Below the pieces are notes generated by a model that was not told the DNA's origin, ran no database searches, and saw only the letters and a list, made by a program, of their open reading frames with translations. A stretch of 62,906 nt of DNA, counting the filler, from Reticulomyxa filosa (Eukaryota > Protista > Foraminifera): the NCBI GenBank assembly GCA_000512085.1. It is 21 parts of 21 records of this genome, joined end to end, with 100 filler letters (N's around TTAATTAATTAA, not from the genome) between each part and the next. Parts side by side here need not be neighbours in the genome. Positions count along the whole stretch, not along the records: positions 50,083 to 61,805 come from ASPP01038552.1; 20 more parts are not named here. One strand, given 5' to 3'. Below, in pieces: positions 1-62,906 of the stretch (position 1 is the first letter of the stretch; the number at the start of each line of letters is the position of its first letter). The position numbers and the translations under genes are program-made.

Positions 1-48
1 CAATGCCAATGTCAATGTCAATGTCAATGTCAATACCAATGCCAATAC
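1..48 (+). repeat. Coding hexamer microsatellite (CAATGY)n giving Asn-Ala/Asn-Val repeats
   Basis: Tandem caatgc/caatgt in frame with the kinase; the same repeat type occurs at ~7318-7350 on the minus strand (NANANA). Confidence 0.7.
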
Positions 49-2352
49 CGAACGAATGGCATCGAGGACAACGACGAACATAAATCAAAAACAAGAACTA
101 TCGTCGCAAAGCACCAGCACGTTCGACTTGTCGAGCAAGCAGGAGCTAATGTCGGACACGTCCATTCACACGAGCAACACGACGACTCGCGAAAGCGAGG
201 TGATTCGTCGCACCTTTCGAAACAAACGCTTGAATCAGGCGGGCGAAAACATGGGCTTTTTGCACACGCCTATGCGCAGCTTGTCTCATCCTTTGAGAGA
301 GGATACCAACGATAGTCAGTCCAATGACGATGATGCTCCTCGTCATCTTCGTCCTTTTGCTACTGCTATTGCTGCTCGCGCCAAAAAAGGCAGATATGTC
401 GAACAGGAAATCAATCTCGAAACGACTAGTCTCAATTCGGAAATGACCGAATCCCATCTCACTTCCAATCCCGAAATTTTACCCGATCATTTGCATCGTC
501 AGCATTTACAGCAACAGCAGGAACAGCAAGACCATCAGGAACAGCAGGATCAGCCACGTTATCCTACCTTGCTTTTGCATCAACGCAATGACAATCATGC
601 CAAAGCTCATCGCTCTCAATTGATCGAACATCATCCTTCTCAACAGAAGGCCAAGCACGTAAACAAAGCCATCAAACACTATCAAATGAGCTCGAGACAG
701 TGCCCACTATCGTGGAAAAAACGATTGCTGTTGTTGTTCGACATTGCGTCGGCTATGGAATTTTTGCACAAAAAGAATATGTTGCACAGAGACTTGAAAG
801 TATTATTGTTTTCGCTATTTGCATTATCATTATCATTTTTTTTTTTTTTGTAAATTTTTTTTTGGAAAAAGAAAAGGGCAAAAAAAAAAAAAAGTTTACT
901 TTTTATTGAACGCATAATGTGAATGATGAACAGACAGCGAATATATTGTTGCATTGGAATCCTAAGAAAAAAAGATATGTCGCGAAAGTGTGTGACTTTG
1001 GCAGCGCTCGCAATGCATATTTGTCCAACACCACACAGTCGCAGTTGGGGCGCAGTGTGATCGTTGCAACAGGCGGAGGCAAAGAGGTCGCTGAGTCAAC
1101 GATAATATCTGTGGGCCCCTTAGTACTAGCCGACTTTAGTGTGCCGGAAATGAGCAAAGACCGAACCAAAGAATTGACCAATCACTTCAAAAAAGAGTTC
1201 AAATCTATGCGAAACCGAAGCCATTCCCAATCTTTGCCAGATCAACACGAAACAACTCATCTTATCAAGTCCAAACTCAAACCTGAACAGAGTGCGTATA
1301 CTCCTTCTAATCCTTTGCCTCACGACTGTTCAGTTGCTTTTTTTTTTAAAAAAAAGTATAGTGATAAATTTATTTGCCTTGTAATTGGCGTATAAATATA
1401 TGTATGTGTGACGATGGGGGGGTTGGATCGTGTTGTATACGTATGCAACAGACGTGATGGATGACAAGTCAAAAAAAGCAACAAACATTCAAAATAATAT
1501 CCCACTGAAGCAAGTCCAAAAGAAAAAAAGAAAACGCTACACCAATGACATGACAAAAGGTGTTGGCACCCTTGCCTTCACTGCACCTGAAATATTGAAA
1601 CAAATACCGATTCGTGTTTTCATGGATGATAGCAAAGCCGCTTATAACAACGCTGCTTTCCTCAAAGAAGATGATCAATCTGATCTCTTGGGAATGTCTT
1701 CAAGTTTTTTTTTTTTTGCTTTGTTTTGTTTATATACTTTTGTTTTTTTTAAGAAAATCATTCAGTCACCCTTTTTTTGTTTTGTTTTTGTTTAGAAAAT
1801 AAACAAGCACAAAGACTGGTTAATAAAGAACACAAAGATTCCGGACATTTTTCTATTTATTCTTCAGAAGTAGCAGAAGACACGAGAGATGAAACACTGG
1901 CTCTCAGTATAGAATATAAAGTGGAAGAGACATTGAATGAGAGCAAAACTACAATCAACGGAAAACGGAGAGATAATGATAATCGCTATGCATTAACTTA
2001 TAGAAAGAGTAAACCTAAAAAAAGCACGTATACTTACTTAGGATGTGAAAGTGATGTTTATTCATTTGCGATAGTCGCATGGGAAGTTATGAATGTGAAG
2101 AGGATCTATCAAGATCTTGATATTAGCCACATTCGTGAAATGATCTTAAGAGGAGATCGCAATGAAATGCTGTCAATGCCTCAAATACCAGGGCTTCGGT
2201 TAAATAGCAAAAAACACAAACGTCAATATAGACATATCACAAGACTTATTAACGAGTGTTGGGATCAGAAACCTTCACAAAGACCAACTTTTGAGGACAT
2301 TGTCGAGCGTTTAAAAAAGATCATTGACAATCGTTCTCTTGTGTTATCTTGA
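2..2352 (+). CDS. Tyrosine-kinase-like (TKL) Ser/Thr protein kinase, 5'-partial, spliced
   Basis: DIASAMEFLH..HRDLK | intron 800-933 | TANILL; AKVCDFG (994-1002); GTLAFTAPE; SDVYSFAIVAWE; CWDQKPSQRPTF; stop 2350-2352. Further phase-consistent GT-AG introns at ~1328-1451 and ~1704-1795. Confidence 0.9.
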
Positions 2353-2681
2353 GACTTTTTTTTTGTTAGCTTTGATTTTTTTTTCCTTTTTGTTTTGTCT
2401 CTAATTATTCTTGTTCTTCAAGTAATTCTGTTTCGTCATTGAGAATGAAAATAATCAATGATATTTGAAACGTTTTTTTTATTTGATAACTAATCCTGAT
2501 TGATCTTATCAAATATACAATTTCAAAAAAGCTATCAAAGGCGACCCCTTTTACAAGGACAAAAATTTGGCCATATTGACCATCCTCATTGTTTCGAAAC
2601 AGGAATTTGAATTCATGGATTGAAAATATTCCGAAAGGAGCGAAAAAAAAACATACACACGACACCTTAGTATGTATATAT

Positions 2682-3392
2682 TTAATAAGTACTTTGAACC
2701 GATTTGGCGTATGCTTCCCACGACAATTTTGTGGAGTTCCTTTTTTTTATGTATTCTTTCATCCAGCCTAAAGACAAAATTTTTTCAGGTAACGCTTGCA
2801 CTGCGTTAAGATTTTTGACGATCTGCAAGTATTGCTCTTCACCAACAACTGCCTGAAGATAATCCAAGATTTCAAAAATACAGACATCGGCCATTGTGGC
2901 AGTTTTACCAACAATAAACCCAGACTTTTCTGGGTTTTGCAAGATCAGTTCATCCCATTTTTTTAAGTATCGGGGTTTCAGTTTTTTTTCGTATTCGTTA
3001 AAAATTTGGCTAACATTCAGAGTGAACGGAAAACCGGCCAATGACCCCCGGCAATCTTTTGTTGCTTCAAACACTTGATCGACAGTATATGCCTTTTTGA
3101 CATCTTCAATACTCTTTCCGGTTGGGTACAGATCGTACTTTCTGGCAATATAATAACATATTGCGCTGCTTTGCACTAAGTTCAGCCCATCCATTTCGAC
3201 CAATGGTACTTGCCCGTATTCCAGTTTGCCACTCTTCTGTAGTTTGTTCCATTGCTCTGGGTTTTCAAAGAATACGTTGGTAAATTTTACACCTGAAGCC
3301 GCTAATAACATGCGAATTGGCTCACAGCGACCCCTACCATTCCAATAAGTGACCGTAACAGTTTCGGTATCTTCCTTTTGCTCGACTGACAT
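2682..3392 (-). CDS. Glutathione S-transferase (alpha/sigma-like)
   Basis: YWNGRGRCEPIRMLL, YGQVPLVEMDGLNLVQSSAI and C-terminal FIVGKTATMADV motifs; complete intronless 236-aa ORF. Confidence 0.93.
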   Translation of the reverse strand: MSVEQKEDTETVTVTYWNGRGRCEPIRMLLAASGVKFTNVFFENPEQWNKLQKSGKLEYGQVPLVEMDGLNLVQSSAICYYIARKYDLYPTGKSIEDVKKAYTVDQVFEATKDCRGSLAGFPFTLNVSQIFNEYEKKLKPRYLKKWDELILQNPEKSGFIVGKTATMADVCIFEILDYLQAVVGEEQYLQIVKNLNAVQALPEKILSLGWMKEYIKKRNSTKLSWEAYAKSVQSTY

Positions 3393-6379
3393 TAAAATAT
3401 CGATCTTTGAGCTTTTAAATCAAACGGATTCGGTTAAAATAAAAAAGTTTTGTAAGAAAAAAAACGGAAAACTCCCAAACTCAACTGACAAAACAAGTGC
3501 GCTATACAGAAAAAAAAGAAATAGCTACAAATGCAAAAATGAATTTTTGTTGATAAAATCGACTGTTGGTATATTCAAATCTTCTTAGTATCTTAAGATC
3601 GTAATCGCAATGGAGATAATATTGACATAATTCGCTTTTCTCGTGCAATGCAATAGGCATTTTAACTAATTTGAAATTTGCCATTCAAATGCGTTGCAAG
3701 CGACAGAACGAAACTAATTAGAATCCAAAAACAAAATTAAAAAGGTCTATATACTTTTTATATTTTTGAGCGTTTGATGGTATCAATTCTCATGATTTTT
3801 ATGTATGAGAATAGTCAGGCAACTGATATGGTACTTTTCGGTGATATCATGTAAAAAATCTCCATCAACATTGTGAGCGCATTCACAGTCGAGTGTGCAT
3901 TTTTTAGAGCGGACAAAAAAACAATAATTGAAGGTTTAACGCGACGATATCTTTCCAATCTAACTTATATTTGTCAACAACTCAATCACTCAGAAGATTA
4001 ACCGATACACCGTTGCAAATCATTTCAACATTTTTTACTATCATATCATTAAAAACATATATTGCAACTGACTTCACGTTTTCCTTCTCTTAAATATTTT
4101 TTATTGCAACTTTCAACTAATGTACAAAACAAATGCATGTTAATGTCCCAATAACTTGTTTTGATAACTTAAAACTTACTCACTTGGTATTGCCTTCATT
4201 TCGCCTTTGTGTGTCCACTTACACTTTTCTTTCTAGAAACTATTTCCATTCATTTTACTAGTACAGATGACCTTTCAAACATCTTAATAAAACAACTTGA
4301 GAGTAGAAGAAATCTTTCAATCAAAATAATAAAATATAAAAAATTTCTATATTGCCAGTAAGCGGCAGTCTCTTATCCTTATTAGACAATGTGGGTATTT
4401 TTGGAAAATATATGTTATGTCGTTAAAAAAAATGACATTAATTTTTTGAATTATTTTTAAGTCGATAAATAATTTGAACTTTTTTTAAACTTCGTTCATA
4501 AATTTTTATAATTTATTATTATTATTATGAAAATATATTTATTTATTTTTATTTGCAAAATAGATAAAATTAGCTTTTTTATTTTGTGAAAGAAAAAAAT
4601 CTACTCAATAATGTAGAATCCTTGAAAAATGATTAAGATTGAGATTTTTTATTGATTTATCTTCTCTTGTGTAGGGCAAGCCCTTATCACACATGGTTGA
4701 ACTCGTATGGAACTGAGGAGCTCCCTTTGGGTTAAACTTCCTCAGTTAACTACTTCTTACTTCATTGTTTTTCTTACTTTCCTTTTTGTCATTATTCTCT
4801 TTAATTTACTTTCCTTTTACTGAAATTGCTCTTTTGGAACTAAGTTCCTTTCGTATTACATTTAGTGCCGTTCTCCACAGTAGACTCCCCACACTTGTAT
4901 GTGGCAAAGAAGATACTACAGATGATATTCTGAAAAAAAGAATATAATCACTTGAAAGAATGTTTACTTTATATCAGCGCTAAGCAGACAAAGTAATGAC
5001 AACCAAAATATCATTGCTAAACTCAAAATGAGTGATCGGAAAGCCTTTGGAATAAGATATCAAAACCTCGCAATTGAATTTAAATTTTATTATTTACAAG
5101 ATTTAGCACTAAGAAAAACTTTGGAACAAAAAACACTTGACAACGATACATCAGTATCTGCATATGTTAGAAATATTTTCAAAGATGTACACACTAATCA
5201 ATGACAGCCGAAAGCAATTAAAAAACCAAGCAAACACAAAAAAAGAAGTGATATTTTCTTGCCTTTGCATGCATATATTCCAAAATGACGAAAAAGATAA
5301 AGTAGAATACACTAAGCGTTTCAGAACGCAAACGAATGGCCAAAAAAGCGACAGACTTTCTGAGAAGAGTTAAAAGTGAAATGTATAAACTCAAAGTAAA
5401 AGTACAGTATAATGCAAAATAAAGTTTGTACCTTATAGAGATGATTTTCTTCATGAAAAAACAACATTCATACATAATTTTTTTAAAATATATACAAATC
5501 TTGTAGTTTTTAAATATCATTTTGGTTTTTTATTAAATATTTACTAATTATTTCAATATTTTTGTTTTTTTTTTAAGCTAAATACATTGCTTGATGTTTA
5601 GAAGATAATGAAGATTGAATTTTTCAGCAAGATAATGCCACTAGCAAAAAGCAATCACAGTAAAAGAATAGTTAAACAAAATGCTATAAAAATATTGAAC
5701 TTTACTCCAAATTCTACAGACATAAACACAATAAAATATTTAATTTATAGTGAAAACAAAAATATACAAAAATATACAAAATATACCATTCATATCAAAA
5801 TAAGAACATTGTAAACAATTTGAATTAGAATTGTAAAAAATTGACAAAGAAACATGCACAAACTTAATAAAATAAATGCCTGATCAAATACAAGCATTAT
5901 ACAATGCAAAAGGTAATTTAACCAAATTGTAATTTTCACTAAAAAAATCTTACTACAAAAAATTTTCAGTTATTATACTTTTGAATTGTCTTGAATTTGA
6001 CAAAAAAGGAAAAAACAAGTGATAAGTGGAGACAAATCAAGGATTAGTCAAAAACTATCATGCATAAACTTTAAAAATAACATTAAATTATGCAAAAAAA
6101 TTTTTTTGATGATAAAAAATTGGTTTTCTCAAAAACTAAGCAACGGGATTAATTTTTTTTACATATATATACTCATTGAGCACTTTCTGAAAATGCTTAA
6201 AAAAGCTGGCAAATTTCATAGTTATGACACATGCACGATTTCAACCTTTTCTCGAAAATTTTCAAAAATCAATAAAATATTCAAATTTTTTAAACAATTA
6301 TGAAAGATTTAGTAAAAAAATCAAAATATTTAAAAACTGCACGATTTATAGATATTTTTAAAAAAATTAGTTATTAATA

Positions 6380-6479
6380 NNNNNNNNNNNNNNNNNNNNN
6401 NNNNNNNNNNNNNNNNNNNNNNNTTAATTAATTAANNNNNNNNNNNNNNNNNNNNNNNNNNNNNNNNNNNNNNNNNNNN
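6380..6479. other. Artificial contig-joining spacer (first of 20)
   Basis: Identical 100-nt N44-TTAATTAATTAA-N44 blocks (stops in all six frames) start at 6380, 8950, 10451, 15098, 16253, 18612, 24370, 25800, 28763, 32807, 35885, 37067, 38460, 43137, 44246, 45456, 46727, 47875, 49983 and 61806. Adjacency across spacers has no biological meaning. Confidence 0.98.
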
Positions 6480-8884
6480 TTCTTGTTCGTTTTTTTTGCT
6501 CGGAGAGACACGTTCGTCGTCACTTTCCTTATCCCGATCCGATTCATAGTCCATGTCAATGTGTTCGTCATTCAGTTCCAAAGGATTCTTTTTCACCTGC
6601 TCTAACACTTCCCAAGGAGACGGCAAATCATCCAGTTCGCTTGGTGGCGGTGGTGACTCTGACACTGATTTTTTTTCTTCTTCTTCTTCTCTATTTCTAT
6701 CTCTATCTCTATCTCTATCAACGACATTTTCAGTTCGTGTATCTTGTCCAGCCGTTGGCAACTCCAATGATGTTTGATATTCCAAGTCGCTTGGCAGTGC
6801 CGTCATTCGTTCAGAGGCGGCCATACCTTTCAATTGTTCTCGGCCAATGTTGGGACTTTGATTTTTTCCAAATGCAGACATACCATCAAATTTACAATCA
6901 CGTACACGGTATATAAAAGATATGTATATATACAATCACGTAATGTATATATATATATAAAGTACTTGTCAATAGAAGCATTTTGCATAGTGCGCATTTG
7001 TGCCTCTTTCAATTCTTGTGCTCGAATGCGATGTTCTTCATTATGGATGGGATCGAGCACTGTCTCTTTGCGTTGCCAGGATTGCAGTTTGTCTTGTTTT
7101 TCTTCTTCGAGGTTGCTGTTGCTGCCGACAGTTTCTGTGCGCTTTTTGTCGTTGGCCATGCCAGTGACGATATCGCTGAGCACCTCGTCCTGCAAGTCGG
7201 CAAACTCGAGCAGCGCGCTTCCAAAGGGCGACACCGTGTCGGCTTTTACAGTCTGTTTGGCTGGTTGCAAGTATTTCGTGCGAGTATCGGTATTGGTATA
7301 CGAGCTCGCAGTATTGGTATTGGCATTGGCATTGGCATTGGCATTGGCATTAATATTCGCAGTCGTGAGGACACTAGTACGGGCCGGACGACTTTGAGAA
7401 GAGGCAGAAGAGGAAGGTAGGGGACGAGGTGCAGCCGAATCGAAAGTGGATGACTTTGGGAGGAATCGTTTGGCAAGGTCTTGCAACGTATTCGTTTTGA
7501 AATGACCATTAGTATTGACCTTGACAGTGGAAAGTCGAGAAGTCTGCGAAGGAGAGGTGGAAGGGTTGACAAAAGATGGAGAAGGAGATAATTCTTCTTT
7601 TGCTTTTTCTTTTCCTTTTTGTTTTTGTCTTTCTGTTTTTTTATCTTTATCTTTTTCTTCATCATTTTTATCATCATCATCATCATCTTCTTCTTCTTCT
7701 TCTTCTTCTTCTTCTTCTTCTTCTTCTTCTTCTTTTACCCGTCGTTCCGAACCGGCCAACTCGTTCATTTCATACACATATGTACGGCCAGCGGTGGAAG
7801 TTTCGTCAGTGTGTATTTGCAACATTTCTTTGGCATCGTCGTGTTGGTTTTGGTCGGTGGTGAAGCCTCGGATCGACACCGATTTGCCGTGGAATGCTTC
7901 CAAGTGTCTTTGGAATGTGCGAATCAAAATGTCGCGAATGTTCACTACGCTCGCCAAAGGCACCGGGATGTCATCTTTTACGTCGTTCTTGAATTCTTTC
8001 AGTGTCAGCAGGCCTGACTTGGACGTGTTCATTCGGTCGAACACAAAGTTGCTCTCTTCGTTCGTCAGGTTCACTCCTAGCCATTGCACCCCTTCTTTGA
8101 ACTGGCTTTTGTTCAACGTCTCTGCTTTTGAGGCGAACAAATTCCACGCCGTTTCCAACGTTTTGTTCCGTTTGCGACGATGATTTTTCGCTACTTTCTA
8201 ACATTTTCCCCAAAAAAAAAAAAAAAAAAAGTGTGAGGAAAGGGGGAGGGGACTACCTTTGAACTTTAAATTTAAAAAAAAACAAACTTCGTAATAGTCT
8301 TTGACATGCTTTCGTAAAATAACCGAGGCGTTGACATCAGCAGGAGATTGAATATAAAAACTAGGGTCATTGACCGTAAAAGCTTGCTTGAACTCATAAA
8401 AACCCAAATAGGTTTTGTTATGTCGATCCAAAATTTCGGCAAATAATAACATGGCTCCTTTGCCACTGACGCGAATGCCCAAGTTGGACAACAACGTCCC
8501 AAACTCTTTAATGTCCAGATCATTGCTGTTGTTGACGTCGGCTTGCTTAAATGCCGTCTTCAAAATAACGTTGATTTTTTTGCGAATGGCGATTAGCTCC
8601 TCCATTGTTCCATATTCGCTCTTTTTCATCGTCTTCGCCGTCGCTGCTATATCTTTTTCGTCATTCTCCGTAAGCCTTGTCGACCTTCGCTTGCTTGTTT
8701 GAATATTCGTCGCTGCTCCTATTGATTTGTCCATTTGCGTTGCCCTCTCCGCCGCTCCCATCAATTGACTGCTCCGTTTGTTTTGTTTGTCCATGTCTCT
8801 CTCATAACCTTTCATCCCTGGGTTGTCCAAACTCTTTACTGTATCTCTTCTCTCCCCTTCGTCTAGCAAGTCTTCAGGACTGAC
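6480..8884 (-). CDS. EF-hand calcium-binding protein with low-complexity acidic linkers, partial, spliced
   Basis: FKQADVNNSNDLDIKEF and FDRMNTSKSGLLTLKEF EF-hand loops; poly-E/D tract at ~7670-7735; ORFs 8198-8908, 6830-8158 and 6432-6935 separated by AT-rich introns. Confidence 0.75.
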
Positions 8885-9049
8885 CTTTGTATACATTACC
8901 ATATACATATATGTATTCCAAATCTTTTTTTTTTTTTTTCAGTTTTCACNNNNNNNNNNNNNNNNNNNNNNNNNNNNNNNNNNNNNNNNNNNNTTAATTA
9001 ATTAANNNNNNNNNNNNNNNNNNNNNNNNNNNNNNNNNNNNNNNNNNNN

Positions 9050-9085
<36 letters not shown>

Positions 9086-9396
9086 AAAAAAATGTGTTCA
9101 AGCGACAAAATATTGAGAGGAAAAAAGCAAAAAAACGATAGTTGTTTGTAATGTTTCCTCCTATCAATCTCCCGCCTAACACATGGTGCACTTAAAGAAA
9201 AACGACCAAAAAAAAAAAAAATAAGAGAAAAAAGCACAGTTACAATCACAGCAACAAAATGATACAAACACAGGTACTTATCACATACAATTTTAGCTTG
9301 TGTTTTTAATTTTTATTGTTGCGAGTAAAAACACAGCTTACATTCGCTGCGCACACACAAAAAAAGGAACAAATAAAAAAAGTGAACAATCAAATA

Positions 9397-10322
9397 TTAA
9401 TGAGGCTGTGTGCATGGCGGCAAAGTGCCATCAGGATGGAATGTATCAGCAACCCATTCAATCCATCGTTGAAACTCTTTGCCATTGATGAAGCGCCGGT
9501 AGCTATCCGAGTACATGACATTGATGAGTTCTTGAGCAACTTTATCAAAAAGTTCGACGAGGCGCTGCAACACGACGTCATAATCGACACTATCGATGGG
9601 TTTCGAGGGACTTTATTGTAAAATGATATGATTATGATGCATGTTTGTTTGTTTGTTTGTTTTTTTTTTAGAGCCACAAAAAAAAAAACGAGTGAAACTT
9701 TGCAGTGAGCGTGAATCCTTGAGAAGAGAGAAGATCTTGCTTTTCAGGCAGCTGTATGTGACTCACGATAATCTGCTGCACCTTAGCAGTGGTATTGGCA
9801 AAGGCATTTGCATTGTCGTGGTGATTGTTGTCGTGTTTTTCGCAAAAGTGATTCTTGGAGTCAACGTTGTCATCATTGTGATCCTGATGTGCACGAGTCG
9901 CAATATTGGAGCTGTGGTCCGCAGCAGCACCGCTGTCCAAGGGGTTGGCAAGCGACATCATGTTAGCTTTATGTGGATCATGATCGTCCAACTCGTGTGG
10001 ATCATAGGACACATAATGGTCGTGATTCGGGGTCTCACGTAGAGTGTACATGTCATCGTCATGATAGCCATGATCTAGTCTTGTCTTGGCTTTTTGTTGG
10101 TCATGTTCATGGTCGTGGTCATGGTCATGGTCATGTTCATGGTCATGATCATGCTCATGATCGTGATCATGGTCGTGTTGCTTTTCTTTTTCATCGTCTT
10201 TTCTGTCCACATGAACGATACGCGTCGTCTCCAAAATCGGAGGCAACACAGTGAAGTTACGAGACATTTCCGGAGCGGACACCGGATTCGTCAAGTCGTT
10301 AATTGTTCTGCTTTCGCTATTG
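9397..10322 (-). CDS. RGS-domain protein C-terminal fragment with His/Asp repeat
   Basis: Exon 9610-9397 (not in the ORF track) reads PSKPIDSVDYDVVLQRLVELFDKVAQELINVMYSDSYRRFINGKEF, matching the RGS C-terminal consensus FD.AQ.EI..LM..DSY.RF. It joins ORF 9668-10294 through a phase-compatible GT-AG intron at 9611-9698. Confidence 0.75.
10096..10175 (-). repeat. (His-Asp/Glu)n coding repeat
   Basis: HDHDHDHEHDHDHEHDHDHDHDHEHD encoded by a degenerate hexamer repeat. Confidence 0.85.
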
Positions 10323-10358
<36 letters not shown>

Positions 10359-10550
10359 CAATAGCGAACTTTAAAAAAAAAAAAAAAACTGAGTCCAATA
10401 AAATACACAATACGAGTATACAAAATCAATAATAATAATAATAATAATAANNNNNNNNNNNNNNNNNNNNNNNNNNNNNNNNNNNNNNNNNNNNTTAATT
10501 AATTAANNNNNNNNNNNNNNNNNNNNNNNNNNNNNNNNNNNNNNNNNNNN

Positions 10551-10621
10551 TTTTCATGGAGAAAATCGATTCTCTTCATATAGTGGCATATGTATGTCAG
10601 TTTTTTTTGCAATCTACTGTA
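10551..10621. mobile_element. Tc1/mariner terminal inverted repeat at contig edge
   Basis: Near-identical to 17077-17147 (ttttcatggagaaaatcgattctctt...gtatgtcagttttttt...actg|ta); ends in ACTG plus a TA target site. Confidence 0.75.
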
Positions 10622-11980
10622 TTTTCAATGGCTCTTGCAAAAAGTTTTCTAAATTCAGGGCAATTTCATAATATTAATTCGTACATTTATTTTGATTTAG
10701 GATTTTTCATCTTTTTTAAATCAAACATAGTTTTTAAAAAATTAAAATGTTTAAAGCTATTTCAAAGACAAAATTAAACAAATTGATCAAATAAAAAGCA
10801 AAATCAGTGTGCATAATTTACATTTACCTATTCAATTCATCATGACATACTTCTATTTTTCATAATTTTTAAATTAATAATCTTTAATGTCTAAAAAAAA
10901 ATTGCAATAGAATCAATTCTGTTCTCTAATAAAAAAAATAGTCCAAAAAAGGAAAAGCAAAAAAGAAAAATTTAAAATGGCAGCGCATAATTAACGTCTT
11001 TCTTTTTGATTTTGTCTTTTTTGGCATATTTTTAAACAAGTTTTAACACATTTAAACTTGTGGGCCTATAGAAAAACGCGTTCCATTATGCTGATGACTT
11101 TTGTTGTAATGTTACTGTGATATATGAATGATTAATAATGACAAAAAATTGTAAAAGTTAACACTATTCAACAAAAACAAAAAATTAAAAACAGAAAATT
11201 TAAAGATCAGAAAAAATTGCTTAAACAAAAAAAGCAACATACTTGATCAATTTCGTTATCTAATTTATTGTTACTATTCTTATTTCTATTCAGACGAGAA
11301 AAAAAAAATGGTAATAATAAAAATAATTTTCTTTTCTTTACATTTCAAGTTGATCTTCTTTGTTTAAAAAAAATTTAAAAAATAGCAATTTTTTCACCAA
11401 ATAAGAAAAAACTCAATATACAATTTTTTTCAAAGAGAAAACTATTATCTTTTTTTCCACAAAGACGATTTTTTCAAGTGACAAATTTCTTATTATTTTT
11501 TAAAAGTGATTAAAACTTAGTGATTTATATTACTTCCAAAACATGGAAAAAATGATTCAAACAAATTTTAAAAAAGCAAATGAATGAAAAAGCGAAAAAG
11601 AAAAAATTAAATCAGGCGGCGCCTTCATGAACATTCTAGCCCCGCCCAAATTAATATTTTTTTTTTGCTTTTGTCTTCATTTGCTTTTTTTTAGCTTTCC
11701 AACGGTGTACTTGGTTGGTTTCTACGACAAATAGAAACGAATAAATCTCGAACTTAGTGATTCACAAAGCAAATCCAGTGCAAAGTAAGCATTTTGATTC
11801 TAGATTTGTTTTATTGTTTTTCTTATCATAAAGAGTTTATAGTTTTTGGCAATCTTAATTTCAGATTTGGATTAAATGTTGATATTGCCTTTGCACAAAT
11901 GCTTACCGATACTTGATAAACTTAAATCCTTTTGAAAGAGATAAGTAAGTTTTATAGTTAACAAGAGAGATATTGTAATA

Positions 11981-13182
11981 TTAACAGCGCCTGTGTACAA
12001 TAGAAGGACCGCTGTCATCATATTCATGTTGAGTCACCCACATGTCTTGAAAAGACTCTAAATTACAAAGTATGCTTCCTCCAATCCAAGAGCTGTATTT
12101 ACGTTGAGGAGAAGCAATAACTTTGATTGTCATTGTTCCGGAAACTAATTTGGCAATTTCTTTTGTTAAACGAACATCAGTGTTTGGGAACATCGTAGAA
12201 CCACCAGCTAAAACAATAGATTTATAAAAAGTTGAACGAAAATCAATGTCACATTTCATAATACTTTCGTAAAGTATTGTATGAATTCCTTTGTTATATC
12301 CATTTGAAGTAGCTGAAAATAATGCTTCAGGACATTGAAACCTTTCAGATCCAATTGTGATAATTTGTCCATCAGGCAATTCATAATTTCTTTCAATATC
12401 AGTGGATGTTTCTGCTTTTTTTAATTCAGACTGATAATCCTCTGCAACATATGTAAATTTTTCTTTTATATCACGAATTGTTTCTCTTTCTAAATTCGTT
12501 GTCAATGAATAACCTTTTTCTCTCAACATTTTCAGTAAAGAGTCAGTTAAATCACATCCTGCAAGATTGAGCCGCGAAACTGCAACTTCATATGCAGTTC
12601 CCTCATACACTGGAGTGGATTGTGCCATACCATCGCCAGCTTCGAAAACAAGACCTGTTATCATTCCATTTCCAAATAATGATAACATTGGCTGCAGACC
12701 CAAATACATTCCAAGAACATGAAACTTCTCAAACATAATCTCAGGTACTTTTTCTCGTCTTGCTTTTGGAGTTAATGGAGCTTCTGTCAATAGCACGCGG
12801 TGTTCGTCAGGTTGAATATATAACTCACTGTTAACATTTGGTAATATGTACAAAGATATGTGTATGTGCATAAATTGCTTAATTTGCTTTGTTTTTTTGT
12901 TTACTTGTGAAATATATGATGCCAAATTTTCTCCATGTGGTCCCAATTCATGACCAATGTACGTTCAATTGGATATGTTAAATTCAAAAGATCTTCTTTG
13001 TTTTGTGCATCACTGCCAAAACAAACATCTTTTTGTATTGTTTCAAATGTTATTCCAGTATGCTTTGGTTTTCCAATCACAGTCGGAAATACTATTTGTG
13101 GAACAAGCTCACCACTAAAACCGGCTTTCGTTGTTCCACTTCCATTGTCAATAATCACGTGCTCTCTATTCTTTTCATCCAT
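11981..13182 (-). CDS. Divergent actin / actin-like protein, one intron (12828-12904)
   Basis: IIDNGSGTTKAGF, YPIE, VLLTEAPL, YELPDGQIITIGSERFQCPEALF, VLAGGSTMFP, WIGGSIL, EYDDSGPSIVHR; splicing gives HIFHN-ELYIQP. Confidence 0.93.
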
Positions 13183-13829
13183 ACCCAAAAAGAAATTATT
13201 CGTATTTGTGGTTCAATTAAAGCATCTTTTAAAAAACAAAAATAACGGTCCTCTCAATTCAAAAGGGGTTTCGCTTACGTTTTTTTTTTGTTTTGTTTTT
13301 ACAGTGTTGTTTTAACGCAAAAGTGCACCAAACTTTAATTAAAAATTCTTAATATCACTAACAAAATATTTGAAAAAAAATTTTTCGTGAGGGAACTGAG
13401 TAATAAAATATTATTCTAAAATTTTAAAAAATTTAAATACTTATGATCTTCCTGCACTTTCATTCAGTACTGCAATGTTTGACATAACGCGGATACTGAT
13501 AAAAATAAATTGCAAATTTATATTACTTTGAAAAAATGGCAAATGGAAACCAGTAGTTATGTTATAATTGAGTTGATTGCACTTAATTGACACTTGAAAA
13601 ATTTGTAATAACAGACAAGGACAATAAAATTTTTTCTAAAGACAATATGTTTATTTGTAGAAGAACTGACTAAAATCTCCTAGCAGACAATGACTTTTAG
13701 TTTATTTCAAATTTCTCTTGTTAGTGTAAGCAAGGTTTGCAGAAGCGAAGAAAGGTCAAGTTCCCCGTGGGCCACAAAAACATATACTTAATTGAAAATC
13801 CTAGGCCAATAATTAACAGGCCAGAGAAA

Positions 13830-15043
13830 ATGAAGTGGGGGAAGCTCTTGCAAAAGGAGGCTCTATGGAAATGGCGGACAAGTTATATAAATTACAAGAA
13901 ATTGAAGCAAATCATAAAACAACTGAGACAAATCAAATCCAAAGAAGACAACAAATATGACCAACTCTGCAAAGACTTCTTCACACGAGTGGACCAAGTT
14001 TTGGGTTTTCTCCAAAGCAAATTCAAGGGAAAAGGGAAGGAACGAAAAAAAAAAAAATACACACATTCATAAAAAAAAAAACTCAAAAGGACATAGAAAT
14101 GGTGGAAAAATTTTATTGGACGAAAAAGACGAAATTGGTGGAGCAAACGAAAAGTGTGCTGAAGATGTTTGACCATGTTTTGGATAACAGTGTACGTTTT
14201 CGAAAAGAAAATATCGCTGCCACATTATGTGTGATATCTGGCCTTTCCAAATTGCTGCCTCAGTTACAACAAATGAAGGTGTGTAAATCTTTACATATGC
14301 ACACACCTGTGGTTTAAATATAACATATGATGTACGATCGCTGCACATATATTTATCTATGTGTTGTATATATGTATATTATATATACATACATATTACA
14401 TAAATATATATATATATATATATAAATATGCATATATACAACTCGAACAGAGATACGGAGAACTTAATCAAGAAGGGTTCACTAAGATCTTGAAAAAATG
14501 GGACAAACACGTGACCAGCTCAAAGTTGTCGAGCAAAGAGAGTCGTGCATTGTTGCAGAAACAAAAGTTTTTTACCGAAGCCGAACTTGCGGGATTTCTG
14601 CAACACGTGGAATCTGTTATTGATCATTGCAACTCCATGCTAGACAATCGAGACGCTACTACCACCAGCAGTGGGATTCGTAGTCCCAGTCCAAATAAGG
14701 TTTTGTGTGTGTGTCTGTGCTCTCCTCCCCTTTTTTTCTCTCCTTCTCTCGCATCCATAATTATGTATAAATAAACAAAATGAGTGAAGCTCATAATAGA
14801 CGAGAAACTTTCCCTGCCCAACAGTCCAATGACAGATGACGAAGGGAGCCGCAGTCCAATGGTGGACGAACGGTTAAACAGTATGGGGTGGACCATGGAT
14901 GCATTGGACATCAACGCGCTGATCAGCTCCTTGCGAAAAAACCAAGCCACGACTGTGGTCACAAACGTCATGAACATTCGCAGTATTAATGGCAATTCTC
15001 TGTTAATTTGTGCATGTGCTTGTGGTGCAGCCGATGTTGCAGG
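13830..15043 (+). CDS. SPX-domain protein followed by an ankyrin repeat (Pho81/Gde1-like), 3'-partial, spliced
   Basis: MKWGKLL...WRTSYINYKKLKQIIK (SPX start) and ELNQEGFTKILKKWDK (SPX lysine cluster), then NIRSINGNSLLICACACGAADVA (ankyrin-like). Confidence 0.82.
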
Positions 15044-15057
15044 TATGTATACGTCCG

Positions 15058-15097
<40 letters not shown>

Positions 15098-15197
15098 NNN
15101 NNNNNNNNNNNNNNNNNNNNNNNNNNNNNNNNNNNNNNNNNTTAATTAATTAANNNNNNNNNNNNNNNNNNNNNNNNNNNNNNNNNNNNNNNNNNNN

Positions 15198-15239
15198 GAT
15201 ATCGTTTTATGCGTTCAGTTTTCTTTGCAACTTACTGTA
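15198..15239. mobile_element. Possible related Tc1-type TIR end at contig edge
   Basis: cagttttctttgcaacttactg|ta resembles the termini at 10598-10621 and 17124-17147. Confidence 0.45.
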
Positions 15240-15740
15240 TATTTCACTTTGTTGAATAAAATGCAAATTATACAACTTACAAAATAACAAATAATGATTG
15301 GCATATTGCAAAAAACTTATATAAAATTTTATTTTTTAAAAAAAGAAAAAAAATTTCTTTAATTTTATCAATTAACACTTCATCTTTTATTAAATCATTC
15401 TACAAATAATTTCAATTACTTCAAAAATATCTTGATAATCACTTATACTAAATATTTTTTATTTGTGAAATTTCTTCTTTATTACGGGATAGTTATTCTT
15501 TTAAATATTGTAAATACAATATTTCTTTATACTTAGAAGTAATATTATCAACTAAATTCTTGACTATATTAAATGTTGAAAAATCCAATATATTATTACC
15601 TTTTTGATAACCTATTTTACATTAAAAAAAAATTTACAAAAAATTTTATGTATATATGTATTAGTAGTAACAGCGCATGTAGCTAAAACAGCGCTAAATT
15701 ATTATTATATGAAAAATTGTTTTTATTTTTAGACATAAAT

Positions 15741-16252
15741 AATTGTTTGCATTCATAGTGATGTCAAGACTAATGGCATTTTTGGAGCAAATAGGACTTC
15801 AGCTTGATCACTGGCATCAATGAAAGTGTACTACCAACTTTTGCGATGTTTGTTGCTTTTCCAATTTTACATTTTATTTCCAACATTTGACAAGGAGTTT
15901 TATAAGCTAGGACATGAATCGATAGTATAAATCATCCTTTATAGACGCCTTTTTTGTCATTAGTTGATTCTTTTAATTGTTCCAGATGATCTTGAACAAA
16001 TACAAAAGCGGTAAATTTGGTTGCTTGTTTTGGTGGGTTAGGATCTACATCATGATCATCAATGCATACAACATCACCAGTGTGTGTCATATTTTCCTTT
16101 TTCAAGTTTTTCACGTTTACACCGCCAGCTTTTGCTTTGTAGACTGTTTTGTGGTGCATTTCAATGGAAAATGCTTTGTCAGTTGAGTTCGTTGGATAAA
16201 AACGAGCATGGATACCAGTGGTAATTGTTCCTTGTTCAATACGTCCAGTAAT
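15741..16252 (-). pseudogene. EFL: EFL (elongation factor-like, EF-1alpha paralog) pseudogene fragment
   Basis: TGRIEQG..FYPT..AFSIEMHHK, FVQDH..QLK, PCQMLEI, DQAEVLFAPKMP are EFL-type motifs. It carries an in-frame TGA (15932-15934), lacks the DNV of GDNVG and has frameshifts. Confidence 0.82.
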
Positions 16253-16352
16253 NNNNNNNNNNNNNNNNNNNNNNNNNNNNNNNNNNNNNNNNNNNNTTAA
16301 TTAATTAANNNNNNNNNNNNNNNNNNNNNNNNNNNNNNNNNNNNNNNNNNNN

Positions 16353-17147
16353 ACTTTTATCTTTCGTAGTTTTTAACAAAATTTTGAAATTTTTTAAAAA
16401 TATTCTTTTGTTAAAATTTTTTTTTTGTAATATTTTTACTATTTTATTTGCTTTAATTGTGCATTGATTAAAGCTTCAATTCTCCTTGGTATTGACTTAA
16501 CTAGAGCTTGACATAGTTGAGTACAGTATTTATACAAATTTGCAAATTTTAACATTTCTTTGATATGACTAAATCTAAATTTGGCATTTTCTTCTTAGTT
16601 ACTGCTACCAAACCATTTATCTTTGGAGTTCTTGTTACAGTTTCATAAGAAACTTTGATTTCACAATCATAATCTAACTCTTTATTGACTTCTTTTTCAG
16701 TTTTGCACTTTCCAGAAACAAGCTATATCAAAATTTTAATCTGAACTCGCAAATGAGTCTTATATGACCTGCCAGATCCAACTTTTCTTTTTACAGTTCC
16801 ATTACAATTATATGTCGCCAGCCAAAATCGAAACGAAAATATACTTACATTAAATTTATTTGCTACAGATCTAATGATAGCTCCACCAACCAGTGTACCA
16901 ACAGCAGCTCCTTTTTTAAAAGCAATCAAATGTTTAACATTTTAAATATCAAGCTTTTGAAATGTCAATTAAAAATATCAACAATAAAGAAAATATGCAA
17001 AAAAAAAAATATAATATTTAAAAACCACAAGATTATTAGATATTTTTTTAAAAAAATTAGTTTTAAATCTTTATTTTTCATGGAGAAAATCGATTCTCTT
17101 TATACAGTGCCATTTAGGTATGTCAGTTTTTTTTACAATCAACTGTA
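16353..17147 (-). mobile_element. Internally deleted, decayed Tc1/mariner DNA transposon
   Basis: TA|CAGT terminus at 17147; paired-like HTH region (IRSVANKFNVS..GTVKRKVGSGRSYKT..KVSYETVTR..NGLVAVTKKKMP) and Tc1 C-terminus (CQALVKSIPRRIEALINA, ~16460-16515); DDE core absent; stops present. Confidence 0.8.
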
Positions 17148-18088
17148 CTACAGTCAAAAATTTTATTTGTTTTTTATTTCTGGTAAATTTTACACGAAAA
17201 ATATCTCCAGGATAATGATAAGATAATGGAAGTTGTTTGAAATATTTGGCCTATTTATTTCGTTGTGTTTTCTTTGAATACACGATGCATATACACATAA
17301 AAATATACGAAACATACTGTATAATCATTTTATTTAAATCGGTGACCAATCTATTTTAAATATACGAAGATCGAGCCTAAAAATTTAAAATGAAGGTGAT
17401 CTCTTGGTTACACTGTTTATTTGTGTTTACAAAGGTTACTTATTATAAAATTAGTGTTCGTAAGCCAAAAACACACAAAGTTATTACACTAAGTCCATTC
17501 GATTCACGAACAACTAAAGATTTATTCCTCACTATTGTAAAATATATGCAGACAAACCACATAAATAGGCTCTATGTACAGAGATCTAGAAAAAATAAAA
17601 GAAATGCGAAACTTGACCAAACGCTTTTTCCAAAGAAAATTCCAACTGCTTTCTTTTTAGAGCAAACCGTTGATAAAAATAAAAATGTATCAAAAAGTAA
17701 ATTCAACAACGATTATGAAAATAAGAAAAGAAGGGAATAATGTGAAGAAATTTAAGAGAAAAGGTGTTGCAAAGTGAGCGTTTGTTTCCTGGAGACAAAA
17801 CCTTGTCCAATTGACAAACAAAAATAGGGTCGTGGATGAAAGAAGATAAGTGGAGCAATAGATGGTGACAACAATGAAAGTGCCAAAAAAAGTAACGAGA
17901 TATTAACATATTGGAAAGATAATCGAAAACATGTGTTCTACAAATTAATTCAAAATAAGGACTAACAAAAAGCTTCATTGGGTTTAGATAATTTTGAAAC
18001 ATTTTTCTCAAAAAAAACACAAAAAGGGAGAAAAAAGAGTGTGGTGTGTGCATCCTTCTTTGGTCTAGTGGTGGTGTCAAAGAACGAA

Positions 18089-18555
18089 TTACATTTCGGC
18101 CTTAGCAAGCACCTCTAATGGTGTCATAACCTCACAACCCTGCACGCTTTCAACTTTGGAGTCAGGAGTGAGCTCCAAATTTTGACAAGGATGATATTGT
18201 GTTAGCCAATCGTGATATTTGTCAGTCGATTCGAGCAAAGAAGAAGAAAAGAGATTTTTGTAATTTTTTTTGTTTTCAAAGTGTTTCAGCCACAACAACG
18301 GACGTTGATCGTCAAAAGATTGTCCTTCTATTTCGTGACCACTATTTGAAGATTCGGTTGTTCGATTGACTTGGCCGAGCAAAAATCCAGTTGAATCCAA
18401 TTCATGTTCGGCATAGCGTGTATATTCAATACCACCAAAATTCTTTCTATCGCGTTCACGAGATGATCCTGAGAGTTCTTGGTTTAATGTTGTGCTCAAA
18501 TGTTCATAGCATTCGTGGGCATGGATATGTGAATCAAACTCCAACACCAATGATA
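18089..18555 (-). CDS. Hypothetical protein, final exon
   Basis: 153-aa ORF of coding-like composition following a TA-rich intron and AG acceptor; no motif recognised. Confidence 0.4.
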
Positions 18556-18579
18556 CTATTTATTTATTTGTGTGTACAT

Positions 18580-18610
<31 letters not shown>

Positions 18611-18737
18611 TNNNNNNNNNNNNNNNNNNNNNNNNNNNNNNNNNNNNNNNNNNNNTTAATTAATTAANNNNNNNNNNNNNNNNNNNNNNNNNNNNNNNNN
18701 NNNNNNNNNNNTATTTGTATATGTGCATATATAAAGG

Positions 18738-19509
18738 GCTAGTTCAATCTGTGAAAAGCAAGTATCAAGACTCACACCGACGTTACGAACAACACTTGTC
18801 TTCACTTCCAGTGGATCAACAAAGAAATTGCGTGTATATTTGTAGCTATCGCTTGATTTACTATTTTGTCTTCCTTGGGAACTTGTATTTGACGGTGATG
18901 TTGGTTTTTCGAGTGCTGTGCAACTTCATTTATCCGTGGATCATTGTAGCTGCTGTGCTCGCATTGTCCATCCAAGGGTCGCTGTTTTCCTTCACTTCGC
19001 CGTCGTTCTCGTTGGTATTTATGTTCTGGTTCTTCTTTGCTCTCATGATTGTCGATTGGATCATTTGGTTTGTCTATGGACTCAAATATGTCATTCCCTT
19101 CCATTACTACTTGTACCATGTCCTGCCCGGGGCCGAGAGGCCTGTTCTACGACGCTGGATTACCTCCGCCATTGAGGCCAACAAACACAATGATACAAAC
19201 AGTCAATATCAAATCCAAAGTCCAAGTGCAAACTTCATTCGCAGTGTCGATTCAAATGTTGAAGATCACAATGTCGCTTATAACAATACTCGTTATGATA
19301 CTCAAGGAGATCATCATAGTTTACAACTACAACAAATGGCACAAGATCCTTGCCACTCTCTGTGTCAAGAAATTTCCAAATACTATCATGAAATGGACAT
19401 CACTCCATATCGAAATCAAGTTGTTCTGGAATTCTTTGGATTTGACTTAGCCATGCTTGTGCTTTCGTATTTACCACAACCCAGTTATGTTAAGCTACTT
19501 TATGACTGA
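18738..19509 (+). CDS. Hypothetical multi-pass membrane protein, final exon
   Basis: Three hydrophobic segments and an open frame to TGA at 19509, preceded by an intron-like end. Confidence 0.55.
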
Positions 19510-20160
19510 AACACCGATTCCAGACATTCAAAGCATCACTTTCCTTCGTACATTCCTTTCCTCTTAACACATATATCATGCATCAATCCTTTTTTTTTTT
19601 TTTTTTTCGTAAGCAATTACTGGTTTTCTTTTTTCCATTCTTCTTTTTTACTTTGTTGGAGTTTTTCTCGTTTTTTTCATATTGTTTGTGTGTACTCTTA
19701 AAAGAAAAAAAGTCCTTTTATTTTGTTCCCAACGGTATATTTATCGGAATACGAACTCAAAATAGAAGCAGTTCATTGTTTACCCTTTCATAGTTCAAAA
19801 TTTAAAAGTCACATCACTAGCATATCCTTCCGCGTGATATTTGTCTAAAAACTACAACTTTGAACTGTTTTGCAGAATTTATCTTTTTTTAAAAAAAAAA
19901 AAAAACATTACCATTGTTATAGTGATAACTTAGCGAAAGTCACTTCACACAAACAAGAATCTTTCTAAAAATCTCAAAAGCTAAAGTACTTGTTTGTTTT
20001 GGTTGCCTTGTTAATTCAAACATCCGTTGTAAAACAACGATTAAATAACAACAAAAAGAACGAAAAGAGTTACATTCAATACATTGACTTTGTCCAAAAA
20101 TATCTGCAATTTAAGCATGTTTTGCAAAAAAAATTGTTTGGATTTTTTTGTCTTTGACAA

Positions 20161-21280
20161 TCAACCCCATATTCGGACTGTCCCATCGTGAGAACAGGAC
20201 AAAATGGCATTTCCATCTGATGAAAATTGCACACTTGCCACCGTATTCGGATGTTCTTTCAATTGTTGGATTTCTCGTCCTGATTTGACATCCCAAATTC
20301 GAATGGTTTTATCCACAGAACATGACACAATGAAAAGGCCATTGAGTGAAAATCTTGCTCCGATAACATTACCCAAATGCCCCTCAAATCTTTGAATTTC
20401 TCGTGCTGATTTTATATTCCACAGTCGGATTGTTTCATCCGAGGAGGACGATACAATGATACGACCATCTGAAGAAAATTGCACTCCTGTCACAGCATCC
20501 AAATGTCCTCTTAATTGTTGCAATTCTCTTCCTGACTTGACATCCCATATTCGAATTGTTTTATCCCACGAACCTGACACAATAGTACAAGCATCCGGCG
20601 CAAATTGCACTTCAGTTATTGTATCTTCATGTCCTTCAAATCTTTGCACCTCATTGCCAGATATCGTGCTCCATATCCGAATGGTTTCATCATAAGAGCA
20701 GGTCAAGATCGTCTCGCCATTGGGTGAAAATTGTGCCGTCGTGACAAAATAGGAATGCCCCTCAAATTTGTGCATTTCACGTCCCGATTGCACATCCCAC
20801 ACCCGAACTGTTTTATCATCGGAACAAGACACAACAAAGCGGCCATCTGGCGAAAACTGTACCTTATTACAATGTCGGAATGCCCTCCAATTTTTTTAAT
20901 CTCAAGTTCTGATTGCACATTCCATATTCGAACTGTTTCATCTCCAGAACAAGACACAATAGTGCACTCATCCGGTGAAAATTGAGCACAATTTACTTTG
21001 TCGGAATGACCTCGAAACATCTTCAATTCTGCAAAAGACTTGGCCTTCATTTGTGATTTCATCATCACAGTCATGGCAAATATGAAACATATCTCTTTTT
21101 TTTTTCAATTCAAGTTTCTTTCAACAAAAGACAAAACAAAATACAAATAAAAATAAAAATAGGCGTGGATAAATCTAACGTATTTAAAGATCATTTGATT
21201 AAAAGCTTCAATCCATCCCCAATCAATGAGGACTTGCCGATGCCAATTTTCTAAAACGCAATCCACTTTTTGTTGAGTCT
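20161..21280 (-). CDS. WD40-repeat (G-beta-like) protein with one frameshift near 20860
   Basis: About seven GH...FS.DG..IVS.S.D.TIRIWD repeats across ORFs 20703-21074 and 20161-20832; upstream exon VDCVLENWHRQVLIDWGWIEAFNQMIFKY. Further degenerate upstream exons are possible to ~22200. Confidence 0.88.
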
Positions 21281-22709
21281 ATTTGTTTGTTTTGTTTTGT
21301 TTTGTTTTTTACTCTTTCAAAGTTGCATTGACCTCGCAATTATTGGCCATTGCTTCATAGGCTCATACCATAACGCGGCCCAACTTTGTTCGAATAGTCA
21401 TGCTTTGAACTGACTTTATGGCTTTTCTCAATTTGTCTTCCTTTTTATATATGCACACACTTTCTCTTAAAGAAGGCTTTATGCTCAAACATTACTAAAA
21501 CAATACCTTTGATTTTAACGCTATTATCCTGCTAAAGCTGTCCTCTTTAGTTGAATCTCCACTGCTTTCTGTTGAAAAAGGATATTCCAAATTTGCATTT
21601 ACATCACTCTTTTCTTGATTTTCTTGAGGACATCTCCAAACATCATTATACAATTCCAAAGTTTTCTCTTCTGCTTTTTGTTTTGTTTTTTTTTGCTTTA
21701 TTTTATATAGTAATTTCAGTTTTATTTAATTAACCTGAAGGATTCAAACATTTTGTCTTTGTTTTATCTCGTGAAAAGTTTTCCATCTTCGATCAATGGT
21801 AGTTTTTTCTAAATCATTCCTCGGACTGAACGTTTTTAGCCCCAACAAACTGTCAATTATCCACACATGTATCCCCGTTGCATGGGTATTTATACCGAAT
21901 TATTGCCTTTATTGTCTTTGCTGTAAACGGCGCTCTGTCGCCATAGAACAAAGCAAAAAATATTTTGTATGCTCAAAAACATATAGACAAGTGTAATCTT
22001 TCCAGTTTTGTAAAGATAGTTTGTTACTGTTTTTTGTGTGTTTTGCATTTCAGTCATATCAAAAAATGAAAACACGTAATTGATCTTGCCCAAAACTCGA
22101 ATAAGGGTCAGATTGAGCGAGGGAAGATATTTCCAAAACTGTAAACCAGTTTCAGTGCATTTTGTCAACATGTGGGTCAGTTTTTGATTTATCGTGTGGT
22201 GCAAATGCCCTACAATTGGCAGTATAATGGCTGAATAAAAAAGATAGAGCCAACTGTCACCAGTTGCAAGCGTACTTTAAGGCAGTAACAATGAAAAGGT
22301 TTGTCAGTATTGCTTCTTTTAGATACGTTTCACTCACAACTTAGCAAAAATTCAATAGCTGGAGCTTCAATTGAGAACAAATTAGTGAAGATTTCTGGTT
22401 ATATTTCAAGGTATGGACAACCGCTTGAGCATCTTACGTTTTAGCAACTTTTTTTTAAAAAAGTCTACAAAATCTATTTTATGATATTTGTGGATAGCAA
22501 CCAACTCAAGTATTCATTTAATCTTTAAACAGAAATATTGTTTGCAAGTTGAATATTGTTAATGAAAAAAAAATTGTGTCTGTGAAATCTGGAGCATAAG
22601 CAGATGCAAAGAAAGCAACGATATTGTTTAAACAAACAAAACAAAAAAAAAAAGACAAGTGTTTGTCTCTCTCAGTTTTATTGTTGTTAAATGAGCTGCC
22701 CTGTTTAAA

Positions 22710-24243
22710 TCACAAATCCTCTTTGGTGGTTTGGGCATCCAAATCTACATCTTCATCATCGTCGTCGTCGTCTTCGACAGCGGTTTCAGATGAGCCATCG
22801 GCTTCATCATCATCATCGGTGTCATCCTCTACTCCTTCCAATTCACTCTGGACATCACCACGACTGGCTCTCAATGCTGTTATAGTCACATGCACGCACG
22901 TTTCAAACTTGCAGTCACAAAATTTTTTTTTTTTTTTTTTTTTTTAAAAAGTAACCTTGGAAGTATTGATTGACAACATTGTTAATGCTTCCTTCGATGT
23001 CATCCAAATTGATGGGTTGTTTGAGTTGAGCCAATTGATTCATGATCAACACCTGTGGCAATTTTTTGGAATTTTCTTCGGTGGACGAGTCGTCTTCGCC
23101 TTCGGCCTTTTCTTCTTTCTTGGGTATCAGTTCAAAGTTTTCGGCAATCTTGGGTTGTTCAAAGACTGTGTGTTATTGAGAGCAAGCAAATGGTGGCAAT
23201 GCAACGTGTGCATTGAAAGCCGTATCTAATAAAGCAGAGGTAGAAGAGAGACAGAATACCATCAAGTTTGACAAAGGAAAGAGCTCCCAAATACTGGCCA
23301 GCGATTCCCTCGGCAGTGAGCAAGAGTCGAGCAGTGGCGTCGTCATTGGAGTCGAATGCGATCCACACAACTGGCAGGCCTCGTTTTATGTATTGTTGTT
23401 GTGTGTGTTCATTGAACTCTCCAAGGGCGGGGAGATATTGATTCAGCACAAACGTGTGAATGGCCTGAGCGTCACTCAAATTGCCTCCAAATGCTATTGG
23501 ATTTTCTCCAAATGTCCTCCACGCCAAAATCGAAGGAACAGATGCAAAGAAGCTGTTCATTACATTTCATTTTGCCAAAAATAAAATAAATCAATTATAT
23601 ATATGTATATATATATATATATATATAAAAGTGACATAACGCCTCTGCGTTGGAAGGGTTTTTGGTTCTAGCAAATCTCGCAAAGTCTCTCAAACTGTCG
23701 GCCACGGACTCAAAGACGGACGTGTCGTCGGTTCCAAAGAACAGCACGTTGAGATATCTATCGTCGGTGACAAAGTCTTCACATTGGGAGCGCTCTTCCA
23801 AAAAGGTGACCGGTGGCTGCATAAGTCCGTGCAAATAGCCGACGATTTGATTGTCACTACGATATTCCTTTGGCAGCAGTCTCGGCTTACTCATTCTGCG
23901 ATAAATCAATATGTTGGGAGTGCCGCCAGGAAGCAATTGCTTGCAAATTTGTTCCGCATGCTCGTCGTTGGTATTTCCACAATCAAACAACGCTATCATT
24001 GGAAGTTCGTTTTCTTCGTATCTTTTGTTTGTTTGTTTGTTTGTTTGTTTTTGTTTTTGTTTTTGCCAACTTGTACTTGTATTATCGAAACAACAACAAA
24101 TAATAAATATCAATATTATTTATAATTTGTTTATGTTATTTATTCACAAAAAAAAAAAAAAAAAAAGAATTTCAAACCGTTGAAACACTTTTTTGCGTGG
24201 CAATGCTTTGGCGATGGCTTCCATTTTTCGAAACAGTTTTACT
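22710..24243 (-). CDS. Protein disulfide isomerase-like ER protein, 5'-partial, spliced
   Basis: Thioredoxin-like b/b' segments (FESVADSLRDFARFA; LPALGEFNEHTQQQYIKRGLPVVWI; LSFVKLDG), acidic tail and C-terminal KEDL. Confidence 0.72.
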
Positions 24244-24335
24244 TTGTGTATCTTTTTTTTTTTTTTTAACAAAAAAAATAAAAAATAAAAAAAAAATGCA
24301 TAGACATTGGAGGATAGAGAAATAAATACATATAC

Positions 24336-24369
<34 letters not shown>

Positions 24370-24500
24370 NNNNNNNNNNNNNNNNNNNNNNNNNNNNNNN
24401 NNNNNNNNNNNNNTTAATTAATTAANNNNNNNNNNNNNNNNNNNNNNNNNNNNNNNNNNNNNNNNNNNNATATATACATATATGTATATACATACAATAG

Positions 24501-24828
24501 GTTCGATGGTCAAAATCTCACCCAGAAATGCTGATAACGGGCAGTATGGACCGCAATCTAATGCTGTGGAACTTGAGAACGGACCCACATTATTTGCTGC
24601 ATTCGCAGCCGTTTGCAGGACCTGTGATGGGTTGCGACTTTAGTGGCACCAAGCCCCCTTTGTTATTTTGGGTTGTCCAGCGAGGGCGATCTGCGCAGCG
24701 TCGAACTGAAAGACGAGTTTGTCGAGCCTTTTGTGCCACACAAATATGGCGACAATGAAATGGTTTGTGGTTTATTTCTTCACCACCTTTGTGTCTGATC
24801 AGCTATTTTTTTTTAAAAAAATAAAATA

Positions 24829-24863
<35 letters not shown>

Positions 24864-25690
24864 AAGGAAAAGCGCGAGGTCGAGAAATATCTGTATCTGA
24901 GAAAAATGAAAGAAGCACATTCAAAGATACCAAAATTGGCACAGGGCTATTGGGAAAACGAGGAGTATGGTATGTGACTACATACCATACCATCGATAAC
25001 ATATAATGTAATATCAATCCATTTTCTTTTTTTTTTTTAAAAAAAAAAAAGACAAAGTGCAAGAAGTAATGACGATGGCGGCCCCTTTCAAGACAAGTGA
25101 CAAAAAGCACGCATCATTTGAGGAAACACTGAAAAACTGTAGCTCGCACCCTCCCGAGGATTGCGTGGTGTCGACCGAACCGGATAGGAATGACATGGAA
25201 GAGGAGGAACTGATCCAAGCGCGACTGCGCCTGAACAAGATGCTGACCAGTCGCGACAGCAAAGGCCTGGTGTCGATGCAGCCCAAGATGCTGCAGTACA
25301 TGCAAAAGAAAGCCGACTGCTTCGCGCCCAACACGCTGAAAGACGCCATGGTATTGTTGATGTCGAGTCGCGAGGAATTGGCTGCATTGGACTGGGCCAT
25401 CAAAATGAGTCAGATGTTTTCCAAAGCCGAAAAATACGAGCTGTTTGTGCCCATTGCACAGTTGCTGCTGCGTCCGACCATTTACGATTCGCAGCAAGAC
25501 GTGGAAGCCGCACTCAACAGCGGCGCCACCAATGACTACAGCTCCACCAATAAAAAAGGCTTTTCTTCCGCCGCAAGTGTGTACAGCGAGACCCCTGCCG
25601 AGGACAACATGTCGTCCAAAGCGAGTTCCACAAACCTCACTGTCAATGATAACAAAAATGCATCACCTTTGCATCGACGTGCACAAGTTG
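24501..25690 (+). CDS. WD40-containing protein fragment with helical region
   Basis: VRWSKSHPEMLITGSMDRNLMLWNL WD repeat followed by exon 25057-25690; frameshift in a C run near 24655. Confidence 0.5.
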
Positions 25691-25748
25691 AGATTGGACC
25701 ATTTATTAAACTTTTATTTATTATATACATATATGCATATACATATAC

Positions 25749-25799
<51 letters not shown>

Positions 25800-25912
25800 N
25801 NNNNNNNNNNNNNNNNNNNNNNNNNNNNNNNNNNNNNNNNNNNTTAATTAATTAANNNNNNNNNNNNNNNNNNNNNNNNNNNNNNNNNNNNNNNNNNNNT
25901 AATAATAATAAA

Positions 25913-28504
25913 GGAGACCAGACTGGAGGAGGAGCGTCATCTTGGCCGTCGGGGAACAAACAAAAAAAAAAAATGAGAACGAAAAGCAAAACGAAAACGA
26001 AGAGGAAGATGAGGACGACGATGAATTAGCAGAGGATCTAGAAGAAGAAGAAGAAGAAGAAGAAGAAGAGGAAGAAAGGGATGAAGAAAAACAAGATCAA
26101 CCAAAAAAACCTACGTTTGGACTAACAACGTCGAATGGGGATGTGCTATCATCCATGACGATTATCCCCACCGCGCCAAAGCGCAAAGAGGTGGCAGTGC
26201 TGACATCATACGACCTATTTGGTGAGCTGACAGTGGAGGGTAAGGACAGCCGACGTACGGCGACGTGTGCATGCCAGACGGTAGTGGAAGTAGCGTACTG
26301 GAGACGAGAGACATACGACCGATACATCAAGCCGTTGAAAGCGAACAAGACCAAGGCGTTGCAAGTGGTGAAAGACAAGGATGGGAAGGTGTTATCGGAA
26401 GACGAGTTGACGCAAAAAGCGGCATTTTTTTTGGAAGACGCGATGCAAAAGAGACCATTGAAGATGCATCGAACGGGCGAATGGCCGCAGTTTGTGCACC
26501 AGTTGATCAACAGCTCGTGGTTCACAATGAGCATGTATTTGGCATCATTGATGTTATTGGGACTGATGTTTTTGGAGCCTCCTTGTTATGGCGACTATCG
26601 TGCAGGAGGTATCTATGAGTCGCGCATCGGCATAGCATTGGGTCTGGAGTGGATGCTATTCCTTATCTTTTTGGCCGAGTGTCTGTTACGTGTGTATTCG
26701 TTCGGCACAAAGTGGTTCCTGGACGCTGACGTACACCGTGCACGCGTTGTCGCACTATCCATTCTGGGCTTGGATTTGCTGATCGCGTCCGGACTGCAAG
26801 GACGGTCATTTCGATTCAGTCGCGTATTTCGTCCAATGTTTCTGTTTATCTTTTATCGGCCATTGCGACAGGCATACTTGATCGCAATCTATTGTCTGCC
26901 CGCGACGATGGAGATCCTACTGCTGACGTTGCTGATCATGGCGGCGTTTGCGAGAGCAGGCATTCACATGTTTGCATTTGGGAAGGACTTGTACCAAAAC
27001 AACAACTTTGTGACTGGAGAGCCGCCATACCATAATCTGCATTGCGATCAGGACATGTGCTATCACAACAATACTGGATGTTGCAATGTTGACTCCACGG
27101 TGTTCCAGTCGTTTGATAGCTTCGTTCGGGGAATGGCTTCGTTATACGTACTAATGACCACGGAGAATTATCCCGACATTCTTTGGCCTACGTGGATGAA
27201 TGGACATTTCTATTGGACGTATTTCCTACTGTTCCTTCTTTTGGTCACCTTCTTCCTCATGAATCTGTTCAGTGCTGCCATGTACGATGCCTTTTATCAT
27301 ATCCAAGTGAACACCATCTGGGTGGAAGAGGAACGCAGCGAGTCCGAGGCGCTGCAGGCAGCATGGACATGCTTGGACTCGGAAGCTTCCGGGGAAATTT
27401 CCTATGACAAGTTCAAAAAGTGCATGGGGTATTTGAAGCCCAATTACACCGACGTGCAGACCAATGTGCTATTCCAGCTGTTGGCCAACTCCAACGAGAC
27501 GCTGCATATCAACGAGGAGCAATTCAGTATGAATATTCTGAGCATCATGTATCTCAGTGTCACGAAAGTAACGCCGCGCACGCAATCGCGCAAAGAGTTT
27601 GTGCGGTGGTGTCTGTCGTTTGTGTGTTGTCGCAACCGTCGCTATCGACGATATTGCATCTCCAAGCAAGGACTGTTGGACATTATTGCGGCATTTGAGA
27701 GCAAGTATTACACGATTTTGAAGAGTCTGTTGATCGTGTTGGACTGTCTGGCTTTGCTCATTTATCACGACGCATATCACACGTGCTTTGTGTTAGATAC
27801 AGTATTGGCCTTTGTGTTCGTCGGACTGATCGCATGCGAAATGACCTTTGTGCATAGCATGGTATGGCGATTATTCTGGCCCGAGAGTCTGGAGGAGGGA
27901 TTGATGAACAAGATCGAGTTCGTGGTGACCATTATTCATCTCATTAGTGTATGCGTCGGACTGAAAGACGACAAGACCTGGATCACCACCTTCCGCTTCA
28001 TCGCACTGGCAAGAGCGTCATTCGTAGCCAAGCTTGCGTTTCAAAATGTGAAAAGTTTGCGATCGAGCATGCGTCGTGTCCTCACACGCACCTTTGTACG
28101 TATGCTGCCTGTGTTCCTCGGTTTAGTGATGGCCTTTACCGTCGGACTTATGTACGTATTCGCCATTGTCGGCATGGAGCTGTTCAATGAACCCAAATTA
28201 TATGGCAAGGATCGCTGCAACGAATCCTTGGCCCTCAATCATGATCCCACGGCCGCCTTCTGCGACGCTCAAATGGCCATCATCACGTTGTTCCACATCT
28301 TTTGCAGTAACAACTGGAACGACTCCATGTTCTACGCCGTTAAGTACTTTGACAACAACATGGGCGTCAGCATCTACTTCCTCCTCTTCCACTTCAGCGG
28401 GCCCGTCTTCATGCTCAACATGTTGCTGGCTGTGTTCTTCGAAATGTACTTTGAAATATCGCAAACGCTGGACAGCGATCTCAATGAGACCTTCATCGAT
28501 GACG

Positions 28505-28535
<31 letters not shown>

Positions 28536-28762
28536 AAAGCAAAAGGATGAAGAGTTGGACAATCATCTCGACGAAGGCAAACAAGAAGGAGGAGAAGGGG
28601 GAGCTGCTGGTGGTGCTGGTGGAGACGAAGGTCAAACTACTCACACAAATGCTACCATTCCGGGAACAAATGATATCACTGCTGCCAATGTCAATACCAA
28701 TGCAATAACGATGACCACTACCATTGCTATTTCTTCTTCTTCTTCTGCTGCTGCTGCTGCTG
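25913..28762 (+). CDS. Two-pore channel (TPC) with N-terminal cyclic-nucleotide-binding domain, partial
   Basis: Two 6-TM repeats: S4 RSFRFSRVFRP, pore I SLYVLMTTENYPDI, EF-hand-like linker AWTCLDSEASGEISYDKF, pore II TLFHIFCSNNWNDSM, S6 LNMLLAVFFE. Upstream lies the CNBD motif VAVLTSYDLFGEL..SRRTATC..VEVAYWRRETYDRYI. Confidence 0.9.
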
Positions 28763-28884
28763 NNNNNNNNNNNNNNNNNNNNNNNNNNNNNNNNNNNNNN
28801 NNNNNNTTAATTAATTAANNNNNNNNNNNNNNNNNNNNNNNNNNNNNNNNNNNNNNNNNNNNCCCCCCCCTTGTTTATTGATAG

Positions 28885-31514
28885 GGCACAAAAAAAGGAG
28901 ATGAGCCGAGGATTGGCGTATTGGTTACATGGTTTATAGCGCAGCTGTTATGCTTAATTGGAGAGGTGAACACAATCGCACCACTCGCCACCGCGTTTTT
29001 TTGCATTTCTTACGCTGCTGTCAATTTTTCTTGCTTTTTGTTACAAATTTCCGGTGCTCCAAATTTCAGGCCAGAGTTTAAATACGCGTCCTGGCATTTG
29101 TCGCTCTTTGGCTTTTTTTTGAACGTTGTTGTCATGTTTTACGTGGACTATATTTTCGGTCGGTTTAATATGTATATATACATATACATATATATGAATA
29201 CATACATGTATATATATATTTTTTTTTTAAAGTATTTTTATATAAAAAAAAAAAAAAAAAAAAATACATGTACACGCATATAAATATATATTTTTGTATA
29301 TACACATACATATATGTTAAATGTAACATGAGTACGTAAACAAGAAAAGCTCGTTCATTTGGATTGTATGTGGGTCACATTATAGGCCTTGGTGCTGTAG
29401 CCTGCACCATTGCAGTGTTTGTATATTTATTGTATCGGTCGCCTTCATATGTGTGGGGAGATGTAACACAGTCTGTGATTTATCACCAAGTTCGAAAGTA
29501 TTTGCTGCGATTAGACGAGCGTAAGATGCACAGCAAGTTATGGCGCCCTAGTATGTTGCTATTGGTGGACAATCACGATTTGGCGTTGATCGATTTTTGC
29601 AACACGTTAAAAAAAGGAGGACTGTATGTTGTCGGGACAGTGCTGACTGGAGAATTTGATCAATTTGCAGATATGACGAATCACATTCGTCGACAATGGT
29701 TGGCATTTATTGACAAAAATGATATCAAGGCATTTCCACAAATCAGCATTGCCCCAAATGCACGTGTAGGGTATGAGAACATTTTATTGCTGTGTGGATT
29801 AGGCGCGATGCAGCCCAACACAGTGGTATTGCCATTGATCCGACTACCACTCTCTTCCTACCTTGGTCTTGATGAACAGAAGAACAACGATGTCGGTGAC
29901 AATCTGAAGGAGATGGGCACTGATGCAAGACCACAGAAGCCAAAGCTGTCCATATTTCGAGATTTGCCAGAGGAACTACAAGACCTGGTCGTCAACTCGC
30001 CGGCCGAAATGAGTCCATTGGACTACTTGACGTTACTCAAAAACATTTTGAGATTTGAGAAAAACATTGTTATCACTGAAAACTTTTCCAAATTGGATTA
30101 CCAATTACTTGTGAGCCGGCCAATTCAACAGCACGTGCAACTCCATGCCTCACAGCTTCTCTCCAGAGAGAAGGCAGACGAAAGCGTCAAGATTGATCTT
30201 TTCAGTTTGGTTTGGAAACATACTGTGACAGATATTGTGTCTAATGTGACAACTTCGGATCTCAGAACTTGTATTTTTTTTTTTCCTATAAAAAAAAAAT
30301 ATAATAATAGAATCGGTAAGCTTATGGGGAGAAAGGGGAAAAATTGCAAAAGAAAAAAAAGTAGACGGAACGGGGAAAAGTGCAAAGAACGTCGAGGAAA
30401 AAGAAAAAGAAAATGAGAAAGTTCCAATTCTAAAAACGGAAAAAGAAAAGGCAACGAATGGACACAAAACGGAAGATGAACAAGAAAATACACATAAGCA
30501 TGAAAATGGCAATGCGGACGAGGAAGAGGAGAAAATTAAAGCACAAGAAGAAGAAGAAGAAGAAGAAGAAGAAGAAGAAGAAGAAGAAGAAGAAAAGAAG
30601 AAGAAGAAGAAGACGAAGAGAAAAATACAGACAATAACAATAATGATAATGATAATGATAATGACGATGAAAGAAAAGAAAAAGAACAAGAAAAGGATAA
30701 CAACAACAATAATAATAATAAAGAGGAAGTGGAAGACGCAGAGGAACAAACTGCAATAGGTTCATTAGGACGATCGATGGAGAGTCGAGAATATCAGGAT
30801 CAGGAGAGCCAAATCCCACTTATCGAAGAAAGCCGTTGGGCCGTTCAAGACAATGGTGCACTTTCCTTGCCACGTGAAAAATTGGAGAGATATTGGACAA
30901 AATCGGGCAGAAGAGATGAGTCCCGAGTCGAAAGCAAATGGGTCGATGTTTGGATGTGGGCACGCAAATACTCTTTTGATTTCAAAGATCAACACAAGAA
31001 AGACAAAACATTTCCTATGCTGATGATGCAATTGGCACATATCATATTGCTAAACAAAGTATGGGATAAGAAAGCCAGTTTGAGAGTTTTTTTAGTTGTC
31101 GACAAAACTTGGAATGACAATGATGATCAAAAATTTCGAGATATAATCAAAGATTTGAGGATCAAAGTAGAGGACATTGTTAATATTTGTATCACCGATT
31201 TACACAAACCCAAGTGGACAGAGATCTTGGAAGAAATTAAATCTTGTGAACAAGAATATATGTCCGTCCCAACTGTTACAAAAATCAAAAGTTATTATCA
31301 ATCGCTTAATGACATTATGTTAAAGTCATCTCAAGGGACTCATTTGCTCTTTTTGGCGTTACCAGAAATGCCATTACTCTCCAAAAACAAATCCATTGAT
31401 GAAAAATGTGCCGTCATTTATTTTGAGTGTTTGGCTTCTTTAGTCAAAGATTTGCCTCCCACTGCAATGATTGAGACCGGAGAACCTATCCCAGTCATTT
31501 CCATTGACATTTAG
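28885..31514 (+). CDS. SLC12 cation-chloride cotransporter (SLC12A9/Vhc1-like), 5'-partial, spliced
   Basis: NTIAPLATAFF.ISY..VNFSCFLLQISGAPNFRPEF, WGDVTQSVIYHQVRKYLLRLD, WRPSMLLLV, GLGAMQPNTVVL, and C-terminal LVKDLPPTAMI..VISIDI. Confidence 0.9.
30547..30720 (+). repeat. (GAA)n and (AAT/GAT)n trinucleotide repeats in the SLC12 C-terminal loop
   Basis: Long gaa run giving poly-Glu/Lys, followed by Asn/Asp repeats. Confidence 0.8.
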
Positions 31515-31899
31515 ATTGCAAGAGAGGGAGAGCAGAAAGGAACAAATTAGCTAATATAATTCACTAACTTAAAATAAAATAAACCAATTTTGGGATATGT
31601 TTTGTTGTTTTCTTTTTTTTTTTGTTGCTGTAATTTTATTTTTTTGAATGCAATTATAAGCAAGATTGCCTTTGTTTCTCGATAAATAAATATAAGTTGT
31701 TTTGTTGTGAAAATGAGGATGTTTTACTGCAATTATTATGACCCGAAACCATCGTTCACCACTTACGTTGTTACTTTCTCTCTGGTCTGCTTTAGCTTTG
31801 CAATTAACACAGAAAGGTAAAGAAATTTTTTCCCTTTTTCTTCTTTTCTGTTCGTTGCATTCAACGAAAAAACAAAACTAAAAGCAAAAGAGTTGCAGC

Positions 31900-32733
31900 A
31901 TGTCTTTACAATTTCTTCGAGATGCTTTTACTGAATTGATAGAAGTGGATGGGTTATTAGTCATGGCACAGGGTCTCGGGGCGTCTGAAATTTTGTACAG
32001 ATTGATACAATTGTATTCGAAAGATAAATTTTTGGTGTTTGTGATGAACGTACCAGAAAAGGACCTGTTGTATGTCCAACAAAGGTTATTAATCGATTAT
32101 ACTAATACACAGTCATCAAAGGGAAAGGGGAAATCACATACCCGCAATCCAAGTGATAACATCGCAAATACCTGTTGACAAGCGCCAACAAATTTACTTG
32201 TGTGGTGGTTGCATTTGTGTGACATCGAGAATCCTCGTTGTTGATTTGTTGAATCATGTGGTTCCATTTTCCTCGATAACAGGTATGAAAGGGTGCATTT
32301 TGGTTTGCTTGTTTTGCGTTTGTCTTTGCCAATACATAAATAAATGAAAGAGGACAAAAAAAAAAAAAAGAAGAGCGCTAAGTCGCAGCTGCAGGCGCTC
32401 AGAACAACAACAACAAAAAAAAGTGTTTAACTTTTTGATATACAATACATCATATATACATATATGATGTATGTTTTCTGAAAAAGTGTAGGCATGATCG
32501 TGAATCAAGCGCACAAAATAACCGAGACATGTTTGGAAGCGTTTATCTTAACAATTTTTCGCAACAATAACAAAACAGGATTTGTGAAGGCATTGTCACA
32601 GCACCCAGAGGCTTTTGTGAGCGGCTACAATGAGTTTCTAAAAAAGATGAGATATCTGTACGTGGTTAAGCCGCTGTTGTGGCCAAGATTCCGAGCACCG
32701 GTGCACAACGAGCTCAAAGAGCATCAATTGGAG
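31900..32733 (+). CDS. ERCC4: DNA repair endonuclease XPF/ERCC4 (Rad1) N-terminal helicase-like region, 3'-partial
   Basis: DGLLVMAQGLG; R.QIYLCGG..CVTSRILVVDLL; ITG | MIVNQAHKITETCLEAFIL.IFRNNNKTGFVKA; LWPRF. One-base frameshift in the G/A run near 32125. Confidence 0.88.
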
Positions 32734-32906
32734 GTAATGATATCTGTGTTTGTGTGTATGTTCCCAAGTGTTTGTTTGATAAGCGTGCAAAAAAAAAAAA
32801 AAAAAANNNNNNNNNNNNNNNNNNNNNNNNNNNNNNNNNNNNNNNNNNNNTTAATTAATTAANNNNNNNNNNNNNNNNNNNNNNNNNNNNNNNNNNNNNN
32901 NNNNNN

Positions 32907-34323
32907 GGTACCCACATTTGGAATTTCAAAACGCGATTGAAGAACACATCAGTGAGTGTGAAGAATATCCAGAAGAAGGTTGCTTTCGCATTCAAACGTT
33001 TTCCGATTTTGGCAAAGAAAAAGGTGAAAAAATACCATCAAATCAGTTTGACTCTTCTTGTGCCAAATTCGTTCGCGCCAAATTGGAATGTGAAATGACT
33101 TTTGCCGAAGAGTTGGAATTGCAAGCATTCCCTTTTGATGTTAGCTTCTATTGATTTGTATTTATTTATTGATTTATGTGTGTATATACATATATATGTA
33201 TATGTATGTATTTTTGTTTTTCCTCTGTGCAAAACGGAGCACTCATGTGGTGTACACATTTAAACGAAAGTGTCAAGATCTGTCATGTGTGATTCACGAA
33301 CGAACCACTGGTGGCGTGCGTTGCGTCTTCTTGCCCGAGTTAAGGAATCCCAACTTTGCCTCGATTGATCCCCGTTATAGTGTCATCGACGAATGGGACT
33401 TGGAAACGGCCATGATCGAGTTTGGCGATGCCGATAGCAGCGCTTCCAGAGGTGGGGCTAGCTATGCCATGATTGTGCTGCGCTTGAAAGTCAAACGAAG
33501 TTTCTCACTCTTTTGTGCTTTTTTTTTTTATTATTACGTACCTTGTTCTTTCATTCGTGTCGGATATAACTTCTCCCTTCCTTGCATGTATTGCTACGAT
33601 AAAAGATATATGTTTTTTTTTTTTATATAACTTTGAACAAAAAATAAAATGAAAGGATGGAAGGTATTCTTGTGGAATATCCAATTTTTAATGGCATGCA
33701 TCTGCGGTTTGGCATTAACCGCGTTTTCACTGGGAGGTATAGACAACCTGGGAAATAGACTAAACTTACTCATTACATTGATTTTGACTGCTGTCGCATT
33801 CACATTTGTGGTGTTTGATAATTTGCCCAACGTACCTTATCTTACTTACATGGTATTCAATCTTACCTATCTTTTTTTTTTAAAAAAAAAAAAAAGAAAC
33901 TAAAATAATAATATGAAAAATACGTAGGATAAGTACATATTGTTTTCATATGGATATTTAGTGGCGTTGATGGTAGAAAGTGCGTTTGTCAATTCCGTCA
34001 ACTCAAAACTGGACAGATATTTTTTTTTTGCATTTTTGTCGTTTTGGATTTTGTATCATATTGCCTTTTTCATTTATGCCATTCAAATTCGAAAGGAAGA
34101 ACAATTGAAATTATTCTTCAGCAGTGATGAAATCGAACAAGAAGTCAATTTATTACGTCCTTCCTTGCATTTCGATTACACCAAGAGATTGCGCTCTGGT
34201 TTGTTTGCTCTTTCTTTCTTTTAGTTGTTGTTAGACTTTATTTTGATTAAATAAATACACAAAAAAAAAAGATAACGAATGAAGATTATTGTCATTTGTC
34301 AGAATGATGGCAATTACATAGGC
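32907..34323 (+). CDS. Cys-less pentameric ligand-gated ion channel subunit, 5'-partial, spliced
   Basis: LELQAFPFD|CQDL Pro-loop, DEWDL, LRLKVKR|RWKVFLWNI (pre-M1), GNRLNLLITLILTAVAF (M2), LPNVPYLTYM|DKY (M2-M3 loop). Confidence 0.85.
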
Positions 34324-34324
34324 C

Positions 34325-35880
34325 ATGAGCGATGACATTATAGAACAATTCAAATGCAACCAATACAGATTGGAGAAATTGTATGAAGCACGTTCTGAAC
34401 AATTTCGAATTGCTGCCGAAAGAGTTCATCAAGCACAAAAGCATAATTAAATGAAGAATTTGTTATGATGAGTGAAAAAAAAAGACATATATTGGAACAA
34501 ATCAGACAACGAACGAAGACACCGGAGACCAAATATATATGTTGGGAACGAATAGAGCTCGATATGGAGTAGATGAAGATGAAGTTGAATGATATCAATG
34601 AGAAAATTAATGCGGAAATGTAGCAGCGTTACTCAAATTTGATCAAAGACTACAAACAAAAATTGTATGACTTGCAAACGGCCATAGATTGACTCAATGT
34701 GTCCGCTTGGAACAAAACATATAGCAATTGGAAACTGACATATCAAAAGTCCATCAAAGTTAATTTTTTTGTTTTTTAAATTCAATCACCTTTTTTTTTC
34801 CATCCCTATTGCAAAAAAAAAATTGCATCAAATCAAATCTATATGCTTTCAATGAACTATGCAAAAAAAAATGTAGGAATTGACTAACTAGAATGCAGAT
34901 GAAATCAAATACTTACAACAAAAATGAATCTCTTCAACGTGATTTAAAAGTTAAAAAAAAGTATAAGTTTGCAAGTTTTCATTATATCACTATAACCTTC
35001 TACCCTTTTATGTGATTGTTACTATTTGTCAATTTGTTAAAAAATTGATGTAGTTAGATAATATGATAATATCAATACACAAACATATTTAAAAAAAATG
35101 TTAATAATAAACAAATGTTCAGACAAGGACAAAAGTTGGAACATCATGTTAGCGACATTTCATTGCAAAATGTGTTATATGTAAAGACCTTGGAAGCAAA
35201 CAAAGAACATTAGGCACATGACAACAACGAGAATTGAATCGATTTAAAATCACGATTGACAGTCTAAATTCGGAAAATAATATATACAATTCCGATTAAA
35301 AGTATGTGTATGTTTGACATTTAGTTTTAAAATTTTTTTTTTTATACAATTTTTGTACATTTTTTTTAAAAAAAAAATCAAAAACAAAGATGAATTGAGT
35401 AAAAAAAAACACTTATGTTATAACATTTTTTAAAAAAAGGACATGTGCAAATTGAAACAACAAATGCAAGCGTTGATACAACATAAAGATGAAATAACAA
35501 GGCGTTTGAAAGGTGAACTAGTGGAAATAGAAATAAAGCAACATTCGCAAGTCAAAGTGCTGCAACGAGAAAAAGATGAATATGTCAAAGCTACTATCAA
35601 CGCTTAGCTCAATGACACAACTGCCGAATTGCAATTACAAATCAAACAACTCAAACAAGAAAAAAGCAAGCATCAAGCAAGCATTAATTTACATTTCTTT
35701 TTTTAATTATAAAAAAAAAATCTTACGAGTTTTTATTATTTGTATAAATAAATATATAAATATATATAATGTATATAATATATTGTCAACTTAGGAAAAG
35801 AATTGTCAAGATGGAGCGTCCTGATCATGCAAAAGGAATTGAATCGCTGCTCCTGAGACTAAAGTGACGCCGGAAACGTC
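34325..35880 (+). pseudogene. Degenerate coiled-coil protein gene
   Basis: E/K/Q-rich heptad-like exon remnants with multiple stops, separated by intron-like AT runs. Confidence 0.35.
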
Positions 35881-35984
35881 GGGTNNNNNNNNNNNNNNNN
35901 NNNNNNNNNNNNNNNNNNNNNNNNNNNNTTAATTAATTAANNNNNNNNNNNNNNNNNNNNNNNNNNNNNNNNNNNNNNNNNNNN

Positions 35985-36963
35985 AGAACTTGGCTTCAAA
36001 ATTGACAGAATCTTTGAAATCCAAAACAAGTGACAGCGACGTGCCACAATTGGTAAATGAGAATTTCGAAGAGATTGCAAAGAGAGATGATATTCCAGAA
36101 ATCCAAGCAGACAAACTACCTGATTTGCGTATGTGCTTTTTTTTTTACATGCCGGACTTTTTTTTTTTTTTTGAAAATTACAAGCAATATATTTTTAATT
36201 TGAATATATGCATGTATACATTTATATTACTAATATACATATGTAACAGCTGCCGAATCAGATTCATTACTGGATGAAAAAAAATTTGTATTGGAAACGT
36301 GTGGTTAAGTCTTTTTTTTTGCTCTTATTTGTGCATGCATGCTACGTGCACCATTTTGCTTTGGCAGATAACGTGCATGTAATAAAGTGCAGATGATAAA
36401 AAAAAAAAGGATACGTTTATACGTAAAAATATATGTATATAATATATGTATGACTGCAAAAAGGATCGGAGCCATTGATTCGCAACTGGAACATCTTGAA
36501 CTCGTCTGAGCAAAGAGCGGCGAAATTGCTGATATTGTGCGAACAGCAGCACGTGTTAAGTGGATGGCCAGAGCCTGGAGTCGAAGATGAAGATAAAAAG
36601 ACTCTTTTGAAGCAAGTGTTGGAATTGAATCGAGAATATCCCGGAGGTTTGATAGTTAAGACGCTTTAATGTGATTGGCTCTGTGTGCTTGTGGCTATGG
36701 ATAATTTATTTGTCGTTTCGCTGTCACACAAACAAACACATAACGTACAAACCCAATCCATTGATTTTTTTTTTTTTTTTTTTGCATTCTGTCCGAATGG
36801 TCTCGCCAAGTAGGCATATCATAAGAAGGCTCGTGAGCTGTTGGAAGAGTCGGCCAAAGGAATTAATCCATTCCAAGGCTACGTGCCAGAGATCCCAGAT
36901 GGAGAAGTGGTCAAGTTCAATTCCGAACGCTTCCATTCTTTGGAACAAAGAGGCCTTCAAGAA
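35985..36963 (+). CDS. USP: UDP-sugar pyrophosphorylase N-terminal part, partial, spliced
   Basis: QQHVLSGWPEPGVEDEDKK..LNREYPGGL | AYHKKARELLEESAKGINPFQGYVPEIPDGE matches the plant/protist USP N-terminus. Confidence 0.85.
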
Positions 36964-37554
36964 GTTTTCACACTAACAAACATTTTTGTTTATATATCTC
37001 TCGTATATACAAACATATATGTACACATATATATGTATATATATATATATATATGTACATATATATNNNNNNNNNNNNNNNNNNNNNNNNNNNNNNNNNN
37101 NNNNNNNNNNTTAATTAATTAANNNNNNNNNNNNNNNNNNNNNNNNNNNNNNNNNNNNNNNNNNNNACAAACCATCGGATATTTTATTTTTGAATCGTAG
37201 TGATTTGAGTTCTGTCATTTATTTGTTTAAATTTGTAATTTCATTGGACAATTTTATTCAGCACATTGAAAGTGCAGCCAGTTGGAACAAAATCCACGCT
37301 GTTCTCCCTTTCTTAAAATTGTGAGCTACTGGGTTTTTATGGAACTTGATATCAACGGTCTGATCAAAATCTACGTTGGTATTCCTCAATTTTACGAACG
37401 AAATATTAAAATGTTTTTGATTATTGTTTTTATGTTTCATTTGTTTTACAAATTTTGATTTTGAAATTTATTTTACTATTGGTCTTTTCCCCTTTGGTTC
37501 CAACATCTACAACGCACTCTGTATTGTTAGACGCTATATCTACATGTGGGTCAT

Positions 37555-37995
37555 TGAAAGAGTTGGAGTTTCATATTAAAGGACTAACAACTGCTATCGG
37601 CTCCGAAATAGAAGCCATTCGCCAAGCATTGGAGTATATCACTCGATATCACGACAATATGCAGAATGCTTATTTTTCTCAACAAGTGCAATTCCGAAGC
37701 TTACAATTTCCAAATCGCAGAACAGAATGTGCCTGAAATCAAAGGTCATTCTGACATTCCTGGGAATAATCAAGCAGATATCGTGGCAAAGAGGATAAAT
37801 CAGCTCTGTTTCTGCAGGGCCTAAATCCATTTTTCACTTCCGAATGGAATAGACACTGGACCAGTCATTTGAAAAGATTGTTCTGCACAAATTATGAAAG
37901 GAAAATCGTGTGTCGAATTATCACAGGCAAAGTGGGATTAAATGGATCCATACTGCAGGTGAAGCAGTGGAGCACTTCCTGATCGAATGCCACAT
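37555..37995 (+). mobile_element. Decayed non-LTR retrotransposon fragment (RNase H plus C-terminal zinc knuckle)
   Basis: GSEIEAIRQAL, IKGHSDIPGNNQADIVAKR (RNase H), then CRIITGKVGLN..PYC..EAVEHFLIEC; frameshifted. Confidence 0.72.
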
Positions 37996-38665
37996 TATCA
38001 AAGACTTAGAAATGTATGGCAAAGTATTGATGTCGCATTTCAACTTCAAGACAACAAGTGTCAAATGGAATGAAGATCAATAGAAAGAAGAATAAAAGAA
38101 AGAATAACAAATATCAATAAGAAATCTGATGCATGAATTAGCAGAGGTTAAATCAGCATTCCTGCAATTACAATCAATTAACCCGATGTCAATGCAGTAT
38201 AAAAATAATTTTTTGATTGTCGCTGCACATTTGATTGGAATGGGTTGAGATGCCTTCTTCTTCAGGAATGCATCTTTATTTCTTGTCAATTTAATACCAA
38301 TCTTTTCTCTGCTTTGCGAATCAAATCACATTGCAATGAATCGCTTGGTGATACTTTCGACATAATACACATTTGTTAAAAAAAAAAAAAATTAATATCC
38401 CCTTCATTGGCTAACTAAAAAATCCAACAGGAGCAAATGCCGAAAGGGTGGCACAGATGNNNNNNNNNNNNNNNNNNNNNNNNNNNNNNNNNNNNNNNNN
38501 NNNTTAATTAATTAANNNNNNNNNNNNNNNNNNNNNNNNNNNNNNNNNNNNNNNNNNNNCCCCCCCCCCATCGCATATACATACATACAAAAAAAAATTG
38601 AAACTTAATACATGTATTCTTTGTTTCTTCGAAAATAAAATAAATAAAATAATATAAAAGTGTAC

Positions 38666-39042
38666 CTCGTCGTTGCCCTGTTTTTGGCATCTTTTCTCGA
38701 CTCTTGGATGAATATCAATTCATCACCGTCGAATAAATTCGATTGACTCCCTTTGCCTATTTTGTTTGTGTTGATGAAAGTCCCATTTGTACTGCAGTCC
38801 GTGACTCGACAATACATTGCATTTTTGTCGTCCGTCACTCGGTGGATTATGCAATGCAAACTCGATACTTGGGGCTCTGTTATCTCGTGATCTACGTCGC
38901 CCTTCGCTCGACCAAACTTTGTTTCGTCTGTATACAATTCTATCACTTGATAGGTTTTGGATGTTGGCATCAATCGTGCCCATACTGGATCTGATTCGTC
39001 TGTATCCCCGTAAGTTAGGCTTTGGGTATCAACTACTGCCAT
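38666..39042 (-). CDS. FHA-domain protein N-terminus (Chk2/Rad53- or CHFR-like), 3'-partial
   Basis: WARL..FGR..VSSLHC..VTDCSTNGTFINTNKIGKG..LFDGDELI; N-terminal DTQ motif. Confidence 0.85.
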
Positions 39043-39460
39043 TTCTTTCTTTTCTTTTTTTTTTTCCCCGGCCCCTGTTCTCACTTCTGGAACAGAAAAG
39101 TCGAGTTTAAAAAGTTTAAGAACAACAATTTGTTCCAGAGCATCTTCTTTTCATTTTGAACACATAAAACCGTTGTTCGGTCAATGATAGAATTTAAAAA
39201 TGTTTTCAAGTGAAGGAGGTATTTCCTCTTCCTCTGTTGTTCAAATATTTTAGAAAAAAAGTAGTTTATTTTTTTTCTTCGTTAAGGCAGTTATTTTTTC
39301 ATTTTTTTCCAATGTTTATATTACTGATTTGAGAAGTTATCATTGTCTTCAAATAATGTGAGCACACAAGTGCGGAAACAATAACCACAACTAAAAAAAA
39401 GAAATACAAACAATTGTTACAAAGTACAGTTTATTTGTCAAACCTCGAGTTGTTTTTTTT

Positions 39461-42208
39461 TCAAGTTTGTGATGATGATTTATCTGAAAAGGCGGGCAAT
39501 GGATGAACCAAAGTTTCTACATTAATAAATTGGGAATTTTTGGTTGAATTTTCTTTTTCATGACCATCCTTTTCGCCTTCTCGTGTGGAGTCGTAATGCG
39601 ACCATTCAGCGACTTCATTATCGCTGTCTCTGTTGGCTTTTGTTTCCAAAAGATTCAACTCGGCCACAGTATCTCGTCGAGGTTCCTGTTCGTTTGTTTT
39701 GTCGAACTCGATGTCTCCAAAAATGTCGGACACGTTGCTTTCACTGCGACTAAATCGTCTCTGAGAGAGCGCTTTGTGGCGGTCGTGATCATTCTCCGTC
39801 TTGTCATTGTCAACAATGTTCGGGAGCCCATGGTGACCACCAGCGTTGTTTGCATTAGCTTCTGCTTTGACTGCAATGTTCAAAGTCATGGACAATTGTC
39901 CTTCGGACGCTATTCTTTGCGTTAAAACATGGTCCCCCCCCCGCCAATAAAAAAAAAAAAAAAAAATTATTCACATTTGTTATATATTATATGCTCCAAT
40001 CTGTTTATTTATTTATTTGTGGTTCTCTCAACAGTGAAGGTGTGCCGGATTTTGTGAGTTAGTGGACGAGGTAGACACAATGTGGGTCGTTGCACCGTCA
40101 CCCGAGCTGTTATTTATACTTTGTACTTTGGAATTGGTTTCTCGAAGTTTCTTTTCTTTCTTTTGCTGTTGTTGGTGTTGCCGTCTTGATTTCGCTTGGT
40201 CGTTGCCATCGTCGTCATCATCACCATCTCCTCTGTGATCATCGTCCCATCTCTCTGGTCTTTCAATCAAAGAGGACTCGATTTCGACCGAATGTTCTTC
40301 GTATTGTTGCTCGTGCTCTTGCGATCTTGCTGCCAATGCTTTTGGCCTTTTGCATTACCTCCTTGCGTGTGTCGGGAGTTGTTCGAAACGCGTTCTATTT
40401 CAATGTTCTTGTGCTGGTCGGCCAAGTCTTGGTCGGACATCAACGGCACGCGAACATCCGACGCTTGCAAATTCTCAAACTTATTTTGATGGTAGCGACG
40501 ATATTGTATCAAGCAACACAACACAATCGCGCAAAATACGGTCGGTGCTACTATGGTCAGCACCAAGTGCAATGTGTTGTCACCAGCTGATCATCACAAA
40601 CATAATAGCATAATAATAATAATAATAATGTTTGTGAACATGTACCATTGTGTATACGTATCATTGACAAAAAAAAAAAAAAAAAACAAACCTGATTTGG
40701 AAAAAATATTCGAAATCGACAATCTCTCTCCTGTAAACAAATAATAATTATCATTGGATCGCCCACCGAAAACATAAATCCATAGGTTTCGATAATCAAC
40801 GAAAGAGATATGATAATCCCTCCCCGTGCGTAGACAGGTGATGTCATTCAAGCTTTGGGAACTCCGATCAAGATTGTCTGCAAATAAAGTCACATAACTG
40901 ACAACGCGAGCATCTGACGTGCTACTGTCGTCTCCCCCCGTTAGTGGCCCTTTCCATCCTCCAGTTAACAGTACCTTGTTGACATCGTGCTGGTAAGGAT
41001 CGGTTATTGTCAACGCACTTGTATACGTACGATCGGGGTTTAAGCTGATATTTAGCGTCAACCAACTGTATTCGCCGTCGGCGTCACCTTTAAGATACCA
41101 CCGTTCTATCGACGGGTTCCAAATTATTGCGCCTTCTTCATCTTTGCCGATCACGCCACCAAATACGTATCTTTTATTTAAAAAAAAAAATTTAAAAAAA
41201 AGAAAACACCTTTTTTAAAAAAAAAAAAAAAAATTTTAACAAATAGTCCCCAATTGCAGCACAGCTATGCTTTGCTCTTGGATTCTTCAAGCTTGGAAGT
41301 TGTCGCCATAATTCCTCTCTGAAACTGTAGCTAAAGACAGTCGACAAGGTCAGGTTGGTGTTGTTGATGCCGCCCATGAGGTACACCACGTCTTGTGTGC
41401 TGTCGTAATACACGCACGTAGACATCAGTCGCGTGTAGCTGTCTTGGAACAAGGCAAGGTAAGGGTTCATGTACTCGTCCAGTATTGAACATGTCTGGTT
41501 CTCGATGTCAAACATTAGCGATTCGCTCTGGGAAGGGATTAATGGCATATACGCCCCAAACACAAATATCTGGCCCTCGCGAATCATTGAACACATCCCA
41601 TAACATTGGAAACTACAATTGATGTTGTTGTATTCACTCAGCGTTTCTATCGCACACACACACAAAATTATATTTTTGTACATTCATAATATGGAATTTT
41701 GTACATAGATATAAGTATGTGAGGGGTCCTTTTTTTTTTTTTTTGCACGCCTTTGTACAAAAACAACATCCCTTGTTTCACTTTTTTCTTTTTTATTTTT
41801 TTTTAAATGGTCAATACCATAGTCTGAAAGCCATATCGTTATGTTATTTGTGTTTGTGTCGTATGTCAGTACATCAGTAGCAAATTCTGCATAGGTTTGG
41901 TCACCATCGTCATCTGGTGTTGATTTTCCTCCGAATATATATATTGTTTGGTTCACTTGTCCAAACGCAAAATTTGAACGGGGCGTTGGGAGACGTGATG
42001 TATACGCCCATTCTGAGGCACCGTTATCTAGTTTCAGAAAAGATTGTACATGCTCTTTTATCACTTGTTTGTCAAAAAGAACAAAGACATCTATTTAATC
42101 AAAAATGATTAAATGCGAACCGGGACATGAAGAAACACCAAAAGAAAAGTGGAAAAGGCTTGCAATAATTACCAAAAACAATAGAATACACACATATCAG
42201 GTGTTCAT
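39461..42208 (-). CDS. Kelch-repeat type I membrane protein, spliced
   Basis: Signal-peptide-like exon 1; Kelch motifs (LPTPRSNFAFGQVNQTIYIFGG, VYLMGG, LKNPRAKHSCAAIG, VLLTGG, IYVFGG); TM helix LVLTIVAPTVFCAIVLCCLI followed by YRR; disordered tail. Confidence 0.78.
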
Positions 42209-43236
42209 CAAAGAATTTTCCTTATTTTTTATCCAGGCCTAACACACTCCTGGTGAAAGCAGACGTTCGCTGCTATTTGTACAAAATTCCAATATTTTTT
42301 GTTGTTAGTATCTTTGAGCTTTATTTGGCCATAACTAGTCTAGTTTCAATTTTTTTTTGAAAGTTTTTGACGGCAATGCTAATCACTCATTATGATTGAA
42401 CTGTTCTATCATTGAATGATTATATCACTATCATTAATTTTTTCACAAGTATAACATAATATGAACTATTATCGAGTTGCAACAAACAACTCCTTTTAAG
42501 TCGGAAAGTCTCATTTCTGTACATGAGCGACAACAAAAAAAAACATGGTAAGAAAATAAAAGTTAGAAGATGAAAAGGAAGAGGTTGAGTAGTTAATTAT
42601 CAATACCTTTGGGTTGGTTGTTTTCATTTCCAGAAATTTTGTGATATGGAAATGACATATTGAAATGTTTGCATTAAGAATATGTATTTCAATTATACAC
42701 ATAAAAAAAAATATAACAGACAATCATTGTATGGAGCAGTAACTGGATTTACAAAATGTTGTCCAATGTATTAAATTTTATCATGAAAAAAAAACAATCT
42801 ATAAACGCACATATCACTTTTAATATCTGAAAAGCAGTGTGCACTTTAATCGATAGATTGAATCATGAAATAGGTCTTGAATATTAATTTTTTGCAAATT
42901 TTTTTAATCCTATTCTTATTTCTTTTTACAACATGGTGACTCTTTACGTTCCCAAGAGTCATCAAACATACAGAATTACTTGATAGTCCGAATAATATAT
43001 TTGATACTCTGATAAATATTTTTTTATATGGAGCTTGCTGATGCTTATTTCCACTCAAATATAAATCATAATCACAAATACTCAAGAATTATACAAAAAA
43101 AGAAAATATTTTTTGAATACACATTATTATTATTATNNNNNNNNNNNNNNNNNNNNNNNNNNNNNNNNNNNNNNNNNNNNTTAATTAATTAANNNNNNNN
43201 NNNNNNNNNNNNNNNNNNNNNNNNNNNNNNNNNNNN

Positions 43237-44205
43237 AGAAAAAGAATCAGAAAAAGATTTTGAGAATAAAAAGACAAAGATATCTAACGATTCGATAATG
43301 AATAAGTCAGAGTTGCAAGTGAAGCGAAATGTGCGCGACATAATCCACAGCGGGCCATACATGACAAGCGAGGCATTGCATTTGGGACTGATCGACGGCG
43401 TGTATTATCGAGACGAGTTGTACGAGGAGGTGTTGCCGGCACTGTTGGGCGTGGACAAGTCGCGACTGCATTTTCTGTATGTGCACAGTTACTGGAAGCG
43501 CGTGGGCAAGCGTCGATATAAAAAGTACGAGTCAAAGGGCAGTAGATTTTTTTGGGATCGAGACAAGACGGCCATTGCATTGATCGAAGCCAAAGGCGCC
43601 ATTATCGACGGCGATAGCAATGACAATCGAGGCGAGCAGATTACGTCACAGCAAATGTGTCGCGCATTGCGAGCAGTTCGAACAGATAAAAAATGGAAAG
43701 GTCTGCTATTGCACATTGACTCGCCAGGAGGGTCCGTCACTGCATGTGCGGCCATTCATCGCGAGTTGAGTCTTTTACGTCGCGAAGGCAAGCCTATTGT
43801 CGTCGTGCAATCCAATGTCGCGGCGATGGACTCATTGACGAACTTGGAGGCATTGAGGAAGGTATTCAAAAGATTAAACAGCTTTGCCAACTTTCTCCGA
43901 CTTGCAATGTCAAACTAGCCAATCCTTTGCAACATCCTTCGTTCCTCGATCTCGTCCTCGGAAATGAAATTGAAAATGAAGATCAACAATGTGTCGCATA
44001 TCATCATCATCATCATCATCATGCCTTGCCCTACTACCGTCCACTATCACGTGGAATCTCTTGCAAACCATCTCACGTCAAAGCGTCATGCTCCTTCTTC
44101 GATCCTCCTAATCCTCCGCAACACTCTTCTCTTCCTCTGTCTTGCCCTTTGCTCTTCGCGAGTCACTCCCTTTCTTCACCGGCGTTCAACATGTTCAAAC
44201 ATTGA
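43237..44205 (+). pseudogene. sppA: Signal peptide peptidase SppA (S49) C-terminal part with internal deletion and frameshift
   Basis: EALHLGLIDG..YRDE, IALIEAKGAIIDG, LLHIDSPGGS, KPIVVVQSNVAA, then a direct jump (frame change at ~43825) to GLIDELGG. The catalytic SGGY segment is missing. Confidence 0.75.
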
Positions 44206-44417
44206 GGCAAATGCTCGGTGTCAATCTCTACTCTCCTAGCGTCCANNNNNNNNNNNNNNNNNNNNNNNNNNNNNNNNNNNNNNNNNNNNTTAATTAATTA
44301 ANNNNNNNNNNNNNNNNNNNNNNNNNNNNNNNNNNNNNNNNNNNNTATATATATATGTATATATATGTCTAAATGTGTATTTTTTTTACTTTTGATGTTT
44401 GTTTTCTTTTTTGCTAG

Positions 44418-45211
44418 TTAATGACTGAACCACTCTTTGACGAACTGAGGACCAAAAAACAATTGGGGTATTCGGTGTCGTGCTATTATCGTGTAATTCA
44501 TGGAGTTGGACACTTTGGTGTAGAGCTCCTGTCTTCGCAGTACCAATGCGACGAGATTGCGTTCTACGTGTTGGAGTTTCTGTGTCAGTACTTTTACAAA
44601 GAACATTTGCAAGTGCGACTGCAACAAAACGACTTCAAAAAATTCAAAAAGTATGTCAAGTCGCAAACCGTCAGTGTGATGGCCCCGGACATCAATTTAA
44701 GAGGGAGGTTCGACCGATTTTGGACTACGATGGTACAAGACAATTGGTTCTTATTCGATCGCAAAAAAATAATCCAAAAGTATTTGCAACATGTCAAACT
44801 GGTAGATGTCATTGACTTTTTTGAAAAATATATACTCCTTTTGAAGCCAAATCCACCCACGATTGCTGCAGGAGATGGAGGTGCTCCTACCTTTGTTCGC
44901 AATGACAATGTTCGCTGCGTTATTTTGGCTATTCATGCACAAAAGTTTAAAAAGACCACTGCCGATGCTGTCAGTACAGATAACGATGCTGATGATGAAA
45001 AGAAGCAACAGTCTCAATCGTCTCAACCCTCGGAACAATCACAACAACAACACAACAACAATCGGCTCAAAACACTGACGTCCAAGATTTGGAGGAACGA
45101 CTCGCCAAAAGCATTGGAGGAGACAAAGACAAAATTTGGAATATTTACGATATCTACAGTGTCGAAGAGTTTAAACAAATGATGGAGTTGTATCCTTCTT
45201 ATGTTGGTTGA
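44418..45211 (+). CDS. Insulysin/M16A metallopeptidase C-terminal region, final exon
   Basis: EPLFDELRTKKQLGYSV, FDRKK..L..VKLVDVIDFFEKY; terminal VEEFKQMMELYP reached after a frameshift near 45140. Confidence 0.8.
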
Positions 45212-45555
45212 TTATTTAATTTGCAATAAAACTCTCTTGTCCTTTTTTTTAAGAAAAAAAAGCTCAAAGCTGGGAAGTGAGAGATGAACACTTTTTTGGT
45301 TGGATAAACATTAGGAGTTTTTAAAAAAATTTTTTGGGTTATGAATGATGGAAAAAAAACGTTGGCTCAAATGTTGTGTTTACTACACTTTTGAACCAAC
45401 AAAATCCCTTCCTAAATTGAAATTTCCTCTTGGATTTTCCAAACTAAAAGATAAGNNNNNNNNNNNNNNNNNNNNNNNNNNNNNNNNNNNNNNNNNNNNT
45501 TAATTAATTAANNNNNNNNNNNNNNNNNNNNNNNNNNNNNNNNNNNNNNNNNNNN

Positions 45556-46573
45556 TTTTCAAATAAGTGCGCCATGCTTCTTCGGCGGCAACCACTTTGC
45601 CAGGACGAACCATTTGATTCCACTGATTTCGTTCTTGAATTCTGTTGGATCTGATTTAAACCTTCATGCAATCCATCTAATAAAAATGACAGTAATTCTT
45701 GGCTGATAAAAAGGGAATATATATACATATATGCATATATTAAAAATTTCTTTCAAGTATTTTTTTTAAAACACATATATACACGTTACATACATGCACA
45801 TATACACACACATCGGTGCAACTTCTCCAATAGCAGCTTTAAAATACCTTGAAACATATCTTTCAAGAGCTGAGACCATGCTTGGTCAACTTTTCCTTTC
45901 CATCACAATGGATTGTTTTTTGTTGAATATGATCAACAAAATCATCATTTAGAAAATAATGAATCAAATAAAGGGATTGAATAGTGGAGTTCATAAAACA
46001 AGTGTTCACCAAAATTACAAAGTCCGATGACTCCTTTTTGTTTCAGTTTTCCTTTTTCATATCCTTCTCGAAACCAAGATGATTCTCCCAAATAGTCATT
46101 TCCCGTTGCCGCCGATATGATTTCCCTTTCGAATGAGTATGTCTTAATGTGGATCCATTCATCCCAACGCTCCGCCCATCCAATAAAATGCACCGCCGCT
46201 TTCCCTGCATTTGAACTCCCTTCAGGAGCGACCACACGAATGTGTGACTCATACCATTTTTTTTGTCCACACTCTGGTACAACACATAAACATGCACTAT
46301 AACCCAAAAAAAAAAAATTTTGTCACAAATTTGAATAATATATAAATATATATAACTTGAACGTCCAAAATATCTCCAGGTTGAAAATTTTTCCATTTGT
46401 CTGGTCCTTTGATGGAAAAGATGATTGTCCATTTGTCGTCGATACTTTCTTGTACGCAGTAGATTCCATTGATCAGTATGCAGCCCTCTAACTCTTTCTT
46501 CAATTGCAAAGAGATCTTCTGCGTCAACGAGCTCGCTATTGTCAATTGGACCTTGGACCTGGTCTTGACACAT
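45556..46573 (-). pseudogene. Ubiquitin-specific protease (USP4/15-like) pseudogene fragment
   Basis: DUSP GPIDNSEL; Cys box GVIGLCNFG[N]TCFMNSTIQ with a frameshift; QELLSFLLDGLHEGLN; several indels. Confidence 0.78.
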
Positions 46574-46826
46574 GACGCAAATGCAAGTTTTCTACTCCTT
46601 CTTACTATGTCTTAGTCCTTTTGTTATTACCATTTCATTTGTAAAGAAAATGTCAAATCAATTAAAAAAAAAAAAGTTGTAATGTCCTTTTTCTTTTTGC
46701 AAATCAAAACTTTCTTATTGTAAGCANNNNNNNNNNNNNNNNNNNNNNNNNNNNNNNNNNNNNNNNNNNNTTAATTAATTAANNNNNNNNNNNNNNNNNN
46801 NNNNNNNNNNNNNNNNNNNNNNNNNN

Positions 46827-47841
46827 TACCGACACCGAGAATTTGCATACTATGCAGCTGCTTGTGGGGGGTGGATAATATTGCTTTGGCTTTTTGTTCA
46901 ATTTGTGGTTCGATTGAGTCGCCATGACTCACATTTGTATCGGACAAAGTATTTTCGTTTTCATCAATTTACAATTGCCGCATTGAGCGGGACAATGGGA
47001 GCCCAAAATATATTATTTGCAAAAGGGGCATCGACCTTACTAGTACTTACCATTACGAATAAGGGAATGATGTTTACCCATTATCCAACGTACTTAATTT
47101 TGATTGGTCTTTTTTGGAGCATTTATTTCCAACTGCGTTGGCTCAACTCTGGATTGAAAAGGTACTTTTCGTATGTGTGTATTTGTATCTGCGAGGTTGA
47201 TACGTATACAAATATTGTTCCTAAAAAAAAAAAAAAAAAAAAAAAAACAAAAAAAAAAACTCTTCCAATAACATTATGTCAGATTTTCGGCGTTACAAGT
47301 GGTCCCTGTATTTCAATCGTTTTGGATTTTGGTGTCTGTTTTGGGTGGGTTGGCGGTGTATCAAGAATTCAATGACATGAACACGCTTACGAAGTGTGTG
47401 TTTCCGGTTGGTGTTTTGATGACCATTGGCGGGGTGTCTTACTTGACCGCACAAAAACAACCGAAACCACACAAGCAAAGCTCATCAAAAGATAACGTCA
47501 TGTATCACGCCGATGTCTATGTTCATATTGACGGTCATGCCAGTGCCAATGCAAGTGTTGGTGTTGATATCGATGTTGCTATTGAGTCAGGTAATTCGTC
47601 GCTGTCAACAATTAAAGAAACACCACAGCATTTCAATGGAAATGTGGACGGCGTTACCACGAACGAAGATAATCCGTCTCATTTTGGAGCAAAGACGTAT
47701 CATGTGGACAGAAGCTCTGTGCAAGAAAAAACACTCGAACATGGCGCAACTCAGCATGCTGTTGTTACAGTGACCGAAAAAAAAGAGGCTGAAAAAAATT
47801 TGACTGTGCCTTTTCATTCAACCGATTTTGAGTTACTTTGA
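46827..47841 (+). CDS. NIPA-family magnesium transporter, 5'-partial, intron 47162-47282
   Basis: ALSGTMGAQNILFAKG, QLRWLNSGLKR|FSALQVVPVFQSFWILVSVLGGLAVYQEF, GVLMTIGGVSYL. Confidence 0.85.
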
Positions 47842-48497
47842 TGGGATCCAAACTCTCTTTTTTTTTTTATTTTTNNNNNNNNNNNNNNNNNNNNNNNNNN
47901 NNNNNNNNNNNNNNNNNNTTAATTAATTAANNNNNNNNNNNNNNNNNNNNNNNNNNNNNNNNNNNNNNNNNNNNTTCTTCTCTATTTCTGCAGTTGAAGA
48001 CGTCCTGTTCCCTTCTTGGAGAGTTCGTTTGTGCATTCATTTTTCTATCTCGCCAAACTTTTGTGACGAACAACGTTACCTGAGGGAAAAAAAAGACAGT
48101 CTTTTTTTTTTTTTTTTAAAATAACAAAAAAGTAAAAAGATTGCGAAATATGAGATATTCTTTAATGATCCAACTGATTGAAACAGAATGAACAACAAGA
48201 TAACATATTTCAAACAACGTATACAAAAATGTAAAAAAAAATACTCTCAATAAAAAAAAAAAAAAATCATGAATCACTTGGAACACGTACATACATATAT
48301 AAAAGACCACAACTAATTTAAAATTTTTTTTAAAAAAAGTGTTATTTAAGGGGCAAACACGTTTATAAGAGACAGTAACATGCTGTGGTGCGATCTCAGT
48401 GTGCCACCAAAGTATAGCGGGAACTGGTTAAGACGGTCCCCATGCAGGTAGTTCTTATGGGAATGAAGTTCTAAGCGAACAGGGTTTGATGTGTATC

Positions 48498-49079
48498 AAT
48501 CCCAAATGCGATAAGTGCAGTTGAATTTATTCTGAATGCTTTCAAAAATGCACTGCGTCTGTCCCTTGACAAAGGTCATGAAGGTCATTTGCCCAGGGGT
48601 TTCCCACGACATTAAACAATACGTATCCATATATGGCGATCATATCATCTTGGATTTACGTATACTTTATGGATCGAGGGAAGTACTGATACCATCTGAA
48701 AATGCACGCCCCCGGAATAAAACCTTGCGAAAACTCAAACAACTTGTTTGTGTTCGAGCGGTGTCATGTGTTAATGTCGCAAGGATAAGTTTACTGCGTT
48801 GTTGTGGAACACCATGCGGTATGTGAATGTGGTCACATTTGTCAACACTTTTAGTTCATTCTCCACTAACGACTCCTTGTTGTGTGCATCCATGTTGTGT
48901 CCATTTGCTGGTATCGTCACAAACACCCAGTCTTCTGTCGAACAGTTTTGCACTTGATTGCACCCGATGCAAGGGTCACTCAATGGACACGCGTTCATGA
49001 TACCAGTCGTTACCAGTACCGTCCACACAGCCAAAGTGCTAAAACATAACATCCACCACAATGCCACACTTTTTTTCAT
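48498..49079 (-). CDS. Hypothetical secreted Cys-containing protein, probably spliced
   Basis: Signal-peptide-like MKKSVALWWMLCFSTLAVWTVLVTTG and a Cys-rich start; downstream exons uncertain. Confidence 0.4.
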
Positions 49080-49353
49080 CATTTTCTTTTTGTTGGAGAT
49101 TCAATAGCTATCCACACTTTAAAAGATCATTGATGACAACGTCAAAAAAACTTTTTATTCCAGGACCCGTTACGCTGCGTTTGTTTAACTCATTAGCACC
49201 ATATTAAATCCAAAAAAAAAATAACTTTCCATTTTTTATTTGCCAAAATTAATAGACTTTTTATTTATTTGTTCATATATTGCTAATTTATGTTTCCACA
49301 CATACACGCAATTGTTACTCTGACGAACTTTTTTCTCCCTCCTCTCCCCCTTC

Positions 49354-49806
49354 ATGCTTGTGCATGATAATCTTTCTTCTGTTATACACATTAAAGAAGT
49401 TGAGATATTTGCACAACGCACTAACGTTTTACTCAATTGCATGCTTACCCTGCTGTTCGTCCCGCTGACGTGGCCTAATAGCTTGTCGGCGTCAGTGCCT
49501 TGTCTCTCTTATGATGCACCCGTGGTGCCCAATCTGGCGCTTTTTCTGAAGGCATTGCTGTTGGTGCAAGGATATCAGATCTTCAAAAATGTGGGGCTCA
49601 ATAAGGACACTCATCCCGACGACATCTCGATGGACATCTCGGGCCTATCGACCTACGGCCAGTTGAAGTACCTTTTCAAGGAGGAACTCACTCAATTGAC
49701 CGAACTGATCATTGTCATGGCCGATCGTAACTCGGAATGTATTGTCGAAAAGGCCGATAAAATGGGGCTTCGATCCCCAAACACATGGACCATTATTTCG
49801 GGATAA
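49354..49806 (+). CDS. Hypothetical protein
   Basis: 150-aa ORF with coding-like GC content between AT-rich flanks; no motif recognised. Confidence 0.35.
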   Translation: MLVHDNLSSVIHIKEVEIFAQRTNVLLNCMLTLLFVPLTWPNSLSASVPCLSYDAPVVPNLALFLKALLLVQGYQIFKNVGLNKDTHPDDISMDISGLSTYGQLKYLFKEELTQLTELIIVMADRNSECIVEKADKMGLRSPNTWTIISG

Positions 49807-50082
49807 TCAAACAATAGAGCCAATTTGTTTTGTGATTGATAATATGCACTTTATTTTTGTTGTATCCAACTCTTAATTTTTATTATCTTTTTTTGGCTCT
49901 GAAGTTTCGTTTGCATAAGTCCTTTTCTTTATTTCTTTTTTTTTTTTTTTGCTCTTGCAGCTTCATATACAGGGACCTTTTTNNNNNNNNNNNNNNNNNN
50001 NNNNNNNNNNNNNNNNNNNNNNNNNNTTAATTAATTAANNNNNNNNNNNNNNNNNNNNNNNNNNNNNNNNNNNNNNNNNNNN

Positions 50083-50615
50083 TATCATGGATATCCCCAT
50101 TCAAACATGAACGTGAAATTTTGTTTTCAATATCTTCAGTAGGTATTTGTGCTGATAACACACTACATAAAAGCTTTTCTGCATGGAATGCAAAAGTAGA
50201 AAGTGAAGATGAAGATACGCAGATGATATTATTGACATGGACAGAATATGATGAATATATACAACAAACTATGCAAATAAGTGCAACGTGGAATCATACA
50301 ATTGATTTGAATGTCATTTATTTTGTACTTAAATATTGTACAAAAGAAAATATATATCACGCAAATAAAGTATTGCTTGAGTTTGAGCAATGGAAATCTC
50401 GAGATAACAAAGAACAAAAGTACAAAGAGAGAATAAAGGAGTTTTTGGAAAGACGTTGCTGCAATCATGGTATCAATTTGTTGTTTATTTTTCTTGAAGA
50501 AAAGCGCGAGCTACTATCACATACTGCGCTTGAATTAATACCTTTTTTTACCATTAAAGTTGGATTTCCGTTTGTTAAAAATGATTATCATTTTTATCAA
50601 TTGCTTCCATTTTGA
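50083..50615 (+). CDS. ADP-ribosyltransferase-like (R-S-E clade) C-terminal fragment plus helical tail, 5'-partial
   Basis: The frame is open from the contig edge: SWISPFKHEREILFS resembles the ART 'IS.F..E.EVL' motif with the catalytic E-x-E. Upstream R and STS motifs are not in the window. Confidence 0.5.
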
Positions 50616-51152
50616 AGCTTTTTTGTCTGTTATTATAATATACAGTAGAATAAAAATATCTACGAATCATGTAGTTTTTAAACGTTATTTTTACTTTTAT
50701 TTTATCTTTCGAAATTTTCAAAAATTTGCATCTTTTATTTGATTTTTTGAAATTTTCGAGAAAAGTTTACAATTCTTTTTTAGCATGTTCGTAAATACCT
50801 TATGAAAATTTTTTAGAAAATGAAAAAAAACCCAAAAAATTTTCTTTATTATTTTTTTGTAATATTTTTATGAAGTTTATCGATATTTTTTTGTTTGGTG
50901 TTTTGATATTTTTGGATTATTTATTTAATTGATTTTGTTTTTGCTGCTTTAATTGTTTTATGCTATTGTTATTTATTTATATCTTACTTTTTTTTTGGAA
51001 TTTTGCAATGTCTAAAAAGACAATTTGATGTAATTGTCTTTAAAACAATAAACATTTAATTAAAAGTTTTACAAGTTTAAATGTTTAGATATTATAAAAA
51101 GAAACAAAATGCTTTGTTTGAAAAGTTTTTTTAAAATTGAATATATTCATCA

Positions 51153-51390
51153 CCAAAATGCGATATGGTAGCAGTTCCGGACTTTGGATCATGAGCAATG
51201 GAAAACTGTGGTTTGGTGACGTATCGAGAATCAATAATAATGTTAATCAAATGATTAACCCCTGTGCCACAACTGCAGCCCGCAGCTCGCATTGTGTGCT
51301 GTGAATTGGAACACATTGTTCGGCAATCTGGTCACGATGGATTGGTGGTCTGAGCTGTAGCTGAATGAGAGATTTGCGCGCTTCGTGGAA
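51153..51390 (+). pseudogene. M1 (puromycin-sensitive-like) aminopeptidase pseudogene fragment
   Basis: [25 protein letters not shown] (GAMEN motif), a corrupted HEXXH, and FGNLVTMDWWSEL*LNERFARFVE. Confidence 0.85.
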
Positions 51391-52473
51391 TGTCTCAGTT
51401 GTTCCGTCCTTTTCCATCATTTTACTTTTTTTCAATTTTTTAAAATTTCTTTGTCTTGTGCTCTTACACTTATTGCATACTTAAAAAAAATAAAAATGTT
51501 GAATACTTCTGCTTTTTGCATTTTTAAGAAATAAGCATGGTATATCAATAGCAAACAAAAATTAGTTATTTTTATCAACAAAGTAATTAATTAAAACTTG
51601 TTAGATATTTCCAACCATTTGAGACTTAAGCAAAATGCACATAGACAATACCAATCCAAAAAAAAATCCCAAATAGCTCTTTTACTTATTTTAAAAAAAA
51701 AAAAAATGTTATAATCTGTGGTGTCTTGACTTTCCACACAATACTTACTATTCAGTTCTTCCATCTTGGGAAACTGATATCATATATCTTACCAAATAAC
51801 CTTTTAATATCCTTTCGCTTTTAAATCGTTTTTGTTTAACCATTTGAATTATTCTTTTGTTGAGTAATTTTTAATGTATCCATTATTATTCAAAAGTTTT
51901 AACAGTCAAAGTTTTTCTGTGTATTTCGAAGCATGTGCAATTTCACAAAAGGGCAATATTACTTCTTTTCTTAACCTAGGGCTTGACATTTTTCTTTAAT
52001 TATTGTTATTTGTGCATGACATTCTTTCAATCCCTTATCTATATTAACTACTTGTTTTAAGAGCTGCAATATTTAAAGATTCTTTTAATAGTAATAGAGA
52101 TGACCAAACCAAAGGTTTCAACAGCCACAAATCACATTGACACTTTTAAACTTGTGAATATGCAGTGATTTTTGAATATCGCCTTTACATTTGTTGACAC
52201 CTAATCCTGGTGTCTGTTCCAACAATATTCTTTTGACTAATTTCAACAAAAATTAAGAATTAAATTATTTGTCCATTGCTTGTATTATTTTTCAAAACGT
52301 GCACATTTGTTAAGAAATGCAAAATTGTCAATAGATACGTATATTCAATTATCTCATTTCACAATTGATAGCCAAGCACTGAACAAATTGTGAAACATTG
52401 CCACAGCTTCATCAAAATATGACAGTTAAAAAAAAATTGCATCAGAATCAATTTTTTAAGTACATAATTACAA

Positions 52474-55400
52474 TTATGTGTATGACTTAGAAAATTTTAT
52501 TCGGTAGGCATCAACAAGTGCATCACCTTTCGATCCACCAGTATTTCTGAGCACTTCTTCGGAAATTAAGTTTGTCAACAAATCGGCGCCTTTTACAGAA
52601 TTAATGTCCAAATCTTTGCATCGACCACCTGTAATTCGAGCTATTTCTTCAAAATTTTGTCTTGCTCGTGCATCCACAAAAAAGGCGTGCACAGGAATGC
52701 TACGTTGTTTCAAGAGTAACAATTCATCTTCATAGTACGTAGGACTGGCGAATAATTCCGTATTTCGCCAATAATCATCTCCGTCCTCAGTCCTTCCGAT
52801 AAAGTAGGTCTGAGGGAAGCTCATCTTCCTCTTTTGTAGTACTTCCGGTGCCAAATCGGATGTCCTGAGAGAACAATCCTTTCTTTTTTCCGTTACATCT
52901 TTTTTTGTATTTGCCGGTGCATCTCCAATCAAGATGACTTGTGAAACCTCGTCTTTTGCACACTCTCTGTTGACATGAGTCAATCCAACTTCAATTGCTT
53001 CATTACCCCATCCATATTCAGCCACCACACCTTCCATAAAACTGCGCAGATTGTCAGGCTTTGATTCCCAAGGGGAAACTTGTAAAATCTTGTCTTCAGG
53101 TGCATTATAATTTCGATAAACCACAAATTGCATTTCAAAAATATTGGAAGAATATCCACTTTCCTTTAAAATATCTGTGATACGCTCAAACATAATGCTT
53201 ACTGTATTTTTTGCTTTTTGCAACAAATGAGACATGGAGCCAGTTGCATCCATAAGAACCACTGTACGCGAAGAGGTTTCCTCTGCCGCTCCTCGATTTT
53301 GTTCACAAAGCTTTTTCTTCACCTCAGAAATCCTATTATTCTTCAGCATTGCAATCAAATCGTTTGCTAGTTTGTGTTCTTCTTTAACTTTTTCCACAAA
53401 TTTTTGACTCTCTGCATATTGAGTCTTGAAGTACATATTTCTCTTTTCATTAAGCATTGGATAAAAGTTTCCCGAGCTTCGTGCTTTTTCAATATCTTTT
53501 GGAGTGATTAAAAATCTTTCAAGTAATTTGTCACACAATATCAAACTGTAGGAACCATATCCTGCTTGTCTGGCCGTTCGTCCTTTGATTTGCATCTCCT
53601 CTGATAGCTCTTCAGAAAGGAAAGCTTGAATCACATGAGGACCACCATTGGCAGATACAATTTGATCACGACACACAAAGTCGGTTCCTCTTCCAAATTC
53701 TTTGGTAAATAGCCCAACTTGACCAGATGTGGTGGCACGTTTAATTAACGATTCTTTCTCTTGAAGAAATGTTTCTTCTGTCATCACAATTGCATTACTT
53801 TTGATCGGAAGAAAGTTGGATGACTCATAAAATTCCATCAATTGTTTTTTGGTCTCAAAGAATACCAACACAGCTCGGTTTGTTCCTAAAGTTTTCCCTA
53901 CAAGTCGATCGTCAATTTCTTTTTTTAGTATGATGAAATAATCATTTTCATCGACAATAAGAATATCCTGTTGTTCTACAAAGACAAGATTATTCTTTCC
54001 AAACAAAGATGGCATATATGTATGTTTAAATATATTGTAGTCCTTTTCTATCACTTTTTGTTCTGGTTCACTCAATGTCTCCAATGTTCCACTCATTCCC
54101 ATAATGCAAGAGAAATTTTTGGGAACCTCGGCATACGAGAAATTTCCAATTTTAAAGGAAAGGAATATGTTATTTTTGAAGCTTTCGATACTAATCCGTT
54201 TGTTTGCATATTCGTGATAATATGCAAATAAAGTCTTGTATCCATAGCGCACATTGTAACAAATGTTATCTTGTTCATTATAGCCAATCTTGTCATTGCT
54301 CACTTGATATCCATGAGATTCAAATTTTTTAACATCATTCAACATATCTTTAATTGCTTCATTCAACAATAAGTCCCATTCTTTCAATGCATTACAGCAT
54401 TCTTTATATTCATCAGATCTCTTCACATCCTTTAATTTTAGCTTGGTTGATCTATTTTGCCAAATGAAATCAATAAGCTTAGTAATGGAGCCATGTCGTA
54501 CAGTGGCCGCGGGTGAATAACAACTGCCATAAAACTCTTTGTTAAAAAACACATCAACCTCGTCAATCAAGAGAATTTTTGCACGAGTCACACGTGGAAT
54601 TGCCTGAGCTCTTTGCCTTGTCAGGGAGAATTAAGTTTTCCACGAGTTTGCGTATATCACCTCCTTCATTAATCACTCGTTCGCAAAGTTTATTGAAAGT
54701 GTCATAATGGATATGATCAATCACACCCAATATATTAAACAACGACTCAAAATTTTTGAAATCTCTGGCGCTCAAATATTCGCTGTATGATGCACAACTT
54801 ACATCAAAGCCAAGCAATGCCAATACACAACAAGTGACTGCCAAAGTCACTGATTTCCCTTCTCCTGTCCCAATCTGAATTAAATTGTTGGTTAATTTAA
54901 TTTGCCTATGTCAATGTCCAACATACGAAATATGGCAATCACTTGAGCTGGATGCGGTTGTATCAAATAATCCTTTTGATCACGCACACCTTTGGCATCA
55001 TGATAAAATTGTGCATTCTGAAGTGTCCACAATGCAAAAATGTAGGCCATTATAGTCGGGATTTTGTCTCGAATATTTGTATCCCACTTTATGTTATTAG
55101 ATTTTTGTTCGATACTTGGAGTATGAATTTTTACATTATTTGCAATTGTTGCGAGATTATTGTCATTCCTTATCAAATTTTCTTTTATTATCTTCTGGTA
55201 CGTGCTTAAAAATTCCGCATACCTTTTGGACAATTTTGTTTTGTCTATTGCGTCACCTTTGATCCCAATATGTTGCAAAACATAGTCAATCCCATGTGCT
55301 TGGGTTTTCTGATTGAATAATGCAATAGTATATCCTCTGAAGATACTGTGTTCAGCAACAATCTTCTCACCCAATCCAGTTTCATCTTTTTCTAAGCTTA

Positions 55401-58400
55401 ACGCCAACGTTGGAGTATTGCTACTATCTTTGTGCTTTCGTTTATAAGCGCTCAAGAGTTCGTCGATACGTTTATTAATTTCATCCTTGAAACTGTAAAT
55501 ACGCACAGATATTTCCTTCATTTTTAATAGCGATGGTATTATTTTTTCTTGGCTTAAGTCTTCCATCGCTTCTTTTTCCAATTGACTGACTCGATATCTC
55601 ACTATGGAGTTAATAGCTTCAATTTGAGATTTCACGATACTTGGAAAGATGGAATGTTTTCCCATGAAAGTCAAGCAACAGTGACCCTGATTGATATAAT
55701 CACAATCGAAGGCAGTCCAAGATGAGCCCATTTTCACCGTGCAATTGTGTATTCCTTTTGTAATATAACGGACAATTCTTTAATACTTCGACATTGGCCA
55801 CGTGGGATTTCCATTGTGATATCTGCTTTATAAACTCGAGCTTTGGTTTGAGTTGTCTGAAAAATCGATCCCTTTCAACATCATTCGTTAAGGCTTTGTT
55901 ATCAATGATACCCTCACTCACAATTGATTCGGTTATCTTTTCCAACTGATAATTAAAGTTATATGTTATTTCGGAATAAGTGAACAGTTTCACTTCTCCA
56001 GAAATATTACAATGCGTCTTTCTTTTCATGAATATTTTCACATCTCTCCAAAGTGTGTTCTTTTCGTTGGTAACTATTTTTATAATATCTAGCGCAACTA
56101 ATAAACTTTCATCATTCATCTCTTGCATTGCCTTCTCATATTTTGCCCGCAACAGATTAAAAGCAGAAATTATTTGGTATCCAAGTCTTTGATTTTGTCA
56201 TTAAAGTCGTCAGGTAGAATCTCCTCTTTGTTTTTATTTTCTTTCATTTCGAGTGTGTCTTTTTTCAATGTCATACACTCCAGCACCAATATAAGAGATT
56301 TTTCCACTATTTCAATTGTGCTTGTATCCATATCAAAATGATCTGAAAAAGCAAAATGAGTGACAATATTATTGTGGCATTTGTCAAAATTATTGATTAG
56401 TGTATCACGAGCAATGCTGATACATCTATTGAGCTCCGGCATTTTTTCCTGGAATACAAGTTTATAACGAAATAATTCTTTCAATTGCTCCAATGCTCCT
56501 TTAATATCGTCTTCGGCCCATTTTTTCTCTAAGCTGTTGCTAATTTTTTGAGTTATTTCTGTAAGATTAGCTTTGATCAATTCCGTTTGATTAGATGTAC
56601 CATTGTTGAGCAATTTGCAAATATCTTCCACATTTTTAGATTTGATTACACCATTTACTTCCTCATTTTCATTTTTTATTCGATACTGAATTTCTTTTTC
56701 GCATGCAACAATTTCTTCTTCAAGATCACTTTTCATGGGTTCGGGCAATGTCTTCAGCACTGATTTACAGAGTTGAATACGTTTTTCAATATCCCATTGA
56801 TTTAATTGGCCTGCTTTGCTACAAATATCTTTTAATTGTTCCCGAATTTTTTGAGTGATATCTCCTTGAATTTTTCTCCATGTTTCTTTGTACATTGCAG
56901 TCGTTTCCATGATTTTTTTCAGCTTTTCATACAATTCTTTGGGAGGACACGAGGAATATGGATTCAACGTACGTTCTTCCAAGTTGATGTCTTTGTATTG
57001 CTTCACAATGTCATCCAACTTATTTACAATTGTTTTCTCGAGTGTATTGACACGATTCTTAATATCATTGGTATCTTCTGTTGTTTTATTAGAAGAAATG
57101 GGTTCACAATAATTACTTAAAATGCCCACAATTCTTCGAATCAGTTTAATTTTATTTTCCGCCTCCAAAAAATTTGAAGCATTTACCGATGCATCCACCG
57201 TGCCCAATACCATTTCCATCCATTGTTGGAAGGCTGCTTTCGTATCATCTTCCTTCTTTTCAATATCTTCTTGTGTCTTTTCATCCACAAATTCAATGAC
57301 ATATTGTTTCGCTTCTTTGATTTGTTGAAGCTGTCTCTCAATTGTTTCAATTTCTTTCAAATCAATGTCATTTTCCCCTAAAAAGATCACCTTCATCCAA
57401 GTGCTTTGAGTCAACTCTTTCAAGGATCGCGTCAGAGAGTTTTGGCTTGCTTGAATACATCTTCGACACGAGCATCACCATCTGCACGCTGTTTGATTTT
57501 TGATATCTCTGACGCCACGTCCACATAACGACATTGGTTAATTGCTTCCAACATAGGTCTTGTATCAATCAGGTCGTTGACGATCTTCTTTTGATATTCC
57601 AGAAATAGATCGCGGAATTGACAATCTGGCCTGGCAAAGTTGTCCAATGCACACAAGGCTTTGGCCACAGCAATTTTGCTTTTCAAAGGTTTCAAATTGG
57701 TCAGCTTCACAGCATTGAGCATCGCATCGGAGAGATCCAAATGGATTTGTCGCAATCGACTACAGAATTTTTCCATGATATCATTTGGGAAGTATTCGAA
57801 TAGCATGGGATGGCAATCGTTTAGTTTTTTCACCTCATTCAATCGATTGTATGTGATTTCTACTTGTTCAATCATTTGCGCATTGTCATTGTCCTCGCTT
57901 TCATTGACGCGTGACAAATTGAGTTGATGTTGGACCATGTTGGCATATTCTCGTAAAAAGCGGTCGATCAAAGTGAGCGTATCGGCGATTTCTTGTTTCA
58001 AAGGAAAGAGTGTCTTTTCGATTTCTTTTGTGACTTTCTCCTCGCCACGTGTGTCAGATGGAGGATGAGAGGACACCTTGTGAACTTACCACTTGTGGTG
58101 TTAGTTGAAAAGACACTGGCCTTGCATTGCTTCAAGTACAGCAAAGTCTTTTCAATTCGCGCGGGATCCAATACGTCAAAGTAATAGCCATTGTTATTGG
58201 CTAGCTTTGCGATTTCGCGTTCGTACTGTCGAATCTTGCCATTCAACTCGTGTTCATTTTGTATCAGTCTTTGAATTTCACTGTCTGTAAAATGGTATGT
58301 TTTTAATGACTCGGAGATTAGTTCCAACGACGAGCCCTCGTTTTTCAATAACTCCTCATATTTTTTTTTTATTTGTGTCATGTCATTCAGATCACTCTTT

Positions 58401-61400
58401 AATTTGCTTATCTGCTGTTCCTGCGTATGTTTACTTGCACTTTCTTTTTGTTTCAAATTGTACATTTCCTTTTCTTCTTCCCTTTTTGCTTGTCGCACTT
58501 GATCGATGGACGAGTACCCATTTTTTCTCAAAAAGCTAATGATGGCCCTTCTCTTACTCTTAGTGCTGTCATTACACAGTAGACCATACCGAACTTCAAT
58601 ATCACACAATTGATCCAGTTGCTGGTTGCATATGATACTGTCTTCTTGAAATCGCTCGTTTTGGATTGCAAACATGCTATTTGCACTTTGCAATTCCTCC
58701 TCAATGTTGGCGATCTTGCGGTCAATATCCTGTGCATTTTTATATTTCATTTGATGCAAATACGAATTGGCCTTACGGACACCCTCTGTGCACGACTTGA
58801 TTTGAATTAGGTTGTATTTGATCTCCTCTTGTTTAGTTGCACTTTTCTTCTCCAGCGCAAATTCGCGCTGAATGGCAGCCAATGTATCTCGAATGGGCTG
58901 TTCCAATTGACACACAATTTCTTGGCGATGATGTGTTAGTTCTGGAATCACCTCTTCCAATCGACGCAACTTTTCCAAATGCATAATAATCTTGTGTGCT
59001 TCATCGAATTGCTCACAGCAATCCAAGTCCAATTCCAATTCCTCACTTCGTTGTTGCAACTCCCATAAATGTGATATCAAACTCTTTTTAATAACATCCA
59101 TTGAATTGCTTGTTCCTCCTTCATGACGCTCATTAATCCAATTGGATCGACTCACACATAACACACATTCATACAGACGATTGTAGTCCAATGTCGTATT
59201 AGGCTTGCTCAGTGAACTCATCATTCTATTAATATCGCTTTGCACTTCACGCACAAATGCGAAAATTCTTTCGATTATTTGATAGTACTGTCCTTCTGTT
59301 CTTTGCTTCACTGGTCCCATGCTTCGCAGATCATCCATCACCAAAATTATATCCTTGATCTTGTCAAGTGCTTCATATCTCTGCGTTTCAAACAGACACG
59401 CAATCTTTTGTCCCATTTTCTCCAAATATCCAACTATTTCACTCACAAATGAACTGGCCAACTCTCTTGCCGATTTATCAAGACCTACATGTGCACAAGG
59501 CAATTCAAACGCGCTTGAGGCAGAGTCCAAAATAACAAATTTAGCTTGCAAAATACCCACATCCGTTTTATCAAGTTTTTCAACTCGAACATGACCAAGT
59601 TCAACTTTTTTGTCTTCCCCCTTTTTTTCATTTTCACTTTCGGTAAGGTTGTCAGTGTCTCTTTTTGTTGACTTTTTCAACACACAAAGTCCTTCTTCCT
59701 TGGTGTGTTTCAAATGTCTTAGCAATCCCCTTTCCAAATCTTCAATCTCTTTTTGAATGTCAATCACAGAGCACAGATGTTCGTGAAGAGGCATCGCCTT
59801 TCCAAGTTTTTCTATTTCCATTCGAAACTCTGCAAAATTATTCTCTTTGAAAAACTTTTTTGCCTCCTCGATACTCTTTTCAATCCCCGTTTGTAGCTTT
59901 TGACAAATATTGGTATAAGTGGCAGTGAAAGTAGGGAAGCATGCTTGCACTTGTGCAATCTTGTCCAAAGGTACTTGAAGGGCACTCATATCTTCTTCCA
60001 TTTGAGTTTGAATAATGCGTATGATATCGTTAATTTGTTTTTCGAGATTTTGATCCAGCGAATCGGCACAAATGGCATCAGGTAAAAAATGTTGCAACTC
60101 TGCTGCAGAGGTAAGTTTGTCGACAACTTTTTGATAGGCCAAAACATCATCTTTGCAAATGGGATGTAAGGAAGTGATGTGCGTATTGAACATTGATTTG
60201 GAGCTTTCACATGTTTGATTCCATTCTTTGGTCAGCTTTGCGATGCAATCATTATACTCATGTTCAATATCTTCATTCTTCAAAACCGAGTTCAAATCCT
60301 TGAGCTCACTCAACTTTATTTTGGCAAGTTTGTAGTCTCCATTTCGAAAAGATAACTCAATATTTTCTTTGTGTTTTTGCACTTGTGCATGGACGGCATA
60401 ATTGGAGGATTCGGAGACAAAAGGATGAAAGACTTCGTCTGGATGTTTGATGAACTTGTCCAATTCCACAAGTTTTTTCAATAAGTTCTTTGGTGATGTC
60501 TTCAATAAATCGGGTGCATTGACACCACCTTCTGTTTTGTCGACAATGTCCTCCAAAATTGCAACGTATCCTTCATCTGACTCATTTTGTGGCATCCCCT
60601 CGCAAATTTGCTTCACTTCGGAGTGAATGAATTGCACCTTATTGTCGGGACATTTGGTGAACACGTACGAAAATGCAGTGAGATGGTCTTTAATTGAGGG
60701 CATAATTGCCACCAATGTGCGTGCCAAACTTTTAATACAACTCATTCGATAGCCTTGAGCGGTATAGCAAATCAACACCACTGGCTTGACACTGCGACAA
60801 TTTTGGAGTGCTCCAACGAGTCCAATACCATTGGCTACGTCGACCTCGGCGCCACTTGTATCTTCGAATCCTGGAGTGTCACAAAGTGCAACAGGCTCTT
60901 TTATTGAATATATACCCATGTCGGCAAGATTAATGGGGACAGCGGTAACATATCGTGTCACAGATTTCGTGCCAGGTTTTGTTTGGACATTTGTTAATGC
61001 GCTACTTTTAGTTTGAGTTGGAGCAATGTGAGGTACTCCATTCACAATCTGTTGTTCCAAAGTCGACCCCGCGAGATAATGAATTAATGTTGACTTCCCA
61101 ACTCCGGTGCCTCCGAGTAGCAATATCACATTTTGGTCTTTAATTGCTGTCGTTGTTTCCTCTGCTTTTTTTACTAACTCCAACATTAACCTGATATCAA
61201 AGTATTCGTCTTTTTGTCTGAATAAAGAGGGTTGGTCGAATGTATATTTTTTTCATCCTCATTGTCAATTGATATACGACTGGCTGTGTTTGTTTCTTTC
61301 GGCTTTGTTGTTGCTTTGTCCTTATGTATATACCTTTGTTTTTCTTCTTCTTCTTCTTCTTGATCTATATCGTTAGATGCATTATGTGTTGACTGCAAAG

Positions 61401-61790
61401 GATCTTGCTCATTACTCGATCCTTCTCTCTTTTCATTCGCTTGCACTTGTATTTCACTTTGTCCTTGCTCACCCTCAATCATATGCTCACTACATCTTTC
61501 GCCAGGACTAGAACTAGTCACCTTGAGCTGAAGCCACCATGTGCTGCTATCGTCCGCATATCGATCCATCCAAACACGTTCCAGCTCCTTGCCACTCTGA
61601 ATTTTGTTTTTGCTTTCGTCTTCTAAGTATTCGCCATGCGACAAACCTCCCAACACTTGCTTCAAATCTTCAAAGTGCTGCGCCCAATTCTCTTTGCCCA
61701 TTTCACCATAAAAATTTACATCATTTGACTTTTTTGGACACCATGTTATTCTCTTGTCGTCTTTCGTTATTCCCAAACATCTCTTTTTTT
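52474..61790 (-). CDS. Giant GTPase - helical stalk - SecA-like SF2 ATPase - vWA protein (~3,100 aa), broken by about seven frame changes
   Basis: Eight abutting or overlapping minus-strand ORFs. G1 LLLGGTGVGKST (~61090-61120), G3 DTPG (~60875), G4-like TKCP; SecA-like QPHPAQ, QIGTGEGKS (54851-54877), SYSEYLSARD, LIDEVD, GMSGT, FGRGTDF, QIKGRTARQ; vWA VVLMDATGSM (~53240), EAIEVGL, VILIGDAP. Confidence 0.85.
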
Positions 61791-61905
61791 TTAAAAAAAA
61801 AAAAANNNNNNNNNNNNNNNNNNNNNNNNNNNNNNNNNNNNNNNNNNNNTTAATTAATTAANNNNNNNNNNNNNNNNNNNNNNNNNNNNNNNNNNNNNNN
61901 NNNNN

Positions 61906-62906
61906 CGACGCCGGAATGGCCGGGTCGCCGTCCAGGATCTGCGCGTAACCCAGAATACTGTTCAGCGGCGTGCGCAGCTCGTGGCTGATGGCGGACACGT
62001 AGCGGCTCTTGGCCTGATTGGCTTGCTCGGCCGCTTCGCGGGCGCGCTTGAGCTGCTCGTCGGTGCGGCGGTGCGACTCGATCTCGGCCAGCAGCCGCGC
62101 CGTTTGGCGGTTGGACTCCTGCTGCGCCACCTCGCGGCTGCGCGCGGTCAGTACCATCCACCACGCCACCACGCCGCTTACCAGCAGCAGCACGGCAAAC
62201 AGCCGCCAGAACAATTGCGGCAGCCAGCCGTCGTAACCGCCGGCCACCGCGCCCTGCCACTCGATGTAATACAGCAAGCCCAGCACCAGCAACAGCACGC
62301 CGCCAATACCGGTCATCAGCAGCAGATAGTGGCCCAGCCCGTGCGCCAGATAAGGCTGCAATGCACGTGGCAACAGCTTTTTCAGCAAGGCAGACCACTG
62401 TGCGGCCAACCTTGCCTGTGGTTTGCAGGCGTCGCCACAGCGCACGTCCAGCGTGCAGCACAGCGAACAGATCATGCCCTGGTACGCCGGGCACGGCGCC
62501 ATGTCTTCGGCTTCGTAATCGCGCTCGCACACTACGCAGCGGTACTGGCTGGCGGCGGCGGCCAAGGTTGGCCGCGCGCTGTAGTAGCGCCCGGCCGTGG
62601 CCCAGGCCAACAGCGGCGCCGTGACAAAGGCCACCGCCATCGCCACGAATGGCGCCAAGGGCTGCCAGTGCATACCAAACACGCCAACGTGAGTGGCAAT
62701 CGACAGCAAGGACGCCAGCGCCATGGCGCCGACGCCGACCGGGTTGATGTCGTACAGGTAGCTGCGGCGAAACTCGATGCCGCGCGGGCTCAGCCCTAAC
62801 GGCTTGTTCACCACCAGGTCGGCCACCACCGCCATGATCCACGAGATGGCGATATTGGAATACAGCCCCAGCACCTGCCCCAGTGCGTGGAACACCTCCA
62901 GCTCCA
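61906..62906 (-). CDS. Bacterial sensor histidine kinase with permease-like membrane domain and Cys-rich linker, partial at both ends
   Basis: GC-rich and intronless; TM helices (YSNIAISWIMAVVADLVVNKPLGLSP, DINPVG), CVVC...CPAY..ICSLCC..D.RC.D.CK, and HisKA AEQANQAKSRYVSAISHELRTPLNSILGYAQIL. Confidence 0.88.

What the first reader, a model, noticed from the sequence alone, without database searches (positions are those of the whole stretch)
52474..61790. Giant eukaryotic GTPase + SecA-like ATPase + vWA protein: candidate multi-NTPase defence or remodelling machine
Seen: one ~9.3 kb minus-strand coding run with, N to C, a ~100-aa globular domain, an acidic linker, a TRAFAC-type GTPase (GGTGVGKST, DTPG, atypical G4 TKCP), roughly 1,700 aa of helical/coiled-coil, an SF2 ATPase and a vWA domain with a MIDAS variant (DATGS). 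Known: the ATPase motifs line up with SecA rather than RNA helicases (TGEGKS vs TGEGKT; SEYLSARD vs NDYLAQRD; DEVD; MSGT vs MTGT; GRGTDF vs GRGTDI; QIKGRTARQ vs QLRGRSGRQ). SecA is a bacterial/plastid polypeptide translocase and has no GTPase or vWA domain. Inference: a polypeptide-threading motor with a vWA substrate adaptor and a GTPase switch resembles giant cell-autonomous immunity NTPases (GIMAP/AIG1, very large inducible GTPases, RNF213) and bacterial vWA/GTPase conflict systems. It may be an uncharacterised anti-pathogen or protein-extraction system in a phagotrophic protist. The near absence of introns in an intron-rich genome suggests horizontal acquisition or retroposition.
Basis: partly seen in the sequence, partly recalled or inferred. 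Interest (0 to 1): 0.85.

Follow-up and report, generated by a model that had tools for sequence, protein, structure and literature searches.

The report
Giant GTPase–SecA-like–vWA gene, frameshifted copy
This is one, probably decaying, copy of a multi-copy gene of the foraminiferan Reticulomyxa filosa that encodes an uncharacterised ~3,000-residue protein (GIMAP-like GTPase, long helical region, SecA-like ATPase, vWA domain), a family also found as an unbroken gene in ciliates, rotifers and intracellular bacteria.

Summary
Window 61803-52477 (minus strand) is one collinear coding run of about 3,100 codons. The piece is Reticulomyxa filosa contig ASPP01038552.1.

The run is not intact. Seven frame changes cut it into eight open stretches, and none of them is an intron. 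GenBank splits it into two gene models.

Unbroken single-ORF homologues of 2,700-3,460 aa show the architecture is real. They occur in Adineta, Blepharisma, Tetrahymena and MAGs of Coxiella-like Gammaproteobacteria.

It is not a SecA orthologue. NCBIfam SecA models score 43 bits against a cut-off of 862, and no SecA substrate-binding or wing domain is detected by sequence.

No test supported a defence role. PADLOC gave nothing specific, and the N-terminal regions of 63 relatives carry no immune adaptor domains. I found no paper on the family.

R. filosa copies form one clade with a gradient of decay, so this copy is more likely a pseudogene (about 0.6) than an assembly artefact. Function is unknown. 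My best guess is a nucleotide-driven protein-extraction machine.

The parts
61519..61803 (-). N-terminal conserved globular region (partial, since the frame is open to the contig edge). Shared with R. filosa paralogues; no known domain.
   Evidence: aligns to P0155 residues 66-206; Pfam none; ESM Atlas none.
61250..61518 (-). Acidic, low-complexity linker (E-run at 61359-61342).
61189..61252 (-). Frame break 1 (overlap of open stretches 1 and 2; contains an A7 run).
60443..61141 (-). TRAFAC GTPase domain, GIMAP/AIG1/Toc34-like. P-loop 61114-61088, switch-I SVTRY 60964-60950, DTPGF 60880-60866. The G4 position is FTKCP (60661-60647) and lacks the Asp.
55270..60442 (-). Region of about 1,725 codons with no known domain. 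It is helical at both modelled ends. It holds frame breaks 2-5 (58085-58001, 57474-57435, 56197-56173, 55779-55703).
53287..55269 (-). SecA-like DEAD motor (NBD1, an insertion at the PPXD position, NBD2, a long scaffold-like helix). Walker A 54871-54851, motif Ia 54787-54761, Walker B 54567-54544, motif III 54096-54082, motif V 53697-53677, motif VI 53592-53566. Frame breaks 6 (54910-54895) and 7 (54630-54566) lie inside NBD1.
   Evidence: Coordinates mapped from P0168 through.
52519..53283 (-). vWA domain, integrin beta-I-like, with MIDAS variant D-A-T-G-S (53253-53230). GNEAIE at 53007-52990 and LIGDAP at 52932-52915.
52474..52476 (-). Stop codon TAA, followed by an AT-rich non-coding flank.

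Best explanation
The stretch is one member of a lineage-specific, partly tandem, multi-copy gene family of Reticulomyxa filosa. The family encodes an intronless protein of about 3,000 aa. Its parts, in order, are a variable N-terminal region, a GIMAP/AIG1-like TRAFAC GTPase, about 1,700 aa of helical scaffold, a SecA-like DEAD motor and a C-terminal MIDAS-type vWA domain. This copy carries seven small indels that break the frame. It is most likely a recently inactivated pseudogene, although some breaks may be assembly errors.

The following mechanism for intact family members is inferred, not shown. The G domain would act as a nucleotide-dependent dimerisation or assembly switch. The helical region would be a stalk. 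The vWA MIDAS would grip an acidic residue of a protein ligand. The SecA-like motor would use ATP to pull on or thread that polypeptide. This is a cytosolic protein-extraction or remodelling machine by analogy with SecA and with midasin, not a Sec translocase.
For: Identity and copy status:
- 100% match to RFI_36099, and the contig equals the piece.
- The eight pieces align collinearly and seamlessly to P0155, P0168 and P0160.
- Intact single ORFs exist in a genuinely bacterial contig, in Adineta, in a eukaryotic metagenome contig and in Blepharisma.
- 605 cluster representatives at E<=1e-30 carry the G-domain profile, many of them 2,400-3,460 aa long.

Domains:
- G domain.

Expansion and selection:
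- R. filosa copies are monophyletic with support 100.
- Copies lie in tandem in L018 and L019.
- dN/dS is 0.24 against the nearest paralogue.

Decay:
- Breaks per copy in the same assembly run from 1 (L019 copy B) and about 2 (L018), through 4 plus a stop (L002) and 7 (window), to at least 15 with truncation (L017).
- Homopolymer density is even along the gene, yet six breaks cluster within 3.5 kb.
Against: - No reads or transcripts could be examined, because no run was listed. Assembly indels therefore cannot be excluded.
- All seven breaks are indels with no in-frame nonsense codon.
- Every junction contains short A/T runs.
- Every R. filosa copy I examined has at least one break, so a baseline of assembly error is likely.
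- The mechanism rests only on domain analogy. Homology of the PPXD-position insertion is unproven.
- The G4 position lacks the guanine-specifying Asp, so even GTP specificity is uncertain.
- The middle 1,700 aa were not modelled.
Confidence: 0.6

Rival explanations
1. The gene is intact and functional in the organism. The seven frame changes are indel errors of a fragmented, repeat-rich draft assembly, possibly consensus errors among collapsed paralogues.
For: - Only indels are seen, with no nonsense codon in about 3,100 codons.
- Each junction holds A/T runs of 3-7 bases.
- The junctions lose no coding material.
- dN/dS is 0.24.
- All five R. filosa copies I inspected have at least one break.
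Against: - Break density differs more than tenfold among copies in the same assembly.
- Uninterrupted stretches of 7.2 kb (L019) and 5.7 kb (L018) exist.
- The window's breaks cluster, with six in 3.5 kb, although homopolymer density is uniform.
Confidence: 0.35
2. The family is a cell-autonomous immunity or conflict system. The GTPase would act as sensor or switch and the SecA-like motor plus vWA as effector.
For: - The G domain is nearest the GIMAP and GBP immune GTPases.
- The family is patchily distributed, intronless and multi-copy, with lineage-specific expansions in R. filosa and bdelloid rotifers.
- N-terminal regions vary and include U-box and SAM domains.
- Relatives occur in protist-associated intracellular bacteria.
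Against: - PADLOC gave only weak P-loop hits.
- No Death, TIR, CARD or nuclease/toxin domains were found in 63 N-terminal regions.
- The neighbours conserved between the two closely related bacterial MAGs I compared are a TPR protein and an unknown protein, not known defence genes.
Confidence: 0.2
3. The family is the cargo or core of a selfish, horizontally mobile element. Its copy number and decay in R. filosa would then reflect element proliferation rather than host function.
For: - The copies are multi-copy, intronless and in tandem, with dead copies among them.
- The family is present in HGT- and TE-rich bdelloid genomes.
- A Hydra gene model is fused to a hAT dimerisation domain.
- The phyletic pattern is patchy.
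Against: - No transposase, integrase or reverse-transcriptase domain lies in or next to the gene.
- Paralogues are old (45-83% amino-acid identity) and under purifying selection.
- No terminal repeats were seen.
Confidence: 0.07

Closest known systems
SecA (bacterial and plastid preprotein translocase ATPase)
   Different: It is embedded at the C-terminal end of a 3,000-aa protein. No SecA_PP_bind or SecA_SW (wing/scaffold) Pfam match is found, and there is no two-helix finger or C-terminal tail, because the vWA domain follows directly. NCBIfam SecA models score 43 bits against cut-offs of 725-1085. It occurs in eukaryotic nuclear genomes without targeting context.
GIMAP / AIG1 / Toc34 GTPases (septin-related TRAFAC clade)
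Midasin/Rea1 (AAA+ motor with a C-terminal MIDAS domain)
   Same: It has the same logic of a giant NTPase joined to a long linker and a terminal MIDAS/vWA domain that could grip a protein substrate. This is analogy only.
   Different: The motor class is different (AAA+ ring against an SF2/SecA-type motor). No sequence or fold relationship was shown beyond the vWA domain.
Secondary SecA_DEAD-domain proteins of Planctomycetes and Verrucomicrobia (PMC4452313), and SecA-like ATPase modules in giant actinobacterial toxins (PMC8195603)
   Same: These are precedents for SecA-type motors outside the canonical Sec pathway.
   Different: They are bacterial, linked to type-I-secretion-like genes or to secreted toxins. 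No GTPase, helical or vWA architecture is described for them. Relationship to the present family was not tested.

Membership tests
Giant GTPase-helical-SecA-like-vWA family (database name 'SecA family profile domain-containing protein') | Collinear full-length similarity to uninterrupted members of about 3,000 aa | tested here: met
   All eight pieces align in order to P0155, P0168, P0160 and P0177. The C-terminal 700 aa are 50-52% identical to the Adineta and bacterial-MAG proteins.
Giant GTPase-helical-SecA-like-vWA family (database name 'SecA family profile domain-containing protein') | A single uninterrupted reading frame | tested here: not met
   Seven frame changes. Whether they are real or assembly errors could not be tested.
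SecA translocase | DEAD motor (NBD1/NBD2) with SecA-type motifs | tested here: met
   SecA_DEAD and P-loop_SecA pass their Pfam cut-offs in relatives.
SecA translocase | Preprotein cross-linking domain (Pfam SecA_PP_bind) | tested here: inconclusive
   An alpha/beta insertion of about 140 aa sits at the same position, and about 90 extra residues align in open SecA conformers. No Pfam SecA_PP_bind hit was found in any member scanned.
SecA translocase | Helical wing domain, two-helix finger and C-terminal tail; full-length match to SecA equivalog models | tested here: not met
   The vWA domain begins right after one long helix and one short helix. There is no SecA_SW hit. NCBIfam SecA models score 38-43 bits against cut-offs of 725-1085.
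SecA translocase | Works with the SecYEG channel | not testable with these tools
   Not applicable with these tools.
GIMAP/AIG1/Toc34 GTPases | TRAFAC G-domain fold with G1-G3 motifs | tested here: met
GIMAP/AIG1/Toc34 GTPases | G4 motif with a guanine-specifying Asp; match to the AIG1 family model | tested here: not met
   The window has FTKCP, and the family consensus is FTK.P with F186 and K188 conserved and no Asp. No Pfam AIG1 hit.
vWA / MIDAS domains | Rossmann-like vWA fold with the MIDAS residues D-x-S-x-S ... T ... D | tested here: met
Known prokaryotic defence systems (PADLOC) | Significant match to any defence-system protein model | tested here: not met
   Only P-loop-level hits: mad8 at 24 bits and LeoBC at 21 bits.

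The most novel reading that the evidence does not exclude
Intact members of this family are a previously unrecognised class of cytosolic, SecA-derived polypeptide-threading or extraction machines. They would be gated by a GIMAP-like NTPase and aimed by a MIDAS/vWA domain, used by phagotrophic and other eukaryotes, and exchanged with their Legionellales- or Chlamydia-type intracellular bacteria. That would be the first SecA-type motor working outside membrane translocation in eukaryotes.
Probability: 0.25. Interest if true: 0.85.

Novelty: new variant of a known kind. Interest (0 to 1): 0.6.

Why it matters
SecA-type motors are known as bacterial and plastid protein translocases. Here a SecA-like motor is fixed in a conserved 3,000-aa architecture with a GIMAP-like NTPase and a MIDAS domain. 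The G-domain profile matches hundreds of sequence clusters (605 at E<=1e-30), and named members come from forams, ciliates, rotifers, Hydra, a diplomonad, a brown alga and intracellular bacteria. I found no functional study of it.

The family includes members in tractable organisms such as Tetrahymena thermophila, so what a cytosolic SecA-like motor does can be tested directly.

For genome annotation, the finding shows that R. filosa models RFI_36099 and its neighbour are two halves of one frameshifted gene. It also shows that many R. filosa models of this family are artefactual splits.

Tried and rejected
- Introns at the seven junctions: rejected. There is no GT..AG, the overlaps are 15-85 nt, and the pieces abut on homologues.
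- Programmed frameshifting or an alternative genetic code: considered and set aside. Standard stops delimit long ORFs, and homologues are unbroken.
- Read or transcript check of the frame breaks: no run was listed.
- Bacterial or rotifer contamination as the source of the contig: unlikely. The R. filosa copies form their own clade on many contigs, with AT-rich eukaryote-type flanks and tandem copies.
- Pfam on the N-terminal domain and the middle region: nothing above threshold.
- ESM Atlas on the N-terminal domain: no usable hit.
- Sequence-only PDB search with the G-domain profile: only P-loop-level hits such as SRP54 and midasin, not informative.
- PADLOC: no defence family.
- Literature: searches for SecA-like with vWA and GTPase, Reticulomyxa with SecA, SecA_DEAD, SecA with conflict systems, and SecA with bdelloid found no description of this architecture. 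The R. filosa genome paper is not held.
- Direction of horizontal transfer: the tree is unrooted and many rows are unlabelled metagenome proteins, so there is no conclusion.
Full report
**What the stretch is**

The piece (window 50083-61805) is the reverse complement of Reticulomyxa filosa contig ASPP01038552.1 (11,723 bp, assembly GCA_000512085.1). On the minus strand a coding run starts at the contig edge (61803, frame open) and ends at a TAA stop at 52476-52474.

It is not one open frame. Seven frame changes divide it into eight open stretches of 205, 1084, 217, 434, 165, 295, 115 and 718 codons. At each change the two frames overlap by 15-85 nt. There is no GT..AG intron at any junction.

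The pieces abut without loss of residues when aligned to intact homologues. The breaks are therefore small indels.

GenBank models the run as two genes with artificial introns: RFI_36099 (partial, 1790 aa) and a 1145-aa neighbour.

**Is the architecture real?**

Yes. A search from the G-domain region that allowed long candidates found single proteins of 2,700-3,090 aa carrying both the G domain and a SecA_DEAD match. They come from:
- R. filosa (RFI_15929, RFI_03864, RFI_33142)
- Adineta steineri (3,048 aa)
- Tetrahymena thermophila (2,720 aa)
- several metagenomes
- a Gammaproteobacteria MAG (K2X50_00940, 3,046 aa)

The Adineta gene is one uninterrupted 9,147-nt ORF. The MAG gene is one 9,141-nt ORF on a 216-kb contig with ribosomal protein, dUTPase and other bacterial genes. 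A related protein sits on a 142-kb bacterial contig with a Coxiella-type domain next door. Another is an isolated 9.1-kb ORF in what looks like a eukaryotic metagenome contig. Blepharisma stoltei has two full-length members.

All eight window pieces align in order to these proteins. They are one gene, and the GenBank split is an artefact of the frame breaks.

**Domains**

*G domain.* A 36-sequence alignment (A1) shows the following motifs:
- invariant G-x-x-G-x-G-K-[ST]
- an invariant Ser and a near-invariant Thr in S-E-T-R-Y (switch I)
- C-D-T-P-G-F-x-D (G3)
- a conserved E-V-D-V-A-N-G block
- F-T-K-x-P at the G4 position, with no Asp

It is a TRAFAC GTPase fold closest to the GIMAP/AIG1/Toc34 group. 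The margin is small and the base-specificity motif is atypical, so GTP specificity is not established.

*ATPase.* A profile of the C-terminal 1,000 residues (A2) hits only SecA chains at the top of the PDB sequence search. The score is E 5e-16, covering SecA residues 96-617, while the best DEAD-box helicase reaches 1.6e-4.

The AF2 model of the unbroken bacterial homologue is good (pLDDT 87). That homologue is 52-68% identical to the window in this region.
- Foldseek's first 36 hits are all SecA (E 1.8e-18 to 2e-11), against 1e-7 or weaker for DEAD-box proteins.
- The model has an alpha/beta insertion of about 140 aa at the position of SecA's preprotein cross-linking domain, and a 41-residue helix after NBD2 like the SecA scaffold helix.

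There is no sequence match to the SecA substrate-binding or wing domains. The vWA domain follows immediately. NCBIfam SecA models score 38-43 bits against cut-offs of 725-1085. This is a SecA-like motor, not a SecA orthologue.

*Other regions.* The stretch of about 1,725 codons between the G domain and the motor has no Pfam match. It is helical where modelled. The N-terminal region of the window is conserved only among R. filosa paralogues.

**Family and evolution**

The G-domain profile finds 605 cluster representatives at E<=1e-30 among 1.84 billion, many of them 2,400-3,460 aa long. The SecA/vWA module has hundreds of relatives. Named members come from R. filosa, bdelloid rotifers, Hydra, Hexamita, Ectocarpus, Tetrahymena and Blepharisma.

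Bacterial relatives of the G domain are all MAGs of protist-associated lineages: Chlamydiae, Candidatus Odyssella, Rickettsiaceae, Coxiellaceae and other Gammaproteobacteria.

In a tree of the C-terminal module the R. filosa copies form one clade with support 100. The window is sister to RFI_30511. The bacterial copies form one clade lying among eukaryotic clades. The tree is unrooted and many rows are unlabelled, so the direction of transfer is open.

R. filosa has at least 15 loci, some in head-to-tail tandem.

**Dead or alive?**

dN/dS against the nearest paralogue is 0.24 (dS 0.49), so selection acted for most of the time since duplication.

Within the same assembly the number of breaks per copy varies widely:

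| Copy | Frame breaks |
|---|---|
| L019 copy B | 1 (a 2,408-codon stretch is open) |
| L018 | about 2 |
| L002 | 4, plus one in-frame stop |
| Window | 7 |
| L017 | at least 15, with the N-terminus missing |

Homopolymer density is uniform along the window gene, yet six of the seven breaks fall within 3.5 kb. This gradient and clustering favour real decay.

Three things keep assembly error alive as an explanation. There are no nonsense codons. A/T runs sit at every junction. No inspected copy is fully intact. No sequencing run was listed, so reads could not settle it. I put the pseudogene reading at about 0.6.

**Function**

Nothing tested supports a specific role.
- PADLOC gives only P-loop-level hits.
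- Among 63 N-terminal regions only two U-box domains and one SAM domain were found.
- The two closely related bacterial MAGs share a downstream TPR protein and an unknown protein.
- Five literature searches found no description of the architecture. SecA-type motors outside the Sec pathway are known in other contexts (PMC4452313, PMC8195603).

My best mechanistic guess is inferred from domain analogy alone. It is a cytosolic machine in which the G domain is an assembly switch, the helical region a stalk, the MIDAS domain a grip on a protein ligand, and the SecA-like motor the force generator.

The U-box in the bacterial members implies that those copies act in, or came from, a eukaryotic cytosol.

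**Verdict**

The SecA-like call is strongly supported. The defence reading is untested speculation. The window copy itself is probably a decaying member of a widespread, uncharacterised family.

Noticed in passing
L018:1-720 and 3791-12385; L019:2-6546, 6761-7704 and 11412-20722: R. filosa family copies lie head-to-tail in tandem on the same strand. Between two full copies on contig ASPP01003559.1 there is an extra fragment containing only the vWA domain.
   Followed up: partly
L004:10001-20794 and L007:3120-13912: In the two closely related Gammaproteobacteria/Pseudomonadota MAGs I compared, the 3,046-aa homologue starts with a U-box domain. It is followed, with overlapping stop and start, by a TPR-repeat protein of about 200 aa and an unknown protein of about 370 aa. 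This may be an operon.
   Followed up: partly
window 50121-50615 (+): A small ORF of 164 codons, annotated in GenBank as a 157-aa gene, has only a weak sub-threshold GET4-like Pfam hit (18 bits against a cut-off of 30). It lies in an AT-rich flank with long T and A runs.
   Followed up: partly
P0105 (Hydra vulgaris LOC124816231): The Hydra homologue of the SecA-like/vWA module is modelled as a fusion with a hAT transposase dimerisation domain. This could be a gene-model artefact or a transposon association.
   Followed up: no
L017:3188-11302: The nearest paralogue, the locus of RFI_30511, is heavily fragmented upstream (at least 15 frame changes, G domain truncated). It nevertheless keeps an intact 741-codon C-terminal ORF under purifying selection. 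A stand-alone SecA-like/vWA product is therefore conceivable.
   Followed up: partly
L016:1-9600: Upstream of the intact 3,032-aa homologue on a 254-kb metagenome contig there is a tandem array, visible as repeated called ORFs of 109, 172 and 34 aa. This suggests a repeat-rich eukaryotic region.
   Followed up: no
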